From Lama glama (lineage: Eukaryota): a stretch of 64,000 nucleotides of DNA. Shown here piece after piece: positions 1 to 64,000 of the stretch; position 1 is the first letter of the stretch; each line of letters opens with the position of its first letter. The stretch spans positions 15,192,001 through 15,256,000 of the forward strand of contig CM052816.1 in NCBI GenBank assembly GCA_028534125.1. The letters are read 5' to 3'. Position numbers and translations under genes: made by a program. The notes under the pieces are model-generated. The model had not been told where the DNA came from. It saw only the letters and a program-made list of their open reading frames with translations, and searched no databases.

Positions 1-19
1 TCTACCTTTTTTCCTGCAG

Positions 20-477
20 GGCAGTCACGCCTCTGTGGAGAGCAGGTGGCTGTGGAGTGGCTCAAGCCAGACCTGAAGCAGCGACTCCGTCAGCAGCTTG
101 TTGGTCCCTCGCTGCGGTGCCTACAGCCAGAGAGCAGTCAGTTGGCCCTGGCCGGGGACAAGCTAGAGTTCCAAGGGGCTCAGGCTACCCTGCAGCTGAT
201 GTGCCAACAGATGAACCTGGGTAGCCCAGTGTTCCTCACCAAGTGTTTGGGCACAGGCTTTGCTGGCTGGCACCGCTTCTGGTACCAGGTGGTGATCCCT
301 GGGCATCCAGTGCCCTTCAGTGGCCTCATCTGGGTTGTGATTGCCCGGGATGGGCAGGATGGGCATGAAGTGGCCAAGGAGGCTGTGTCTGCACAGCTGC
401 TGGAGGCACTGAGTGAGTCTGGGGCCAGCCTCCTGCGGTCTTTTGGGGCTGAGGCAGGTACAATGGTTCAGCAGTGA
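20..477 (+). CDS. DND1: DND1 (dead end homolog 1) last coding exon; upstream exons lie outside the window
   Basis: Acceptor ttttttcctgcag ends at 19. The exon reads [27 protein letters not shown]...[17 protein letters not shown]...AEAGTMVQQ*, matching the recalled DND1 C-terminal dsRBD-like region. Position next to WDR55 is syntenic. Confidence 0.95.
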
Positions 478-811
478 CCTCATCTTCTCCACAGGCAGCC
501 TGAACAAGTAAGCGGGGCCTGTTTCAGTCCTTGGCCCAGCAGGCCTGGGCAGCCACCATCTAATCCCAAGAAGGGGAGGAGCATGGACCCTACACTAGGC
601 CTGACAGAGCCTCCCAGCTGGGGCAGGGCCCCAGTGCACCTGGGACAGCTCAGGTTTGGCTAAGTTGTGGTAAGGGACCTTGCCTTCCCCTCCCAGCCCA
701 TGGTCTGACCTGACCCCATAGTTGTTCTGTGTGACGCACACCCACCCACCCTCCCTCTCTCCCACAGCTTAGCATGAATCTGCTTCTTCTTGATTTGTCT
801 TTGTTGATGTT

Positions 812-933
812 TTTATTTGAAGGCTGGCTAAGCCAAAAGGTCAGAAATGTGCCTTTGCCCCCACCACTTGGCATTCTGGTTTTGGTGTATGTGTAGTTTT
901 GACTTTTTCTATGCTGGTTGTATTTATATTAAA
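812..933. terminator. Candidate polyA signals: WDR55 AATAAA (minus, 812-817) and DND1 ATTAAA (plus, 928-933)
   Basis: Each hexamer lies downstream of the corresponding stop codon on its own strand. Usage is inferred. Confidence 0.5.
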
Positions 934-1176
934 CCCCTGGTTGGTGTACACCTGTGTCCGTGCTGTCTTACCCCAGCTGTGGGTTTATCTCAACACTGGT
1001 GGAGTGAACAGCTGCTACAGGGCAAGTACTTCCCCACATCTGTTGCTGAGTCCTGACCCTCTGTGCATCTTTCGTGCACAATAGGGTATTTTAAATTCCC
1101 AGCCTCTCTGGGGAATCCAGCCCAGGAAGTAAGACTCTTGCCCACTGAGAACCAATCCTGAGGTTCAGTCATCCCC

Positions 1177-4100
1177 TCAGTCACTGTCGTCCTCACTCTC
1201 CTTCTCTTCCTCCCGAACTGTGGAGTCCACTCCCTCCTCCCTCAGTCCTGCAAAGAAGTCATCAGTGCTCCAGGCCTTGCTGCTCAGTGCTCGAAGGGGC
1301 CCTCCTTTTTTTTTGCGGCGACGGTAGTCATCCACCACCACAGCCCGCAGCTGGGCCATGTCCCAAAACTTGAGACGCTGGTCATGGCCACTGCTGGCCA
1401 GGAAGCGGCCACAGTGGGAGAGGGCCAGCTTCTCCACAGGCTCCCCGGCATGCTGGCCCACACTGCCTACCACTCGGTTTGGCAGGATATTGACAGCCCT
1501 GGGCAGAAAGAAAAGAGTGTTGGGTCTTGGCTGGTTAGGTCTGCCCTTGCTGTGACCTGAGGGCCATCTGGCTTCTCTCACCTGATGATTCCATCAGTAG
1601 AGCCGGTACACAGCAGACTCTCAGTCACCGGAACCATACAGTCGATGGACTCAGCTCTCAAGGCAAAGCGGTCACTTGTGGCCCCAAAACCATTCCAGTT
1701 GAATAGGTAGATGGTACCTTCGCTGGAGCCACAGGCCACCTTCTTCCCACACTGCAGGGAAATAAGGCAAACCATGTTTGTGGAGCCACCTCAGACCGAG
1801 TCCCTAGCACACCCCCATCCTGCCTTGCCCAGCTATACTTTCATGAGTGTGACAGAGGTCAGGTCTCCAGACTGTGGCTCTGAGAGCAACTCGAACCGGC
1901 GTCGCTTGATGTTGAAGACACCAAGGCAGCCATCTCCACTGTAGAGAGAGCAAAGGAGCAGACCAGGCTGGAGGCTCCCAGTGAGGAAGACATTTAACGC
2001 AGGGAAGGAGGGGTCACTGCTTTGAGGCTGTACCTGGCTGTCAGCAGCAGCTTCTTCGCTGGGTCCAGAGCCATGTCAGCGATATACTCCTCATGCTGCC
2101 GCATATCCATTAAGGGGCCCTCCTTCCGCTGGTCCCATAGGCGGATGCCACCTGTGTCATCCCCAGTGGCCAGAACATTCTCATCCACCAGCAGCAGGCT
2201 GTTGATGGGGGCACTGGAGACAGGTATAGAACTTCTTGGAAAACCTTTGTCCCAGTAGGGATGTACCAATCAATCCTTTCCCCTCACCTCAATGCACAAT
2301 TGGCTTCCCCTTACCCATGAGCCTTGGAAATGCGTCTTTCCAGTCGGCCCTGCTCCACATCTAGAATGTGGATGGCTTTGTCCTTGGAGACAGTAACAAG
2401 TTCTGGGGAGAAAATGTCCAGGTTACAGTGCTGCTCACTGCTCCCCTTCCCACCATCACACTGCCTTCCCTAATACTCACTCTGCCCATCTTCAGAGAAG
2501 ACAACGGCTCGGCAGGACTTGAGGTGGTGACCTGAGGACCAGAGCTCCTTGGTTTCTCCCTCTTGGCAGGAGTAGGAAAAGCTAGGGAGAATGGAAGAAG
2601 AGTGACTGACCCCAGACCTCACCTGGGATGCATGGAGTGTAAAGACCAACCAACTAACCTTCCACTCTACTAGGAGTTCCTGCTTGCACATCTCCCAGCC
2701 CCAGGAGCTTACCATCCCATTTTCCCATTTTCAGTGAGCTTCAAATGTTAGGGTTTTTTTTCATTCAACATACATTTTCATGACCTGACCCCACCTCACC
2801 CCTCTTCAGCATCCTTGAAAGCCCTAGCCTGGGGAAAGATTAGGTGCGGATCACTGAAGGTCCAGAAATATTTGCTAAATTAGTGACAGAAGACCAGCCC
2901 TAGAAGTAGGAAATGTAAAGATTAGTAAGACAGGGATCTTAACACTCTAGGTCTTTGGGACCAAGAGAAAGCCACAATTAATCACAGCACATCATGACCC
3001 CATGTTGAAGAGGAGGTAGGATGAAAATGGAGGTGGAGCAGAGGTACCAGCCCATAAACTCAGCTTTGAGGCAAGTACCTGTCCAGAGATTATCCTCAGT
3101 GCCTGCTTCAGCAGGTCTTCAAAAAGGGCCAAATGAATAAGTGCATACTTGCTGGTTAGTTCCAGGCGGGTAGAACTGGGTATACTTACTGTTTGCCCTG
3201 TCCCAGTGCCCAGCATGAAAAAGCTGCTTAATAAACATTCACAGATTGAACACTTGGGAGGGAAGAGGGCCTCGGAAAGCTACCTAAAGTGATGACATGA
3301 CATGAGTTGGATCATGAAGAATGAGTATTTCACCTGGCAGAGAACAAGGGGCAGATACTGGAGGCAGATGTCAGTGTCCCGCCAGGGCAGAGATAAGGAA
3401 TGAGGAGCGTTCAAGTGAGATGTATGACTGAATCTGGAAAGATCAGCTGGACTGGGCTTGAGACAACCATACAGGCCAAGCAGAAGTCTGAACTGAATCC
3501 TTTGGGGGAAAGGAACCTCTTTCGAATGATCATGGGAGAAGTTAGAGGCCTGCCAGAAGGCAGTGGCTGAGGGCAGGAAAGAGGAGAGGAATGGAAACAA
3601 TGGGGGTGTGAAGAAAGGTGGAGGCCTGGGGTGACTCCCAAGTGTCTGGCACTATAAATACGAATAGTCGTGGTAAACCTCTCTGCAAAGTACGTATGAT
3701 TGTTTCCATTTTCAAATGTGAAAACACGGAAGTTAACTTGCCCAAAGCCTTTGCAGTTAATGACAGGTTTGGGGTTTAAATTCATTAAATCTGATAGCAC
3801 AACTCTCCTGGTTAAAGCCTTCAGTGGCTTTTCACTGCTTCCAGCCTACATCTTTTGTTCACAAAATGTACTGAGCACACACCCTGGGCTAGAAGCAGGA
3901 GATACAATGGAGAACTTAACAGAATACAGATGACACTCCAGAACATTGTTTTTCAAACTCTAGTCTGGACCCGTTTGTGAGCTGCAATCAACATTTTATG
4001 TGTGTGCTCGCAATAACGATAGAATGAAATAAACCAGAAAATAGTAGGGTGCATCACACGTAATATAAAAGGTATTTTTACTGTGAGGTGAAGCCAAAAA

Positions 4101-5070
4101 TGTTTGAAAAAAAAGTGTTTTTTTGGTGGAAGAGATCACATTCAAATAATTACGCAAATGGATGTATGACTACACACCATTAAGAAGTTTATGAGAAAAA
4201 GGTATCTGGTACCAAGGTAGAATCTAACAGGTAGTCGTTTGCAGCATGCTGGAAGAGTGAAGAGATGTTGAGAGTTCAGGAACAGTAGGTGCAAGTAAGG
4301 GAAAGGAATTTTCCAGGCGGAAGGAATACGTGCAAAGGAGCTGAAGCTTTAAGATACATTAAAAAGGTAAGGATGAATAAGCACAGAAAGCAAAAAGTAA
4401 AGCGAGCAAGAGCCGGATTGTCAAGGCCCTGAAAGCTGGATTAAGGAGTCTGGACTTAATCCTAAAAGCAAAGGTAAACTATTGAAGGGTTTTAATCAAG
4501 AAAGTGAGATGGTCGGACTTGTGTTTTTGAAAGATCAGTTAAAGTGGGCAAGAGGCGAAAACAGGGGGCCCCGCTGGTCCTATTTCAGTACCAACATAAT
4601 ACAATCCGGTGGAAAATAACATTGTCCCGAACATCTGCTTGTCTTGCTACTTATTTGTTCGCCTACTTGTCCGGGCTTCGTCACGACATCCAACAACTGT
4701 CTTTCTTTCAACTCTTTCAAGAAATTTGTGTGGTCACTTGGTTAGAGCCGAATGTTACTTGTAAAATTAGTATTCCTGTAACTTTCCCTCTTCATCCTAG
4801 CCCCATCACAACGGAGTTTCCACACCGGGTAGCCACCGTGCCCACCACAGTCACCGCGCCCCGAGCCCTGCCTCGCACTTACACGAACACATCCCCGTCC
4901 ACGTCCCCCGCTGCCAGGAGATCGCGGGCCGGGTGGAACGCTAACCCACTGGCCGGAGCTTCCAGCACGATGTCTTCCGGAGTGTCCCGGCTCCGAGCTG
5001 GGGCTTCCGTGGAGTCGGGGTCCTCGTCGCTCCCATCCTCAGCGGGCCTTCCCTCACACGTGCCGTCCAT
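1177..5070 (-). CDS. WDR55: WD repeat-containing protein 55, 7 coding exons, 382 aa
   Basis: Exons 4883-5070, 2481-2581, 2315-2402, 2034-2213, 1839-1938, 1582-1751, 1177-1498. All introns are GT-AG and phases are consistent (1149 nt). Protein [12 protein letters not shown]...[21 protein letters not shown]...LKFWD...EDDSD*. Confidence 0.95.
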
Positions 5071-5650
5071 GCATCGGAGGATTCCTAGCCGCGCAGCAGT
5101 TGCACAGTGAGCCCAACAACCAGTCACCCGGTGGGAGGAGTGACCCAGGGCACCGCTTCCGGGTCGGGGGCCGGACCGGGGGGGCCGGACCGGATGTGGC
5201 GTCAGGGCGTTCTCCGTAACCCGGAAAAGGCGGGGCCAGACCCAGCTTATGGGTGGAACCGACCCGAGGAGGCCGTGCACCTCAGTCAGCTACTTCCCTG
5301 TGTTGCCCTGGAGAGGGTTCCAGGACCGGCCAGACGGCGCAACAGTCAGTCCCCTTCTTGGTCTCTTCATGTAAAGTTAGGAACTGCGTTTAAGTCCATT
5401 CTGCTTATCCTGATAGACGCTGACAGTTTGGTACTCCCTCCTGCAATCAGTAAGGATGACGTCTGCCCTGGGGATAGAAGAGGGGGATGCCAGTCATCCG
5501 TGTCTTGGTGAAGCCCAAGACCATGACAAGCGGCAGCCAGTTTAGTCAGTAAGCAACAAAGACCCACGCCGCAAGAATCTGACAGCCCGGGGTCATAGAC
5601 TGCAGGCCGCCTGCGCACATGCTTAAGGTGCAGCCGTCTTTGTTCTCATA
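4840..5650 (-). promoter_or_regulatory. WDR55 CpG-island promoter
   Basis: CpG-rich stretch around the first exon with ETS-like CCGGAA/CTTCCGG sites and a GC box (GGCGGGG, about 5229-5235). Confidence 0.6.
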
Positions 5651-6425
5651 GACAAAGCAACAACTTCCAGCCTGTTCCTACCGTTTGGCTGCAGACCCTC
5701 AGCAGGACTGGACCACCAGTGCTCAGAGCTGGCATGGAGTTGCTGAAGAGGAAAGTGGGCACAACAGTTGACGTCCTGGACATTTCAGTTACCAAAGATT
5801 CCAGAGGCCAGGGAGCCCACTTTGTACCTTGACAAACTTTTCAGTATGTTGAAGGGCACCAAACCCTCTGGCCAGGGACAGGGATTCCCCAAGGCACTTC
5901 CCCAAGTCTATCCCTTCAGCTAGGTAAGCAGTGATTTGTGCTTAGAATTACTAAAGCTCCCAGCAGGGCATAAACTTGTGAAAGGTTTCTGTTCCCACAG
6001 GTGTTTCTCATCAGGTGCCTTCACCTAGAACCCAGTGTGCACAACCTTGGGGTCAGACTGGCAGGCCACTGGGTTGACCCTAATTCCCAGGGAATCTCTG
6101 CCCTAAGACTAGGTCCCCAGATGGGCTTAAATGAGTGACATTTAAGACCAGTCACCCTTACATTCCTCTGTCTATTTCTTGGTATCAGTGAGGGTCATTC
6201 TTCCCTTCTCCACTGGGCACCTTGGCTAATATACATCCTGCTTAGGAATTTAGACCCACAGCTCAGGACAGGACTGACCTGACTTCCTCCATCTGATTTT
6301 TATACATTCAGTGGAATTAGTAGCCCTCTTGGTGCATCTGGGCCCTCAACATAGAGAAGACAAGACAGCAGGTTAATCAATTTTAATGGAACCAAAAGAT
6401 TATACAATAAAATGTTACATACATT

Positions 6426-6443
6426 CACACACACACACACACA
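6426..6443. repeat. (CA)9 microsatellite in the IK 3'UTR
   Basis: Read directly from the sequence. Confidence 0.9.
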
Positions 6444-6532
6444 AAACCTGGCAATTTTTTTCTGGAATTATAGAAAGCAAGCAGTGAGGAGCACATCTTT
6501 GTGGAGATTATTCTTGGAGCTGGAACCAAAGA

Positions 6533-9500
6533 TTAGTATTTTGGTCTTTTCACTTCAACCCTGCAATGGAAGAAGAAATGAGCATAAGCAAAACACTAAA
6601 CAATTTCTATCAGTCTCACAGAGGAAGAATAATGCTGCTCACCCATCGGCTTCCATCTTCTTCCTCTTCTCAATAATCTACAAAAACAACAGTTATAGTC
6701 AATATTTATGCGGCCAATCTAAGCTCACCTGAGACCCAAGGCTGACCTCTCCTACTTCCATGGCTGTCCGACCCTCTGCCTGTTCCTGAATCTGTGGCCT
6801 AGTGTCTCCTCCCAGCTGAAGCCTTCCCAGGGAGAACCAGTCCCACTCACAGCACTAATCTTTTTCCACTGGCGATCAAGCTCTGCTTTGTCATTGGTCT
6901 CCTTGAACCGCCTTGTTTTCCGCCCTTCAGACATCTTGATGCCATACTGGAATGCAGCCCTGAGGGGAAAAAAGGGCAGTTGAGGGAAGAAGACATCAGA
7001 GGTTGCATAGCAGTAGCAAGCTCTTCCCAGAGGACCCTGTGAGCAGAGAACCTATTTGGGAATGTTTCAGCCAGATTATACTCTCTAACCTGGTGTGGGC
7101 TAGTCCACCCCTATCACCATCCCTCTCCTCACTCCCTGGCTGTATTTAGTACCAAGACTTACTTGGGCAGTGCCTCCTTGTTGTTCATATACTCGCTGTA
7201 TTCCTCCTGGGTATCAAAGTCCCAACGGCCTAAAGGGCCCTTCTTGTTACCCTGTTGCAGGATAGAATGGGGGGCAGGTGAGGAAGAGATGTCAGTGGAA
7301 ATGGAATTTTAGCCCTTGATTAAATTCAGTCTCTCCCATAATCCCAGGTTTTATCATTCATAAATCCTACCCTAATCAACAATAATAAATGTTTTCTATG
7401 TACTTACTATGTGCCAGGTATTATTCTGAACACTAAACATGTATCTTATTTAACTGTCTCAAAAACTACTGAGAACTATATTTCTTTCCATTTTCCTAAT
7501 GAGGAAACAGGCATAAGCACTAAGTTAGCAAGGTCACAAAACTAATGGCAGAGCCATGGTTAAGCAAGGATCTAAGATGGAATTAAATCATGCAGTATAG
7601 AGAGAATGAGGGGAAAATGGATAACATTTCTTGACCATTAATGATGTTAATGTTTGTTGGTGGGCTTTTTTGTTTGTTTGTTTGTTTGTTTTAAGACTGA
7701 GAGGAAAATGCAATCCTGGCTAGAATAAAAGTCAAGTTATTTTCTAAAAACTGAAATTTCTTCTGCTCTTTCTACATATGCACTAAAGGCTTGTTTACTG
7801 CCTAAGATGGAAATCAAAGCCTGGTACTTTACAGAAAATAAAAAGAAATATATTTTTGGTCTATCTCATTTGACTTTGTACAGATGCTTTAAAACAGTTA
7901 AGTTCCCCAAGACTGCCCCCCCCACCCGCCCCCACCCCCACTCCAACCGTGCTGCTGCTCTTAAGGCTGCAGCTGGAGAAAGTTGAGGCCCAGGAAATGA
8001 AACAGATTCTTTGGGTGTAGGGAAGGGGATATATACTAAACAATAACTGCCCCAACCCATCCTTCCAACTCCATACCTGGTCCATTTTGCTATAATCCAC
8101 CTCCTCGTCACTGTCCACGGCCATGTCATCCATCCTAAAGAGAAACAATAGTTAAACAGATGGTGCAGACCCAGACCCCTATGCTTCATTTGGAAGCCTA
8201 TCCACTAAGAGGCTACGTGCCCAGGAAAAACCATCCCTCCTAGACATCCCTCGTAGAGCCTAACAGAATATCAAGAAGTCCCCATGGGTCCTAGCAAATC
8301 AAATTTCCACCTCACTCCCCATTCCCCCAACTTGTTCTCCAATCATCCCAGCCTCCCTTCTTTAACAGAGTCTTACGTACGTGGCTGGGTAGCACTCAGC
8401 ATAGCTGTTTGACATGCCAAAGAAATCTCCCAGCTGCTTCTTGTCCTCTGGCTTCTTCAGTGTAAGCTATGTTAAGGCAAATAATTCTACCAACAGCAGA
8501 AAAACTTCAAGCAGGAAGGGCCAAGGGCTAGAAGACCCAACATGAAAACTCTAAGGAGAGGGCTGTGAACATAAATGGGTCCTCTGAGAAAGGGGAAAGT
8601 AATGACTTCATCCTTGTCAAAATTCAGCACAAAAGAGAAAGAGGAAGATGGGGGTGAGGAGATTGTGGGGAAGCAGGGAGGCAGGTGGAGTTGGAATTAA
8701 AAAAAGAAGAGTTCTCTAGAACCCAAGAACATTCTGAAATAAAGGATATGATTCAGTGCCTTCCCAGCCGGCAGATCCAGCAAACTTTTCATTGATTGAC
8801 TTGATTAACTCCTTGGCAGATCCGGGTCCTGGAGGAAAAATAACTCTGTTCAGACTTTGAAATGAGGAACTTACAACCCCTTCCCCACAACACACTTCCA
8901 ACCTGTTTCTAAGAATTTTTTAAGCAACAGAACCCTTTAGCTAATAAAGTTTTAATCAAATTCCAACTAAAAATGAGCTACTCTGGTTGAGATCAGTAGT
9001 GTGCCCAGAATATTGTCTGCTCAACCTGCCTCACATCCTCAGAACCCCACAGCTGGAAGATTATATCTAACAGAGCAAATATGCCCTCCCATTGCCTGGG
9101 AAGGTAGATGGAGCTCCAGGCTCATCTTCTGTCTATTCCATAAGACAAGACATGGAATCTTTGAGAATCCAGAACTAGAAAGTCCCTCAGTCTCACCCTC
9201 TCACCATTAGCAGCTCTGTGCTCTGGGTCAGACTCTCAGCCCAGACGAAAACAAGACTGCCAGAGCCAATGCAAGATGCTTTGGATGAAACTCACCTTTG
9301 TCAACATCCATCGGCTGGAAAGAAAACAGAAGCTAAAGTGAGTGTCACCATGAGGGATCCCCATTCATCTCGCTCCCAAGTTTGAATCAACTCCCTACCC
9401 CACCCCTTGCCCCCAGTTTCAGGATGGTTCCTTCTCTGGATTAGGTGACCCCCAGTTGCTGCTATGGAGCCAGGAGGCACCTATATACCAGAGGGGTCCT

Positions 9501-12500
9501 GTACCTGGCTGGGCAGGCAGAGATGGGCAGCTTCACCACCTCGTACCCGGGACTACATCTCACCTCGTCGTCCACTTTTGGCTTCTCAAAATAGCTGTGC
9601 CTCTTCTTCTCCTCCTCTCTCTCACGATCTCGCTCCCGCTCTCGATCTCGTTCTCGTTCCCGCTCTCTGTCTCGGTCTCTGTCTCTCTCCCGATCACGCT
9701 CCCGTTCCCGATATCTCTCCCGCTCCTTGTCCCGAGGCGTCTTGGTTGTGGAGGGTACATAATCCCCAATGTCTTCAAATATACTAGGAAAACAGAGATC
9801 CCTAGCTGACAAAGTCACACAGTCTTCCATTTCCCCTGGCCATTTCGCCAGAATCCTACACCGAGGGCCCCCTAAATGCCAAAAATAAGAAACCCAGAAG
9901 CCCTTCCTTCCTCAGATCAGAGGGCAGGGGCTGGGATACATACTTCATGTCAGCCTCGGGGGGTTTCTTCTCTTCCATTTTCCCTGTAATGTAAAGAGAG
10001 GAGTGAGGAAAGCACTCCTGAGCTAATTCCCACTCAGCCTAACCACACTCTCCAGCTCGCAATGCCCTTTTAAACATCTTCTGTTCAGAAAATAAGACAA
10101 CAAAAGCTACCCATACTCTCCCTCCTCATGCCTCAAAGCTGCCCACTGCTTCCCGGGTGCATCAAGCAGACAGAACTTGGATGTAACCATCTCTTTGCCA
10201 GTGCTCCACTGCTCCCATTTTTCTCTGGTCCCCAAGAACATCCCAATATTCTGAAGACAGAAGGAGGAGACCTGGAGACCTTGGTTCCATCCTCAAATGC
10301 TTCTCCCCCTAACCCTCCAAGTTACCTTTATCCTTCTTTTTGAGCTTCTTGTTGCGGGTACCCTGCCTCAGGTAAGAAAGGATCTGGGTGAGCTTGCTGA
10401 TAACAATGTCATTTGTGGTCAATGTGGTCTGAGCCTGAAAACCCCAAGAAGCAAGAATGTTATCCCACTGAGCAGGAATCTCTTCATTTATTCATTCATT
10501 CATTTACTTAACAAATTGAAGGATGAGTTAGAATTAACTAGGTGAAGACAGGGAAAGGAAGTGTTGTGGAAGGACATTCAAGACATATGAAACAGCATGC
10601 AAAGGCCTGGGTCAAAAGTGAATCTAGTACATTCAAGAAAGCCAGGATGATTGGAGAACAAACAGGGATGCATGGTAAAAAAGAGGCTGGAAAGGCCAGG
10701 AGTTACATGGCCTCACAGGCCATAATAAAGATTTTGCTCTTTATCTTAACAATAAGAAAGCACTGCAAGCTTCTAAATGTGATCAGACAAAAATTCACAC
10801 TGTGAAATGATCATTCTGGTAATATGTAAAAATCATAATGGAAGAGGGGATGGAAAGATGGGGGAGTGGTAATGGCTAAAGAATACCAGGTTTTTTGGGA
10901 GGTGATGAAAAATGATTTAAAATTGCCTGTGATGATGGTTGTACAAGTCTATGAATATATTAAAAGCCACTGAATTGTACACTTTAAAGAAGTGAATTGT
11001 ATGGTATGTGAATTACATCTCAATAATAAAAATAAATAGGATATTGGAAGGGAACCAGGGTGGACGTGGGGTAGCCTAATTAGGGGCCTCTTTTAATAGT
11101 TCCAGCAAGACATGATGGCTTACACTATAATGTTATTGTGTTATTGGTGGAGACAGAGAAAAGCAAATGGATTCAACTGAGACATAGGAAGTCAAAAGGT
11201 AGATAGGACTTGGTGATGGGTTAACTGTGGTAGATGAGGCTTAGGGCAGAATTGAGACTGATCCCCAGGTTTGGGGCTCATGTGGCAGGCTCTCAGGACT
11301 CCACTCACCTCCATGGTGGGACAATCAGCTTTGCTACGAATAAGAGTAGTGGGGATGTCCGTGTCAGCATACTCATCATCCAGGTCTACCACATAGGCCA
11401 TGCGGCCCGGAAGAAACAGCTCATTCCGCTCATATGCTTTGCTCTTGAAGAGCATGCGGTAAACATTTCTGCCTACAAAGAAAGAAAGAGCAGCCAGGAG
11501 CCAATGAGAACCTTTTACAATAACAGCTGCCATTTGCTAAGTGCTTACTTTGTGCCAGCCACCACACCAAGTGCTATGCACGCCTTGCTCAGTTGAACCT
11601 TCACAACAACCTGGTGAGGTAGGCACTATTATCTCCTTTTAACTGATAAGAATACTAGGGCTAAGGCCGGGACAGGGTATAGTTCAGTGGTAGAGGGAGT
11701 TCTTAGAATACACAAGGTCCTAGGTTCAATCCCTAGTACCTCTGTTAAAAAATAAATAAGTAAATAAATAAATCTAATTCCCTCACCCCCAAAAAAAATT
11801 TTTTTTAAAGAATACTAAGGCTGAGAGCTGTGATTTACTACCACTTAAGTCATAATGACCACCGTAAGTCCTACAGCTACTAAATGACAGAACAAAGAAT
11901 GGGACCCTGGCAGTTTAACTCCGACGGCTAAGCTCTCATCCACCCTTCCTACACTGTCTTCTCAAGGGCACTATGTGCCTAGCATTGTATTAGGCCCTGG
12001 GCAGAAGGATGACATGTAAGGTAATATTCATGATGATGGAAAAAATAGCTCTACTACATGCTCAGTGTGACAGGCACATTACACACATTATTTCTCTTCA
12101 TCCCAATAATTCTATGAGGTGAATGTTGACACCATTTTTGCAAGCAAACAGGAGCTGAGAAGTTAAGCCAGTTGCACCCAAAATCACAGGCTTAGTGTGA
12201 TTTCACCATGGGATTCAAATGCAGGCTTCTGAGTTCTGAGCTTTTAATCACCAACCATGCTACCTCCCTTAAAGGATCAGCCCAGATCTCAAAGAGCTTC
12301 CAACCTAACTGAGGAGACATCAGTAATATATATAAAATAACTAAGTCCACATCTGAGTTGTATTAGAGGATTTTGTGGGAACTAGCAGGTGTGGGGGCAA
12401 AAAAAGAGAGGGAAAAAAGTAGGCTGAGGTAAAGGGGGAGCAGATCCTGCCCAGAGCACTAAATTCCCTCCAATTCACCTGGAATGCACAGCCACTAGTG

Positions 12501-15500
12501 TAGAAATCCTGTACTCACCTAAACGTGTTTTAAATTCAATTTTATTTTCAGGATCCTCATCTTTCCTGAAAAAACAACAACAAAAAAAAACATTTTTGCT
12601 TAATGTGTTCCTACTTTAGGCTCCAACTTTCTAAACTCTCAAGCTCTCCCTGATGTGATGTTTACTTACTTGGTTTCTTTCTGGGGCTTTTCCATCAGTT
12701 CTTCCTCCTCTTTCTCTTTACTGGCAATCTCAGCTCGTACCTAAGAGGAAAGCAAGTAGGGCTTAGACACCTATTCATTTTCCGTATCTTTACTGAACAC
12801 CATTATACCACACTATGCCAGGAACTAAGAATCAGTACTAAACAGGACAATATAGTCCTTGCCCTAATGGAGCTTATAGCAGGAGAGACAGATAAAGTAG
12901 AGCCCTAATGGAGCTTATAGCAGGAGAGACAAAGTAAACAACTAAACAACAAAGTGTGACACCTGGTGTAAGTGATACAGAAGAGCTGTGCAAGGATGCA
13001 GGAAGTGGGAGGTAAGGAGTGGGGAGACTTAACCACACCTGGGTGATCAGAGGAGGTTTTTTCCCAAGAAGATAAAACTGAGGCTGAGACTTGAAAGATG
13101 CAACTAGTCCTACAGCAGGGCCACCGTTAGTCCTTTTAAATGATCTCAACTAACAGTAGTCTCCCTCCTCACCCCAAAAGGCCCATACAAGAACATGCAG
13201 CGCTCTAGCATTACTCTCCACCCACCAACCAAGGCTCACCTTTTGGAGTAGAGCAAAATCCAAGCCTTTCACCAAGTGGGTGTGTTCCATGTCACCACCC
13301 AAGAATTTGGACTCCTGGATCAACTGTCTTCTCTTCTCTGCAGCTGATTTATCCCTGTATAATGAAAGAGACCACATTAGGACAGTCCTTTGTAGGTGGC
13401 AAGCGCCTCCTGAAATGGCTTGGCATGGGGAAATGGCTTTCCAAAGCAGGGGAAATGTGAGGAAGAATTCACATTGCCACTGTATGACTCTACAATGCTG
13501 AGGGAACCACGCCCTGGCCCGCTCAATACTCACGCCTCAGCAGTCGGGCCCACAGCCCTGTAGTTAGCTGTGGTGCTGATCAGCTCAGTTTCCTCATAAT
13601 CTTTGTTCACGCCATCCCGCCGTTCCTTGGCACGGTCCCGGTACTTCTCTGCTAGTTCTCTCTCTCTCTCAATCTCTTGTTGGCGAAGCTTGGCATAATA
13701 ACTGTGACCAGTGAAAGGCAAATGTGTAAGGCTTACCAGCTGCTATCCCAAGGTCAGCAGAACTGTTCCTGTTTCCCCATACCTTCATCCAGCTCTCAAT
13801 GGTGAATGCTCATATACGTCCTAATAGAACTTCTGACCACCTCTTGATAGTCCTCAAAATCACAACTGCAGCCATCTTCTAGCTCACAGATATACTATTC
13901 TGATGTCACCTCAGGACACTCCATCTGTCCCTTCAGAATCCCTTAATGCCACCCAGCTCTACATGACTGAATCTCTACAGGTATGAGACTTCCAGACAGC
14001 AACCAGGAAGTCATCTGAATTTTTATCACCTTCCAAATTTCAACTGAAAATAAATCACTCCTTGTCAGTCCTCCCCAAGAAGAGAGGAAAAGCAAAGTAC
14101 CAGGTCTAGGAAGCTTACTATCATACAAGTAATAGCGATGACAATAATGATGATGGCAGCCAAGATTTGTTGGGGAGTTACTATATGGCAGATACTGGTA
14201 CTAAGTGTTTACATGGACTATCACAGGATCCTCATGACAATGTGATAAAAGTTATTATCACCATCTTGATTCTACCCATGAGAATATTGAGGATTAGAGA
14301 GGTTAAGCAAGATGCCCAGAAACTGAAAGATGAGATTAAAACACCACAGGCTAATTCCAAAGCCCTAAACTGCCATTCTAAATATCATTCCACTCCACTG
14401 AGAAAGCAGAGAACCTCAGGACAAGAAAGGAAAACCTGTCTCTAGCCTCATAACTGGCCCCACTTCTTTCCCCCAATACTATACACCTTAAAACCCAATA
14501 CTCCTCCATCCTTCCTTCACCTTTTCTTTTTTCTCCTTCGCGCAGCTGGATCTTCATCCTCATTGTACTCCCTTGGCATCCTAGAAAAGAAAAAAATTCA
14601 CTGATGGCAAAATATTGCCACAGCCCCAGAAACCCCAAGTAGTGGCCCTGAGGATTGAAGAAAGGCCTAGAATACTGACCAAAGCAACAGCTGACCAGTT
14701 TCAGTCAGGCCGAGATCCATGTCCATCCTTGTAGGCAACCAGTTATGAAGCTTTAGAAAGCATCACAAGCAACTGAAGGACTATTAAAATTATATATCCC
14801 CAAATATGTGTCCTAGAATCTGAGTCTGTGGGGCTGGAATGGACCCAGATATCTACCCATTCAAGCAAAAGAAGCAACTCTAGTACAAGTGCTCCATGGA
14901 ACAGATTCAGTCTCCAGAGGAAGAGAATCAGAATCACAGACTTTAAAAAAGAACTAGCTTTCTAGTTCCTAAGACATCGAGTTCAGTAGATTTTCTGTAG
15001 GAAGGAGATGGAAGACAAGATTGGATCACCTCAGAACTTACTCATGGTGACGAGACTTAGAGGGTGGTGCAGAGGTGGGTGCAGCCCTTGGGGTCATGAG
15101 AAGTTTCCTGAAGTCTTCATTGGTGAGTTTCGATCTAGAAGGCAAGAATTTTAAAAATTAGTAACCAATAAGAACTGGGAAAGGAGTATGTAAAAAATAT
15201 GGTTCACATTACTAGAAATCAGGGAAATATAAATTAAAACAAAGATATGCCACTTTTAATGCATCAGAGTGTTAACTATTAAAAAGTTTGCTAAATGAAG
15301 AACAAGTGACAACTTGGGAAGTAGATACTCTCATATATCGCTGATGGGAATATAAATCAGTTTGGACAATTTGGAGATTGGTCGTTATCTATCTTAAAAT
15401 TTAAATGTGCAATATCCTATGACCCAGCAACTCCATCTATATATAACCTGGCCAATTACTGGCACGTGTATAAGAAGGCCTGTGAAAGAGGTTGAATTAC

Positions 15501-17260
15501 AGTTTTGAAACTAATGAAAACTTGGAAATCACCTAAACATCCATTAACTGGAGACTAAATAAACTGTGAAAGTGTTTCCCAAATGTGGGGAAGAAAGCAC
15601 TGACAGTATAAGAAGTCATTTTAACCGGTACAGTGACAAGGTCTCACTCTTTGACCAAACTTTAGTAAGCTTCCTTTAAGCCCCCTTCTGATTAGGCCTT
15701 TTCATTGACTTGCTGAGCCCAGTTTTAGCAAAGAATCTTGCTGGGTCTCCCCAAGGAAGACTTTATTCAAGACTACTATAATAGGAACCAAAACTATTGC
15801 AAAAAGGGAGAGGGACTGAAACTTAACTCTGAATACAACAGGGATAATTGGGAATTTATAGAAAATTACTTGGATGGACATCAAGGGTTGGGTGGAAGAG
15901 CAATATGATTAGATATCAAGAGGAGTTGTTGGATCTCCTTGATTGATTGATGGGATTCTCCATACTGTGGCAGGATTCTTTGCTAAAACTGGGTTCAGCA
16001 GGCCTGGTCAAAATAGAAGACTTGGAGAAGACTGACTAGAGTTTGGTCAAGAGGGGAGTCCTTGTCACTGCCATGAAAATAACGTCCAAGATACTGAGAA
16101 GGGGAAAAAAGCAGGTGGCAAAATGATATATATACAATATAACACAACTTAATTTTAATATTTTAATTCACAAAGCAATGATATATTTTACTCGGATATG
16201 CATGTATGAATATAAATGCATTTAAAAAGAGTAGGAAGAAAAGATACAAGTTAAAAAGGTAACACTGGTTACCTCCAAGAAAGGGACTGGAATTGGGGAT
16301 GTTATCAAAGACAACATTAACCTTATCCTGATGCTTTAATTGTCGACAATAATTAATTCCTATATAATATGCAATTAAACATCAACTTTATTTTATTTTT
16401 TAAACATCAATTTCAAAAACTAGCATTCTCCCTGCCATAATTTCCCCTTTAATACTCCTATGCAGTTGGCCTGATCCAGTTAAAGTTCACGGAGATAAAG
16501 GGGTAAGTGGTATGATTTTTTTTTTTTTACTGTCCTTGCTGACAAGACATTCAGAAATCTTTCACCATCACCACCACCACTTAATACCCAGCTCATTCCC
16601 ATGGTTCTACATCAAAACACTCACTGGTGGAAAGAGTGAGGATCATCCACATCGTGGCCATCTGGGGCCAAAGGGTTGGAGAACGGCTCACCTAAGAAAA
16701 AGAATTGACATTAATTTAATCAATCTCTTTTGTCAGGTCCTGTGCAAAAGATGGGGATATAGTGTAAAAATACCAATGTATTTTCCTGTCAAGTTGCTCA
16801 CAATCTAGTTAGGAAGAACAGTGACAGTGACAATACAACGTAACAAGGGCTTAAGTAGGAAAATACAAGGAGCTGCGGGAGCCCAGAGCAGGGGGCCCCG
16901 TAACAGCGCTGGAGGATCAGCAAAGACTTCCTGAAAATAACATCTAAGATACTACCGGAAAGATAAATTGGCGTAACCCCAAATTAAGTAATGGAGGTTG
17001 AGGTTTGTTCACAGATAAAACTCTTCTGTCGTGGTTTGGGGCAAGGACAAGGTTTAGGAACAGTCTGGAGCTGCTGGCCTCGCTAGGGGCCCAACGGACT
17101 CGCCATGCTCCAAGCGTCACTCTCCCGGCCCCCCCCTCCAGCCTCACATACACACACACACCCGGCTTAAACTCTGAGGCCAAAATAACGCTCCAAGTGT
17201 CCCTAGTCCCGCGGGGAAGAAAGGGCAGATGATCCAAGCCTTACTATCTCGCTCCGGCAT
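6533..17260 (-). CDS. IK: IK / RED spliceosomal protein, 20 coding exons, 555 aa
   Basis: Exons 17245-17260, 16625-16691, 15042-15134, 14521-14580, 13534-13701, 13240-13354, 12670-12740, 12519-12565, 11309-11472, 10326-10434, 9944-9983, 9564-9783 (RE/RD repeat), 9296-9314, 8750-8828, 8381-8461, 8077-8134, 7163-7251, 6851-6959, 6643-6677, 6533-6560. Total 1668 nt, MPERDSEPFSNP...VEVKRPKY*. Confidence 0.96.
8462..8749 (-). other. IK: U12-type (minor spliceosome) AT-AC intron 14 of IK
   Basis: 5' site ATATCCTTT (8741-8749 minus), branch site CCTTAAC (8471-8477 minus) and terminal AC. Splicing restores TES-LKKPEDKKQLG. Confidence 0.93.
11666..11807 (+). mobile_element. tRNA-derived SINE (camelid Vic-1-like)
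   Basis: A box TAGTTCAGTGG, B box GGTTCAATCCC, AT-rich tail, and imperfect TSD aagaatacta(g/a)ggct. Confidence 0.8.
15631..16070. mobile_element. Two MER31-like LTR pieces in inverted orientation (fold-back structure) in IK intron 2
   Basis: Both ends read cagtgacaagg...ttgaccaaact inward. Segment 15711-15741 matches the reverse complement of 15970-16000 at 29/31. The family name is recalled from consensus sequences. Confidence 0.6.
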
Positions 17261-19364
<2,104 letters not shown>

Positions 19365-19556
19365 AGCTTCTGCTGAGGAGTAAGAGCAACAGCCCTACAG
19401 CCTGGGCTTTGCTGGACTGGGTACAATGTGGACAAATGTGTTCTTCTGTTCTTTATAAAGCTTGGGCTGAAAATGCTGTCTCAGGACGTTCTGTTCCTCA
19501 TTCCACCTTCTACCCCTTACTGTACAACCAACTGAGGCAAAGCAGTTGAATATAAA

Positions 19557-19570
19557 AATAAAACTTTATT
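19557..19570. terminator. Back-to-back polyA signals: NDUFA2 AATAAA (+, 19557-19562) and TMCO6 AATAAA (-, 19565-19570)
   Basis: The sequence aataaaactttatt lies downstream of both stop codons. Confidence 0.75.
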
Positions 19571-19885
19571 CTGTCCCATCAAAAGCCATCAGCTGCTGAA
19601 ACAAAAAGAATTTTTTAAAAGGCCGGGGAAAGAAAGAACAAGAAAAGAGGAGATTCCAAGGACCGAGATTAAGTAGGCCACTGAGTTCCCTCTTGGCCCT
19701 CCTGTCTGGACAATGCTGGGTGATGAGGAGGAGCTGGGATCCCTTAGACAAGGCTTAGGCTCAAATGTGGGAGCAGAGAGCATGACACATCATTATGGTT
19801 CTAAACCCTCAAAAGGGGCTCTGTGGGCCAGGAAGTTGGTGGGGTGGTAGTTAAAGAGTGGAGTATGTGACACGGAGAAGCCAAG

Positions 19886-22800
19886 TCACCCATGCTGAGC
19901 TGTCTGCTGGAGAGCACGCACACGATCCTGGAGCTGTGCCACCTCCTCATGCCTCTGTAGGGCCTGCAGCCCTGATTGCTGCAAGAAGGCCTGGACAGCC
20001 TGAGAGTGGGAAAAAAAGGATTCAACACAGCGTCCCTGAGCCCTAATACTCAACTCCCACAGCCTTACAGGTTAGCCCACCTCTTCTTGGAAGATAGCGC
20101 ATTCCCAACAAGAAGACAGAAGTTCTAGCCTAGGCTAGCTAGGCCCAGAGAAGTGACTAAAGTTAAGACTAGAAAGAAAGGGGCCAGGGTGAGACCAGAG
20201 GCTTCAGAACAGGGGGACTGGGGACCAAGGCCAGAAACTCACCCCTGGCTGATAGAGGAACAGCAATTGCAGCAGCTCCAAACTCTGGCCTACTACTTCA
20301 GTGTCAGAGAAGACCAATGTGTCCAGCAAGGAGGGGAGCAGGGGCCCTGCCAGAGACGCTGACAATAAGCAGGACCTTTCTCTGCAACGTTGCACACAAC
20401 TGTGAGCACCTGCGGACAGATACATGTACACAACCCCACAGAGGAAAGCCAAAGATTGTAACAATAGCTTCTCTGGAGTACTGACCATGTGCCCAAGCAC
20501 TATGCCAACCACTATTATATGCATATTCTGTAAATCCTACCTCAGCTGCCCCCAGGTAGGATTACCATTCCCAATTATAAATAAGGAAACTGACACTTAA
20601 GATGGTTCGTTGACTTGCCCAAGGTTAGTTACTAGTACACCGCGGTTTAGGGACACACACCTAGACCATCTGGTCTATGACTGATGGTCTGGCCCTGAAG
20701 CCATCCACACCACACCACCTGCCAGCTCTCAGCTAAGGATACATCTGGAGGCTTAGGTCGGCTCCCACTGTTTATACTCAGGCCACCCGATCTTGGACCC
20801 AAGTGACCTTAATACCTACCAATACGCTCACCACATTAGATACTGACAACAACCGCAAGAGGGGCTCAATCAGATCCAGGGAGAGCAAGGAGGTGCAGAA
20901 ACTAGGACTGTTTGCTGGAAAGGAAAATGTCAGGGTGAAGTTCCTCTAACTGGGGCCTGAAACCACCTCAGGTCCAGTGCTACCCACCCCAGCCCAGGCC
21001 ATGAGGAAGTATTCCCAGCATCTAACGGTCCAGGCCTAGGCACATTACAGTGCTTACCAGTGAGGTTATTAAGAAGCCAGAGGCCCTCAGGAAGCAGGCT
21101 GGGCTGTTTCTGGAGGAAGAACTGCAGAAGGATAAATAAGGCTGCCACAACACGCTCATCTCGGAGCTGCATTTGCTCTCCCACGGCCTCCACTGCTGCC
21201 TCTGTTAGCAAGTTGCTTAGACACCGAAGCACAGGGCATGCCAGCTGCAAAGAGGAGTTGGGGGTCAGGTGTAAGGAGCAAGGGGCAACCTGCACATGGA
21301 AGCAGGAGCAGAGTAAGAAGAGACATTGCCCAGATCTTGACCCGACCTCTTCACCTACCAGCTCCAGTCCTGCATCCTCAGTTCTCTGGACAGCCCCAGC
21401 CAAGTCCAACAGCAGCAGCCCCAGAGTGGACAGAGCCCCATGGGTGATGAGCAGGGCATTATTGACCTGGCTGGGCAATAGGAAGCCAGTAGTCACTACT
21501 CAGTCAATCCTACCTTTATTTTTTTATTTTTTTGCTGTTTCATTTTTTTATCACTCAAAAAAGCTTCATTTTTTATTTAGCTTTCTGACTCTGTGCTTGT
21601 GCTTTCAATACTTTCACAATGATTTTCTGCTCCTCAATAAGGAAAGCACACTTGATCCTGTCACAGACACGTTTAGCACACAAGGAACCATCATAAGCCC
21701 GGCTGACATGCTTTTTTGTTTTAGACAGTCCCATAAGACCTTAAGGTCTCACATCACGAACTCCTCGAAGTGGGCCTGGGCACACGCCACATGTGGATTT
21801 TGGTGCTTTCCCAACTTTCTTGGTATAAAGGTAAACAATTCTATTACCAGAAGTTTGGGACAGCCTAGCTTTGTTAGAGGCTGTACTGTAGGACAGCCTA
21901 TGACAGTATGTCAAACACTGGACCATTCTGAATGCCTCTAGATATGGTCCCCGGAAGAGCCAATCCTACCTTTAAATCAACAAATGGCCTAGGTCTGTGG
22001 GTTTCCAGGGCTTCAAGAAGAGAGGACCACAGAAGGAAGAAAACTCACCACTACAATTCCAGAAACCAAAGTTCAAAAACCTGAGTGTCATGGAAGGAAA
22101 CTCCAGGGGAGGCCTATGGCACTTTCTTCAACTGGCCTGTGTTACCTGCAGATTATGTAGTGAAGACACCAGGCAAACTCCACAGCGACCCCAAGGTTCA
22201 GCTTTGGGCCAGGTTGCAACAGTTGCAGCATGTGCTGGGGGAGAGTGGAGCCCAGGACAGAGCTGCCAGTAGAAGCAGAGATATGAGTAGGAACCACAGA
22301 AGGCAAGATGCCAGCCACTCTTCCCAAACCCTAATAGCAGGTGGCAAAGTGTCCAAACCCAAAGCTCCTCCCAGTCAGGCACATGGAGTTAAAATGTGCA
22401 ACAGCCATGGAAACAAAACTCTACCAGGCATCCAGGGGCTACACTAACAAGTAAGTCACACCTGCCTGCACATGTGAAGACCCAATTTTACTTACGGGAT
22501 GATCTTCTCTGGAGCTTCCTTAGCCTGCAGAAGCTGGGACAAGGCGTATCCAAGGGCTTCCAGCACAGTCAGATGGGGGGACTAGAAGCAGACATAGAAG
22601 GGATTTGACTCTGGAACACAGGCTGTAAGATTTCCTGAGACTTTCAACCTCTTAGCACAGGGCAGAGGCTGGAGGTGCCTAACCAAAGCAGGCAGTGCAT
22701 GTAGAGAGACATGACGGGAGGGTTGCCCAGGGAGGAAGAAAGAAAATGGACACTCACCTGGATGCACGCAGCCAAGGCTGGAACAATGCCCTGTGGCAGG

Positions 22801-25114
22801 AGCTGCCTTCTCACAGCCTCACTCTCCACGATCAGGTTACCCAGTGTATACAGACAGAGCTCCTGAGAGCAGGATGAGAAAATCACTGGGCTTGGCCTGT
22901 CTCAGGCTGGGGTAGGGGTGGGGTGGATGGAGCATCCCTAACCCTAGGGATCTGGGTACAGAGGAATGGGAGATGATGGGTGTACGTATGTCTGTGGCAT
23001 CAGGGGAAACAGGTTTTCTTCTTTTCTCTAGCTGCCAGCTCAAACTGGACCCACAAGCAAATTTTTAAATCCAAACCAAGAATAAGGAAGGAAGGGATAG
23101 AGCTTACTATAAAGTCTGAGCTGTGACCGGAGAGGTAGGTGAGAAGGTAGGAAGTAGCCGGCAGGCAGGCCTCAGCCACTGCAGACAGCTCAGAATGAGA
23201 GAGCTCATGAAGGCAGCGAGCCGCCTCTAGCTGCAGCAGGGCCTGGTTGCTGGTCAAGAGCCCGACCAGGGTCCGAATGCTGCCCTCCAGCCTACACAAG
23301 TGAGCACCAGAGCCCTGCTCAGCCTGTGGCCCATTCTCCTCCACGCTCCCATCCATCCCTCAGAGCCCCAGCCACCCACTCATACCACCCACACTGACCT
23401 GATGAAGGCCTGCTGCGTCTCAGGGTGCTGCAAGCCTCGACGAAGGCTGACCAGAGCCTTCTCTCTCTCCTTTTCCTCTGTCCCCCGCTGGGCTAACCGA
23501 AGGAACTGCTGGATCTACGACCCAGGACAGGAAGAAGAGAGGTGGCAACACACAGTTGCCAGAAAGCAAGGCATGAATCCTGCTCTGCCCACTTCCCGTG
23601 TGCCCTCCAATATGGCACAATCCCTAGAACTTGTCATTCACACTAATATAGCTATGTACCAACTTTACAGTAGAGTGGACAGAAGAGGTACTCAAAACGC
23701 AGTTTAATACCAGCCTTGCCACTTACTCTACAGGGGACCTAAACCTCAGTTTCTCACCTGAAAAATAAGAATAACATCTACCCTGACTTCTTACTGGCTT
23801 ATTTTAAGGATAACATTTAAACCTCTCAACCTGGCATAACCTACCCCTCCAGCCATTCTCCCCATGCAACCTACAATGCAACACCACCAAGCACAACAGG
23901 ACTTGTTTTTTAACGCTTTCAAATTTTGTACAATCTATTTCTTCGGCGCAGTATACCCTCTCCAGGTCCTCCACTCCCTTACTGCCTCTGGGATGTTAGC
24001 CCCTTCTGGCTTCCTTTGGCAGACTCAGGGGTTTCTATTGTACCTCATGTTTCCATCATGTGGGAGCATATCTGTCTCTTCACTGGGCTGTAAACACTTC
24101 AAAGAAAAGGATTCTCTTTTTAATCTTTATGTATCTCAGTACCCAGCACAGGCGTTGTGCCATAAAGTAAGCACACATGAATAAATGGTATAACCTAGGT
24201 GTAAGTGCTTTATAAACTACATATGTAAATAGATAATATAAACACGGAGGATGCCCAAGGCTTGCTGAATGAATAAATGAACTAAAAAAAATTATTTCAT
24301 TCACTTTTTCCATAAATGAGTATATGCCAGATGCTGTACAGGCATCTGAGTTTTCAATGATGACAAATAAGGTTCAGGTTATTGTGGATTTAAAGTCCAG
24401 GTGAAGAAACTATAAAAACAAGCAAACAATTAGTATGATTAAGATTCTGCAGACCCACTTTAGATGCCGAAAATGTAAAGCCCTGCTTTAAGTATGCAGA
24501 GAAGAGGATCGTGGCAATTGCATTGGCAAGGGCACGTAAAGACTCCACAGCTGTTTAGGAGGTAAAAACAAACAAACAAAACACCCAAAAACCATCTTGG
24601 ACTGGATGATGATGTTGGATGAGGGACACGAGTTATCTCGGATGAATTCCCGGTTTCAGGCTCGGCCCACTAGATAGATGGAGGTGTTGAAGGGACCGCG
24701 TTCAGGTCTGGCGGCATAACTCAAGTACTCGAGAAGGAATTTGCCGCCAGATGGTGTTGACCTCACCACGTACCCTGCCCCCTCACCTCGGCTTCTCCAA
24801 GGATCACAGCCACATATCCTTCAGCTTTCTCCGGGTCTTCGTCTCTCAGCAGCCTCTTGCTGACCAGCTGCTGCTCTCTCCGCGCCTTCCGCAGTGCTAG
24901 GGGCAAAGGAGCCGCCTGAGCGTGGGAGGGGCACCCAGGACCCAGAACTCGTCTCCGACCCAGGCGGCTTCCTCACCTCGTCTCCTACTGCCATCCCCCA
25001 TTCTCCCGTGCTCCCCCACCCGCCCACACCTGCCTCTCGCTCCCGCCGGCGGCACCGTAGCTCCTCCACCCCGCAGCTCAACGGCCTGAGGCGGCGCTGC
25101 CGTCGGCTCCACAT
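19886..25114 (-). CDS. TMCO6: Transmembrane and coiled-coil domains 6 (importin-alpha-like IBB/ARM protein), 12 exons; 1-bp frameshift in exon 11 in this sequence
   Basis: Exons 25030-25114, 24787-24896, 23399-23514, 23108-23291, 22758-22862, 22496-22581, 22146-22262, 21359-21470, 21058-21244, 20820-20914, 20243-20409, 19886-19999. Total 1478 nt, one short of 492 aa plus stop. Protein [11 protein letters not shown]...[17 protein letters not shown]...QTAQHG*. Confidence 0.92.
21519..21960 (-). pseudogene. RPL34: RPL34 processed pseudogene in TMCO6 intron 7
   Basis: Intronless 354-nt CDS remnant 21573-21926 ([23 protein letters not shown]...[15 protein letters not shown]...[19 protein letters not shown]...AQSQKAK*) with one in-frame TAA at 21741-21743. 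It has a 5'UTR remnant, an A-rich tail and a 14-bp TSD caatcctaccttta (21505-21518, 21961-21974). Confidence 0.95.
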
Positions 25115-25560
25115 GGTGGAGCTGGAGGAAATTTGCACCAAGTTGAGAACCGGGAAAAGTGAACAGAGGCCTGGAAGCCTGTAGCGCTCGCGCAGCCACA
25201 ACGCAGGGCGGAAGGGGCGGTGCCAGCCAGCAGAGCACGGAGTGAAGTGAAGGCGGGGCGGGACGAGGGGGCGCGGCCACCGGCTGGGGCGGGGCGGGGC
25301 CAAGGGAGGGTGGGGCGGGCAGAGGAGGAGAGAGGAGGAGCGAGAACAGAGGACTGGCAGGGCGAGGGCGGGAGGGGCGGCGCGAGGGCGGGAGGGGCGG
25401 CGCGAGGGCGGGAGGGGCGGCGCGAAGGCTAGAGGTAGGGTGGGACCTAGGCGGAAAGCCAAGAGAATTCTGAGCAGCCGCACTTCGGTTTCTCTGCTTC
25501 AAATCTAGGAGAGTAACTCAACCTCGACCCCGACGGCCCCGGACACTAGCGCCACCTTCC
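25115..25560 (-). promoter_or_regulatory. TMCO6 GC-rich promoter with multiple GC boxes
   Basis: CpG-rich with many GGGGCGGG motifs upstream of the ATG at 25114. Confidence 0.7.
25362..25425. repeat. 20-bp tandem repeat GCGAGGGCGGGAGGGGCGGC x3
   Basis: Three perfect copies followed by a partial GCGA. Confidence 0.9.
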
Positions 25561-27387
25561 AGCAAACATAACGTCCCTACCCCTAACACTTCCTAAACAA
25601 ACATTCAAAACTACCCCGAGTTCTAGGAAGATATTGGAAGCCGTTTCACCGATAACACGGCTGTGAAGAGCTAAACACTGGACGCGCATAATCTTATTGA
25701 ATGTTCGCTATGACAATTATCCCCATTAGACGGGTGAGAAAAATTAGGCAACAATGTCACTGTTCTGCATAAAAGTGAATAGCATTATTCTTAGGACAAA
25801 GTAATTCTTTCATCAAATTTTAAGCACCACTAATCTACTGGGTATGGGGAAACACTGGTGAATTAAAAACCGTGTTCCTTACCCTCAAAATCCAAATTAT
25901 GGCCAACTAAACCCTGCATGGTCTAATCCCTGCTAACGTCTCCAATCTCACCTTTCTCATCTCTCCTGAGATCTTTGTTCCCTAAACAAGCTCTGCTCTT
26001 TTCCTCTTCTAGGCTTTTGCACAAGCTGTTCCACTGCCTAGAGCCTTGTCTCTGCAGTCCCACCCTCACTACAACCAGCATCCTTCTCTTAACACCATGC
26101 TCAAAATCTCAACTCCAGTGTTCCCTCCCTACTCAGAACTACTAGACCAGTGCACCTAATTATGAGAGTGTATATCACCATACACTTCTTCATAACCCTT
26201 TTCACAGCTGTCATTGTTATAGTGTAATTGTTTGACATTGTCTCCTCCCAAACCCCCTTCACAGCTCCAAGAGAGTAGAACCCTGGTAGCACTGAAGAAT
26301 TTTTACTGAGACCTCTAATTTTTAGAATGGAGATCATCATCCTGTCATCACCTCTTCTCTCCAGGTCCAGCACATATCCAACCTCTGGACAGCTGATTAC
26401 TGAGCATCTGCTATGCACCATACTCTGGCTGGGGATAGGATCTGGGTCTTGTACCCTTCTTCATGGGACAGACTGGCTTTTAACATCTGTATCTTTCTCC
26501 TGGTGGGGAAGATAAGCCCCCGGAAAAAAAATCTATGCTCTGTTTGAGTGTCTGCTCAGTTACAGCTGCCCAAACTGTTTTATTTGTTTGTTTGGTTTTT
26601 GTTTTTGTTTTTGTTTTTTTGGAACTTATCTGCCTGGCAACACTGTTAACCCTGTAAGAAACAGCCCCATGTCCTAGCTGGGGCTAGCTGTTCCTTTCTT
26701 TAGAGCTCCTACAAGTCCTTGTTTTCCCCTCTGTAAGATTCCTCTTCACTGTGGACTGTAGTTCTGGGTCCATGTTTGCCTCCATCACCTACTAGAGTGC
26801 TTGAGGGAGTGTATGATGGTTATGTCTGCACCCCAGGGCTTGCAGCAGCCCTGGCACTTTTATAGATAAATGATGGATATTTTTTGAATCAAGGTGTGAG
26901 TCCAAATCTTTGCAAAACCATTGTTGACCCTTTAGCTTGGACCCCTCATCCAGAGTGTCTTCCCTAAGGTGATGGAATTTGCTGAGGAGCCAGGCTTTAG
27001 TGGCCTGAGTCTTCTGAATGCAGAGACTCTGATGAAGAAAATAATAAAGGGCTATTGTTGCAACCTCAGTGGTCGAGCTGGGACTCCAAGTCTGGTTGTC
27101 TAACTGCAGAGTTAGTGTATTTAACACTGATCTATACCCATATCTTGGTCCTCAGGGATGTCCCAGTGACCTGGTCTGGCCTTTAAGCATGGCTTAGGGT
27201 ATAAGAGCATGACCAACAGGACACACAGAGGGCAGTGTGGTCTGATGAAGCCTCATTGTTTGGACTGGGGGCAGATGTGAAGCTGCTTCTGGAAAATAGG
27301 GAAGTGAGAATTCAAAAATTTTTGATGTAGCCCTTTACCTAGAAATCCAGAAGTTCAGACTTATGAGGGCTGTTTTAAAAGCATAGC

Positions 27388-27452
27388 CTTTTTGGGAAAA
27401 AAAAGTGTGATTTTGATAACATTCAGGTATTAAAAGGGAGAAAAAAAAGAGA

Positions 27453-27488
<36 letters not shown>
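27388..27488 (+). mobile_element. Very short L1-mediated retroposed insertion with (TAAA)n tail
   Basis: 12-bp TSD taaaagcatagc (27376-27387, 27489-27500) at a TTTT/AAAA site. ATTAAA at 27429-27434 precedes the A-rich tail. Confidence 0.7.
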
Positions 27489-27491
<3 letters not shown>

Positions 27492-27542
27492 AAGCATAGC
27501 TTTTCTGGAACTGAGGGCAGTCATCAATTAGATCCCTCGAAG

Positions 27543-28159
27543 TGTAACTTGCTTAATAAATAATACTATGTAACCTGACTTCACCAGTCAAGCTCACCTT
27601 AATTGTTCCTGCAAATTTACATACCCTCATGTAGCTTAGACAGTATGTCACAAGGCTCCTTTAACTGCCCCCCAGTGAGTAACTACCCCCTCTGAAATAT
27701 GGGTTGCTATAGTAATGGCCGTTTAAGTTGATTTTCAGGAACTTAAGAGTCAGTTCTTGTCCAGTTCACGTTCCAGCTGATTAAGACTGGTTGGAATCAC
27801 CACCCTCCAACTGGCCCTGTGTGGGGTCAGAGGGCCAAAACTCTCCCCATGCTAATGCCACAATTTTCCAAAAATGTGAACCATGAAGAAGCATGTAACT
27901 CAGACACACCTGAGTGAGCAATGATTTATTTCCTCATCTTTTTCCTGTCTCCGGTCACCTTCCCCTGCACCTCCAACCACCCTATATCCTTCACTCATAA
28001 ATATCCGAAGCCCCTCGCCTTCAGGGAGGCAGATCTGAGATTTGTTCTCCCTGGTCCTCATTTGGATGTCTTGTGAATAAACTCTTTCTCTGCTGCAAAC
28101 TTTAGCTTCTCAGCACTTGGCTTACTGCACATTGGACAAGCAAACCTGCTTCAGTAACA
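27543..28159 (+). mobile_element. ERV solo-LTR-like element (5' boundary approximate)
   Basis: TGTAAC start and GTAACA end, a TATA-like ataaata at about 27997 and AATAAA at about 28076. Composition is LTR-like. Confidence 0.5.
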
Positions 28160-28411
28160 CTTTCCCACCCTCTTAGGACACCTCCTTTTTTCCCTTGACA
28201 AAACAGGTGAGCTACTAGTTAATCCTCATTCAACATAGGTCCAGACTTTCCTTCGTAGGACGTCCGAATTGTGCTGGGGGGCGAGGAGCTAGGTCCAAGC
28301 AAGAAAATTATATCAGAAACATCTTGTTTCTCAATTTCGGGGTGGGGAAGTGGAAACTCTAAGAGAGGTAGTGACTTAGCCAATGTGTCTCTGTTAAACA
28401 CTTCTACTTTT

Positions 28412-29051
28412 TTTTTCTGAAAAAAATCTTTTTTTAACATTTTTTATTGATTTATAATCATTTTACAATGTTGTGTCAAATTCCAGTGTTCAGCACAATT
28501 TTTCAGTCATTCATGGACATATATACACTCATTGTCACATTTTTTTCTCTGTGATTTATCATAACATTTTGTGTATATTTCCCTGTGCTATACAGTGTAA
28601 TCTTGTTTATCTATTCTACAATTTTGAAATCCCAGTCNNNNNNNNNNNNNNNNNNNNNNNNNNNNNNNNNNNNNNNNNNNNNNNNNNNNNNNNNNNNNNN
28701 NNNNNNNNNNNNNNNNNNNNNNNNNNNNNNNNNNNNNCTTCCCACCCTCTACCGCCCTGGTAACCACAAGTCTGTATTCTCTGTCCATGAGTCTATTTCT
28801 GTCCTGTATTTATGCTTTGTTTTTGTTTGTTTGTTTGTTTTTGTTTTTGTTTTTTAGATTCCACATATGAGCGATTTCATATGGTATTTTTCTTTCTCTT
28901 TCTGGCTTACTTCACTTAGAATGACATTCTCTAGGAGCATCCATGTTGCTGCAAATGGCGTTAAGTTGTCGGTTTTTATGGCTGAGTAGTATTCCATTGT
29001 ATAAATATACCACATCTTCTTTATCCAGTCACCTGTTGATGGACATTTAGG
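28412..29051 (-). mobile_element. 5'-truncated young L1 insertion containing a 100-N assembly gap (28638-28737)
   Basis: Poly-T start, antisense L1 3' sequence (ttccacatatgagcgat..., gtagtattccattgt) and direct repeat ctgttaaacacttctactttt at 28391-28411 and 29052-29072. Confidence 0.85.
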
Positions 29052-29399
29052 CTGTTAAACACTTCTACTTTTAAGAAAGCTATTACTTTAAAGTTGTAAA
29101 TCACTATATTATAGATCTGTAATTTATGTAATATTGTACATCAACTATACTTCAATTTTTAAAAAGCTGTTACTTTCTTAATAAACAAATTTTAAGAACT
29201 GCCAGCTGTCAGTTAAAAAGGGGGTTGTGAGTGGGGAGTTGTTCTTCAGAACTTCCTTCTCTTAAACCTAATTCTAGCCCTTCGAGTCAATAGATGAAGT
29301 TTGTAATCTCTTCCACAAAATATCCAGTTAAATATCAGAGGACTTGGGTGACAGGAGGGCAATAGTAACCACCAAGACTAGGGAAAAGTCAAGGAAACT

Positions 29400-29819
29400 A
29401 CCAGTTGAGTCAGGGATATAGGCAGGGGAGGTGAGAGTCCCAGCCTGAGGCACTGGGGATCCTTTCTCCATCCCAGACAAGTCTGGGGGCGCCTGAGTCA
29501 TCAGGGCGAAGCCTGCCACAAGATCCTTGCAAGATCCTTCCTGTTATGGCCCCTCTCCTGGCAACATGCTTCATTGCAAAATTTCCTGGAATAGTACTGA
29601 ATGGGGTGGTTGGGAGAAAGAGAAGTGGAGAGTGACAGGGTTCAAAGAGGGAACAAAGTGACATCTCAGGGTTACATAAACTCTCCGAGGTTGCCAAAGA
29701 TTTAGGACGTTTGTGGAGACTGGAAGCCGGCGAGTGTCGCCAGACAGGAAAGAAGTTACAGCCCTTCCGAGAGCCAGCCAGCCAGCCGGAGACCCAGAGG
29801 CTCTGAGGACCCATCGACC
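29400..29819 (+). promoter_or_regulatory. CD14 proximal promoter and 5'UTR
   Basis: AP-1 TGAGTCA at 29406-29412 and 29494-29500, C/EBP-like ATTGCAAAAT about 29573, STAT/GAS TTCCTGGAA 29583-29591 and TTACATAA about 29672. Resembles the recalled human CD14 promoter. Confidence 0.65.
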
Positions 29820-31023
29820 ATGGTAAGTGTATGTTCTTGGGGCCGAATAGGGTCTACTCGGGAAACCTCAGGGGCAGCAGGGGCCTCCTTAACCTCCCCC
29901 GTCTTCCTAGGCGCCTGTGCCCTACCTGCTGCTGCTGCTGCCACTGCTGCGCGTGTCTGCGGACGAACTGGAACCCTGCCAACTGGACGAAGAAGATTTC
30001 CGCTGCGTCTGCAACTTCACGGATCCGGAGCCTGACTGGTCCAGCGCCTTGCAGTGTACGGTTGCCGTCGAGGTGGAGATCCGTGGAGGCGGCCGCAGCC
30101 TGGAACAGTTTCTAAAGAAAGCCAACGCCGACCCGGAGCAGTATGCTCACATGGTCAGGGCTCTGCGATTGCGGCGGCTCACGGTGGGCGCTGCACAGGT
30201 TCCCTCTCAGCTTCTGGTCGCCGTCCTGCATGTGCTCGGGTATTCACGCCTAAAGGAACTGACGCTGGAGGACCTGGAGGTAACCAGCCTGCTGCCGCCG
30301 CCGCCTGTGAAAGACCCTGGGCCAGCACTCTCTACCCTCAGAATCCATAACGTGTCCTGGGCAACAGGAGGTGCGTGGCTCGGCAAACTGCAGCAGTGGC
30401 TCAAGCCGGGCCTCAGGGTACTGAACATTGCGCTAACACATCCGCTTGCTTTCGCCTGCGCACAGCTCCGCACCTTCCCGACCCTTACCACCCTAGACCT
30501 GTCTGACAATCCTGGACTGAGCGAGCGCGGGCTGACTACGGCTCTCTGTCCTCACAAGTTCCCGGCCCTCCAGGATCTAGCGCTACGCAACGCGGGGATG
30601 GAGACGCCCAGCGGAGTGTGCGCAGCGCTGGCGGCGGCGGGTGTGCAACCGCACCGTCTGGACCTCAGTCACAACTCGCTGCGCGCCGCCGCCTCAGGCG
30701 ATCCCAGGTGTGTCTGGCCCCGCACACTGAGCTCTCTCAATTTGTCGTTCGCTGGGCTGGAGCAAGTGCCTAAAGGACTGCCGCCCAAACTCAGCGTGCT
30801 TGATCTCAGCTGCAACAGGCTGAACAGAGCGCCACGGCCAGACGAACTGCCAGAGGTGAGTAACCTGACACTGGATGGGAATCCCTTTCTGGACCCTGGA
30901 GCCCTCAAGCACCAAGAAGACCCGACGCTCTCTGGGGTGGTCCCAGCCTGTGCGCGTTCCGCCTTGACCGTGGGCGTGTCTGGAACTCTGGCGCTGCTTC
31001 AAGGAGCCCGGGGCTATGCCTGA
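29820..31023 (+). CDS. CD14: Monocyte differentiation antigen CD14 (LRR, GPI-anchored LPS co-receptor), 371 aa
   Basis: ATG 29820-29822 is immediately followed by an 88-nt GT-AG intron (29823-29910); exon 2 is 29911-31023. Signal peptide, EPCQLDEEDFRCVCNF, LRRs (LTTLDLSDN, LDLSHNSL) and a hydrophobic GPI tail. ATTAAA at 31121-31126. Confidence 0.98.
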
Positions 31024-32629
31024 AGCCCAGGGGAGAACAATCCACTGGCCTCAGAGTGCCCTGGCTTCTGGGGAGCCTCGTCAGGACGTCTCAACCAACC
31101 CACCCTCTACCCCCATCTTCATTAAAATCTTAAACAATGGTCCGTGTCATTCACTCAACACGTATTTACTGGGTGTCTGCTATGTGCTGGGCACATTGCT
31201 GTATAGGAACTCCGTTACACTTAAACTTTCTTCAGACTAACTCCCTAGAAACCATACCTGCCCTAACTTAGAAAAGAACTGCAGAGGCAGAAGGGGCAGG
31301 GAAATGTTGCCTGTCTAGGGCTGCGTGGGAGGACCAAGGGTTTCTGTTCAGTGGGGGCTTTCTAAGCAGATTACTGGCACCTTTGTTAAGATGTCTGAAT
31401 CATAAACATTCCTAGGATGATACAGAATGTCTCCTCTCCAGTGCGCTTTCTAAGAGCCAGCTGCTCCTTTTCCAAGGTAATAAAACCCAGAGCCACTTGC
31501 TTATTCTTTCTTTCCCCCGTCCCCTAGGGAGGAGATACAACTATGCCACTTGTTCTACATAAACTCTGAGTTTTATAATTTCAGGATTCCTCTCCTGTAG
31601 TGTAAAGTCCCTTTGCACATACAGCTATGCTGACTTTCACTGTGTCATCTAATGGGGAATTTGAGGATGGGGAACTGATGCAAGATTCTGTCATTTAACA
31701 GTCTGTCTCTGAACCAGGGATCTTATGAATAAGTTAGTATATGTGAATAAAATTGTTTCAGGCTGGCTCTTTGATTTGCAAATAGGATAATATCTTAGAC
31801 CCTTCACAGCTCCTTGGACCCTTCACAGAACAATTAACAATGTATGTCCTCTGAAACACATTGTCTCTTGTCTCAGAGACCCAGGACATCAGCCAAGAGG
31901 CAATGTTTCTTCCAAGGGTCCCTTCTTCATTGCATCAGGGAGGCAGCCACATTTATCAGAGGTGGAGATATCTGCCTCAAGGGGGACCTCAAGAGGAGTG
32001 GGAGGAGGCAGGTAAACACAGCCCTCCAGACTGCCTCCCTCCAGTGTCCAAAACCACACAGATAGGAATGGGGAATGCAAAGGAACATTGATGGGAGAGT
32101 TATACAGGCCATCAGACCACAGATTCAAGGAATCATAGGGATAGCTAAATAAACTGTCAATCTGTGTGGCTGAACCACACTGACTCCATTTTGTCAGCTC
32201 CACCTTAGGCCCGCAGTTCTGCGCCCTCCTCTTTCTGCAGGAGCTTTAGTCCAGCTGCAAAGAGTGAGACCAAGCCAAATGGCTTTCCTATCAACTTTTA
32301 CTCTTGCCTTCATCTGTGGTGAAAACTGGAAAAATGCCTTTTGCTGACACAAGTGTTTTAATGATCATGAGAGCCCCATGGAGGAAAAAGCCCCGGTTCC
32401 CTTGAATGCAGATGTGCTTCTTACTTGGTAGTCAAATTCTATTTTTAGCTTTGGCCCATTTAAATCCCGGGTACCCCTTTGCAGAGTGCAGCTGTGATTA
32501 TGTAAGTAATGCGGCTGTAAGTAAGTACCCACAATAAACTTCAAGATTGCTTGCTTGGAGTTGTTTGCTTCATTTTTCAGCCTCAAAGTTCTTTATCAGT
32601 TTGGAAAATATCATTCAATATCTCCACCT

Positions 32630-33900
32630 CCCACATTTTTGCATGTGGATAGACAGTTTCCCAGATGCCGTTGTTTGAAAAGACATTGAATGGTGTTGGT
32701 ACCTTTGTCAAAAATCATTTGACCATATATGTGAGGTTTTATATCTGGACTCTATTCAATTCTATTGGTTAATATAAATCTCTTTTTGCCAGTACTACAC
32801 TGTTGTGATTACAAAAAGCTTTGTAATAAGTTACGAAATCAGAAAGTGTGAGATCTCCAACTTTATTCTTTTTATTTTCAAGATTGTTTTGGCTATTGGG
32901 GGTCCCTTAAGATTCCATACGAATCTTAGGATGGATTTTTCTTTCTGCAAAAAATGTCATTGGATTTTGATAGGGATTTCATTAAATCTGCAGATTTCTC
33001 AGGGGAGCGTTGCTATCCTAACAATATTAAGTCTTCCAACCCATGAACATGGGATGATTTTCCGTTTATTTGTGTCTTCTTCAATTCTTTCAGCAATGTT
33101 TTGTGGTTTCCATTATACAAGTCTTTCATCTCTTTGGTTAATTCCTAAGTATTTTATTCTTTTCAATGCTGTTGTAAATGGAATTGTTTTTCTTAATTTC
33201 CTTTCCAGATTGTTTATTGTTCATATAGGGAAATTTCTGACCTGAAACAAATAGACTGCTTGATATTTGTCCTGCAAAGATAAGTATCTTTGGGATTGGC
33301 AGATAGTTGCAGTTCAAGGTCTGCAACCACAGTGAGCCACACACAAGTTCCTGTACGGCAAAGGAAGAAGGATGTTTCTACACAGAGAAAAAGGAAGTTG
33401 GGAGGGTATAATAAACAGAGTCTGTGGCTTCTTACTGGCTGGTCTTTGCCAGTGAAAAAGGAATCTTTCTTCTTACTCTTGGGCTCTGCTAGGTTCTCAG
33501 GGCATGAAAGCTCTCCTTTCTGGTCTCCCAACTCTATTTAATTAATTGAGGTTTCTGTTTATGGGGTTTTGTTTGTTTGTTTGCTTTGTTTTTTACAAAA
33601 CTCATTGGATTTTGTTTGTCAATTTTGTATCCTTTAGCTTTGCTGAATTCATTTATCAGTTCTAACAGTTTTTGGGTCTGTGGAATTTTGGGGATTTTCT
33701 ACATATAAGATCATGTCATCTGTGAGCAAAGATAATTTTACTTCTTCCTTTGAGTTGGATGCCTTTTATTTCTTTTTCCTGCCTAACTTCTTTGGCTAGG
33801 ATAGCCAGTACTATGTTAAATAGAAGTGGCAAAAGTGGGTATCCTTGTCTTGTTCCTGATCTTAGAAAGTTTTCAGTCTTTTACTATTGAGTATAATGTC
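32630..33900 (-). mobile_element. Old L1 fragments (ORF2-derived, antisense) interrupted by an LTR-like piece at about 33225-33598
   Basis: Typical antisense L1 text (ccagtactacactgttgtgattac, gggatttcattaaatctgcag, atcatgtcatctg, ccagtactatgttaaatagaagtgg). Confidence 0.75.
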
Positions 33901-34057
33901 ATGTTCATTAAGATGAGGGAATAGCATGACTGTATGCAGATGGGAATAAGCTATATATATCTCTTCTTTATTCTGCTAAAATATATATATAATAAATTTG
34001 CCATTTAATCTTTTTTTGCAATTTATTCTTTTTTTTTTAATGGAGGTACTGAGGATT

Positions 34058-34927
34058 TGCTGGGAAACAAGCTGCTGGAAAACAAGGAACTAGAAAACAA
34101 GCTGCTCCTAAATTTCCATGAGCTTAAAATATTATATTCACACTTGCTTACTTAAAATACACATGCTTGCTTTGTTCTAATATTTTGCACAGTAGACGAT
34201 CTATAGCACATATTATGCTAAAGAAAATTTGTGGTTAAAAGTAATCATTTTCTTATAATAAACCTTCAAAATACGTCAGCTGTTAGAATGTCTCAGAATT
34301 GTGATAATCACTTGCTGTACCTCTTTCTTCCTAGTATTAAAATAAAACAACTTCCACTTCACAAAAAGAAAAAAGAAAAAAGAAAAAGAAAAAGAAAATT
34401 TGTGATGAGCAATCCTGACATTAACCATAAGGGCTTGAAGGAGGGCAGATATTTCCTTAGGGTGAAACAATGGATGGTCTTGGAAAGCCAGAAGATCCAA
34501 TAACAGAACTTTGTTCTGGCGTGAAAGCATGCTGTTGAGCCAGGGGAAGTACTTGCTATCTTGAGATGTCCCAGAGGCAATGAGAGGATAGACTCAGAAA
34601 TTTTGCATACCCACAGGAGGGTGATTGTTCCTGGAAGGGATGGGCCTGAAATTAATCAGTTAACCAGCAAGCAGAATTTAGTGCTTTATCGTGTGGAATA
34701 TCTAAAGCCCCACTTCAAAAAAAAAAAAAGGCCCCACCTTTTTGATCGCATATTTTTCTGAGCTATATACTCCCAATAAATATGATGTTGACCAGGCTTT
34801 CAGGGCTCTAGATCCATGAGATCTTGAATCCCCTTGTCCCATCTTCGCTCTTTACTTTGTCTCTTTGTTTCTTAAGTCTTGCATCACTGGTCCTCAGACA
34901 TGATGCCGAGCTGCGCTGGACACTGCA
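34058..34927 (+). mobile_element. ERV solo LTR (TG...CA, 6-bp TSD, probably class II/ERVK-like) inserted into a SINE
   Basis: TSD aggatt at 34052-34057 and 34928-34933; AATAAA at 34775-34780. The flanks rejoin into a minus-strand SINE (about 34029-34057 plus 34934-34996). Confidence 0.85.
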
Positions 34928-34996
34928 AGGATTAAACCCAGAAGCTGGTGCATGTTAAACATGCACCCTACCACTGAGCTATACCTATACCCTCCC

Positions 34997-36920
34997 TGCC
35001 ATTTTATCATTTTTAAGTGTACTGTACAGTGGCATTAATTACATTCACAATATTGTGCAACCATCACTACAATTTCCAAATTTTTTCATCATCCCAAACA
35101 GAAACTCTGTACCCCTTGAGCAAATACTCTCCAATCCCCTCCCCCTAGAGCCTGTGAAAGTGTAATCTACTTGCTGTCTCTGTACATTTGCCTATTCTAC
35201 ATATTTAATTTAAGTGGGATCATACAATATTTGTTTTTTTGTGTCTGGCTTATTTCACTTAGCGTAATGTTTTCAAGGTTCGTCTATGTTATAGCATGTG
35301 TCAGTACTTCATTGCTATTTATGGCTGTATAGCACTCCATTGTGTGTATAAACTACATTTTGTTCATTCATTCATCTGTTGGTGGAAACTTTTTGGCTAC
35401 TATGAATGATGCTGCAATGAACATTTTGGTACACAAATTTGTTTACATACAGTTTTTCAATTTTTTTGCATATATACCCAGGTAGATTGCTGGATCATAC
35501 GGTAATTATATGTTTAACCTTTGGAGGAACTGCCAAACTGTTTTCCACACTGACTGTACCATATTACATTCCCATCAGCAATGTATGAGAGTTCTTATTT
35601 GTTAACATTCTCAGCAACCAGTTTTATTTTTTCTTCTTATTAGAGCCATACCAGTGGATGTGAAGTGGTACCTCATTATGCTTTTGATTTGCATTTATTT
35701 TTAAAAACTTTATTTTCCTTCCAGTTTCATTTAGATATAATTGACATACAGTACTGCATTTGCGGGGAGATTAGGTTTTGTTTGTTTATTTTAATGGAAG
35801 CACTGAGGATTGAACCCAGGACCCATGCCTGTTAGGCACACATTCCACCACTGAGCCATACCCTCCCCTACATTTCTTTAATTATGGATGATTTTGAGCA
35901 TCTTTTCACATGCTTGTTGGTCATTTGTATAGCTTCTTTGGAGAACTGTCTATTCACATTTTTTGCCTAGTTTTTGATTGTTGTCTTTTTGCATTTCACC
36001 AATATATAATGATAATGAGCATTTTTTCATGTACTGTGTATATCTTCTTTGTAGAAATGGCTATTCAAGTCTTTTCCCCATTTTTTAACTTGTGTTGTCT
36101 TTTTGTTCCTGAGTTGTAGGAACTCTCTATATATCCTGGATGCTAGATCATTATCATATATAGTTTGCAAACATTTTCTCCCATTTTGTATGTTGTATTT
36201 TCATCTTTTTGATAACATCTTTTGATGCACAAAAGTTTTCAGTTTTGATGAAATCCAGTTTATCATGTTTTCTTTTCTTGCACTTGCTTTTGGTGTCATA
36301 TCTAAGAATAAATTGCCAGATTATAGGTCATGAGGATTAACTTCTGTATTTTAATTCTAAGAGTTTTATACTTTTAGCTCTTAGATTTAGGAAACTGACC
36401 CATTTAAGTTAATTCTTATATATGGTCTGAAATAAGGGTCCAACTTCATTCATCTGTATTTGGGTATCCAAGTGTCTCAGTGCCATTTGTTAAAAAGATC
36501 AGTCTTTCCTACAGGGGGAGGGTATAGCTCAAGTGTTAGAGCACATGCTTAGCATGGATGAGGTCCTGGGTTCAATCCCCAATACCTCCTCTAAGAATAA
36601 ATAAATAAAGGTAATTACCTTCTCCAGATAAAAAAAAAAATAAATCAGTCTTTCCTCATTGAATGTTCCTGACATCCTTGTCAAATTAGCTGCCCATAGA
36701 GTCATGGGTTTATTTCTGGACTCTCACTTCTCTCCCACTGATCTCTGTTCGTTCTTATGCTAGTATCACAATGTCTTTTTTTTTTTTCACAATGTCTTGA
36801 TTACAGTTGCTTCACAGTAAGTTTTGAAATCCAAAAGTGTGAGTCCTTCAATTTTGTTCCTCTTTTTTAAGACTGTTTTGACTATTCAGCATCTGTTGAA
36901 ATCCATAAGAACTTTAGAAT
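34997..36920 (-). mobile_element. L1 3' region (antisense) with two nested SINEs (about 35762-35868 minus; 36513-36643 plus, TSD atcagtctttcct)
   Basis: L1 antisense motifs (ttaagtgtactgtacagtggc, ggaactgccaaactgttttcc, cttttggtgtcatatctaaga) and SINE A/B boxes. Confidence 0.8.
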
Positions 36921-37432
36921 GGGTAATGATAGCTGAGAGCAAAGGAAGGAACAAATAGGTTATGCAAAGAGGGAAATCCAATATTACACACTTCAGAAGA
37001 GGCTCAGAGAACAAGATGCTATCTTTAGTCCATTTATACCAGATATCTGAAGGTGAAGCCGTATAATCCTGAGAACACTTTTGCTTTTGGAACCTGACAA
37101 GAATCTGAGTGGCTTTGCCCTGGGAGACATTTTGATCATAAAATATGATGATGAACTGAATTAATTACTCTTATTTTTCACGCAACATCTACACAATGAG
37201 ATATCACACTGGCATTGTTGGTAAGACTATAATATCAAAATTGGTTGTCAAATGTATGGGAAAACACAAGCATCCTATGCTTGCCCCATACTGATTCCTC
37301 CAAATGTCAGCTGTATGCATCTTGTTACTATTGCTCTGCCTGTTCTATAAGTGCTATACCAGATGTAGATGATCAGACAAGTGTGATACTTTTGACTAAA
37401 AGGGATCCTTGGTGAAAAACCTGAGAGAGGCT

Positions 37433-38396
37433 TGTGATATAATAAAGAACCTATCTGGTCTTTCTCTCCAGTTACTGACACAGAGTTTCAAAAATGTTTG
37501 GAATTTCCTGAGCAATAGGAGTTTCTCTGTTATGCTAATGAGGTGACTTCTGGCAGGACCCTTAGATAGCTTCAGGACAGAGAAGGCTGCTCACCAGAAA
37601 AAAAGTCAACCATGAAACAAAAAAAAGAAAAGAAAAAGAAAAAATCAACCACACAGATTGAAAAGCTGGAGTTGAGTTCAGTCACATAGCCTATGATTTA
37701 ATTAATCATGCCTACATAATGAAATCTCAACCAAAAACTGGCCAGTGAGCTTCCTGGTCAGTGAACATATTGTTATACTGGGAAGGTGTCACACCCTAAC
37801 TCCACAGAAACAGAAGCTCCTGCACTCAGGACCCTTCCAGATCTTATTCTATGTACCTCTTCATCTGATTGTTCATTTGCATCCTTTATAATAAAGAAGG
37901 TAATTATAAGTAAAGCACTTTCCTGAGTTCTGTGAGTCATTCTAGCCGAATTATGGAATTTAAGGGGTGGTCATGGAAATCCCTGAATCTCTAGCCAAGT
38001 CAAGCAGTACTACAAGTAGGCTGGGGATCCCATTTGTGGCTGGAATCTGAAAGAAGGGCAGTCTCATTGAGGACCTTGCATTTTAACTTGTGGAATCTGG
38101 TGCTAACTCCAGGCACTTAGTGTCAGAATTTGGTTGAAATGTAGGCCACTCAGTTGGTGTCAGAGAACTGGTATCAGCTACAGTAGGTATAATGCTTTCC
38201 TGAGTTCTGTAAGTCATTCTAGCAAATTATGGGACCTGCAGGAGTAGTGGAAACACCTGAAAGTGTAGATAGCTCATCAGAGTGATGTAGGACTAGGGAC
38301 CTCTAAGCTTGAGACTAATGTCTGAAGTAAGGATAGTTATATGGGGACTGTGCCATTACCTGTGATGTTTGACCAAATTCTGGATAATTGGTGACA
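37433..38396 (+). mobile_element. MER21-like LTR
   Basis: Starts tgtgatataataaagaa...ggaatttcctgagcaatagg and contains repeated ttcctgagttctgt...tcattctagc blocks. Family name is recalled from consensus sequences. Confidence 0.6.
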
Positions 38397-38419
38397 GAAG
38401 TAATGTCATCCCTACACGG

Positions 38420-39590
38420 AACATTATTCAGCCATAAAAAGGAAAGAAGTACTGACCATGCTACAACATGGATGAACCTTGAAAAACACTGAAAGAAGCC
38501 AGTCACAAAAAGAACACATACTGTGTGAATCCATTTATATGAAATATTCAGAATAGGCAAATCTATAGAAACAGAAAATAGATTAGTGGTTGTTTAAAGG
38601 TCAGAATGAGGGTGGGATAAGGGAGGTTGTAGTAAAGGATACTACGTTTCTTTATAAAGTGATGGAAATGCAAACAATAAATGCTGGAGGGAGTGTGGAG
38701 AATAAGCAACCCTCCTAACTATTCGTGGGAATGTAGTTTGGTATAGCCACTATGGAAAACAGTATGAAGATTCCTTAAAAAACTAAAATTAGGCTTATTA
38801 TATGACCCAACAATCCCACTCCTGGACATACATCCAGAGGAAACTCTAATTTGAAAAGGTACATGTTCATAGCAGCACGATTTACAATAGCCAAGACATG
38901 GAAGCAACCTAAACGTCCATCAACAGATGACTGGACAAAGAAGTTGTGGTGTACATACACAATGGAATATTACTCAGCCATAAAAAGAATGAAATAATGC
39001 TATTTGCATCAACATGAATCAACCTAGAGATTATCATACCAAGTGAAGTAAGCAAGAAAGAGAAAAAATAATACCATATGATATCACTTATATGTGGAAT
39101 TTTTTTAAAATGACACAAAAGAACTTATTTACAAAACAGAAACAGTCTCAGACATAGAAAACAAATTTATGGTTACCAGAGGGGAAAGGGGATGGGGAGG
39201 GATAAATTGAGAGTTCGAGATTTTCAGATACTAACAACTATATGTAAAATAAATAAACAGCAAGGTCCTACTGTATAGCAAAGGAAACTATTTTCAGTAT
39301 CTGGTAGTAACCTACTAATGAAAAAGAATATGAAAAGGAATATATATATACACACATATATATTACTGAATCACTATGCTGTACACCAGAAACAAACACA
39401 ACATTGTAAATCAACTATACTTCAATTAAAAAATAAAAAGAAAAAAATAAAAATAAAGTGATGGAAATGTTCTAAAATTAACCATGGTGATACTTACACA
39501 TTTTTACAAAGTTACTAAAAACTACTGAAACAAACTTTAAATGGGTTAATTGTATGGTATATGAATTATATCTCAATAAAGCTGTCATTT
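38420..39590 (+). mobile_element. Old L1 3' end with a nested younger L1 (38671-39452)
   Basis: The inner element is flanked by a 17-bp TSD ataaagtgatggaaatg (38654-38670, 39453-39469) and ends in caactatacttcaatt plus polyA. Confidence 0.8.
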
Positions 39591-39954
39591 TTAAAAGCGT
39601 GATTTTCTTTTATAAATATATACTGAAATAGCTATGATTAAAATGTAAGGTGTCTGGGATTTACTTTAAAAGAATCCGCTAAGGGTGGAGAGGGGAACAG
39701 AAGAAATAAGACTGACTGTAAGTTGATAATTGCTGAAGCTGACTGCTTGGAGATTCATTAAATTACTCTCTCCACAGTTATATTTGTTTGACATTTTTCA
39801 TAAGAGGAAAAAAGAAAAATCCCATGCAATGTTCTGACTTACTCAGAAAAGGGGACTGTCACCTCCTTTGATAAATTATTATTTAGAGGCCCCACCCAGA
39901 GCCCTCAGCTCAAGGAGATGAATTATTGAGGGGAATTTGAGCAGCACAGTAGCC

Positions 39955-42900
39955 ATGGAGTGCGGAGAGGTGGTGAGCACAGGGGCTGGTTGGGGCCAGG
40001 ACAGCTCAGCCCCCTCAGGCCTCACTGACAACCCCCAGGCCAGGCTGATCGTGGTGGTGGAAGTAGATCAAGGGAGAAGATCGGGTGAGAAGTCCCCACC
40101 CAGTCATTCAGAGGCAGTACAGCCTGGGAGAGCCTCTTGGGAGAGGGGAAGGGTGAGGCCATTTCATGTGAGGAACTGAGGCAAAGGTTGAGGGCAGGAC
40201 TCATGAGTCCTGGGACTTCGGTTTCCCCCAGAAGAGTTGATATGAAGTCCACCTTTCTCAGGACCTGAGGAGACCTGTTGCCGCACACTCCTCCTGGAGG
40301 GGCCTCAGAGCATCTGCCTGCTTCAGCGTGGGACTCAGGTAGAGATGGGATGGGAAGGGATGAGAAGTGGGTGAAGGCAGGGGGAGGTGGGAGTGACACT
40401 GTTTCCTGTCCACAGGAACAATGCATCACTTTTGACAGAGTCCTGGGTTCTGACGCTGCTCAGGTAGGGGGTCTGATAGGGCGATGGGAGGAGGGTGGGT
40501 GCTGGGTGCTTCCTGAGCCCTTTCCTCAGCGCAGGCTGAGTCAGGGCACCTGAAACAGGGGGCTGTGCCTGTGTCTCCCTGCAGGAGGCAGAGCAGGAGC
40601 TGCTAGTCCGAGCCCAGTCGACGCTGGGCTGGGTGGGCCGAGGGTACAGTGTGGCCCTGCTGCTTCGGGGTCGGGAAACAGAGGCACCACGGCTCGTGCC
40701 TCAGGTGAGTCCCAGATGAGGCACCAGGCACAGCTGTCATGAGGCTCAGGTGTTGCCTCCTTTCCAGGAGACCTTCCGATACTTTCCCCTCCCCACCCTG
40801 GCTGGACTAGGTGCCCCTTCTTGGGGTTCCTACAGCATCCTGTGGTTTTGCCATAGTCAATCTACGAGCTATTGAGAGATCAGGGAAAGTAGGAGGCTGG
40901 GGTCCATGAGGTCAGGGAGGGGTGGTGTGCAAAGATCAAATATCCAGGGAGGTGTAATTCTCACTGTTCTTAGTAATACTAATAATGACAACATACTTGA
41001 AAGTTTTGTTTTTGGGCTACATGAAAATGCCCCCAAACTAAAATAGTTGCCTCAGAAACTTGTTGTAGGTCCCTGCCTGGGCCAACAGCAAGTCCCACTG
41101 AAAACATCTGCTCACTTGTCTGGCTCGCTGTGAACCAAGAGGGCTGGGGCTATTTCTGTCCTGGCCACCATGGCCATAGCACCCAGCACACGGCCAGGCA
41201 CAGACTTCAGCCTCAGGAAATGAGGAAGAACAGATTAATCCTTTCTCAATTCCCACTGAACCCCTTTCTCCACTTTAGCTGCTGCAGATGCTGTTTGAGG
41301 AAGCTCTGCCCCTCAGGGGGTCTGATGCTGTGCTTAGTACTCTTAGCCTGGTGCAGGTGAGGCCCTGGGGGAGGGGACACCTGGGGAGCCGAGGCCATAG
41401 TGATGCTGCAAAAGAGCCTGAGGCTTGCGGGCAGCCTGAAGAGAGTGGGTCTAGCCCCACTCTGCTGCTCATCAGCATCGGCTTGCCCTGCTGGGGTCTC
41501 CTTTTTCCTGCCTGAAATGGCTGAATTTTGGTGCCCTGCTTGGCCCACAGGGGCCCAGTGGGAGGATCATGTGAACCAAAGGTTGAGAAAGGTTCAGATT
41601 GTAACAGATGTTGTGCTTGTGTGATCTCAGCTCAGCCCCAGTGGGAGGATCCAGGACCTGCTTGCTCCAGGAGCAGAGAACCTGTCGGTGCTGGATGTGG
41701 CCCCTCTGGGCTTGTGAGTGTCCAGAGCCCAAAGGCGTCTGAGGGTGCTTGTCTTAAGGCAGGGCTGACACCCCCAAACCAAGCCATCAGGCTTCTCCCC
41801 ATTGCCACCCCAGAGGAGTTCTGAGCATGGGGTCATGCTTACAGGGCCTGGGTGTGCTCCCAGGACTCCCTCTCTCCATTTTCCTTTCATCCTCATGTCT
41901 CATCCCTCTCCTTCTTCTCACCCCACCCACGTACACCTTTTCAACTTAGTCATTACCATCCTGGGTGATTTGAGCATCTCACTAAGCAGAACTTCGGCTT
42001 CTTTATCTGTAAAATGGGAGCAATCTCAACTACCCTATTTCCCTCCTAGGGCAAATGATAGGAGAAAATAAAAAAGATCATGAACATGAGAGGCTTTTAG
42101 GGGATATACTGAGCTTGGAGACTTGGGGGTGATTCTTATATGCTCTTGGGACTCCCATGGGCTCCCCATGCAGAGATTCTGGGGGGGCTGGACAGAACCC
42201 TCGTGCTTAGGAGCTCAGCCTCCTCTTCCTCCAGGGTGGTGGTAAATGCCACTGAAGTGGAAGTATCTGACTCAAGAGCTGCCTCAGAGCTGTACTTGCA
42301 GGCTGCAGGTGGTGAAGGCAGGTAAGGACAGGAGGGCACCTGTCACCTCAACCCACTCCCTAGCCATTTGGCTTGATCCTATGCTCTCCTCTACAGGGCC
42401 TGCTCTCTGCTCACCATCACCATGTCCTGCCCAGGGCCTGACCCTCCTGAGAGGCCTGGTACCCAGGGCATGTGGCAAGGAGCCTTGCGGATCCTGCAGC
42501 TCCCAGGAGTCCTGTAAGTCTGATGGAGACTTTTAACAGCTTTGGGGAAGGGTGGGGATGACTGAAATATGGATGTAGAGGCCCTAGGAAGCATCAGAGT
42601 TTCCTTTTCTCTGACATACTGAAGGATTTGCTCCCTTTGCTCATTTCTTGCAATGAACTCCCTCAGCTTTTCTGTAACTCCTATAGTTTTGAGGGATAGT
42701 ATTGTCAGATCCTAGTTGACAGTTTCTTTTCTTTGAGCACTTTAACTATATTATCTCACTGCCTTCTGGCCTCCACCATTTTTGATGAGAAATTGTTTTT
42801 TAATCTTATTAAAGATCTCTTGTACAAAACAAGTTGCTTCTCTTTTGTTTTCAAGATTCTCTCTTTGACTTTGGCTTTTAATAATTTGATTATAATCTGT

Positions 42901-45900
42901 CTTGGTGTGAATCTCTTTGAGTTTATCCTCCTCGGAATTTGTTGAGCTTCTTAGATGTGTAGATTCATGTTTTTCATAAATTTGGGGGAATTTTTGAACA
43001 TTATTTCTTCAAATATTCTTCTCCATCCACCAGTGGACATCTCCTTTCTTCTTCCCTCCCTCCCTCTGGCAGAGACTGTCCCCTGTTGCAGGTGTTGGCT
43101 GGTGAGGTTGTTGGTGAGGAGGTGGAGGGCTCTCTGCCCTGGATTGTCTCATGGCTCCTGGAAGGAAACAACTACAGTGGCCTTCTTCTTCGCCTGGACA
43201 CTCAAGGTGGCCTGGGGGAAGGTGCGGGGTTCTTTGGGAAGCTCTGGGATCTGGCCTTCGGCCCCCGCCACCTCTCACCCAACCAGCTGCAGCCCCCACC
43301 CTAGCCAGCCCAGAGAGTCTCATCCATCTGGGAGGGCCAGGATTAGAAAGGTCCCAGGGTTGCCAGGCTGCCGAAGTCTGGAGAAGCAAGGACAATAGCA
43401 AAAGCAAACTCTCACCCTTCCAGAGGCCTTCAACAGTTTACCAAGCATTTTTACACTAATGAATACCTTTGATTATCACAACCCCATGAGACAGATTGAA
43501 TTTACAGGTGAGGGAAGGGAGGCAGGCTTAATTTATAGATGAGGAAAGCGAGGATCAGAGAAGAGAAGGTACTTGCCGATTTTCACACACCCATTAAAAG
43601 ATCAAGCCTCTGTGAAATGATATGACATCAGAGATTTGGAGGTCAAGCAGAGGGTAGAGATCAAACAAGAATGTCCATGAATTGATAATTGTTGAAGCTG
43701 GGTAATAAGTAGATGGATTTCCTATACTATGTATATGTTTGAAGTTTTCCATTAATAAAAGAGAAAAAAAGGTCTGGCCCTCTGTCTTCAAAATCAACAG
43801 ATACACATTCATTTAGCCAACATTTTTTCTGACCTCACCCTGTGCCAGGCACTGCGGAATGAGGAAATAAGCTGGGGCAGTTCATATTCTTAAGGACAAA
43901 GCAGGGAGGGAAAGAAGTATATTTATGTCCAGGCCAGTTTGGGATAACAATCAAGGGTAGAGGTTTTAATGTCTGACCAATATGGGCTTGAGTTTCAGCT
44001 GTGCCACTCACCAGGAAGTTGCTTGACCTCTCTGAGCTTCAGTTTCCTCACTTAGAAAATGCTGGGGGAGGCAGGGTAAATCAGAGCTGCTGCCTCATTG
44101 GAGTGTTGTCTGGATAAGAAGAGGCAATTCATGAAAAGCCTGAGCATAGTACCATCAACCACGTGTAAAAGCCTGCTAAGTGTTAGCTATTTTCATGAAT
44201 AGTCCTATTAATACAAATTAAAAATATTATAGGCAGTGTGCTTTGGAGTTCAGAGGAAGGAGTGATTCACTCTGTGTCTCCTCTTACTAGGCAGTTCCCA
44301 GAGCTTGCTCCAGGCTGCACTGCTGGGGGCCGCGAGAAGGAGGATGAAGGTGAAACAGGTGAGGCCCACCCTGTGGGATGCAGTAGAAGAGGCCCGGGCC
44401 CGCCGGGCTGGCCTGAAGAGCCTGCGTTCAGGCCTCCTTGGGGACACTCTGACAGAGACTGGGCTCAGCCAGCTGGGCAGGGCACTGCAGGAGCTGCAGG
44501 TGAGCAAGGTGAGGCCTGAAGGTGCCTGGGCCAGCAATGGCTGCAGCCCACCCTGAACCCTCTCTCCACAGGTGGTAAAAGCCTGGAGCCAGCGCTTGGG
44601 AAGCTGGATGCTCAAAGAGGTCAAAGCTGAGGCTGCAGGACTCTCAGAACCATGGGTATGTCTTCTCATCCAACCTCTCTGGAGTCTCATTGATGTCTGC
44701 CTTCTTCCCTTCTGTTCACAGAGCACTGTGAGGGGGCCCTTCCTTCATTTATTAATTTATTGATTCCAAAACATTTACTGACCACTCACTATGTGCAGGG
44801 CACAGTGTCATGTGGGGGCTGGGAAATCCCTATCCAATTGGAGTTTACTAACCTCTGGAGAAAAACATTTAACACCATGATCGGTGCTCTGAAGGCCTTA
44901 TTTGAAGGGTTCTATGGGGGCATCTAAGTTAGTCTTGGCATGAGAGGGAAGGAAGACTACATGGATGAAGTTGATCATCTAGCAAAGATGAATGAAGAAC
45001 ATTCTAGGCAGAGAAAATAACAGGCAAAGTCTCAGAGGTAAGCGAATGTTTGATCTCTTTACAAGACTGCAAGCAGCTCAGTTTGCTGGAGAATAGAGTT
45101 TAAGGAAGAGAGCCAAGAGTGAAGGATTGGAGAGTGAAGCACGGGCCTGGTCATACAGGGCTTTGTCAATCTGTTGAGATGTTTGAACTTTGTCTCAAAG
45201 GTCAAGGGGAAGCCATAGAATTCTTTTAAACAGGGAAGACAACATTGCTCCTGCTTTTCAGGTGAGCAAACTGAAGTTCAGAGAAGCGATCCGAGTGTCC
45301 TGGGATAATTAAAGGCAGCAGAGGTGCAAACACATCCAAATCCAGACTCAGTGCGGAGCTTTCATCCCCTTAGGATGCGTGGCTTCTCTTGTGCAGAAGG
45401 GGGCGCTGTCCTCCATGATTTGGCACAAGGTGGCTGGAAGGTTGCCCTGTCCAGCTTATTCTTGTCCTTCCCTTTTCATAATTACTCATAACTTCTTTTT
45501 ACAGACCTGGGCCTTGGGAATTAGGCCTGTAAACTCCCATTTACAGCTGGCCAGTGCTTAGTACTTTGGGTGCCTTATCTCATTTCATGCTCTCCACGAC
45601 TTTTATCCAGCTCCATTTTATGGATGAGAAAATGGAGACTCAAAAGACTAGCCAACTGCTGGAGGTCATACAGCTAAGAAAAGGAGGGTGGGGACACTGA
45701 TCTGTCTGATTTCAAAATCCATGCTGTTCTGGGAGGAAAGGTATGGAATTCTCACTCATGTTTTCTCAGCAGGTGATAGATTCAACAGCAAGCCACAGCC
45801 CAGGCCTCCAGGAGGAGCCTCAAGGTGAGTGTGGGGGTTGCAGTGAAGCTGGGGGTCTTCTCCACCTTTGGTGTGCTTAACTGCAGTTTCCTCCAGTGGC

Positions 45901-46192
45901 AGGAAGAACAGCATCTATAGAATCTGGGCTCCACGAAAAGCATCCTCCTAGGGGCTCTGAGGAACAGGTACCATCTTGTGTACTCCCTAACAACTGGAAG
46001 CTGTTGGGGGAGTGAAGAGTCACAGAGCCCAGATAATGTTTCCTGTTTACGCTGCCCTAACATCAGGGAGAAATACTGAGCTTCTGGCAAAAAGGGATCA
46101 GAAGGGCTACTAAGAGGGGGAGGGTATAGCTCAGTGGTAGAGTGTGTGTTTTGCATGCCTGAAGTCCTGGGTTCAATCCTCAGTACCTCCAT

Positions 46193-46241
<49 letters not shown>

Positions 46242-47958
46242 ACCCACCTAATTACTACCCCCCTAAAAATTAAAAAAAAGAAAAGGACTACTAAGGGCAG
46301 GGCATGGGAAAGGGCTGTTTTCCTACTGGGTTGGGTAAGAGGTATGGGACCCCTAGGGCCTCCATGGTTCCCACTGGCAGAGTCAATACTTGTCTTCCCC
46401 CATGGCCTCTGAGCCTCTGTCCAGGCCACAAGCTCTTCCAGGCCAGTTAGTCTTCTGGAAGTAATTCTAGGAGCAGCCCTGTTAATGGACTTCTGGTGGA
46501 AAAGTTGGGCCCTGTGTCCCAAGGCAATGTGCTCACATGGGCTTCTGGCTGAGCCCAGACTGATGCCCCCTAGGCCCAGCAGGCCCCGGATGTGGCCCTG
46601 CAGTTCTTCCTGGCTCAGGCCCGGAGGCAGAGACTGCGAGAACAGCATGAAATCTGGATCCAAGAGGAAATGAAGCATTTGGAACAGGAAAAGGAGGAAG
46701 TGGCAGGTGACCAGGTCAAAGGCCTGGGGGCTAGAGAAGAGGTAAGGACGGTGGATGGGACTTGAGGCTCATTCTAATCTGGCCAGGCAATGTGCTAGGG
46801 GCCAGGGTCTTGTGTCAAGTTGGGCCCTACCCTCTCCCTGGCCCTCCCAGGTTTGTGGGGGATAGACAACGCAGTGCTAAGTGCTGTGGCGGGGGACTAG
46901 TGGCTCATGGCAACAAAGAAGTGCACCTGACCCATGCTGGAGTGGATCAGAGATGGCATCTAAGCTGAGACTTAAAGGACAAACAAATCAGCCAGAACAA
47001 TTCATTAGACCATGAGCTCCACATGGTCAAGTTGTCCTCATCACATACAGGCACTCAGTAAATACAACTTGTTTAAACAATAAAACTTGTGTGCACAGAG
47101 GTGGCGGGGAGGAGGGAGACATGTTTCTAAGAGAAGAGAATTCCGTATGAGCAAAGGTCCAAAGGGAAGCAGTGGCAATACAGGTTCTGGGTACTGCGTA
47201 TTGCCTATGTGGCTGGAGGCTGGCAGGTGCGTAGTTGGAGCAAGGCTAAAGAGACAGTGTGTGCCTCTGGATTTGGACTTTACCCCAAGGGTGACAGTAA
47301 ACTGTTGAAAGGCATATGTCATCTGAGTTCTGTCCCTCACTAGCCACGTGAATTTGATCGTTAGGTCACCTATCTGATCCACTGTTTCCAAGTCAGTAAA
47401 ATGTCAACTACCTCAAGGTTGTCATTGGATAAAATGAGATAATAACATAAAGTATGTAGAACAGAGCCTGGCACACAGGTGGTAATCAACAAAGAGGATG
47501 TATTATCACTGAAGCCCTCCAAGGAGAGGCACAGATGGCACTGGGAGCAGGCAGCACTGAGACTCCAGCTGGAGGCCCTTCAGGCAGAACGGGATGCTGC
47601 GGAGCAGGACCTGGTAGCGCTCTATGACCTGCACGTGCAGGCTGCCCGAGCCCGGACATGCCATGAGCTGCAGGTTAGTGTGGACAGAGGGCAGGCCTTG
47701 GGCTGGTTCCAAGACTGGTTGACTGATGGGCATCTCTGACTCTGGGCACAGGTATTCCGAGCCTGGCGGGGACTGTGGGAGGAACGGGCTGTGACCACAG
47801 AGCATCACTACCGCAGCTTGCTGGCTGGAGTCCTGCAAGACACCATCAGCCTGGCTACACAGAACCAGGAGCTCCAAGCCCAGAACCAACAACTTTGGCA
47901 GACTAGGCTGGAAGCAGTCATACTGGATTCCAGCCTTGAGGAGAAACCTGGTAATTAG
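39955..47958 (+). CDS. Uncharacterised degenerate kinesin-motor-like plus coiled-coil protein, about 16 exons, about 607 aa (possible ortholog of mouse E230025N22Rik)
   Basis: Proposed exons 39955-40084, 40262-40338, 40416-40463, 40585-40704, 41279-41356, 41631-41713, 42235-42321, 42397-42513, 43073-43206, 44291-44499, 44572-44655, 45773-45824, 45897-45967, 46574-46741, ~47515-47673, 47752-47958. All introns are GT-AG, phases match, there is no internal stop, and the start has Kozak context gccATGg. Kinesin-like segments: RLIVVVEV, ITFDRVLGSDAAQ, GYSVALLLRG, IQDLL, ATEVEVSD, LLTITM, LLEGNN. Confidence 0.8.
46116..46283 (+). mobile_element. tRNA-derived SINE (Vic-1-like) with (TAAA)n, intronic
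   Basis: gggggagggtatagctcagtggtagag...gtcctgggttcaatcc, with imperfect TSD gg(g/a)ctactaag. Confidence 0.85.
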
Positions 47959-48290
47959 GAATCCTTCAGGGGCAGTTTCCTCTTTCTTAAAGATCTTAGA
48001 AGGGAGAGGAAGTTGGGACACAACAGCCAAGCTAACCTTCATTATGGATTAATAACACCACCACTAACCAGGTCTCACTGTACCAGTCCTTGCTAAGCGC
48101 CTGATATCCAATAATTGATTTAGCCTTTTCTACTACCCTACATAGTAGTAGGTATCATATGACCCCCATTTCAGAGATAATGCAACTAAAGCTAGGAGAG
48201 GTTGTGTAACTGTCCAAGGACAGTCAGCCAATAAGTGATGGAGCCAGAATTCAAACTCAAGCCTGGCTGGCTATTGTTCTACACTGTAGA

Positions 48291-48480
48291 CAGTAGTGGT
48301 CCACAGGTTGCAGCGCACATCAGAATCACCTAGGGAGCTTATTGGAAAAAAAGAAAGAAAAAGAAAAGAAAAAGAAGAAAGAAAAAGTGAAGAAAAGAAA
48401 GAAAAAAAAAAGGAGAAAGAAAAAGAAAAAAAAAGATTCTCAAACCCCACTTCCTAAGATTCTGCTTCAATAGACCTTGT
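48291..48480. mobile_element. MER5-like hAT DNA transposon fragment with an internal A/G-rich tract
   Basis: cagtagtggt...cacatcagaatcacctagggagctt...agattctgcttcaatag resembles the recalled MER5A consensus. Confidence 0.5.
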
Positions 48481-48946
48481 TTTTTGTTTTCTTTTTTCTT
48501 TACCAGCTTACCAGGTATTCTACCATGGGAGCAGGGCCAGATACTTCTCTGGCCATGAGAAGAGATAGCAGGTAGGGGTATCAGTGAGGGAACCAGAGAT
48601 GAGAATCAAAATCACCTTCCTTTAGAGTTCTCTAGCCTACAGTCTACAGTTTGCCTTGCTGGGCCCAGCACCTTCTATTCCCACAGCTCCCTCCAGGGCC
48701 CAAGTTTTGTGCTTCAGAGAAAGTCCCAAAATTCTGTGACAGAGTTTCAGCGCCATGGAGTTCTCAGAGGAAATAATGCTGCTGGCAAGAGCTGGGAGAA
48801 AACAGATTTTTTCTCGGTCTATGAGTCACCCCAGGATTAAGATACTCAGGGCATCAGAGGAAGGAAATTATGCTTGAGAGGAGATACACAACAGAGAAGA
48901 CACAGGACAATCAGGGCTGATTGTAGGAAACTACACCCCAGAACAC

Positions 48947-48952
48947 TTTATT
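48947..48952 (-). terminator. SLC35A4 polyA signal AATAAA
   Basis: tttatt on the plus strand, about 900 nt downstream of the SLC35A4 stop. Confidence 0.65.
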
Positions 48953-49868
48953 AAGACCTTATTGCTTACGCATTAGACACTGATTGAGCTGTACAAGTTT
49001 CCCTGTGCCTGGTCCCAGTTCGCTCTGTGTATAGCTTTCCCCAGGCTGTTGAGAGCTGGAACGCTGCTAGGAAAGGGCAGGACCCAGAGTGGGAAGAATG
49101 GTACCTCCTAGGAGCAGTAGAGGGTGCAGTGGGCTTTGAGAGGGCCCTTGGGGTGAACAGAGAGGTCAGGAGTATAGGCTTAAACCAGGGCCCAGGGGCA
49201 ACATTCCCTGAGATGAGTCAAGCCCCAGTCCTCTCTGAGGTTTCCAGAACAAGGGCTGGGTGTGGAGAGAGCAGGGGGCATTGTCTCCAGGCGCTACTGG
49301 AGCTAGGGGAGCATGGCAGAGTGGCCTGGGTAATGGGGTTATGATGTGTGGTAACTGGGCTTTCCTGCATGACAGTCGGCAGGGGGCGAGGGGTATCCAT
49401 TATGGGTGAGTCATGTACCAAGGCTGGGCTGGAGCAGCCAGCACCAGGCCTGGGGGCAGTGGGTCGGTGGGGGTGACCACAGTAGGCAAGGAAGGTCAAC
49501 TGCTGCCCACGCCCCACTTTAAGCGACTGCATTCATGCAGGATGAGGCAGGGGGCCTCCTCCATTCCCATCAGGAATGGTATCTTTTCTCAGGCCTGTGT
49601 ACTGATGCTCTCCTAATTTCTTAGCCCGCAAGAACTCGGGGAAGGGTGGGTTAAGAGTTTCCTTAACCAAATCCAGCCTTCGAATCTCCCATGGATAACT
49701 CTTCATCCACCCAGCTCAGAGACTAACGTGGCTGCTCTCACTGACCCAGCTTTTCTCACAAGGCACTTGTTTCAGGGCTGCCAAAGGGAAGGAGGGAGGA
49801 TTAGGAGGTGGCTCTGATGGTGGCACCCAACCTACAGGTCAAGACCCAGGGTGGGGTTAGGTCAGGGG

Positions 49869-50843
49869 CTAGCGGCTGCCATAGTACAGGCGCACAGCCA
49901 GGCCGATGAGCAGCGTGGCTAGGAAGAAGGCAGCTGTGAGCTGCAGCCGCAGCAGGGCTGCTGAGAGCACAGCATTGACCACTAGTGAGCAGGACACAAC
50001 GAAGAGGCGCGTGATGCTGCTGCCGTGCTTCATGACGGCTGACATGAGCAGTCCATTGAGTGCTTGGCTCAGCACGACGAGCGCTGCCCAACCTGAGAAA
50101 CCCTCCAGGAGGCCTGGGCCGGGGCCGCCACCTGCATGCAGACCTAGGTTCAGGAGCACACCAAAAGTGTAGAGGAAGAGGTTCTGAAGGGCCAGGGGCA
50201 GCCGCTGTCGTTTCATGAGCAGCTCTGTGTACACGGAAGACAAGCCTGAGATGAGGCAGTACAGGATGAGAAGCAGCAGTCCCAGTGGAGTGATATGCAG
50301 GGGCATGGGGCCCGCAGCAGCCGCTGAAGGGGGCCCAGAAAGCGTGTTCCCAGGGTCCCGGAGGCCACCAGCTGCATAGCAGGCTCCCGCTGCCATCAGC
50401 AGCAGCAGTGCTAAGCCCTGGCGTGCGGAGAGGCGGTGTCGGAGGCAGAGGCAGTAGAACAGGGCTGTGCTTCCGATCTTGAGATTGCTCAGCACCTGGT
50501 AGGTGCTGGGGTCCATGTAACGTTGAAGATAGATCACCAGGTTGTTGTTGGCACCATAGAGCAGGGCTGATAGTGCGAAGGGGGCGGCTTGGCGCCAGGG
50601 TGGGGTCCCCTGGGGCCATGCTTGCCAGCCCACCAGGAGAGAGAAGGCGCACAGTAGCAGCTTCGTCAGTTCAGTCAGCAGTACGGCCGAGGAAGGCCGG
50701 AAGGGCACGCGGCCATCTACATGGCACAGCGCCAGCAATGGGGCATGGGCCCCGTACATCGCAGTGGACAGGAGTAGCATCAGGGTCCAGCGGGCCTGCC
50801 TGGGACGGCCCAGGCCTGGCATACCCCCGTCCTCTACACTCAT
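49869..50843 (-). CDS. SLC35A4: Solute carrier family 35 member A4 (nucleotide-sugar transporter family), single coding exon, 324 aa
   Basis: MSVEDGGMPGLGRPRQARWTLMLLLST...ALLYGANNNLVIYLQRYMDPSTYQVLSNLKIGSTA...RLYYGSR*, multi-pass hydrophobic. The ORF track extends to a weak upstream in-frame ATG at 50906. Confidence 0.96.
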   Translation of the reverse strand: MSVEDGGMPGLGRPRQARWTLMLLLSTAMYGAHAPLLALCHVDGRVPFRPSSAVLLTELTKLLLCAFSLLVGWQAWPQGTPPWRQAAPFALSALLYGANNNLVIYLQRYMDPSTYQVLSNLKIGSTALFYCLCLRHRLSARQGLALLLLMAAGACYAAGGLRDPGNTLSGPPSAAAAGPMPLHITPLGLLLLILYCLISGLSSVYTELLMKRQRLPLALQNLFLYTFGVLLNLGLHAGGGPGPGLLEGFSGWAALVVLSQALNGLLMSAVMKHGSSITRLFVVSCSLVVNAVLSAALLRLQLTAAFFLATLLIGLAVRLYYGSR

Positions 50844-51272
50844 GCCCAAACTAGACCTTGGGTGGCCTCTGTAGCTGGCAAGGGGACAACGGGGACTGTG
50901 ATGCATCTGGGGAAAATCAAGTTATGGAGCTGGCTCCCAGGGGTGAGGAGCTGTGGTACATTGCCAGAGAGATACTGAGAGTCAGAGTCAGCTGCAAACC
51001 CCACAGCAAGGGCTGGAAGAGGAAAGGATTGGTGGCCCTAGAAGCCAGTCTTGGGGCCAGTCCCGTGGGGTTACGGAGGGAAGGAGTCCAGGGTGCTGGC
51101 TGATGAGCCACTGTACAGCCTCTGCAGGAAGGGAAGTGAGGATGAAGGCAGCAGGAAAGCTGGAGTGAGCAAATGGGTGAAAGCCCGGGAGGCCAGGTGC
51201 GGCATCTGTGGCTGGAAGGCTTCCGCCTGCAGGCCCCAGCTGTTCATCCTGCCTCCCTCATGGGATCCAGAG

Positions 51273-53470
51273 CTAGTCGGGCCCCTTGCGCAGTGATCGA
51301 AGATAGTCCCTCAAGGTCTTCTCTACATTGGGCACAGCATATGCCTGCGCTGCATATATGCCAGTGCAGGTGCCCACGGCAAAGCCCAATACTGCCGATG
51401 CCCTCAGTTTGGCCACCACGTAACCGGCCAGGAAGCCCTTGAGGAATGGGGAGGACAAGAGCGAGCCATCCTGTGGATGAAAATGCAGGAGGAAACTCAG
51501 CTAGGCTCTCCCCTTCTCTACTCAGGAGCTACTTAAGGGGCTTAGCACATCCCACCACCTGCTCCTCCTTACTCAGGAAGCTGTAGTATGCTCTCCAAAG
51601 ATTTTCTCAAGATTCTGGAGGCAGAAAAAGAACCTAGAAGTTCTGATCACACAATGCCAGAACCCTGTGGTTAGAAGGCTCTAACCACAGAATCCTACTG
51701 AGAAAGAGGTCCCTGAAGAATCCGACCCCTGCCTGCTTCCCGTTTCATTTCCTAGCACACTCCCCCACTGCTGCAGCCAAACTGAACTGCTTCACCATCC
51801 TACCTCCCACCACAAGGGATTTGCCTATGCTGTTCCATCTGCCTGAAATGTTCCCTCTTCTCCCTCATCACCTAGTTAACTCCTAAGATTTAAGATCCCA
51901 GTTCCGGGGAGGGTATAGCTCAGTGGTAGAGTGCATGCTTAGCATGCATGGGGTCCTGGGTTCAAAACAAAAAAAAATCCTTCCTAGAATTGATATAATA
52001 TGGTATTATGCCCATTTTACAGACTAGGAAACTGAGGCAGAGAGATTAAGTAACTTATGTATAGTCACATTATTAATAGAGAAGCTAGGATTCAACACTA
52101 AGCACTCTGGCTCCAGAAATTGTTCATTTAATCACTGTGCTATGTGACCTCTTGGTACACATGGATCTCAGGAAAGAGTGATCTGGGATGCAGACTGAGA
52201 TCTGAGAGTTACCAATTGAAAAAGAAAAAAACCAAGTTCAAATGCCATTTTCTCAGGGAAACTTTCCTGGGAGGAAGAGGAGGGGTCACAGAGAACAGAC
52301 CCTTAATAACCAACCATTTGCTGAATAAGTCTCTACCACCCATTTGAAAGCATACTGGCCATGAAGCTTAAGGGGTGGGGGGCAGGCACAGCCTTACCTG
52401 GCCCACACCACTGCTGACTTCGTCTTCCACACGCTGCTGCAGGCGCTCAAGCTGGTTCTTGAGAAATGCCAGGTCCTTAAGCTTGGGGAGAGAATCCTAG
52501 GACAAATGAGAGGCTGGCTCCAGAAGGCTGATCCAGCCCCATCCCTACTCAAGTCTATCAGAGACTGGGGGTAGGGAGGAGTGAGTCTGAAAAATTTCCT
52601 ATAAAGCCTACCTGAGATAACAGTGATTGATAAAGGTAGAAAGGGATTGAAAATTAAAGAATTCATATGGGGGCCAGGGAAGGGGTGACAGATGGGATCT
52701 GCACTGGTAACTTACAACAACCCTTACAAGAAATTTTGTATAGCAAGCAGTGTATAGGGAAGGCAGGAGGGACAGCTAGGGAACTTTCAGTTAGGTTTAT
52801 CAGGCAAGCAGTAGTGACTATAAGCTACCTGAAAGTTGTGGATAGCCTCCCGCAGCCTAACACAGGGACTGCAAGTAAATGTGTGGGTGGTGCTGAACTT
52901 CAAGACTAATGATTAGTAATAGCCTGAGGCAGTTCCCTGGACAATCTGGGGGTAAACGTGATTTCTGCCTAGGCTTCTTCCCCTTTCCCCTCAAGGCCAT
53001 CCCAAATTGAATGTGTGACTGGATGAGCTGGGGTTTGGTGGGTGGAGGGGAGAAGGAAGGTGGCTGTCTGCAGGAGTGTGGGTAAATGAACTGACTGATT
53101 TTGGCCCCACGTAAGTATGAAATTAGTGTGTGCGAATGCGGATGTGAGTGTCCGTGTGGACCGGAAACTCCTTGTCTCTGGAAGGGAGTTTTGGGGGCCA
53201 GGGAATAGGGCAAAGTTGGAGTGTATGCAAGTTAACTAGTGACGGTGCCAGGTGGGGACACCTGGGGGATCTCCGGCTACGCTTGCCTCGCGTAGTGCTC
53301 CGACTCTCCACTATTGAGGTAGTCGACAGGAGTAATACCTGCCCTCAGGAGGAACAAGGGGCAACCCCACCCACGAGTCGCTCCAGTTGTCGCCTCTCCC
53401 CAGGACTCAGAAGCTGTGAAGAGCACCAACTACAGAGAACCCCACGTTCACTCACCTTGTCATCCGCCAT
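51273..53470 (-). CDS. SLC35A4: SLC35A4 upstream-ORF microprotein (SLC35A4-MP / alt-SLC35A4), 3 exons, 103 aa
   Basis: Exons 53456-53470, 52398-52496, 51273-51470: MADDK-DSLPKLKDLAFLKNQLERLQQRVEDEVSSGVGQ-DGSLLSSPFLKGFLAGYVVAKLRASAVLGFAVGTCTGIYAAQAYAVPNVEKTLRDYLRSLRKGPD*. Confidence 0.93.
51906..51977 (+). mobile_element. Truncated tRNA-derived SINE
   Basis: ggggagggtatagctcagtggtagagtgcatgcttagcatgcatggggtcctgggttcaa followed directly by polyA. Confidence 0.8.
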
Positions 53471-54085
53471 TTTCCCCGCCGAACTTGTGGCGCAGGCGCA
53501 GCACCGCCTCCCTCCTGGCAAGGGCTACCGCCATCTTTACTGAGGGCAGAGGCACTTCCGGGGCATTTTTGGAAAGGGTGGAGGCGCGTTCCTGGCAGTC
53601 TCCTTTTAGCAGATGACGTGACCTCTCTCGTTGGGACCCAGGCTGCGTGCGCGCGCGCGTTTACGACGTAAACGCAATGATCACACCGTGTGCGTGTGCG
53701 TGTGCGTGTGCGTGTGCGTGTGCGTGTTCGCTCTGCGCAAGTTCGCCTGGCGAATATTCCGCTGCTTGATGAGCTCACGGTTAGGCTGTGATGACAGCGT
53801 GTGTGCCGCGGTTCTTGCGCCTCCCCCAGAGCCTCGGACGGAAACGCGAAGCCACTTGGGATCCGAACGCCTGTTTACACGCGCCACCTCTCGGTGGGAG
53901 GCGCTGCTCAGGCGGGTCTTTTTCAGCCTCCGGGACCCGGCCCCTGCCCCGCCCCGTAATTGTGCGGCGCCCGCTGGCCCGGCCGATTCCGGCGCAGAGA
54001 GGCTGGACTTGTAGGCGCAGCCGCTCCGGAGTCGAGCTGGGCTGAGTGCGGGCCGGCGAAGGCCGGCGGGGACGCGACCAAGGCT
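53471..54085. promoter_or_regulatory. SLC35A4 / APBB3 bidirectional CpG-island promoter
   Basis: Divergent first exons, YY1-like CCGCCATTTT/CCGCCATCTT, ETS CACTTCCGG about 53553, CRE-like TGACGT about 53614 and a GC box about 53946. Confidence 0.75.
53687..53727. repeat. (CGTGTG)n microsatellite, about 6.8 copies
   Basis: Read directly; alternating purine-pyrimidine. Confidence 0.9.
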
Positions 54086-57000
54086 ATGCTGGGCAAGGAT
54101 TACATGCTGGCCATCATTCTGGTCAACTGCGATGGTGTGCACGGAGGGTCCCGTTGGGAAGATCTGGAGCTGAGGGGTGGGGGAACGAGGGAGCGCGAAA
54201 CGCTACCTCAGGCTCAGAGACAGGGAGGGGGTAGGTACGTATCGGGGTGAGGGCCAGGGGACAGATGAACCCTGGTCTTTGCACTGCAATATGCAGGATT
54301 GAAAGCCTGAATTCTCAGACTGGACCTTCAGCCCAAAGGTTGTCCCTTTTGGTTTGGAGGAAGGGTTTTGACAAAGTGTTATTGTAAGTTCGCATGTATC
54401 TCCTCCCTCTCCAATCCCGTGTTCCGGTAGATGATTTGTGGGGGGACCAGAGTCTGGAGCGGGAGCCAGGCCTGCCCCCTGGCTGGAGGAAGATCCGTGA
54501 TGCTGCAGGTACTTACTATTGGCATGTACCCAGCGGTAGCACCCAGTGGCAGCGCCCAACCTGGGAGCCAGGAGATGCAGAGGACCCAGGCACGGTAGGT
54601 GGAGTTTGAGGAGGGGGCCTGAGCTCATATGCGGACAAAAGCCTGCTGCCACACTGACCTAACCCCCTCTCTACAGAGGACGGAGGGAATTTGGGGACTT
54701 CGGCCCCCCAAGGGGAGATCCTTTTCCAGCCTGGAGAACTCATTGGACCGGAGGTAACAGGGATAGACCAGGCAAAAATGAAAGGCTTGGTGTTCTGTGG
54801 CACTCAAAGATGCAGCTGGACCCACAGTCTGCTTTCCAGCCCAGGTTCTGGACTCTATCCCATGTTTAGGACTCTGTTCTGTGTTCTTGGCTCTGTTCCA
54901 TAATCTTGACTCTCCTAGTGTTTTGAGTTTTGTTTCTTGTTTCATGCTGTTTTTTGTTAAAAATTGTTTTACATATTCTGGGTCCTGAACCTATCATATT
55001 CTAGACCTTGGACACTACCCTAGGTTCTGTTCATGGAGGTTCCTGTCCTGTGTTCTATGGTTTTCTTGTCCTCATTTGGGGCTCTGGTCCACATTTTGGA
55101 CCCTGTTCCATGTTTATAAGTTTTATTCTATGTCCTGGCTCTTAAATTTCTCCCCAAATTCAAAGCCATGCTCTAGGTTACATTTGTCCTGGACCTTGTC
55201 CCACTCTGATGTTACATTTGGGACACTATATTCTGGGTTTTATGCCATGTCTTGTGCATATCAAGTAGTCTAGTCCTCACTAGTGTCCCTTCTGTAGGAA
55301 GCGTGGTCCTCTTACCAGCTCTGCTCTATTCCAGTAACTCTCTGTCCTGGTATGGTGAAGACTCCTACATCCAGAGAGTGGAGCCAGGGGCTAAGGTAGT
55401 GACGGGTCAGAGGGCATTGGGGAGGGTCCCAAAGGAAAAGTCAGGAGGGGGTTTGGGCTGAGAAGAGGTGATGGAGGGTGAAGGGAGGAGGTATCAGAGG
55501 GTTTTTATGTGTGGAACCTGTGGGAGCTCCCACCCTACTTCACCTCTACTCACTCAGGGTCCTCCTGTCCTTTCTTCTAACCTGTCAGTGCTTTGCAGTC
55601 CGGTCTCTGGGCTGGGTAGAGGTACCTGAAGAGGATCTGGTACCAGGGAAGAGCAGTATCGCAGTCAATAACTGCATCCAGCAGCTGGCCCAGACCCGCA
55701 GTCAGAGCCAGCCCCCAGATGGTGCCTGGGGCGAGGTGAGCTGGCTGGCCCTTCAAAGAGTGCAGCCCAGCATCCAGCAGAGGTGGTTGTCCCTGAATTG
55801 TCTGTTCCTCATGGCAACTGCCTTCATCTGAGCTCCAGGTTGGCCTCTCCTTGGCAGGGCCAGAACATGCTGATGATCCTGAAGAAGGATGCCATGAGCC
55901 TGGTGAATCCCCTGGACCGCAGTCTGATCCACTGCCAGCCTCTGGTGCACATCCGTGTATGGGGTGTGGGCAGCTCCAAGGGCCGGTGAGGACCCCTGCA
56001 TCCCTCGAAGTGAGAGTTGCTCCTCCCTCCCCCTTACAGGCTGTGATCCCCACTGATGCTAATCCCCTGTACTTGAACCCCTGGACACAGATCCTCTGAC
56101 ATGGACCCGAGCTCTGCCTCACCTGCCTGGTCCAGCTCTGGTTGGGGAGGGTGGGCCTGGCTCAGCAGGGACGGATGGGGGAGAGCCTGAGAGGCTGGGC
56201 TGATTCTCTCCTGTGCTCCCACATGCTTCTGGAACAGTGACAGGTGAGTGACAGCCAGGTCCCTGTAGCCCCAGCCCTGCCCTTCCTGTTCCATCCTTGC
56301 CATACCCCTGACTTTCCAGCCTTCTGCAGGCACTCTAGCTAGGCCTTTGCCCCTACCTAGCTTTCCCAGCTGGATCTCTGCCCCTGCCCTAGCCCCATCT
56401 CTGACCTTGCCAGGGACTTCGCTTTTGTGGCGGGTGACAAAGACAGCTGTATGCTCAAGTGCCATGTGTTTCGCTGTGACGTCCCTGCCAAGGCCATTGC
56501 CAGTGCCCTACATGGGCTCTGTGCCCAGGTAAGGGCCAGGAGTGGGGCAGGGAATGTGGGTATGTAGCTGGGTCTGAAGCTGCTAAGATGGTTGTGGCAG
56601 GGTGGTGTTGGCTCCCTGATCTCACTTCTTCCTCCCTGCACCTCATGCTGGCTACGTTGTGTTTCAGATCTTGTCAGAGCGAGTAGGAGTCAGTGGTGAT
56701 TCCCCTTGCTGCTCACTAGACCCCATCACCCCTGAAGACCTGCCTCGGCAAGGTATGGGGAGTGGGGTGCCATGTTGCAGCAACAGGCTGCTTTGGTGAA
56801 AAATTGGCGGCTCATGGTTATTCAGTGTTTCTTTGGAGACAGAGGACTTCAGAGGTGTCCTTGTCCTAGGGATCCCAAACCCTAAATTGGAGGAGCATCC
56901 ATGACCTTTTTTCTACTAGCTCCAGTTCCCTCAGAAAGGTGGAGAAAGGGGTCATTGAGAGAGTACCCCGGCCAGCATGGTGTATATATTTCAGTGGAGC

Positions 57001-59280
57001 TATTGGATGCCGTGAGCCAGGCAGCTCAGACATACGAGGCACTGTACATCGGGACCCTGCCAGTCACCAAAGCCATGGGTGAGGACTGAGTGGGCTGGAG
57101 GGGTGGGCTGCATAAGATAAGGGGAAGGTGGGTGAGTGCTCCCCTGGCCCTCTATAGCCTGAAGTGTACCACCCTTCTTAGTTCAGGATGCTAAGCCTGG
57201 CCCCAGCTATTCTGTTTCCATCTCTGAATCCTAAGTCAGTGAGAGGGGCGTAGACATTCCCTGCAGATCCTTTCCTTTTGTATGCCTGGGAGACACCATG
57301 GTGGGCATGTTCCCCTCCCCTAGGCATGGACGTGCTGAACGAGGCCATTGGTGCTCTCACCACCCGTGGGGACCAGGATACCTGGGTCCCTGCCATACTC
57401 AGTGTGTCTGACTCTCTCATGACTGCACATCCTATTCAGGTACCAGCCAGAAGAAGGTGAAGTGGGGGGCTGTGGAGGGGTAGGTGGGGATGCTGAGGGA
57501 TTATTAGTTGCTGCTGGAAGTGCTCAGTGGGTCCAGCCAGTACCTGGCCCTCTAGTGACTAGCCCTGATTTGGGCAGGCAGAGGCTGGTGCAGAGGAGGA
57601 GCCACTGTGGCAGTGCCCTGTGCGCCTTGTGACCTTTATTGGCGTTGGCCGTGACCCACACACCTTTGGCCTCATTGCTGACCTGGGCCGTCAGAGCTTC
57701 CAGTGTGCGGCCTTCTGGTGCCAGCCCCATGCAGGGGGACTCTCCGAAGCTGTGCAGGCTGCTTGCATGGTGAGTCAGGGGTGGGAATTGGTGTGTGGGA
57801 TTGCCCTGCAGCTGCTCTGTACTGGTAACATCACAAACCAGCCATCCCAGGGCTGACTATGGTTCAGCAGTAGTTTATTTGGCTCTTAAGCTTTTTCTAG
57901 TAAGTTTTAGTTAGTTGCCAGTATTGTAAGGCCAGGACATTTCACATAATCATTGCTATTCCTGTTTATCTTAAAATATCGGAAGCTCTGACACTTGGAT
58001 CCACATGTATGTATTTCAGCATTCAGCTGGAATAGTGTGGGGGCTATACCTTGTAGGGTGAGCATTGATCCTGTTTTGTCTCATATAGGTTATTTTCTGG
58101 CAGCTGTGGGCATTTGAGTGTGGGACATTTGCACTCAGTTCAGTTCACTTATTAACTCAAATGTGAGTGCTTGCTGGAACTCAACCATACTTGACCCTGG
58201 GAAGTCAGTGTATAGAGGGCACAGCCTTTGTCCTCACAGAACATTCAGGTTAGAGCAGAGACAGACTAGAAAGAAGTAGTACACCACAAGATGATGGAGG
58301 AGATGGCCCCTTCAGGGGTCCAAGAAAGCTACCTGAAAGAGGTGATAGAAAACTGAGAGCTGAAGGTTCAAGGAGGAAGTTAATCCAGATGAAAGGGAGT
58401 GGGACAGAAGGTGTTCCCATGTACAGGGAACTCCAGCTGTGAAAGTGAGAGGGATGGCAGTGGAATTAGAGTATCTGAAAGAGTCTAGTCTATCTGGAGT
58501 GCAAGGGGGGATGGAGTGAGAGATAGCGGCAGAAAGAATGGCAGCATACAGGTCATGGAACTTACAGGGTAGAGTGATGAGTTTATTTTATCTGGAGGCA
58601 TTTGAGCCATTGAAAGGTCTTGAGCAGGACAGTAAAGTCAAGTTTGTGGGTTCGGAAGACCACTTAAGCTATATGGGTAAAAGATTTGGAAGACACAGGA
58701 GAAGAAGTAGGAAGACCATTTAGGATGTATTGAGTTCAAATGAGAGAAGATTGGGCAGTTGCACTGGGAATGGAGTGTGGGTTGCAGAACCTCCCCTTGA
58801 CTTGGGAGTCCACTTGTCCAGGCACCAGTCCACTGCAGTGAGAGATGGGGGAGAGTCAGCATAGTGGTCGTTAATGGTTAAGTTACTGAGCTACCTGGAA
58901 ATGTTGTGGGGGCTCCAGATGTGGCAGACCACCAGCTTCATTTCATATTGAAGCCTTGGCTGGTTCCCTGTCCTTCTGAAACTTTAAGGGAGTCCAGAGG
59001 CAGAAAGGAGCAAGCTGGATTCTCACATTCCCCTTCTCCCTAGGTTCAGTACCAGAAGTGTCTTGTGGCCTCTGCAGCCCGAGGCAAGGCCTGGGGTGCC
59101 CAGGCCCGTGCCCGCCTGCGGCTCAAGCGGACCAGCTCTGTGGATTCCCCAGGAGGTTCCCTGCCCCTTCCCCTGCTCAAAGGAGGGGTTGGGGGTGCAG
59201 GGGCAGCCCCACGAAAGCGGGGTGTCTTCTCTTTTCTTGATGCCTTCCGGCTGAAACCCTCTCTGCTCCACATGCCCTAA
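54086..59280 (+). CDS. APBB3: Amyloid beta precursor protein binding family B member 3 (FE65L2; WW plus 2 PTB), 13 exons, 486 aa
   Basis: Exons 54086-54134, 54431-54594, 54677-54753, 55335-55395, 55589-55735, 55858-55985, 56238-56243, 56414-56528, 56668-56752, 56995-57078, 57324-57439, 57578-57769, 59044-59280 (1461 nt). WW domain [35 protein letters not shown] at 59572-59577. Confidence 0.95.
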
Positions 59281-60354
59281 TTTAATCCAGGAGGACTGGG
59301 GAAGGAGGCTCTGGGTTCATGCCCAACTCTACCCCTTCATTCCCCAGGGGTCTGCAGCCTCTCACCCCTTGGAGCCTTCTCTTCCTGCCCCACCGACCCT
59401 TGTCTACCCTCTATTTATTGCCCAATCTATTGTTTATAAGGATGATGAGAGGCCGTGCACCACAGCCTAGGCCCAAGGCTCACCTTTCCCTGGGTCCCTG
59501 CATTCCTTGCCCCTGTCCAGCCTGGGACAGTTGGCTCTACCTCAGCAACACTTTATAGCAAAATCAGTACAAATAAAAATCCCTTAGTGACTTCACTGGT
59601 TTTGAATGGTATTGGACCTTGTACTGGATTGAGAGTTAACAGCCTGTATGAGGTGAATGTTCGCGTCTGTGCTTGGTATTGGTGGCTGCCTGTAGTCATG
59701 TGTCGGCATGGATGTGCCAAAAATCTGACTTCATATAACAAATATATTCCCTAAGGTTTCCTCTGTGCTAGGCACTAAGGTACACCTGGGGATAAAATAG
59801 TCAGGGGTTCCACCTTCTGAGACTGTCAGATAAGACCCAAATAAACAAGACCGAAGACAAAATGTAGTACGGCTAGGAAATCTCCGAGGGTTGTGGGAGC
59901 TCGGACGAGACACTTAACTTGGCCTGAGGCATTAATAGGCTTCCTGATACATGTATTCCAGCCTAGTGAGTGTAAATGTTCAGGGCAGTGGACACCTGCC
60001 TAGGTTACAGTGGGGCGGGAGATTCTGGAGGTTTAAACTTGCTCCTGATAGCAACTGTGAAATACGGAGAGGGGGGACTCTCAGAGGACTTGGGCTCTTA
60101 GAGCGCTATTTTCTGGAGAACATCCCCCTTTGGTGCCGTGTGGTCGGGGCTCCGTGCTTTATTAGCTGGGATAGATTTGAAGTCCCTTAGGGAGTTGGCG
60201 CAGGGTCTCGACAACGGCTCCTTGCGTATCTGAACAACCGTGCAACCACGAGTGCTCCAGGCAACCGGCCCGGCTAGGGGCGTGGCCCCACCGGCTTGGG
60301 AGTGCGGCCGCCCTGGAAGTGACGTGCTGCCCCGCTGGCCGTGCGGAAGTGGAG

Positions 60355-60631
60355 ATGGCGGAGCTGTACGTGAAGCCGGGTGAGCGCGGCGGCCGGGCTA
60401 GGGGCGCTGGGTCTTCTCCCTGCCCTGGCTAGGGGCGAGTACTGCGCGGGGTGCGGACCCTCTGTCTCCCCCGGGCTTGCTTCATGCGTCCGCTTACCTT
60501 TGCAGGCAACAAGGAGCGCGGCTGGAACGATCCGCCGCAGTTCTCATACGGGCTGCAGACCCAGGCTGGCGGACCCAAGCGTACGTCGCTCACCAAGAGG
60601 GTCGCCGCTCCCCAGGATGGATCCCCCAGAG
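60355..60631 (+). CDS. SRA1: Steroid receptor RNA activator 1 (SRAP), exons 1-2; the gene continues beyond the window
   Basis: Exons 60355-60379 and 60506-60631: [50 protein letters not shown]. Confidence 0.95.
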
Positions 60632-61376
60632 GTGGGTGGGGGCCCTGTGCGCGGAGACCCGCCGAGAATGGGCGGTGCCAGGAATAAGTTTGGCCTTTGG
60701 GCCTCTTGCGTTTCTAAGGACTTCCTGTGGAGAGAGCTTGGTGCTCCACAAAAGGGCTCCGTTCAGGCCCTTTTTTACTGCCCAGGTCGATAGTTGGTGC
60801 GCTGGTCTCAAAAGACTTTCTGTGTTTTCGCCTTAGGTGATCTCATCTTATATATAGTTTTTCTAATTTTATTTCCAACATGGATCTTTTCACAGAACTC
60901 CATAGTGGTATACCCATTGTGTGTTCTGCATCTTCACTTGGATGTATGATAACCACCTCAGATTTAATGTGTTATTCGTTCATTTAATCAGTATCATCTA
61001 CTGAGCACCTACTGTGTTTGAAGGCGAACTAGAAAGCAGTCAACAAGATAAAAGTTTTCTGTTTTTGTAGAGTCCACCCTATAGCTTTGCAGATAGAGGA
61101 AACAGTGGTGAGGGCTCTACAGAGAAAAACAGGGTGATGTGAGAGTGACTGGTAACTAAGGTATCTACGGGTTGACATTTAAAAGCTAGCCACACAAATA
61201 TCAGGTGCAAGAGTATTCCAGGCTTTGGAAATAGCTATTGCAGAAGCCTTGAGAATAAGTTTGACAAATTCAGAGACTGAAGGAGCATCTGATGGCTAGA
61301 GCACAGTGGACTAGGGATAGAAATTTAGATCTCAGAAGTAGGCAGGGGCCAGATTTTAGTGTTTTCTTTTTCGTTC

Positions 61377-61473
61377 GTTTTTTTTTTTTTAATGGAGGTT
61401 CTGGGATTGAACCCAGTACCTCATGCATGCATGCTAAGCATGCACTCTACCACTGAACTATACCCTCACCCCC
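61377..61473 (-). mobile_element. tRNA-derived SINE (Vic-1-like)
   Basis: Poly-T followed by the reverse complement of the SINE body. Confidence 0.8.
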
Positions 61474-61665
61474 AGAGTGGGTTTTTGTAAATCAGGACAA
61501 GGAATTCATATTTTAATTTACATAAAGTGGGAAGCCACTGAAAAATGTTAAGTAGAGGAGGGTGGTTTCTTTCTCCCTGAGCATTTCCCAGGCTAATAGG
61601 AAAGTGTGGTCTCTTTTCAACTCCTGTTATCCACACCCGTAACATTGCAGAGGAATGATATAAAA

Positions 61666-61867
61666 CAGTTTCTTAACCTTAGCACTACTGATATTTTAGG
61701 CCAGATAATTCTTTTTTGTGAGGGACTGTCCCATATATTGTAGGATGTCTGCAGCATCCCTGGCCTCTACCCACTAGATGCCAGTAGCACCCACCCAGTT
61801 GTGACAGCCAAAAGTGTCTCTAGACATTTGCTGTGGGGACAGAATCTCTCCAGGTTGAGAAACATTG
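61666..61867. mobile_element. MER20-like hAT DNA transposon
   Basis: cagtttcttaacctt...ggccagataattct...ctacccactagatgccagtagcaccc...ggttgagaaacattg, with terminal inverted-repeat remnants. Confidence 0.75.
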
Positions 61868-61879
61868 ATTTACATTAAA

Positions 61880-64000
61880 AAAAAAAATCAATGTGTCTGT
61901 TATGTGGGAAACAGATTTTAAGGAAGAAGTGGATAGACAAATTAAGGGGCTATTATGCTAACATAGATAAGTTGTAATGATTTGGACAAGGGTGGGAGTA
62001 CTAGAGGTGGTAGGAATTGGATGGATATGGGATATGTTATGGAGAAAGTCAATAGGAATGAGTAGATGTAGTAGGTGAGGTGAAAGAAGCAACACTGTAA
62101 CTTGTATTTTTGGCTTGAGGAACTGGATGTAGTGTTCAGTGATATGGAATGACTAGGTTTTGAGGGGAGGGGAAAAGCAAGGTTTCTGTTTTGGCCATGT
62201 TAAATTTGGGCTGCTAAATAGGGGAGAGATCTAGGCTAGAATTACAGAAATGTGTCACCATCACTATCACATGGATGATATTTGATTTTATGGGCTTAAA
62301 TAAGGAGAGTATGTGGGTAGAGGCCTAAAGAGGATCCAAGCCAGAGCCCTAAGGCTCTTTAGCATTTCAAGGTTGAACAGAAAAGGAATTAGCAAAGGAC
62401 ACTGAGAAGTGGCCAAAGAAGTAAGAAGAAAAGTAAAATTCACTCTGGGAGAGGGTAACATCTTGACTGAACCCTGATGAATGCTGCTGAAAGGTCAAGT
62501 CAGAGGAGAAAAGGGACCACTTGATTTGACAAACATAGTGATCATTGGTGACGCTAACAAAAGCAGTTGGGAGTGATGAGAGCAGAAACCTGTCAGGAAT
62601 GGGCTGAGGAGAAAATATGAAAAGAAGTAGAGAGAGTAACTAGTTAGCTCACAGAAGAAATTCTGCTGTGAAGCAGAGATGAAAAATGAGGCAGTGTCTG
62701 GGGATGATTGTGAGGTAAGGGAGGGTTTAGTATGCTGATGAGATAATATGGTAGAGAAGGAGAACTGATGGTGTAGGAGAAAAGGGATAACTGCAGGATG
62801 GAAGCCCAGAGAAAGCAAGAGAGTCAGGGATGCAGAGTTCAGCTGGGGAGATAGCCTCTGATAGAGCAGGAACCTTCATTTATTAGAGGAGGAATGAAAG
62901 CAGCCAGATGCAGGTGGGTTAGTAGAACTGGTGGTGAGAAGGTTGGGGGTGTTCCTATTTGTGACCTCTTATTTTCTCAGTGAAATATGAGGCATGGTCA
63001 AAAGGACAGAGACTGCAGGAAAAGAAAGGAAGAAGGTAGAAAAGTTTAGGAGATGGGAAAACAGCTGTTCTGAAGAGTGGGAAAATGAGGCAAAGTACAG
63101 GATTTCCAGGCAATGTTGGATGCCTTTTAAAATCTGTAGCTATGAATTTAAAGTGTGACTCATCAGCATGGTTGTTTTCCTCCCAACAATTGCAGGCAAG
63201 TTGGGTTTACCAGGTAAGTGAGACAATGGGAGGGGATAAGTGAGATAAGAGCATTAAAGGAGTGATTTTAATGCACCTCAAAAATCTGAGTAGCTGAGCT
63301 GGAAGGGTAGGAGAGGTGGTCAGATTTTGGAAGTGGCACAGTGTTGTTGAGAATAAGGCAGCCAGGGGTGAGAGGCTGAAGTAGGGTGGAAAAAAAATGA
63401 TCATTGGAGGTGAGGTCAAATTGAGAGACCAAATCAGATGAGTTAATCATCCATGTGGATGTTGATACCTAGAAGTAACTTTTGACTTTTCTCCTCCAGT
63501 ATTCTCATTTTCCATAGTGATTCCACCATCCCATTATTAAAGTCAGAGACCAAGAGTTGTCCTTGGCTCCTCTCTCCTTCACCCCGTTCCATCAAGTCCT
63601 CTTCTACCTTCTTCTAAATAAATCTGAGACCACTCTGTTTCCCCTCATTTACTCTTTAACTCTAGTTCATGCTAGTATTCTCTTTCCTGAACTACTGTTA
63701 ACCTCTCAACTGGTGTCCCTCCCCTTCTTGACCTATTCTCACCAACTTCTCACAGGCCATACAGAGTGAATGAATGTCATAAAAAACAAGTCTATTGACA
63801 TCACCCTTTGTTTTTATAAACCTGCAGTGGCTGTCCGTCATCATTAGGCTCAAGACCAAACTCCTCCAAAGTCCTGTAGGGGCCTGGATCCCTGCTTACT
63901 TCTCCAGAGAAAGCTCATACTACTTTTTTCAGTGTTAATAATTTCCAGCCACACAGGCCTTGTTTCTGTTCCTTGAACAAGTCAGGACTTTTCCCACCTC
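61880..64000. mobile_element. Degraded LINE2-like fragments in SRA1 intron 2
   Basis: Purine-rich L2-like text (ttttggcttgaggaactgg, ttggccatgttaaattt) followed by a pyrimidine-rich piece in the opposite orientation from about 63480. Boundaries are approximate. Confidence 0.5.

Follow-up and report, generated by a model that had tools for sequence, protein, structure and literature searches.

We describe a gene that probably encodes a dimeric, non-catalytic scaffold built on the kinesin fold, the motor-like domain of which, to judge from its sequence and a predicted model, would in mammals be unable to burn ATP. The gene lies on the + strand at positions 39955–47958 of a 64,000-nucleotide stretch of the Lama glama genome (the window), where it is flanked by CD14 and SLC35A4. 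It comprises 16 exons and 607 codons with no internal stops, and its introns are all GT–AG (Table 1). In the Lama glama genome 30 of 30 splice sites (AG/GT boundaries) are intact and the frame is open. Every one of the 14 matches to the gene product in its own genome falls inside the locus, which indicates a single copy. The 607-amino-acid product is predicted to have four parts: an N-terminal kinesin motor fold of about 290 residues, then a neck-like helix and a disordered linker, and finally a long coiled coil at the C terminus.

Table 1 Exons of the gene in positions of the window, with the predicted structural elements that they encode
Exon	Position	Strand	Content
1	39955..40084	+	ATG; beta1 (RLIVVVEV); 91% identical to dromedary P0300 residues 1–47
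2	40262..40338	+	AG/GT, frame kept
3	40416..40463	+	EQCITFDRVLGSDAAQ, corresponding to the kinesin 'FxFDxVF' strand beta2
4	40585..40704	+	alpha1, beta3 (GYSVALLL), pseudo-P-loop RGRETEAP, then alpha2 directly; pseudo-P-loop at ~40642–40704
5	41279..41356	+	End of alpha2, beta4 LSTLSLVQ
6	41631..41713	+	LSPSGRIQDLL, equivalent of kinesin 'EIYxExxxDLL'
7	42235..42321	+	beta5, alpha3; at its end, the first part of the shortened switch I equivalent, GGEGR (~42308–42321)
8	42397..42513	+	117 nt in frame; beta6 (ACSLLTITM), beta7, pseudo-switch II ILQLPGVL (~42491–42513)
9	43073..43206	+	Truncated acidic alpha4–L12–alpha5 equivalent, beta8
10	44291..44499	+	alpha6 equivalent (kinesin-fold domain ends at ~44373), neck-like helix (VRPTLWDAVEEARARR...)
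11	44572..44655	+	
12	45773..45824	+	Low-confidence linker
13	45897..45967	+	Linker
14	46574..46741	+	First long C-terminal helix
15	47515..47673	+	Coiled coil that makes up the core of the homodimer interface, predicted to be parallel and in register
16	47752..47958	+	Conserved coiled-coil end (FRAWRGLWEE...NQELQAQNQ), TAG stop

The protein has 100% identity to an alpaca protein (P0001) over 479 amino acids, 96% identity to a dromedary protein (P0300) and 64% identity to a Mus spicilegus protein annotated as 'Riken cDNA E230025N22 gene' (P0318); across placental orders the identity is 64–81%. The alpaca entry, a RefSeq model, begins only at exon 5. P0318 is also matched by a baboon ortholog query (E 9e-115). 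The window protein resembles the E230025N22Rik orthologous group over its full length and shares the same degenerate motifs, which P0318 carries as well. These comparisons make the gene the ortholog, in camelids, of E230025N22Rik, an uncharacterized gene of the mouse lineage whose neighbours in mouse we take to be Cd14 and Slc35a4. More than 150 placental species have a predicted ortholog, and hominoid proteins gave no match to the baboon query. The gene is already catalogued as uncharacterized, under 'uncharacterized LOC' entries and the mouse-lineage name E230025N22Rik. Our search of the literature for E230025N22Rik, the LOC identifiers and degenerate or orphan kinesins, with subscription journals and supplements outside its scope, found no functional work on the gene, and among papers that contain the term E230025N22Rik none has it in the title or abstract. 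Nor did it link a kinesin with SLC35A4 and CD14, and the work on pseudokinesins that it met concerns a fungal orphan group. The lack of any characterization in the mouse lineage, together with the absence of the gene from the hominoid proteins searched, would explain how it escaped study.

A profile built from 87 placental sequences matches 234 proteins at E ≤ 0.001, including those of shark, chimaera, ray, eel, cod, pipefish, coelacanth and lungfish among the fishes, and of caecilian, salamander, frogs, turtles, lizards, a bird and a marsupial among other vertebrates. On sequence grounds the gene family is an old, orphan lineage of the kinesin superfamily that spans the jawed vertebrates. The Pfam Kinesin profile (PF00225; curated cut-off, 29.3 bits) is blind to the camelid and mouse-lineage proteins, with no match at E ≤ 10 to P0300, P0318 or P0310, and homology was shown through intermediate orthologs instead. 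The same profile gives 138 exon matches over the llama genome, 0 of them in the window, and sub-threshold matches to 14 of the 87 placental sequences (best, 19.1 bits, 7.1e-4). More distant family proteins pass the cut-off in 14 of 20 cases (three are sub-threshold and three have no match), with scores of 97.7 bits for shark and 91.8 bits for lungfish, and the shark protein matches 119 kinesin sequences of the Protein Data Bank (PDB), best KIF13B (5e-18). A profile of 20 placental sequences had no hits among PDB sequences at E ≤ 10. Comparison of the 87 placental sequences with an alignment of four own-genome kinesins by hhalign was not significant (E 0.11, probability 0.5) and gave the right register over 125 columns. 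By the shark sequence, the closest canonical kinesins are KIF13B, KIF1A and KIF4. No one kinesin family emerges as the parent: the shark protein lies at much the same distance from entries of kinesin-3, kinesin-4 and kinesin-8, and structural Z scores are tied across families.

An AlphaFold model from 20 placental sequences was unusable (pLDDT 37.7). AlphaFold2 modelling of P0300, with an input of 102 family sequences that contained no canonical kinesins and used no templates, reached a pLDDT of 82.4 and a pTM of 0.65 in a model that leans on the non-mammalian members. Foldseek found at least 355 PDB matches to this model at E ≤ 0.001 (best 1.8e-18), and among the matches listed all except one are kinesin-family motor structures. 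Structural alignment with VIA-align gave Z ≥ 8 for 342 of 987 chains; of the 50 entries listed, only two are not kinesin motor structures. Canonical kinesin motors align with Z of 22–25 over about 270–290 residues, and KIF15 with a Z of 24.9 (r.m.s.d. 3.4 Å, 271 residues), which bears out the kinesin-like fold supposed in an earlier, sequence-only reading of this DNA. As modelled, the fold is that of kinesin and the domain descends from a kinesin motor. Its closest structural relatives are the canonical N-terminal motors KIF15, kinesin-1, KIF13B, KLP-6 and OSM-3, with which it shares the fold, the order of elements, the N-terminal position and the succession of a neck-like helix and a coiled coil. 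What sets the window protein apart from them is the lack of a P-loop and of both switches, together with an L11/alpha4/L12 region that is 20–25 residues shorter and acidic. As a lead only, the best ESM Atlas match to the N-terminal part (0.90) is to a cluster with Kinesin in only 11% of members.

A motif scan of the window protein found no G-x4-GK[ST], SS[RK]S[HT] or D-x-x-G-x-E. In their place are a pseudo-P-loop (residues 105–125 in exon 4, ending ...GYSVALLLRGRETEAPRLVPQ), GGEGRACS (residues 204–211, across the exon 7/8 junction) and ILQLPGVL (residues 240–247, at the end of exon 8). The sequence-only reading had quoted these three degenerate strings and bounded them at 40585–42513; all are present in the spliced protein, and the bounds coincide exactly with the start of exon 4 and the end of exon 8. 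Its by-eye register is backed by MAFFT, which places the pseudo-motifs under FAYGQTGTGKTYTM, NEHSSRSHAIF and LVDLAGSERQ of KIF3- and KIF2-type motors of the same genome; for the N-terminal half, including the pseudo-P-loop, the sub-threshold Pfam match and hhalign give the same register. Nor was an exon that might supply these motifs overlooked: a six-frame scan across the full 64 kb turned up, within the gene, no exon with a kinesin-type P-loop or with DLAGSE, and the only + strand Walker-like matches (37243–37266 and 48769–48792) are outside the coding span. A lone SSKST occurs in intron 9.

The loss extends to the orthologs. A Walker A motif is present in the first 400 residues of 0 of 120 placental orthologs, and all 92 of the 120 placental proteins in which the beta3 motif is found carry the short RGRETEAP-type loop. 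Each of the 20 aligned family sequences is without SSRSH, without DxxGxE and without switch I and the switch II glutamate. The alignments show that the mammalian P-loop has given way, through a deletion of about 17 residues, to a loop of 8 residues, that switch I is reduced to a few residues and that switch II is without its Asp and Glu. With no placental ortholog examined retaining any of the three nucleotide-binding motifs, 'catalytically dead pseudo-kinesin', the term first applied to this domain, is the right reading at the level of sequence. The check proposed with it, whether orthologs share the motif loss, comes out positive for the placentals; two of 15 aligned non-placentals keep a formal Walker A (shark GTYASGKS and cod GIHRTGKS). 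Teleosts retain SSRCS, and DLxG is retained in five of the 15. The formal Walker A motifs, together with a GxxxxGK followed by E or D in eel and caecilian, would be the footing for residual nucleotide binding, in which the domain acts as an ATP/ADP switch without kinesin-type hydrolysis; the shortening of the placental loop to RGRETEA, with GK[ST] in none of 120, and the family-wide lack of SSRSH and DxxGxE make such a switch very improbable.

The surface that meets the microtubule in kinesins is altered as well. In 20 of 20 family rows the L11–alpha4–L12–alpha5 segment is 29–38 residues long with a net charge of −1 to −4, against 56–57 residues and net +3/+6 for the same segment of own-genome KIF3/KIF2, and each of the 20 is missing about 20–25 residues of L11–alpha4–L12. 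The basic microtubule-binding segment, a feature of kinesin membership, was not found at L11–alpha4–L12–alpha5, and the alignments suggest a kinesin-like protein that is probably without the elements for gripping microtubules. The alpha5–beta8 motif LLxxxLxGN is kept, with L276, G278 and N279 conserved from fish to mammals. This motif and the predicted kinesin fold would suit a tether or regulator of microtubules that works independently of ATP. Such a role has been proposed for KIF26 (kinesin-11) or for KIF7, and a microtubule tether was among the possible roles that the sequence-only reading had offered. The tether is disfavoured by the short segment, which is net negative throughout the aligned family, by the deletion of L11 and the start of alpha4, by the disappearance of the YRDSKLT-type motif and by the fish members, even which match Pfam only over positions ~24–237 of the 327 in the profile; we consider it improbable. 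KIF26A/B (kinesin-11) and KIF7 or Drosophila Costal2 have impaired or absent ATPase activity and roles as scaffolds or regulators, yet bind microtubules and are detected by standard kinesin profiles, unlike the camelid and mouse-lineage proteins, which have no Pfam Kinesin match. For the C-terminal part, ESM Atlas gave an 'inner centromere protein' cluster at 0.89 and costa, KIF23 and KIF7 clusters at 0.78–0.80, which are leads at most. To our knowledge few cases of dead kinesin heads exist, mostly fungal, protist or plant, and the vertebrate examples, KIF26 and KIF7, remain recognisable as kinesins and keep their hold on microtubules.

Two copies of residues 300–606 were modelled together and gave a median ipSAE of 0.56 (best of three controls, 0.00), a pass that may come from likeness, as coiled coils resemble many solved ones. 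The mark used for pairing is reached by 21 of 30 solved one-chain pairs and 0 of 23 solved single chains, and among eukaryotes by 17 of 29 pairs and 0 of 30 single chains. Runs of the dimer model agree in at least 38% of contacts, the partner pLDDT is at least 57, and the interface pairs residue i with residue i over about 486–593, parallel and in register. The neck-like helix falls outside the confident dimer interface. The C-terminal coiled coil is predicted to form a homodimer, a pairing that the model supports without showing it.

A long coiled coil beside a dead head recalls fungal Vik1 and Cik1, the heads of which lie C-terminal after the coiled coil, heterodimerise with a catalytic kinesin-14 and bind microtubules. 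The window protein differs in that it is a vertebrate protein with an N-terminal motor-like domain, whereas that of Vik1 is C-terminal; it is predicted to self-pair, parallel and in register, through its tail; it lacks the basic microtubule face, which here is truncated and acidic, whereas Vik1 retains microtubule binding; and no candidate partner kinesin adjoins the gene. For these reasons it is unlikely that the protein is a partner of the Vik1/Cik1 kind, that is, a dead head joined by its coiled coil to a catalytic kinesin whose microtubule cycle it modulates. A partner role would be in keeping with the length and conservation of the coiled coil and with the kinesin-3/-2-like neck segment kept in the shark ortholog, which aligns to the KIF13B neck region at the neck-like helix of exon 10. 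It would also have a precedent, as two studies (PMC3384419, PMC4338441) describe non-catalytic Vik1 and Cik1 domains that pair with Kar3 and, like the window protein, attach a kinesin-like fold without a nucleotide site to a coiled coil. The analogy appears to be only conceptual.

Mean column conservation in placentals is jointly highest in exons 4 and 9 (0.90), against 0.70 in the linker and 0.64 in exon 1; the structural core and replacement loops stand at 0.86–0.90 and the termini and linker at 0.64–0.73. In these placental alignments no part of the protein is better conserved than the replacement sequences at the lost motifs. Patterned conservation of this kind argues against a gene that is decaying in mammals, with its frame kept by annotation pipelines and short divergence and its selected function gone in at least some lineages, as do the open frame with all splice sites intact in the llama, the breadth of predicted placental orthologs and a sequence that still yields a confident predicted fold. 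We give decay little credence, although several observations lean towards it. Predicted isoforms across placental orthologs are very heterogeneous, with exon 8, and two core strands that would go with it, missing from 37 of 120; identity among placental orders is only 64–81%; and no hominoid protein was found with the baboon query. In a study of hares, the gene is reported among those with dN/dS > 1 (PMC6065068), and the expression table of a mouse uterine data set gives low E230025N22Rik values. Five RNA runs labelled 'reproductive system metagenome' contain 0.25–0.40 of the words sampled from 39900–48100, which we do not count as expression evidence.

The non-catalytic scaffold that we favour would work as follows. 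The sequence and predicted model suggest that the motor-like domain cannot bind or hydrolyse ATP in kinesin fashion and would not use the canonical face to dock on microtubules, and so it would act as a folded, non-catalytic module, paired by the parallel C-terminal coiled coil. With the elements for burning ATP lost, and probably the grip on microtubules too, the protein would most likely be a non-motor scaffold or adaptor, the conserved surfaces of which (the former nucleotide pocket, the exon 9 face and the C-terminal coil) may bind other proteins. A scaffold role is, as for pseudoenzymes generally, a default assignment rather than a demonstrated function.

We further propose, tentatively and as quite possible, that these genes form an unrecognised jawed-vertebrate kinesin family, one not included in the standard list of mammalian KIF genes. 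Before the split of sharks and bony vertebrates it would have lost switch I, the glutamate of switch II and the L11/alpha4 microtubule loop, and the P-loop would have eroded stepwise, from the Walker A of shark and cod through the GK with D or E of caecilian and eel to the placental deletion, with the fold selected for a new, microtubule-independent binding; the gene may be lost in hominoids. A motor fold would have outlasted by more than 400 million years the loss of its fuel site and of the face that binds its track. As the fold is kept and the replacement loops are most conserved, the family would be a clear example, supplied by nature, of a motor domain put to new use as a binding module. 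Its function is directly approachable by mouse genetics through E230025N22Rik, and the fish orthologs provide a graded series of P-loop decay.

A protein search with the 67-residue translation of one exon (44275–44475) identified the source of the window as mammalian and returned 159 proteins at E ≤ 0.001 from 1,809 candidates. The top match, at 100% identity, was an alpaca model (P0001, 'uncharacterized protein LOC102528876 [Vicugna pacos]'); the remainder of the best 120 of the 159 were almost all 'uncharacterized' placental-mammal proteins, two UniRef entries among these 120 carrying the automatic name 'Kinesin motor domain-containing protein'. By mapping orthologs to the window and reading splice sites from the DNA, we obtained a gene model of 16 coding exons, in which all 15 introns are GT–AG and the coding sequence of 1,824 nt encodes 607 amino acids with no internal stop (script check). 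The product is identical to P0001 across all 479 residues of the latter and 96% identical (580/606) to the full-length dromedary model (P0300). P0300 has 14 exon-level matches in the 2.35-Gb assembly, every one within this locus, so the gene is single-copy. The interval 40585–42513, which the sequence-only reading had singled out as a putative dead pseudo-kinesin, runs exactly from the start of exon 4 to the end of exon 8, and the exon numbering used there agrees with our model.

Coordinates of features in the window
Feature	Position	Strand	Remark
Rfam tRNA match	18682–18753	-	34–42 bits (range of four)
CD14 open frame	29911–31023	+	name by eye from translation
Rfam tRNA match	36518–36590	+	34–42 bits (range of four)
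Pseudo-kinesin gene	39955–47958	+	16 coding exons
Exons 1–4	39955–40704	+	left out of alpaca RefSeq-type P0001, which begins at the exon 5 Met; present in dromedary P0300; open and spliceable in the window
Exon 8	42397–42513	+	in-frame, 117 nt; encodes two central strands, beta6 and beta7
Rfam tRNA match	46120–46191	+	exon 13–14 intron; 34–42 bits (range of four)
SLC35A4 open frame	49869–50921	-	single, 350 aa stop to stop; name by eye from translation
(TG)n microsatellite	~53690–53730		seen in open frames as CVCVCV / THTHTH runs
Rfam tRNA match	61393–61467	-	34–42 bits (range of four)

All three strings that had been described as degenerate nucleotide-binding motifs are present in the spliced protein: the pseudo-P-loop string ending in RGRETEAPRLVPQ (residues 105–125), GGEGRACS (204–211) and ILQLPGVL (240–247). 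The patterns G-x4-GK[ST], SS[RK]S[HT] and D-x-x-G-x-E are each absent from the whole window protein. MAFFT alignment with one KIF3-type and one KIF2-type open frame, both from the llama genome, puts the three strings under FAYGQTGTGKTYTM, NEHSSRSHAIF and LVDLAGSERQ of these motors. The objection that an exon had been overlooked fails, as a six-frame scan of the window revealed no alternative exon with a kinesin P-loop or DLAGSE-type motif within the gene. Among the best 120 of the 159 matches, 92 placental proteins have the beta3 motif, followed in every case by the same short loop (exactly RGRETEAPRLVP in 39), and none of the 120 has a Walker A within its first 400 residues. Because the strings are in register, the scan revealed no alternative exon in the gene and Walker A is missing from that part of all 120 proteins, the motif loss is confirmed and common to the orthologs; residual nucleotide binding in mammals seems hardly credible.

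Direct sequence evidence for kinesin descent within mammals is weak. A Pfam scan of 87 placental proteins gave no match above the cut-off, with sub-threshold matches to Kinesin in 14 (best E 7.1e-4, 19.1 bits versus a cut-off of 29.3) and to Microtub_bd in six; the dromedary, Mus spicilegus and gerbil proteins had no Kinesin match at E ≤ 10. PF00225 matched 138 exons across the llama assembly and none in the window, a profile of 20 placental sequences matched no PDB sequence, hhalign of the placental proteins against llama-genome kinesins gave E 0.11, and AlphaFold run from 20 placental sequences only reached a pLDDT of 37.7.

Descent is shown instead through intermediate orthologs. A profile of the 87 placental sequences, scored against 1.84 billion representatives, matched 234 proteins at E ≤ 0.001, including 123 with E ≤ 1e-10 and 40 with E ≤ 1e-30; by source names they are spread across jawed vertebrates: cartilaginous fish (basking shark, elephant shark and a stingray), ray-finned fish (eels, cod and a pipefish), lobe-finned fish (coelacanth and lungfish), amphibians (a caecilian, axolotl and frogs), reptiles and birds (turtles, lizards, a gecko and burrowing owl) and, among non-placental mammals, a dunnart. 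Their automatic names conflict (KIF4A, kinesin-II 85 kDa-like, klp-20, KIF3A, KIF15, klp-19, trichohyalin and uncharacterized). The Pfam Kinesin cut-off was passed by 14 of 20 intermediates scanned, with scores of 97.7 bits for shark, 91.8 for lungfish, 88.1 for caecilian and 88.0 for eel; three were sub-threshold and three, the marsupial among them, had no match. These matches span only profile positions ~24–237 of 327. The shark protein matched 119 distinct kinesin sequences in the PDB (best KIF13B at 5e-18, KIF1A and KIF4), and in a second shark alignment the alpha5–alpha6–neck region matches KIF13B.

The predicted structure is also kinesin-like. An AlphaFold2 model of P0300, built without templates from 102 aligned family members and no canonical kinesin, has a mean pLDDT of 82.4 and a pTM of 0.65, with the majority of 10-residue blocks in residues 28–380 above 90. 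Foldseek returned at least 355 PDB matches at E ≤ 0.001 (best KIF13B, 1.8e-18; TM by target 0.6–0.71), and those listed are kinesin-family motor structures except for one sperm-axoneme central-apparatus map. VIA-align, run on 987 chains taken from Foldseek, gave Z ≥ 8 in 342, with KIF15 at Z 24.9 (rmsd 3.4 Å, 271 residues, 17% identity); 48 of the best 50 entries are kinesin motor structures, the other two being axoneme maps, and all matches lie on residues ~28–320. The elements run beta1, beta2, alpha1, beta3, an 8-residue loop, alpha2, beta4, beta5, alpha3, a 6-residue loop, beta6, beta7, a 7-residue alpha4, alpha5, beta8 and alpha6, followed by a helix (322–341/347–383), a low-confidence linker (386–431) and helices at 436–476 and 485–597. 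This motor fold is a prediction that depends on the family alignment.

We compared 20 family members (5 placental, 15 non-placental) with the KIF3- and KIF2-type motors. A formal Walker A is present in 2 of the 15 non-placental sequences, shark and cod; eel and caecilian have GxxxxGK followed by E or D, and the P-loop is broken in the remaining 11. All five placentals have the replacement RG(R/W)ETEA, with ~17 residues deleted ahead of alpha2. SSRSH occurs in none of the 20, remnants of switch I being SSRCS in teleosts and just R/x-C-S in others. For switch II, five of 15 non-placentals keep DLxG, none has the glutamate in place, and placentals have LQLPG. The L11–alpha4–L12–alpha5 segment is 29–38 residues long in all 20, whereas it is 56–57 in the two motors, and its net charge is -1 to -4 in all 20 versus +3/+6. 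This pattern suggests that an ancestor shared by all sampled species had already lost its catalytic switches and microtubule loop, and that P-loop decay came later, lineage by lineage. The shark (P0150/P0272) and cod (P0259) orthologs have G-x4-GKS, though they lack switch I and the glutamate of switch II; they offer natural systems in which to look for nucleotide binding uncoupled from hydrolysis.

The part of the sequence-only reading that stands is a domain with a predicted kinesin fold that, judged from its motifs, could not act as a kinesin ATPase. The proposed microtubule tether is disfavoured, as the canonical microtubule face, beyond the nucleotide motifs, appears to be gone; we regard such a tether as quite unlikely.

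The intact frame and splice sites of the window gene, predicted orthologs in well over 150 placental species and patterned conservation argue indirectly for continued selection. Across 45 placental sequences, column conservation is 0.90 in exons 4 (pseudo-P-loop) and 9 (alpha4–alpha5 remnant), 0.85–0.88 in exons 5–8 and 10, 0.70 in the linker and 0.64 in exon 1; the replacement loops are the best-conserved parts of the protein. Placentals and non-placentals share 69 conserved columns, among them G105, Y106, D160–L162, G278–N279, W320–D321 and a stretch of the C-terminal coil. Against selection count the heterogeneous predicted isoforms, with exon 7 joined straight to exon 9 in 37 of the best 120 of 159 matches (exon 8 included in 43, 40 not scorable), identities to the window protein as low as 71% (chinchilla) and 64% (Mus spicilegus), and a dN/dS above 1 reported in hares for the gene under its mouse-lineage name, E230025N22Rik (PMC6065068). 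On balance we consider a gene in decay improbable. The predictions lacking exon 8 come from many orders; skipping would break the fold, and the absence could reflect real alternative splicing or annotation habit.

Two copies of P0300 residues 300–606 passed a complex test (median ipSAE 0.56; best of three controls 0.00). Its mark is attained by 21 of 30 proteins with a solved one-chain pair and by none of 23 solved as single chains (for eukaryotes, 17 of 29 and none of 30). Contact agreement between runs was at least 38% and partner pLDDT at least 57. Confident contacts pair each residue with its counterpart over ~486–593 and 436–447, as in a parallel in-register coiled coil, and none involves the neck-like helix. 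The model supports binding without demonstrating it, and the pass may reflect likeness because coiled coils resemble many solved structures.

We hypothesize that the protein is a dimeric scaffold or adaptor, which we consider probable because the vertebrate members all form an orphan pseudo-kinesin lineage, the microtubule face seems lost, the replacement loops are conserved and the tail probably forms a homodimer. We favour this over the tether, decay, residual nucleotide binding and a Vik1-like pairing with a catalytic kinesin; the last would likewise suit a motor-fold domain on a coiled coil and is, with a tail predicted to pair with itself, unlikely.

Outside subscription journals and supplements, our literature search found E230025N22Rik in six papers, in no case in the title or abstract, and nothing on the gene by other terms; in two of the six (PMC6065068 being one) it is an entry in a table or among outliers. 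The baboon ortholog as query matched 196 proteins at E ≤ 1e-10, the best 120 including 'Riken cDNA E230025N22 gene' from Mus spicilegus and 'Kinesin, motor domain containing protein' from a hamster. Primates represented include macaque, baboon, langur, douc, the New World monkey Saimiri and lemurs; no hominoid protein was among these 120 or in Old World monkey clusters, an absence that concerns a protein collection rather than genomes and may mean that apes and humans have lost the gene or that it is not annotated in them.

By eye, we take positions 1–31023 to hold DND1-, WDR55-, IK-, NDUFA2- and TMCO6-like pieces and then CD14, followed by the pseudo-kinesin gene and, over 49869–54609, presumably SLC35A4 on the opposite strand and an APBB3-like WW exon downstream. 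The four Rfam tRNA matches are probably copies of tRNA-derived SINEs rather than tRNA genes.
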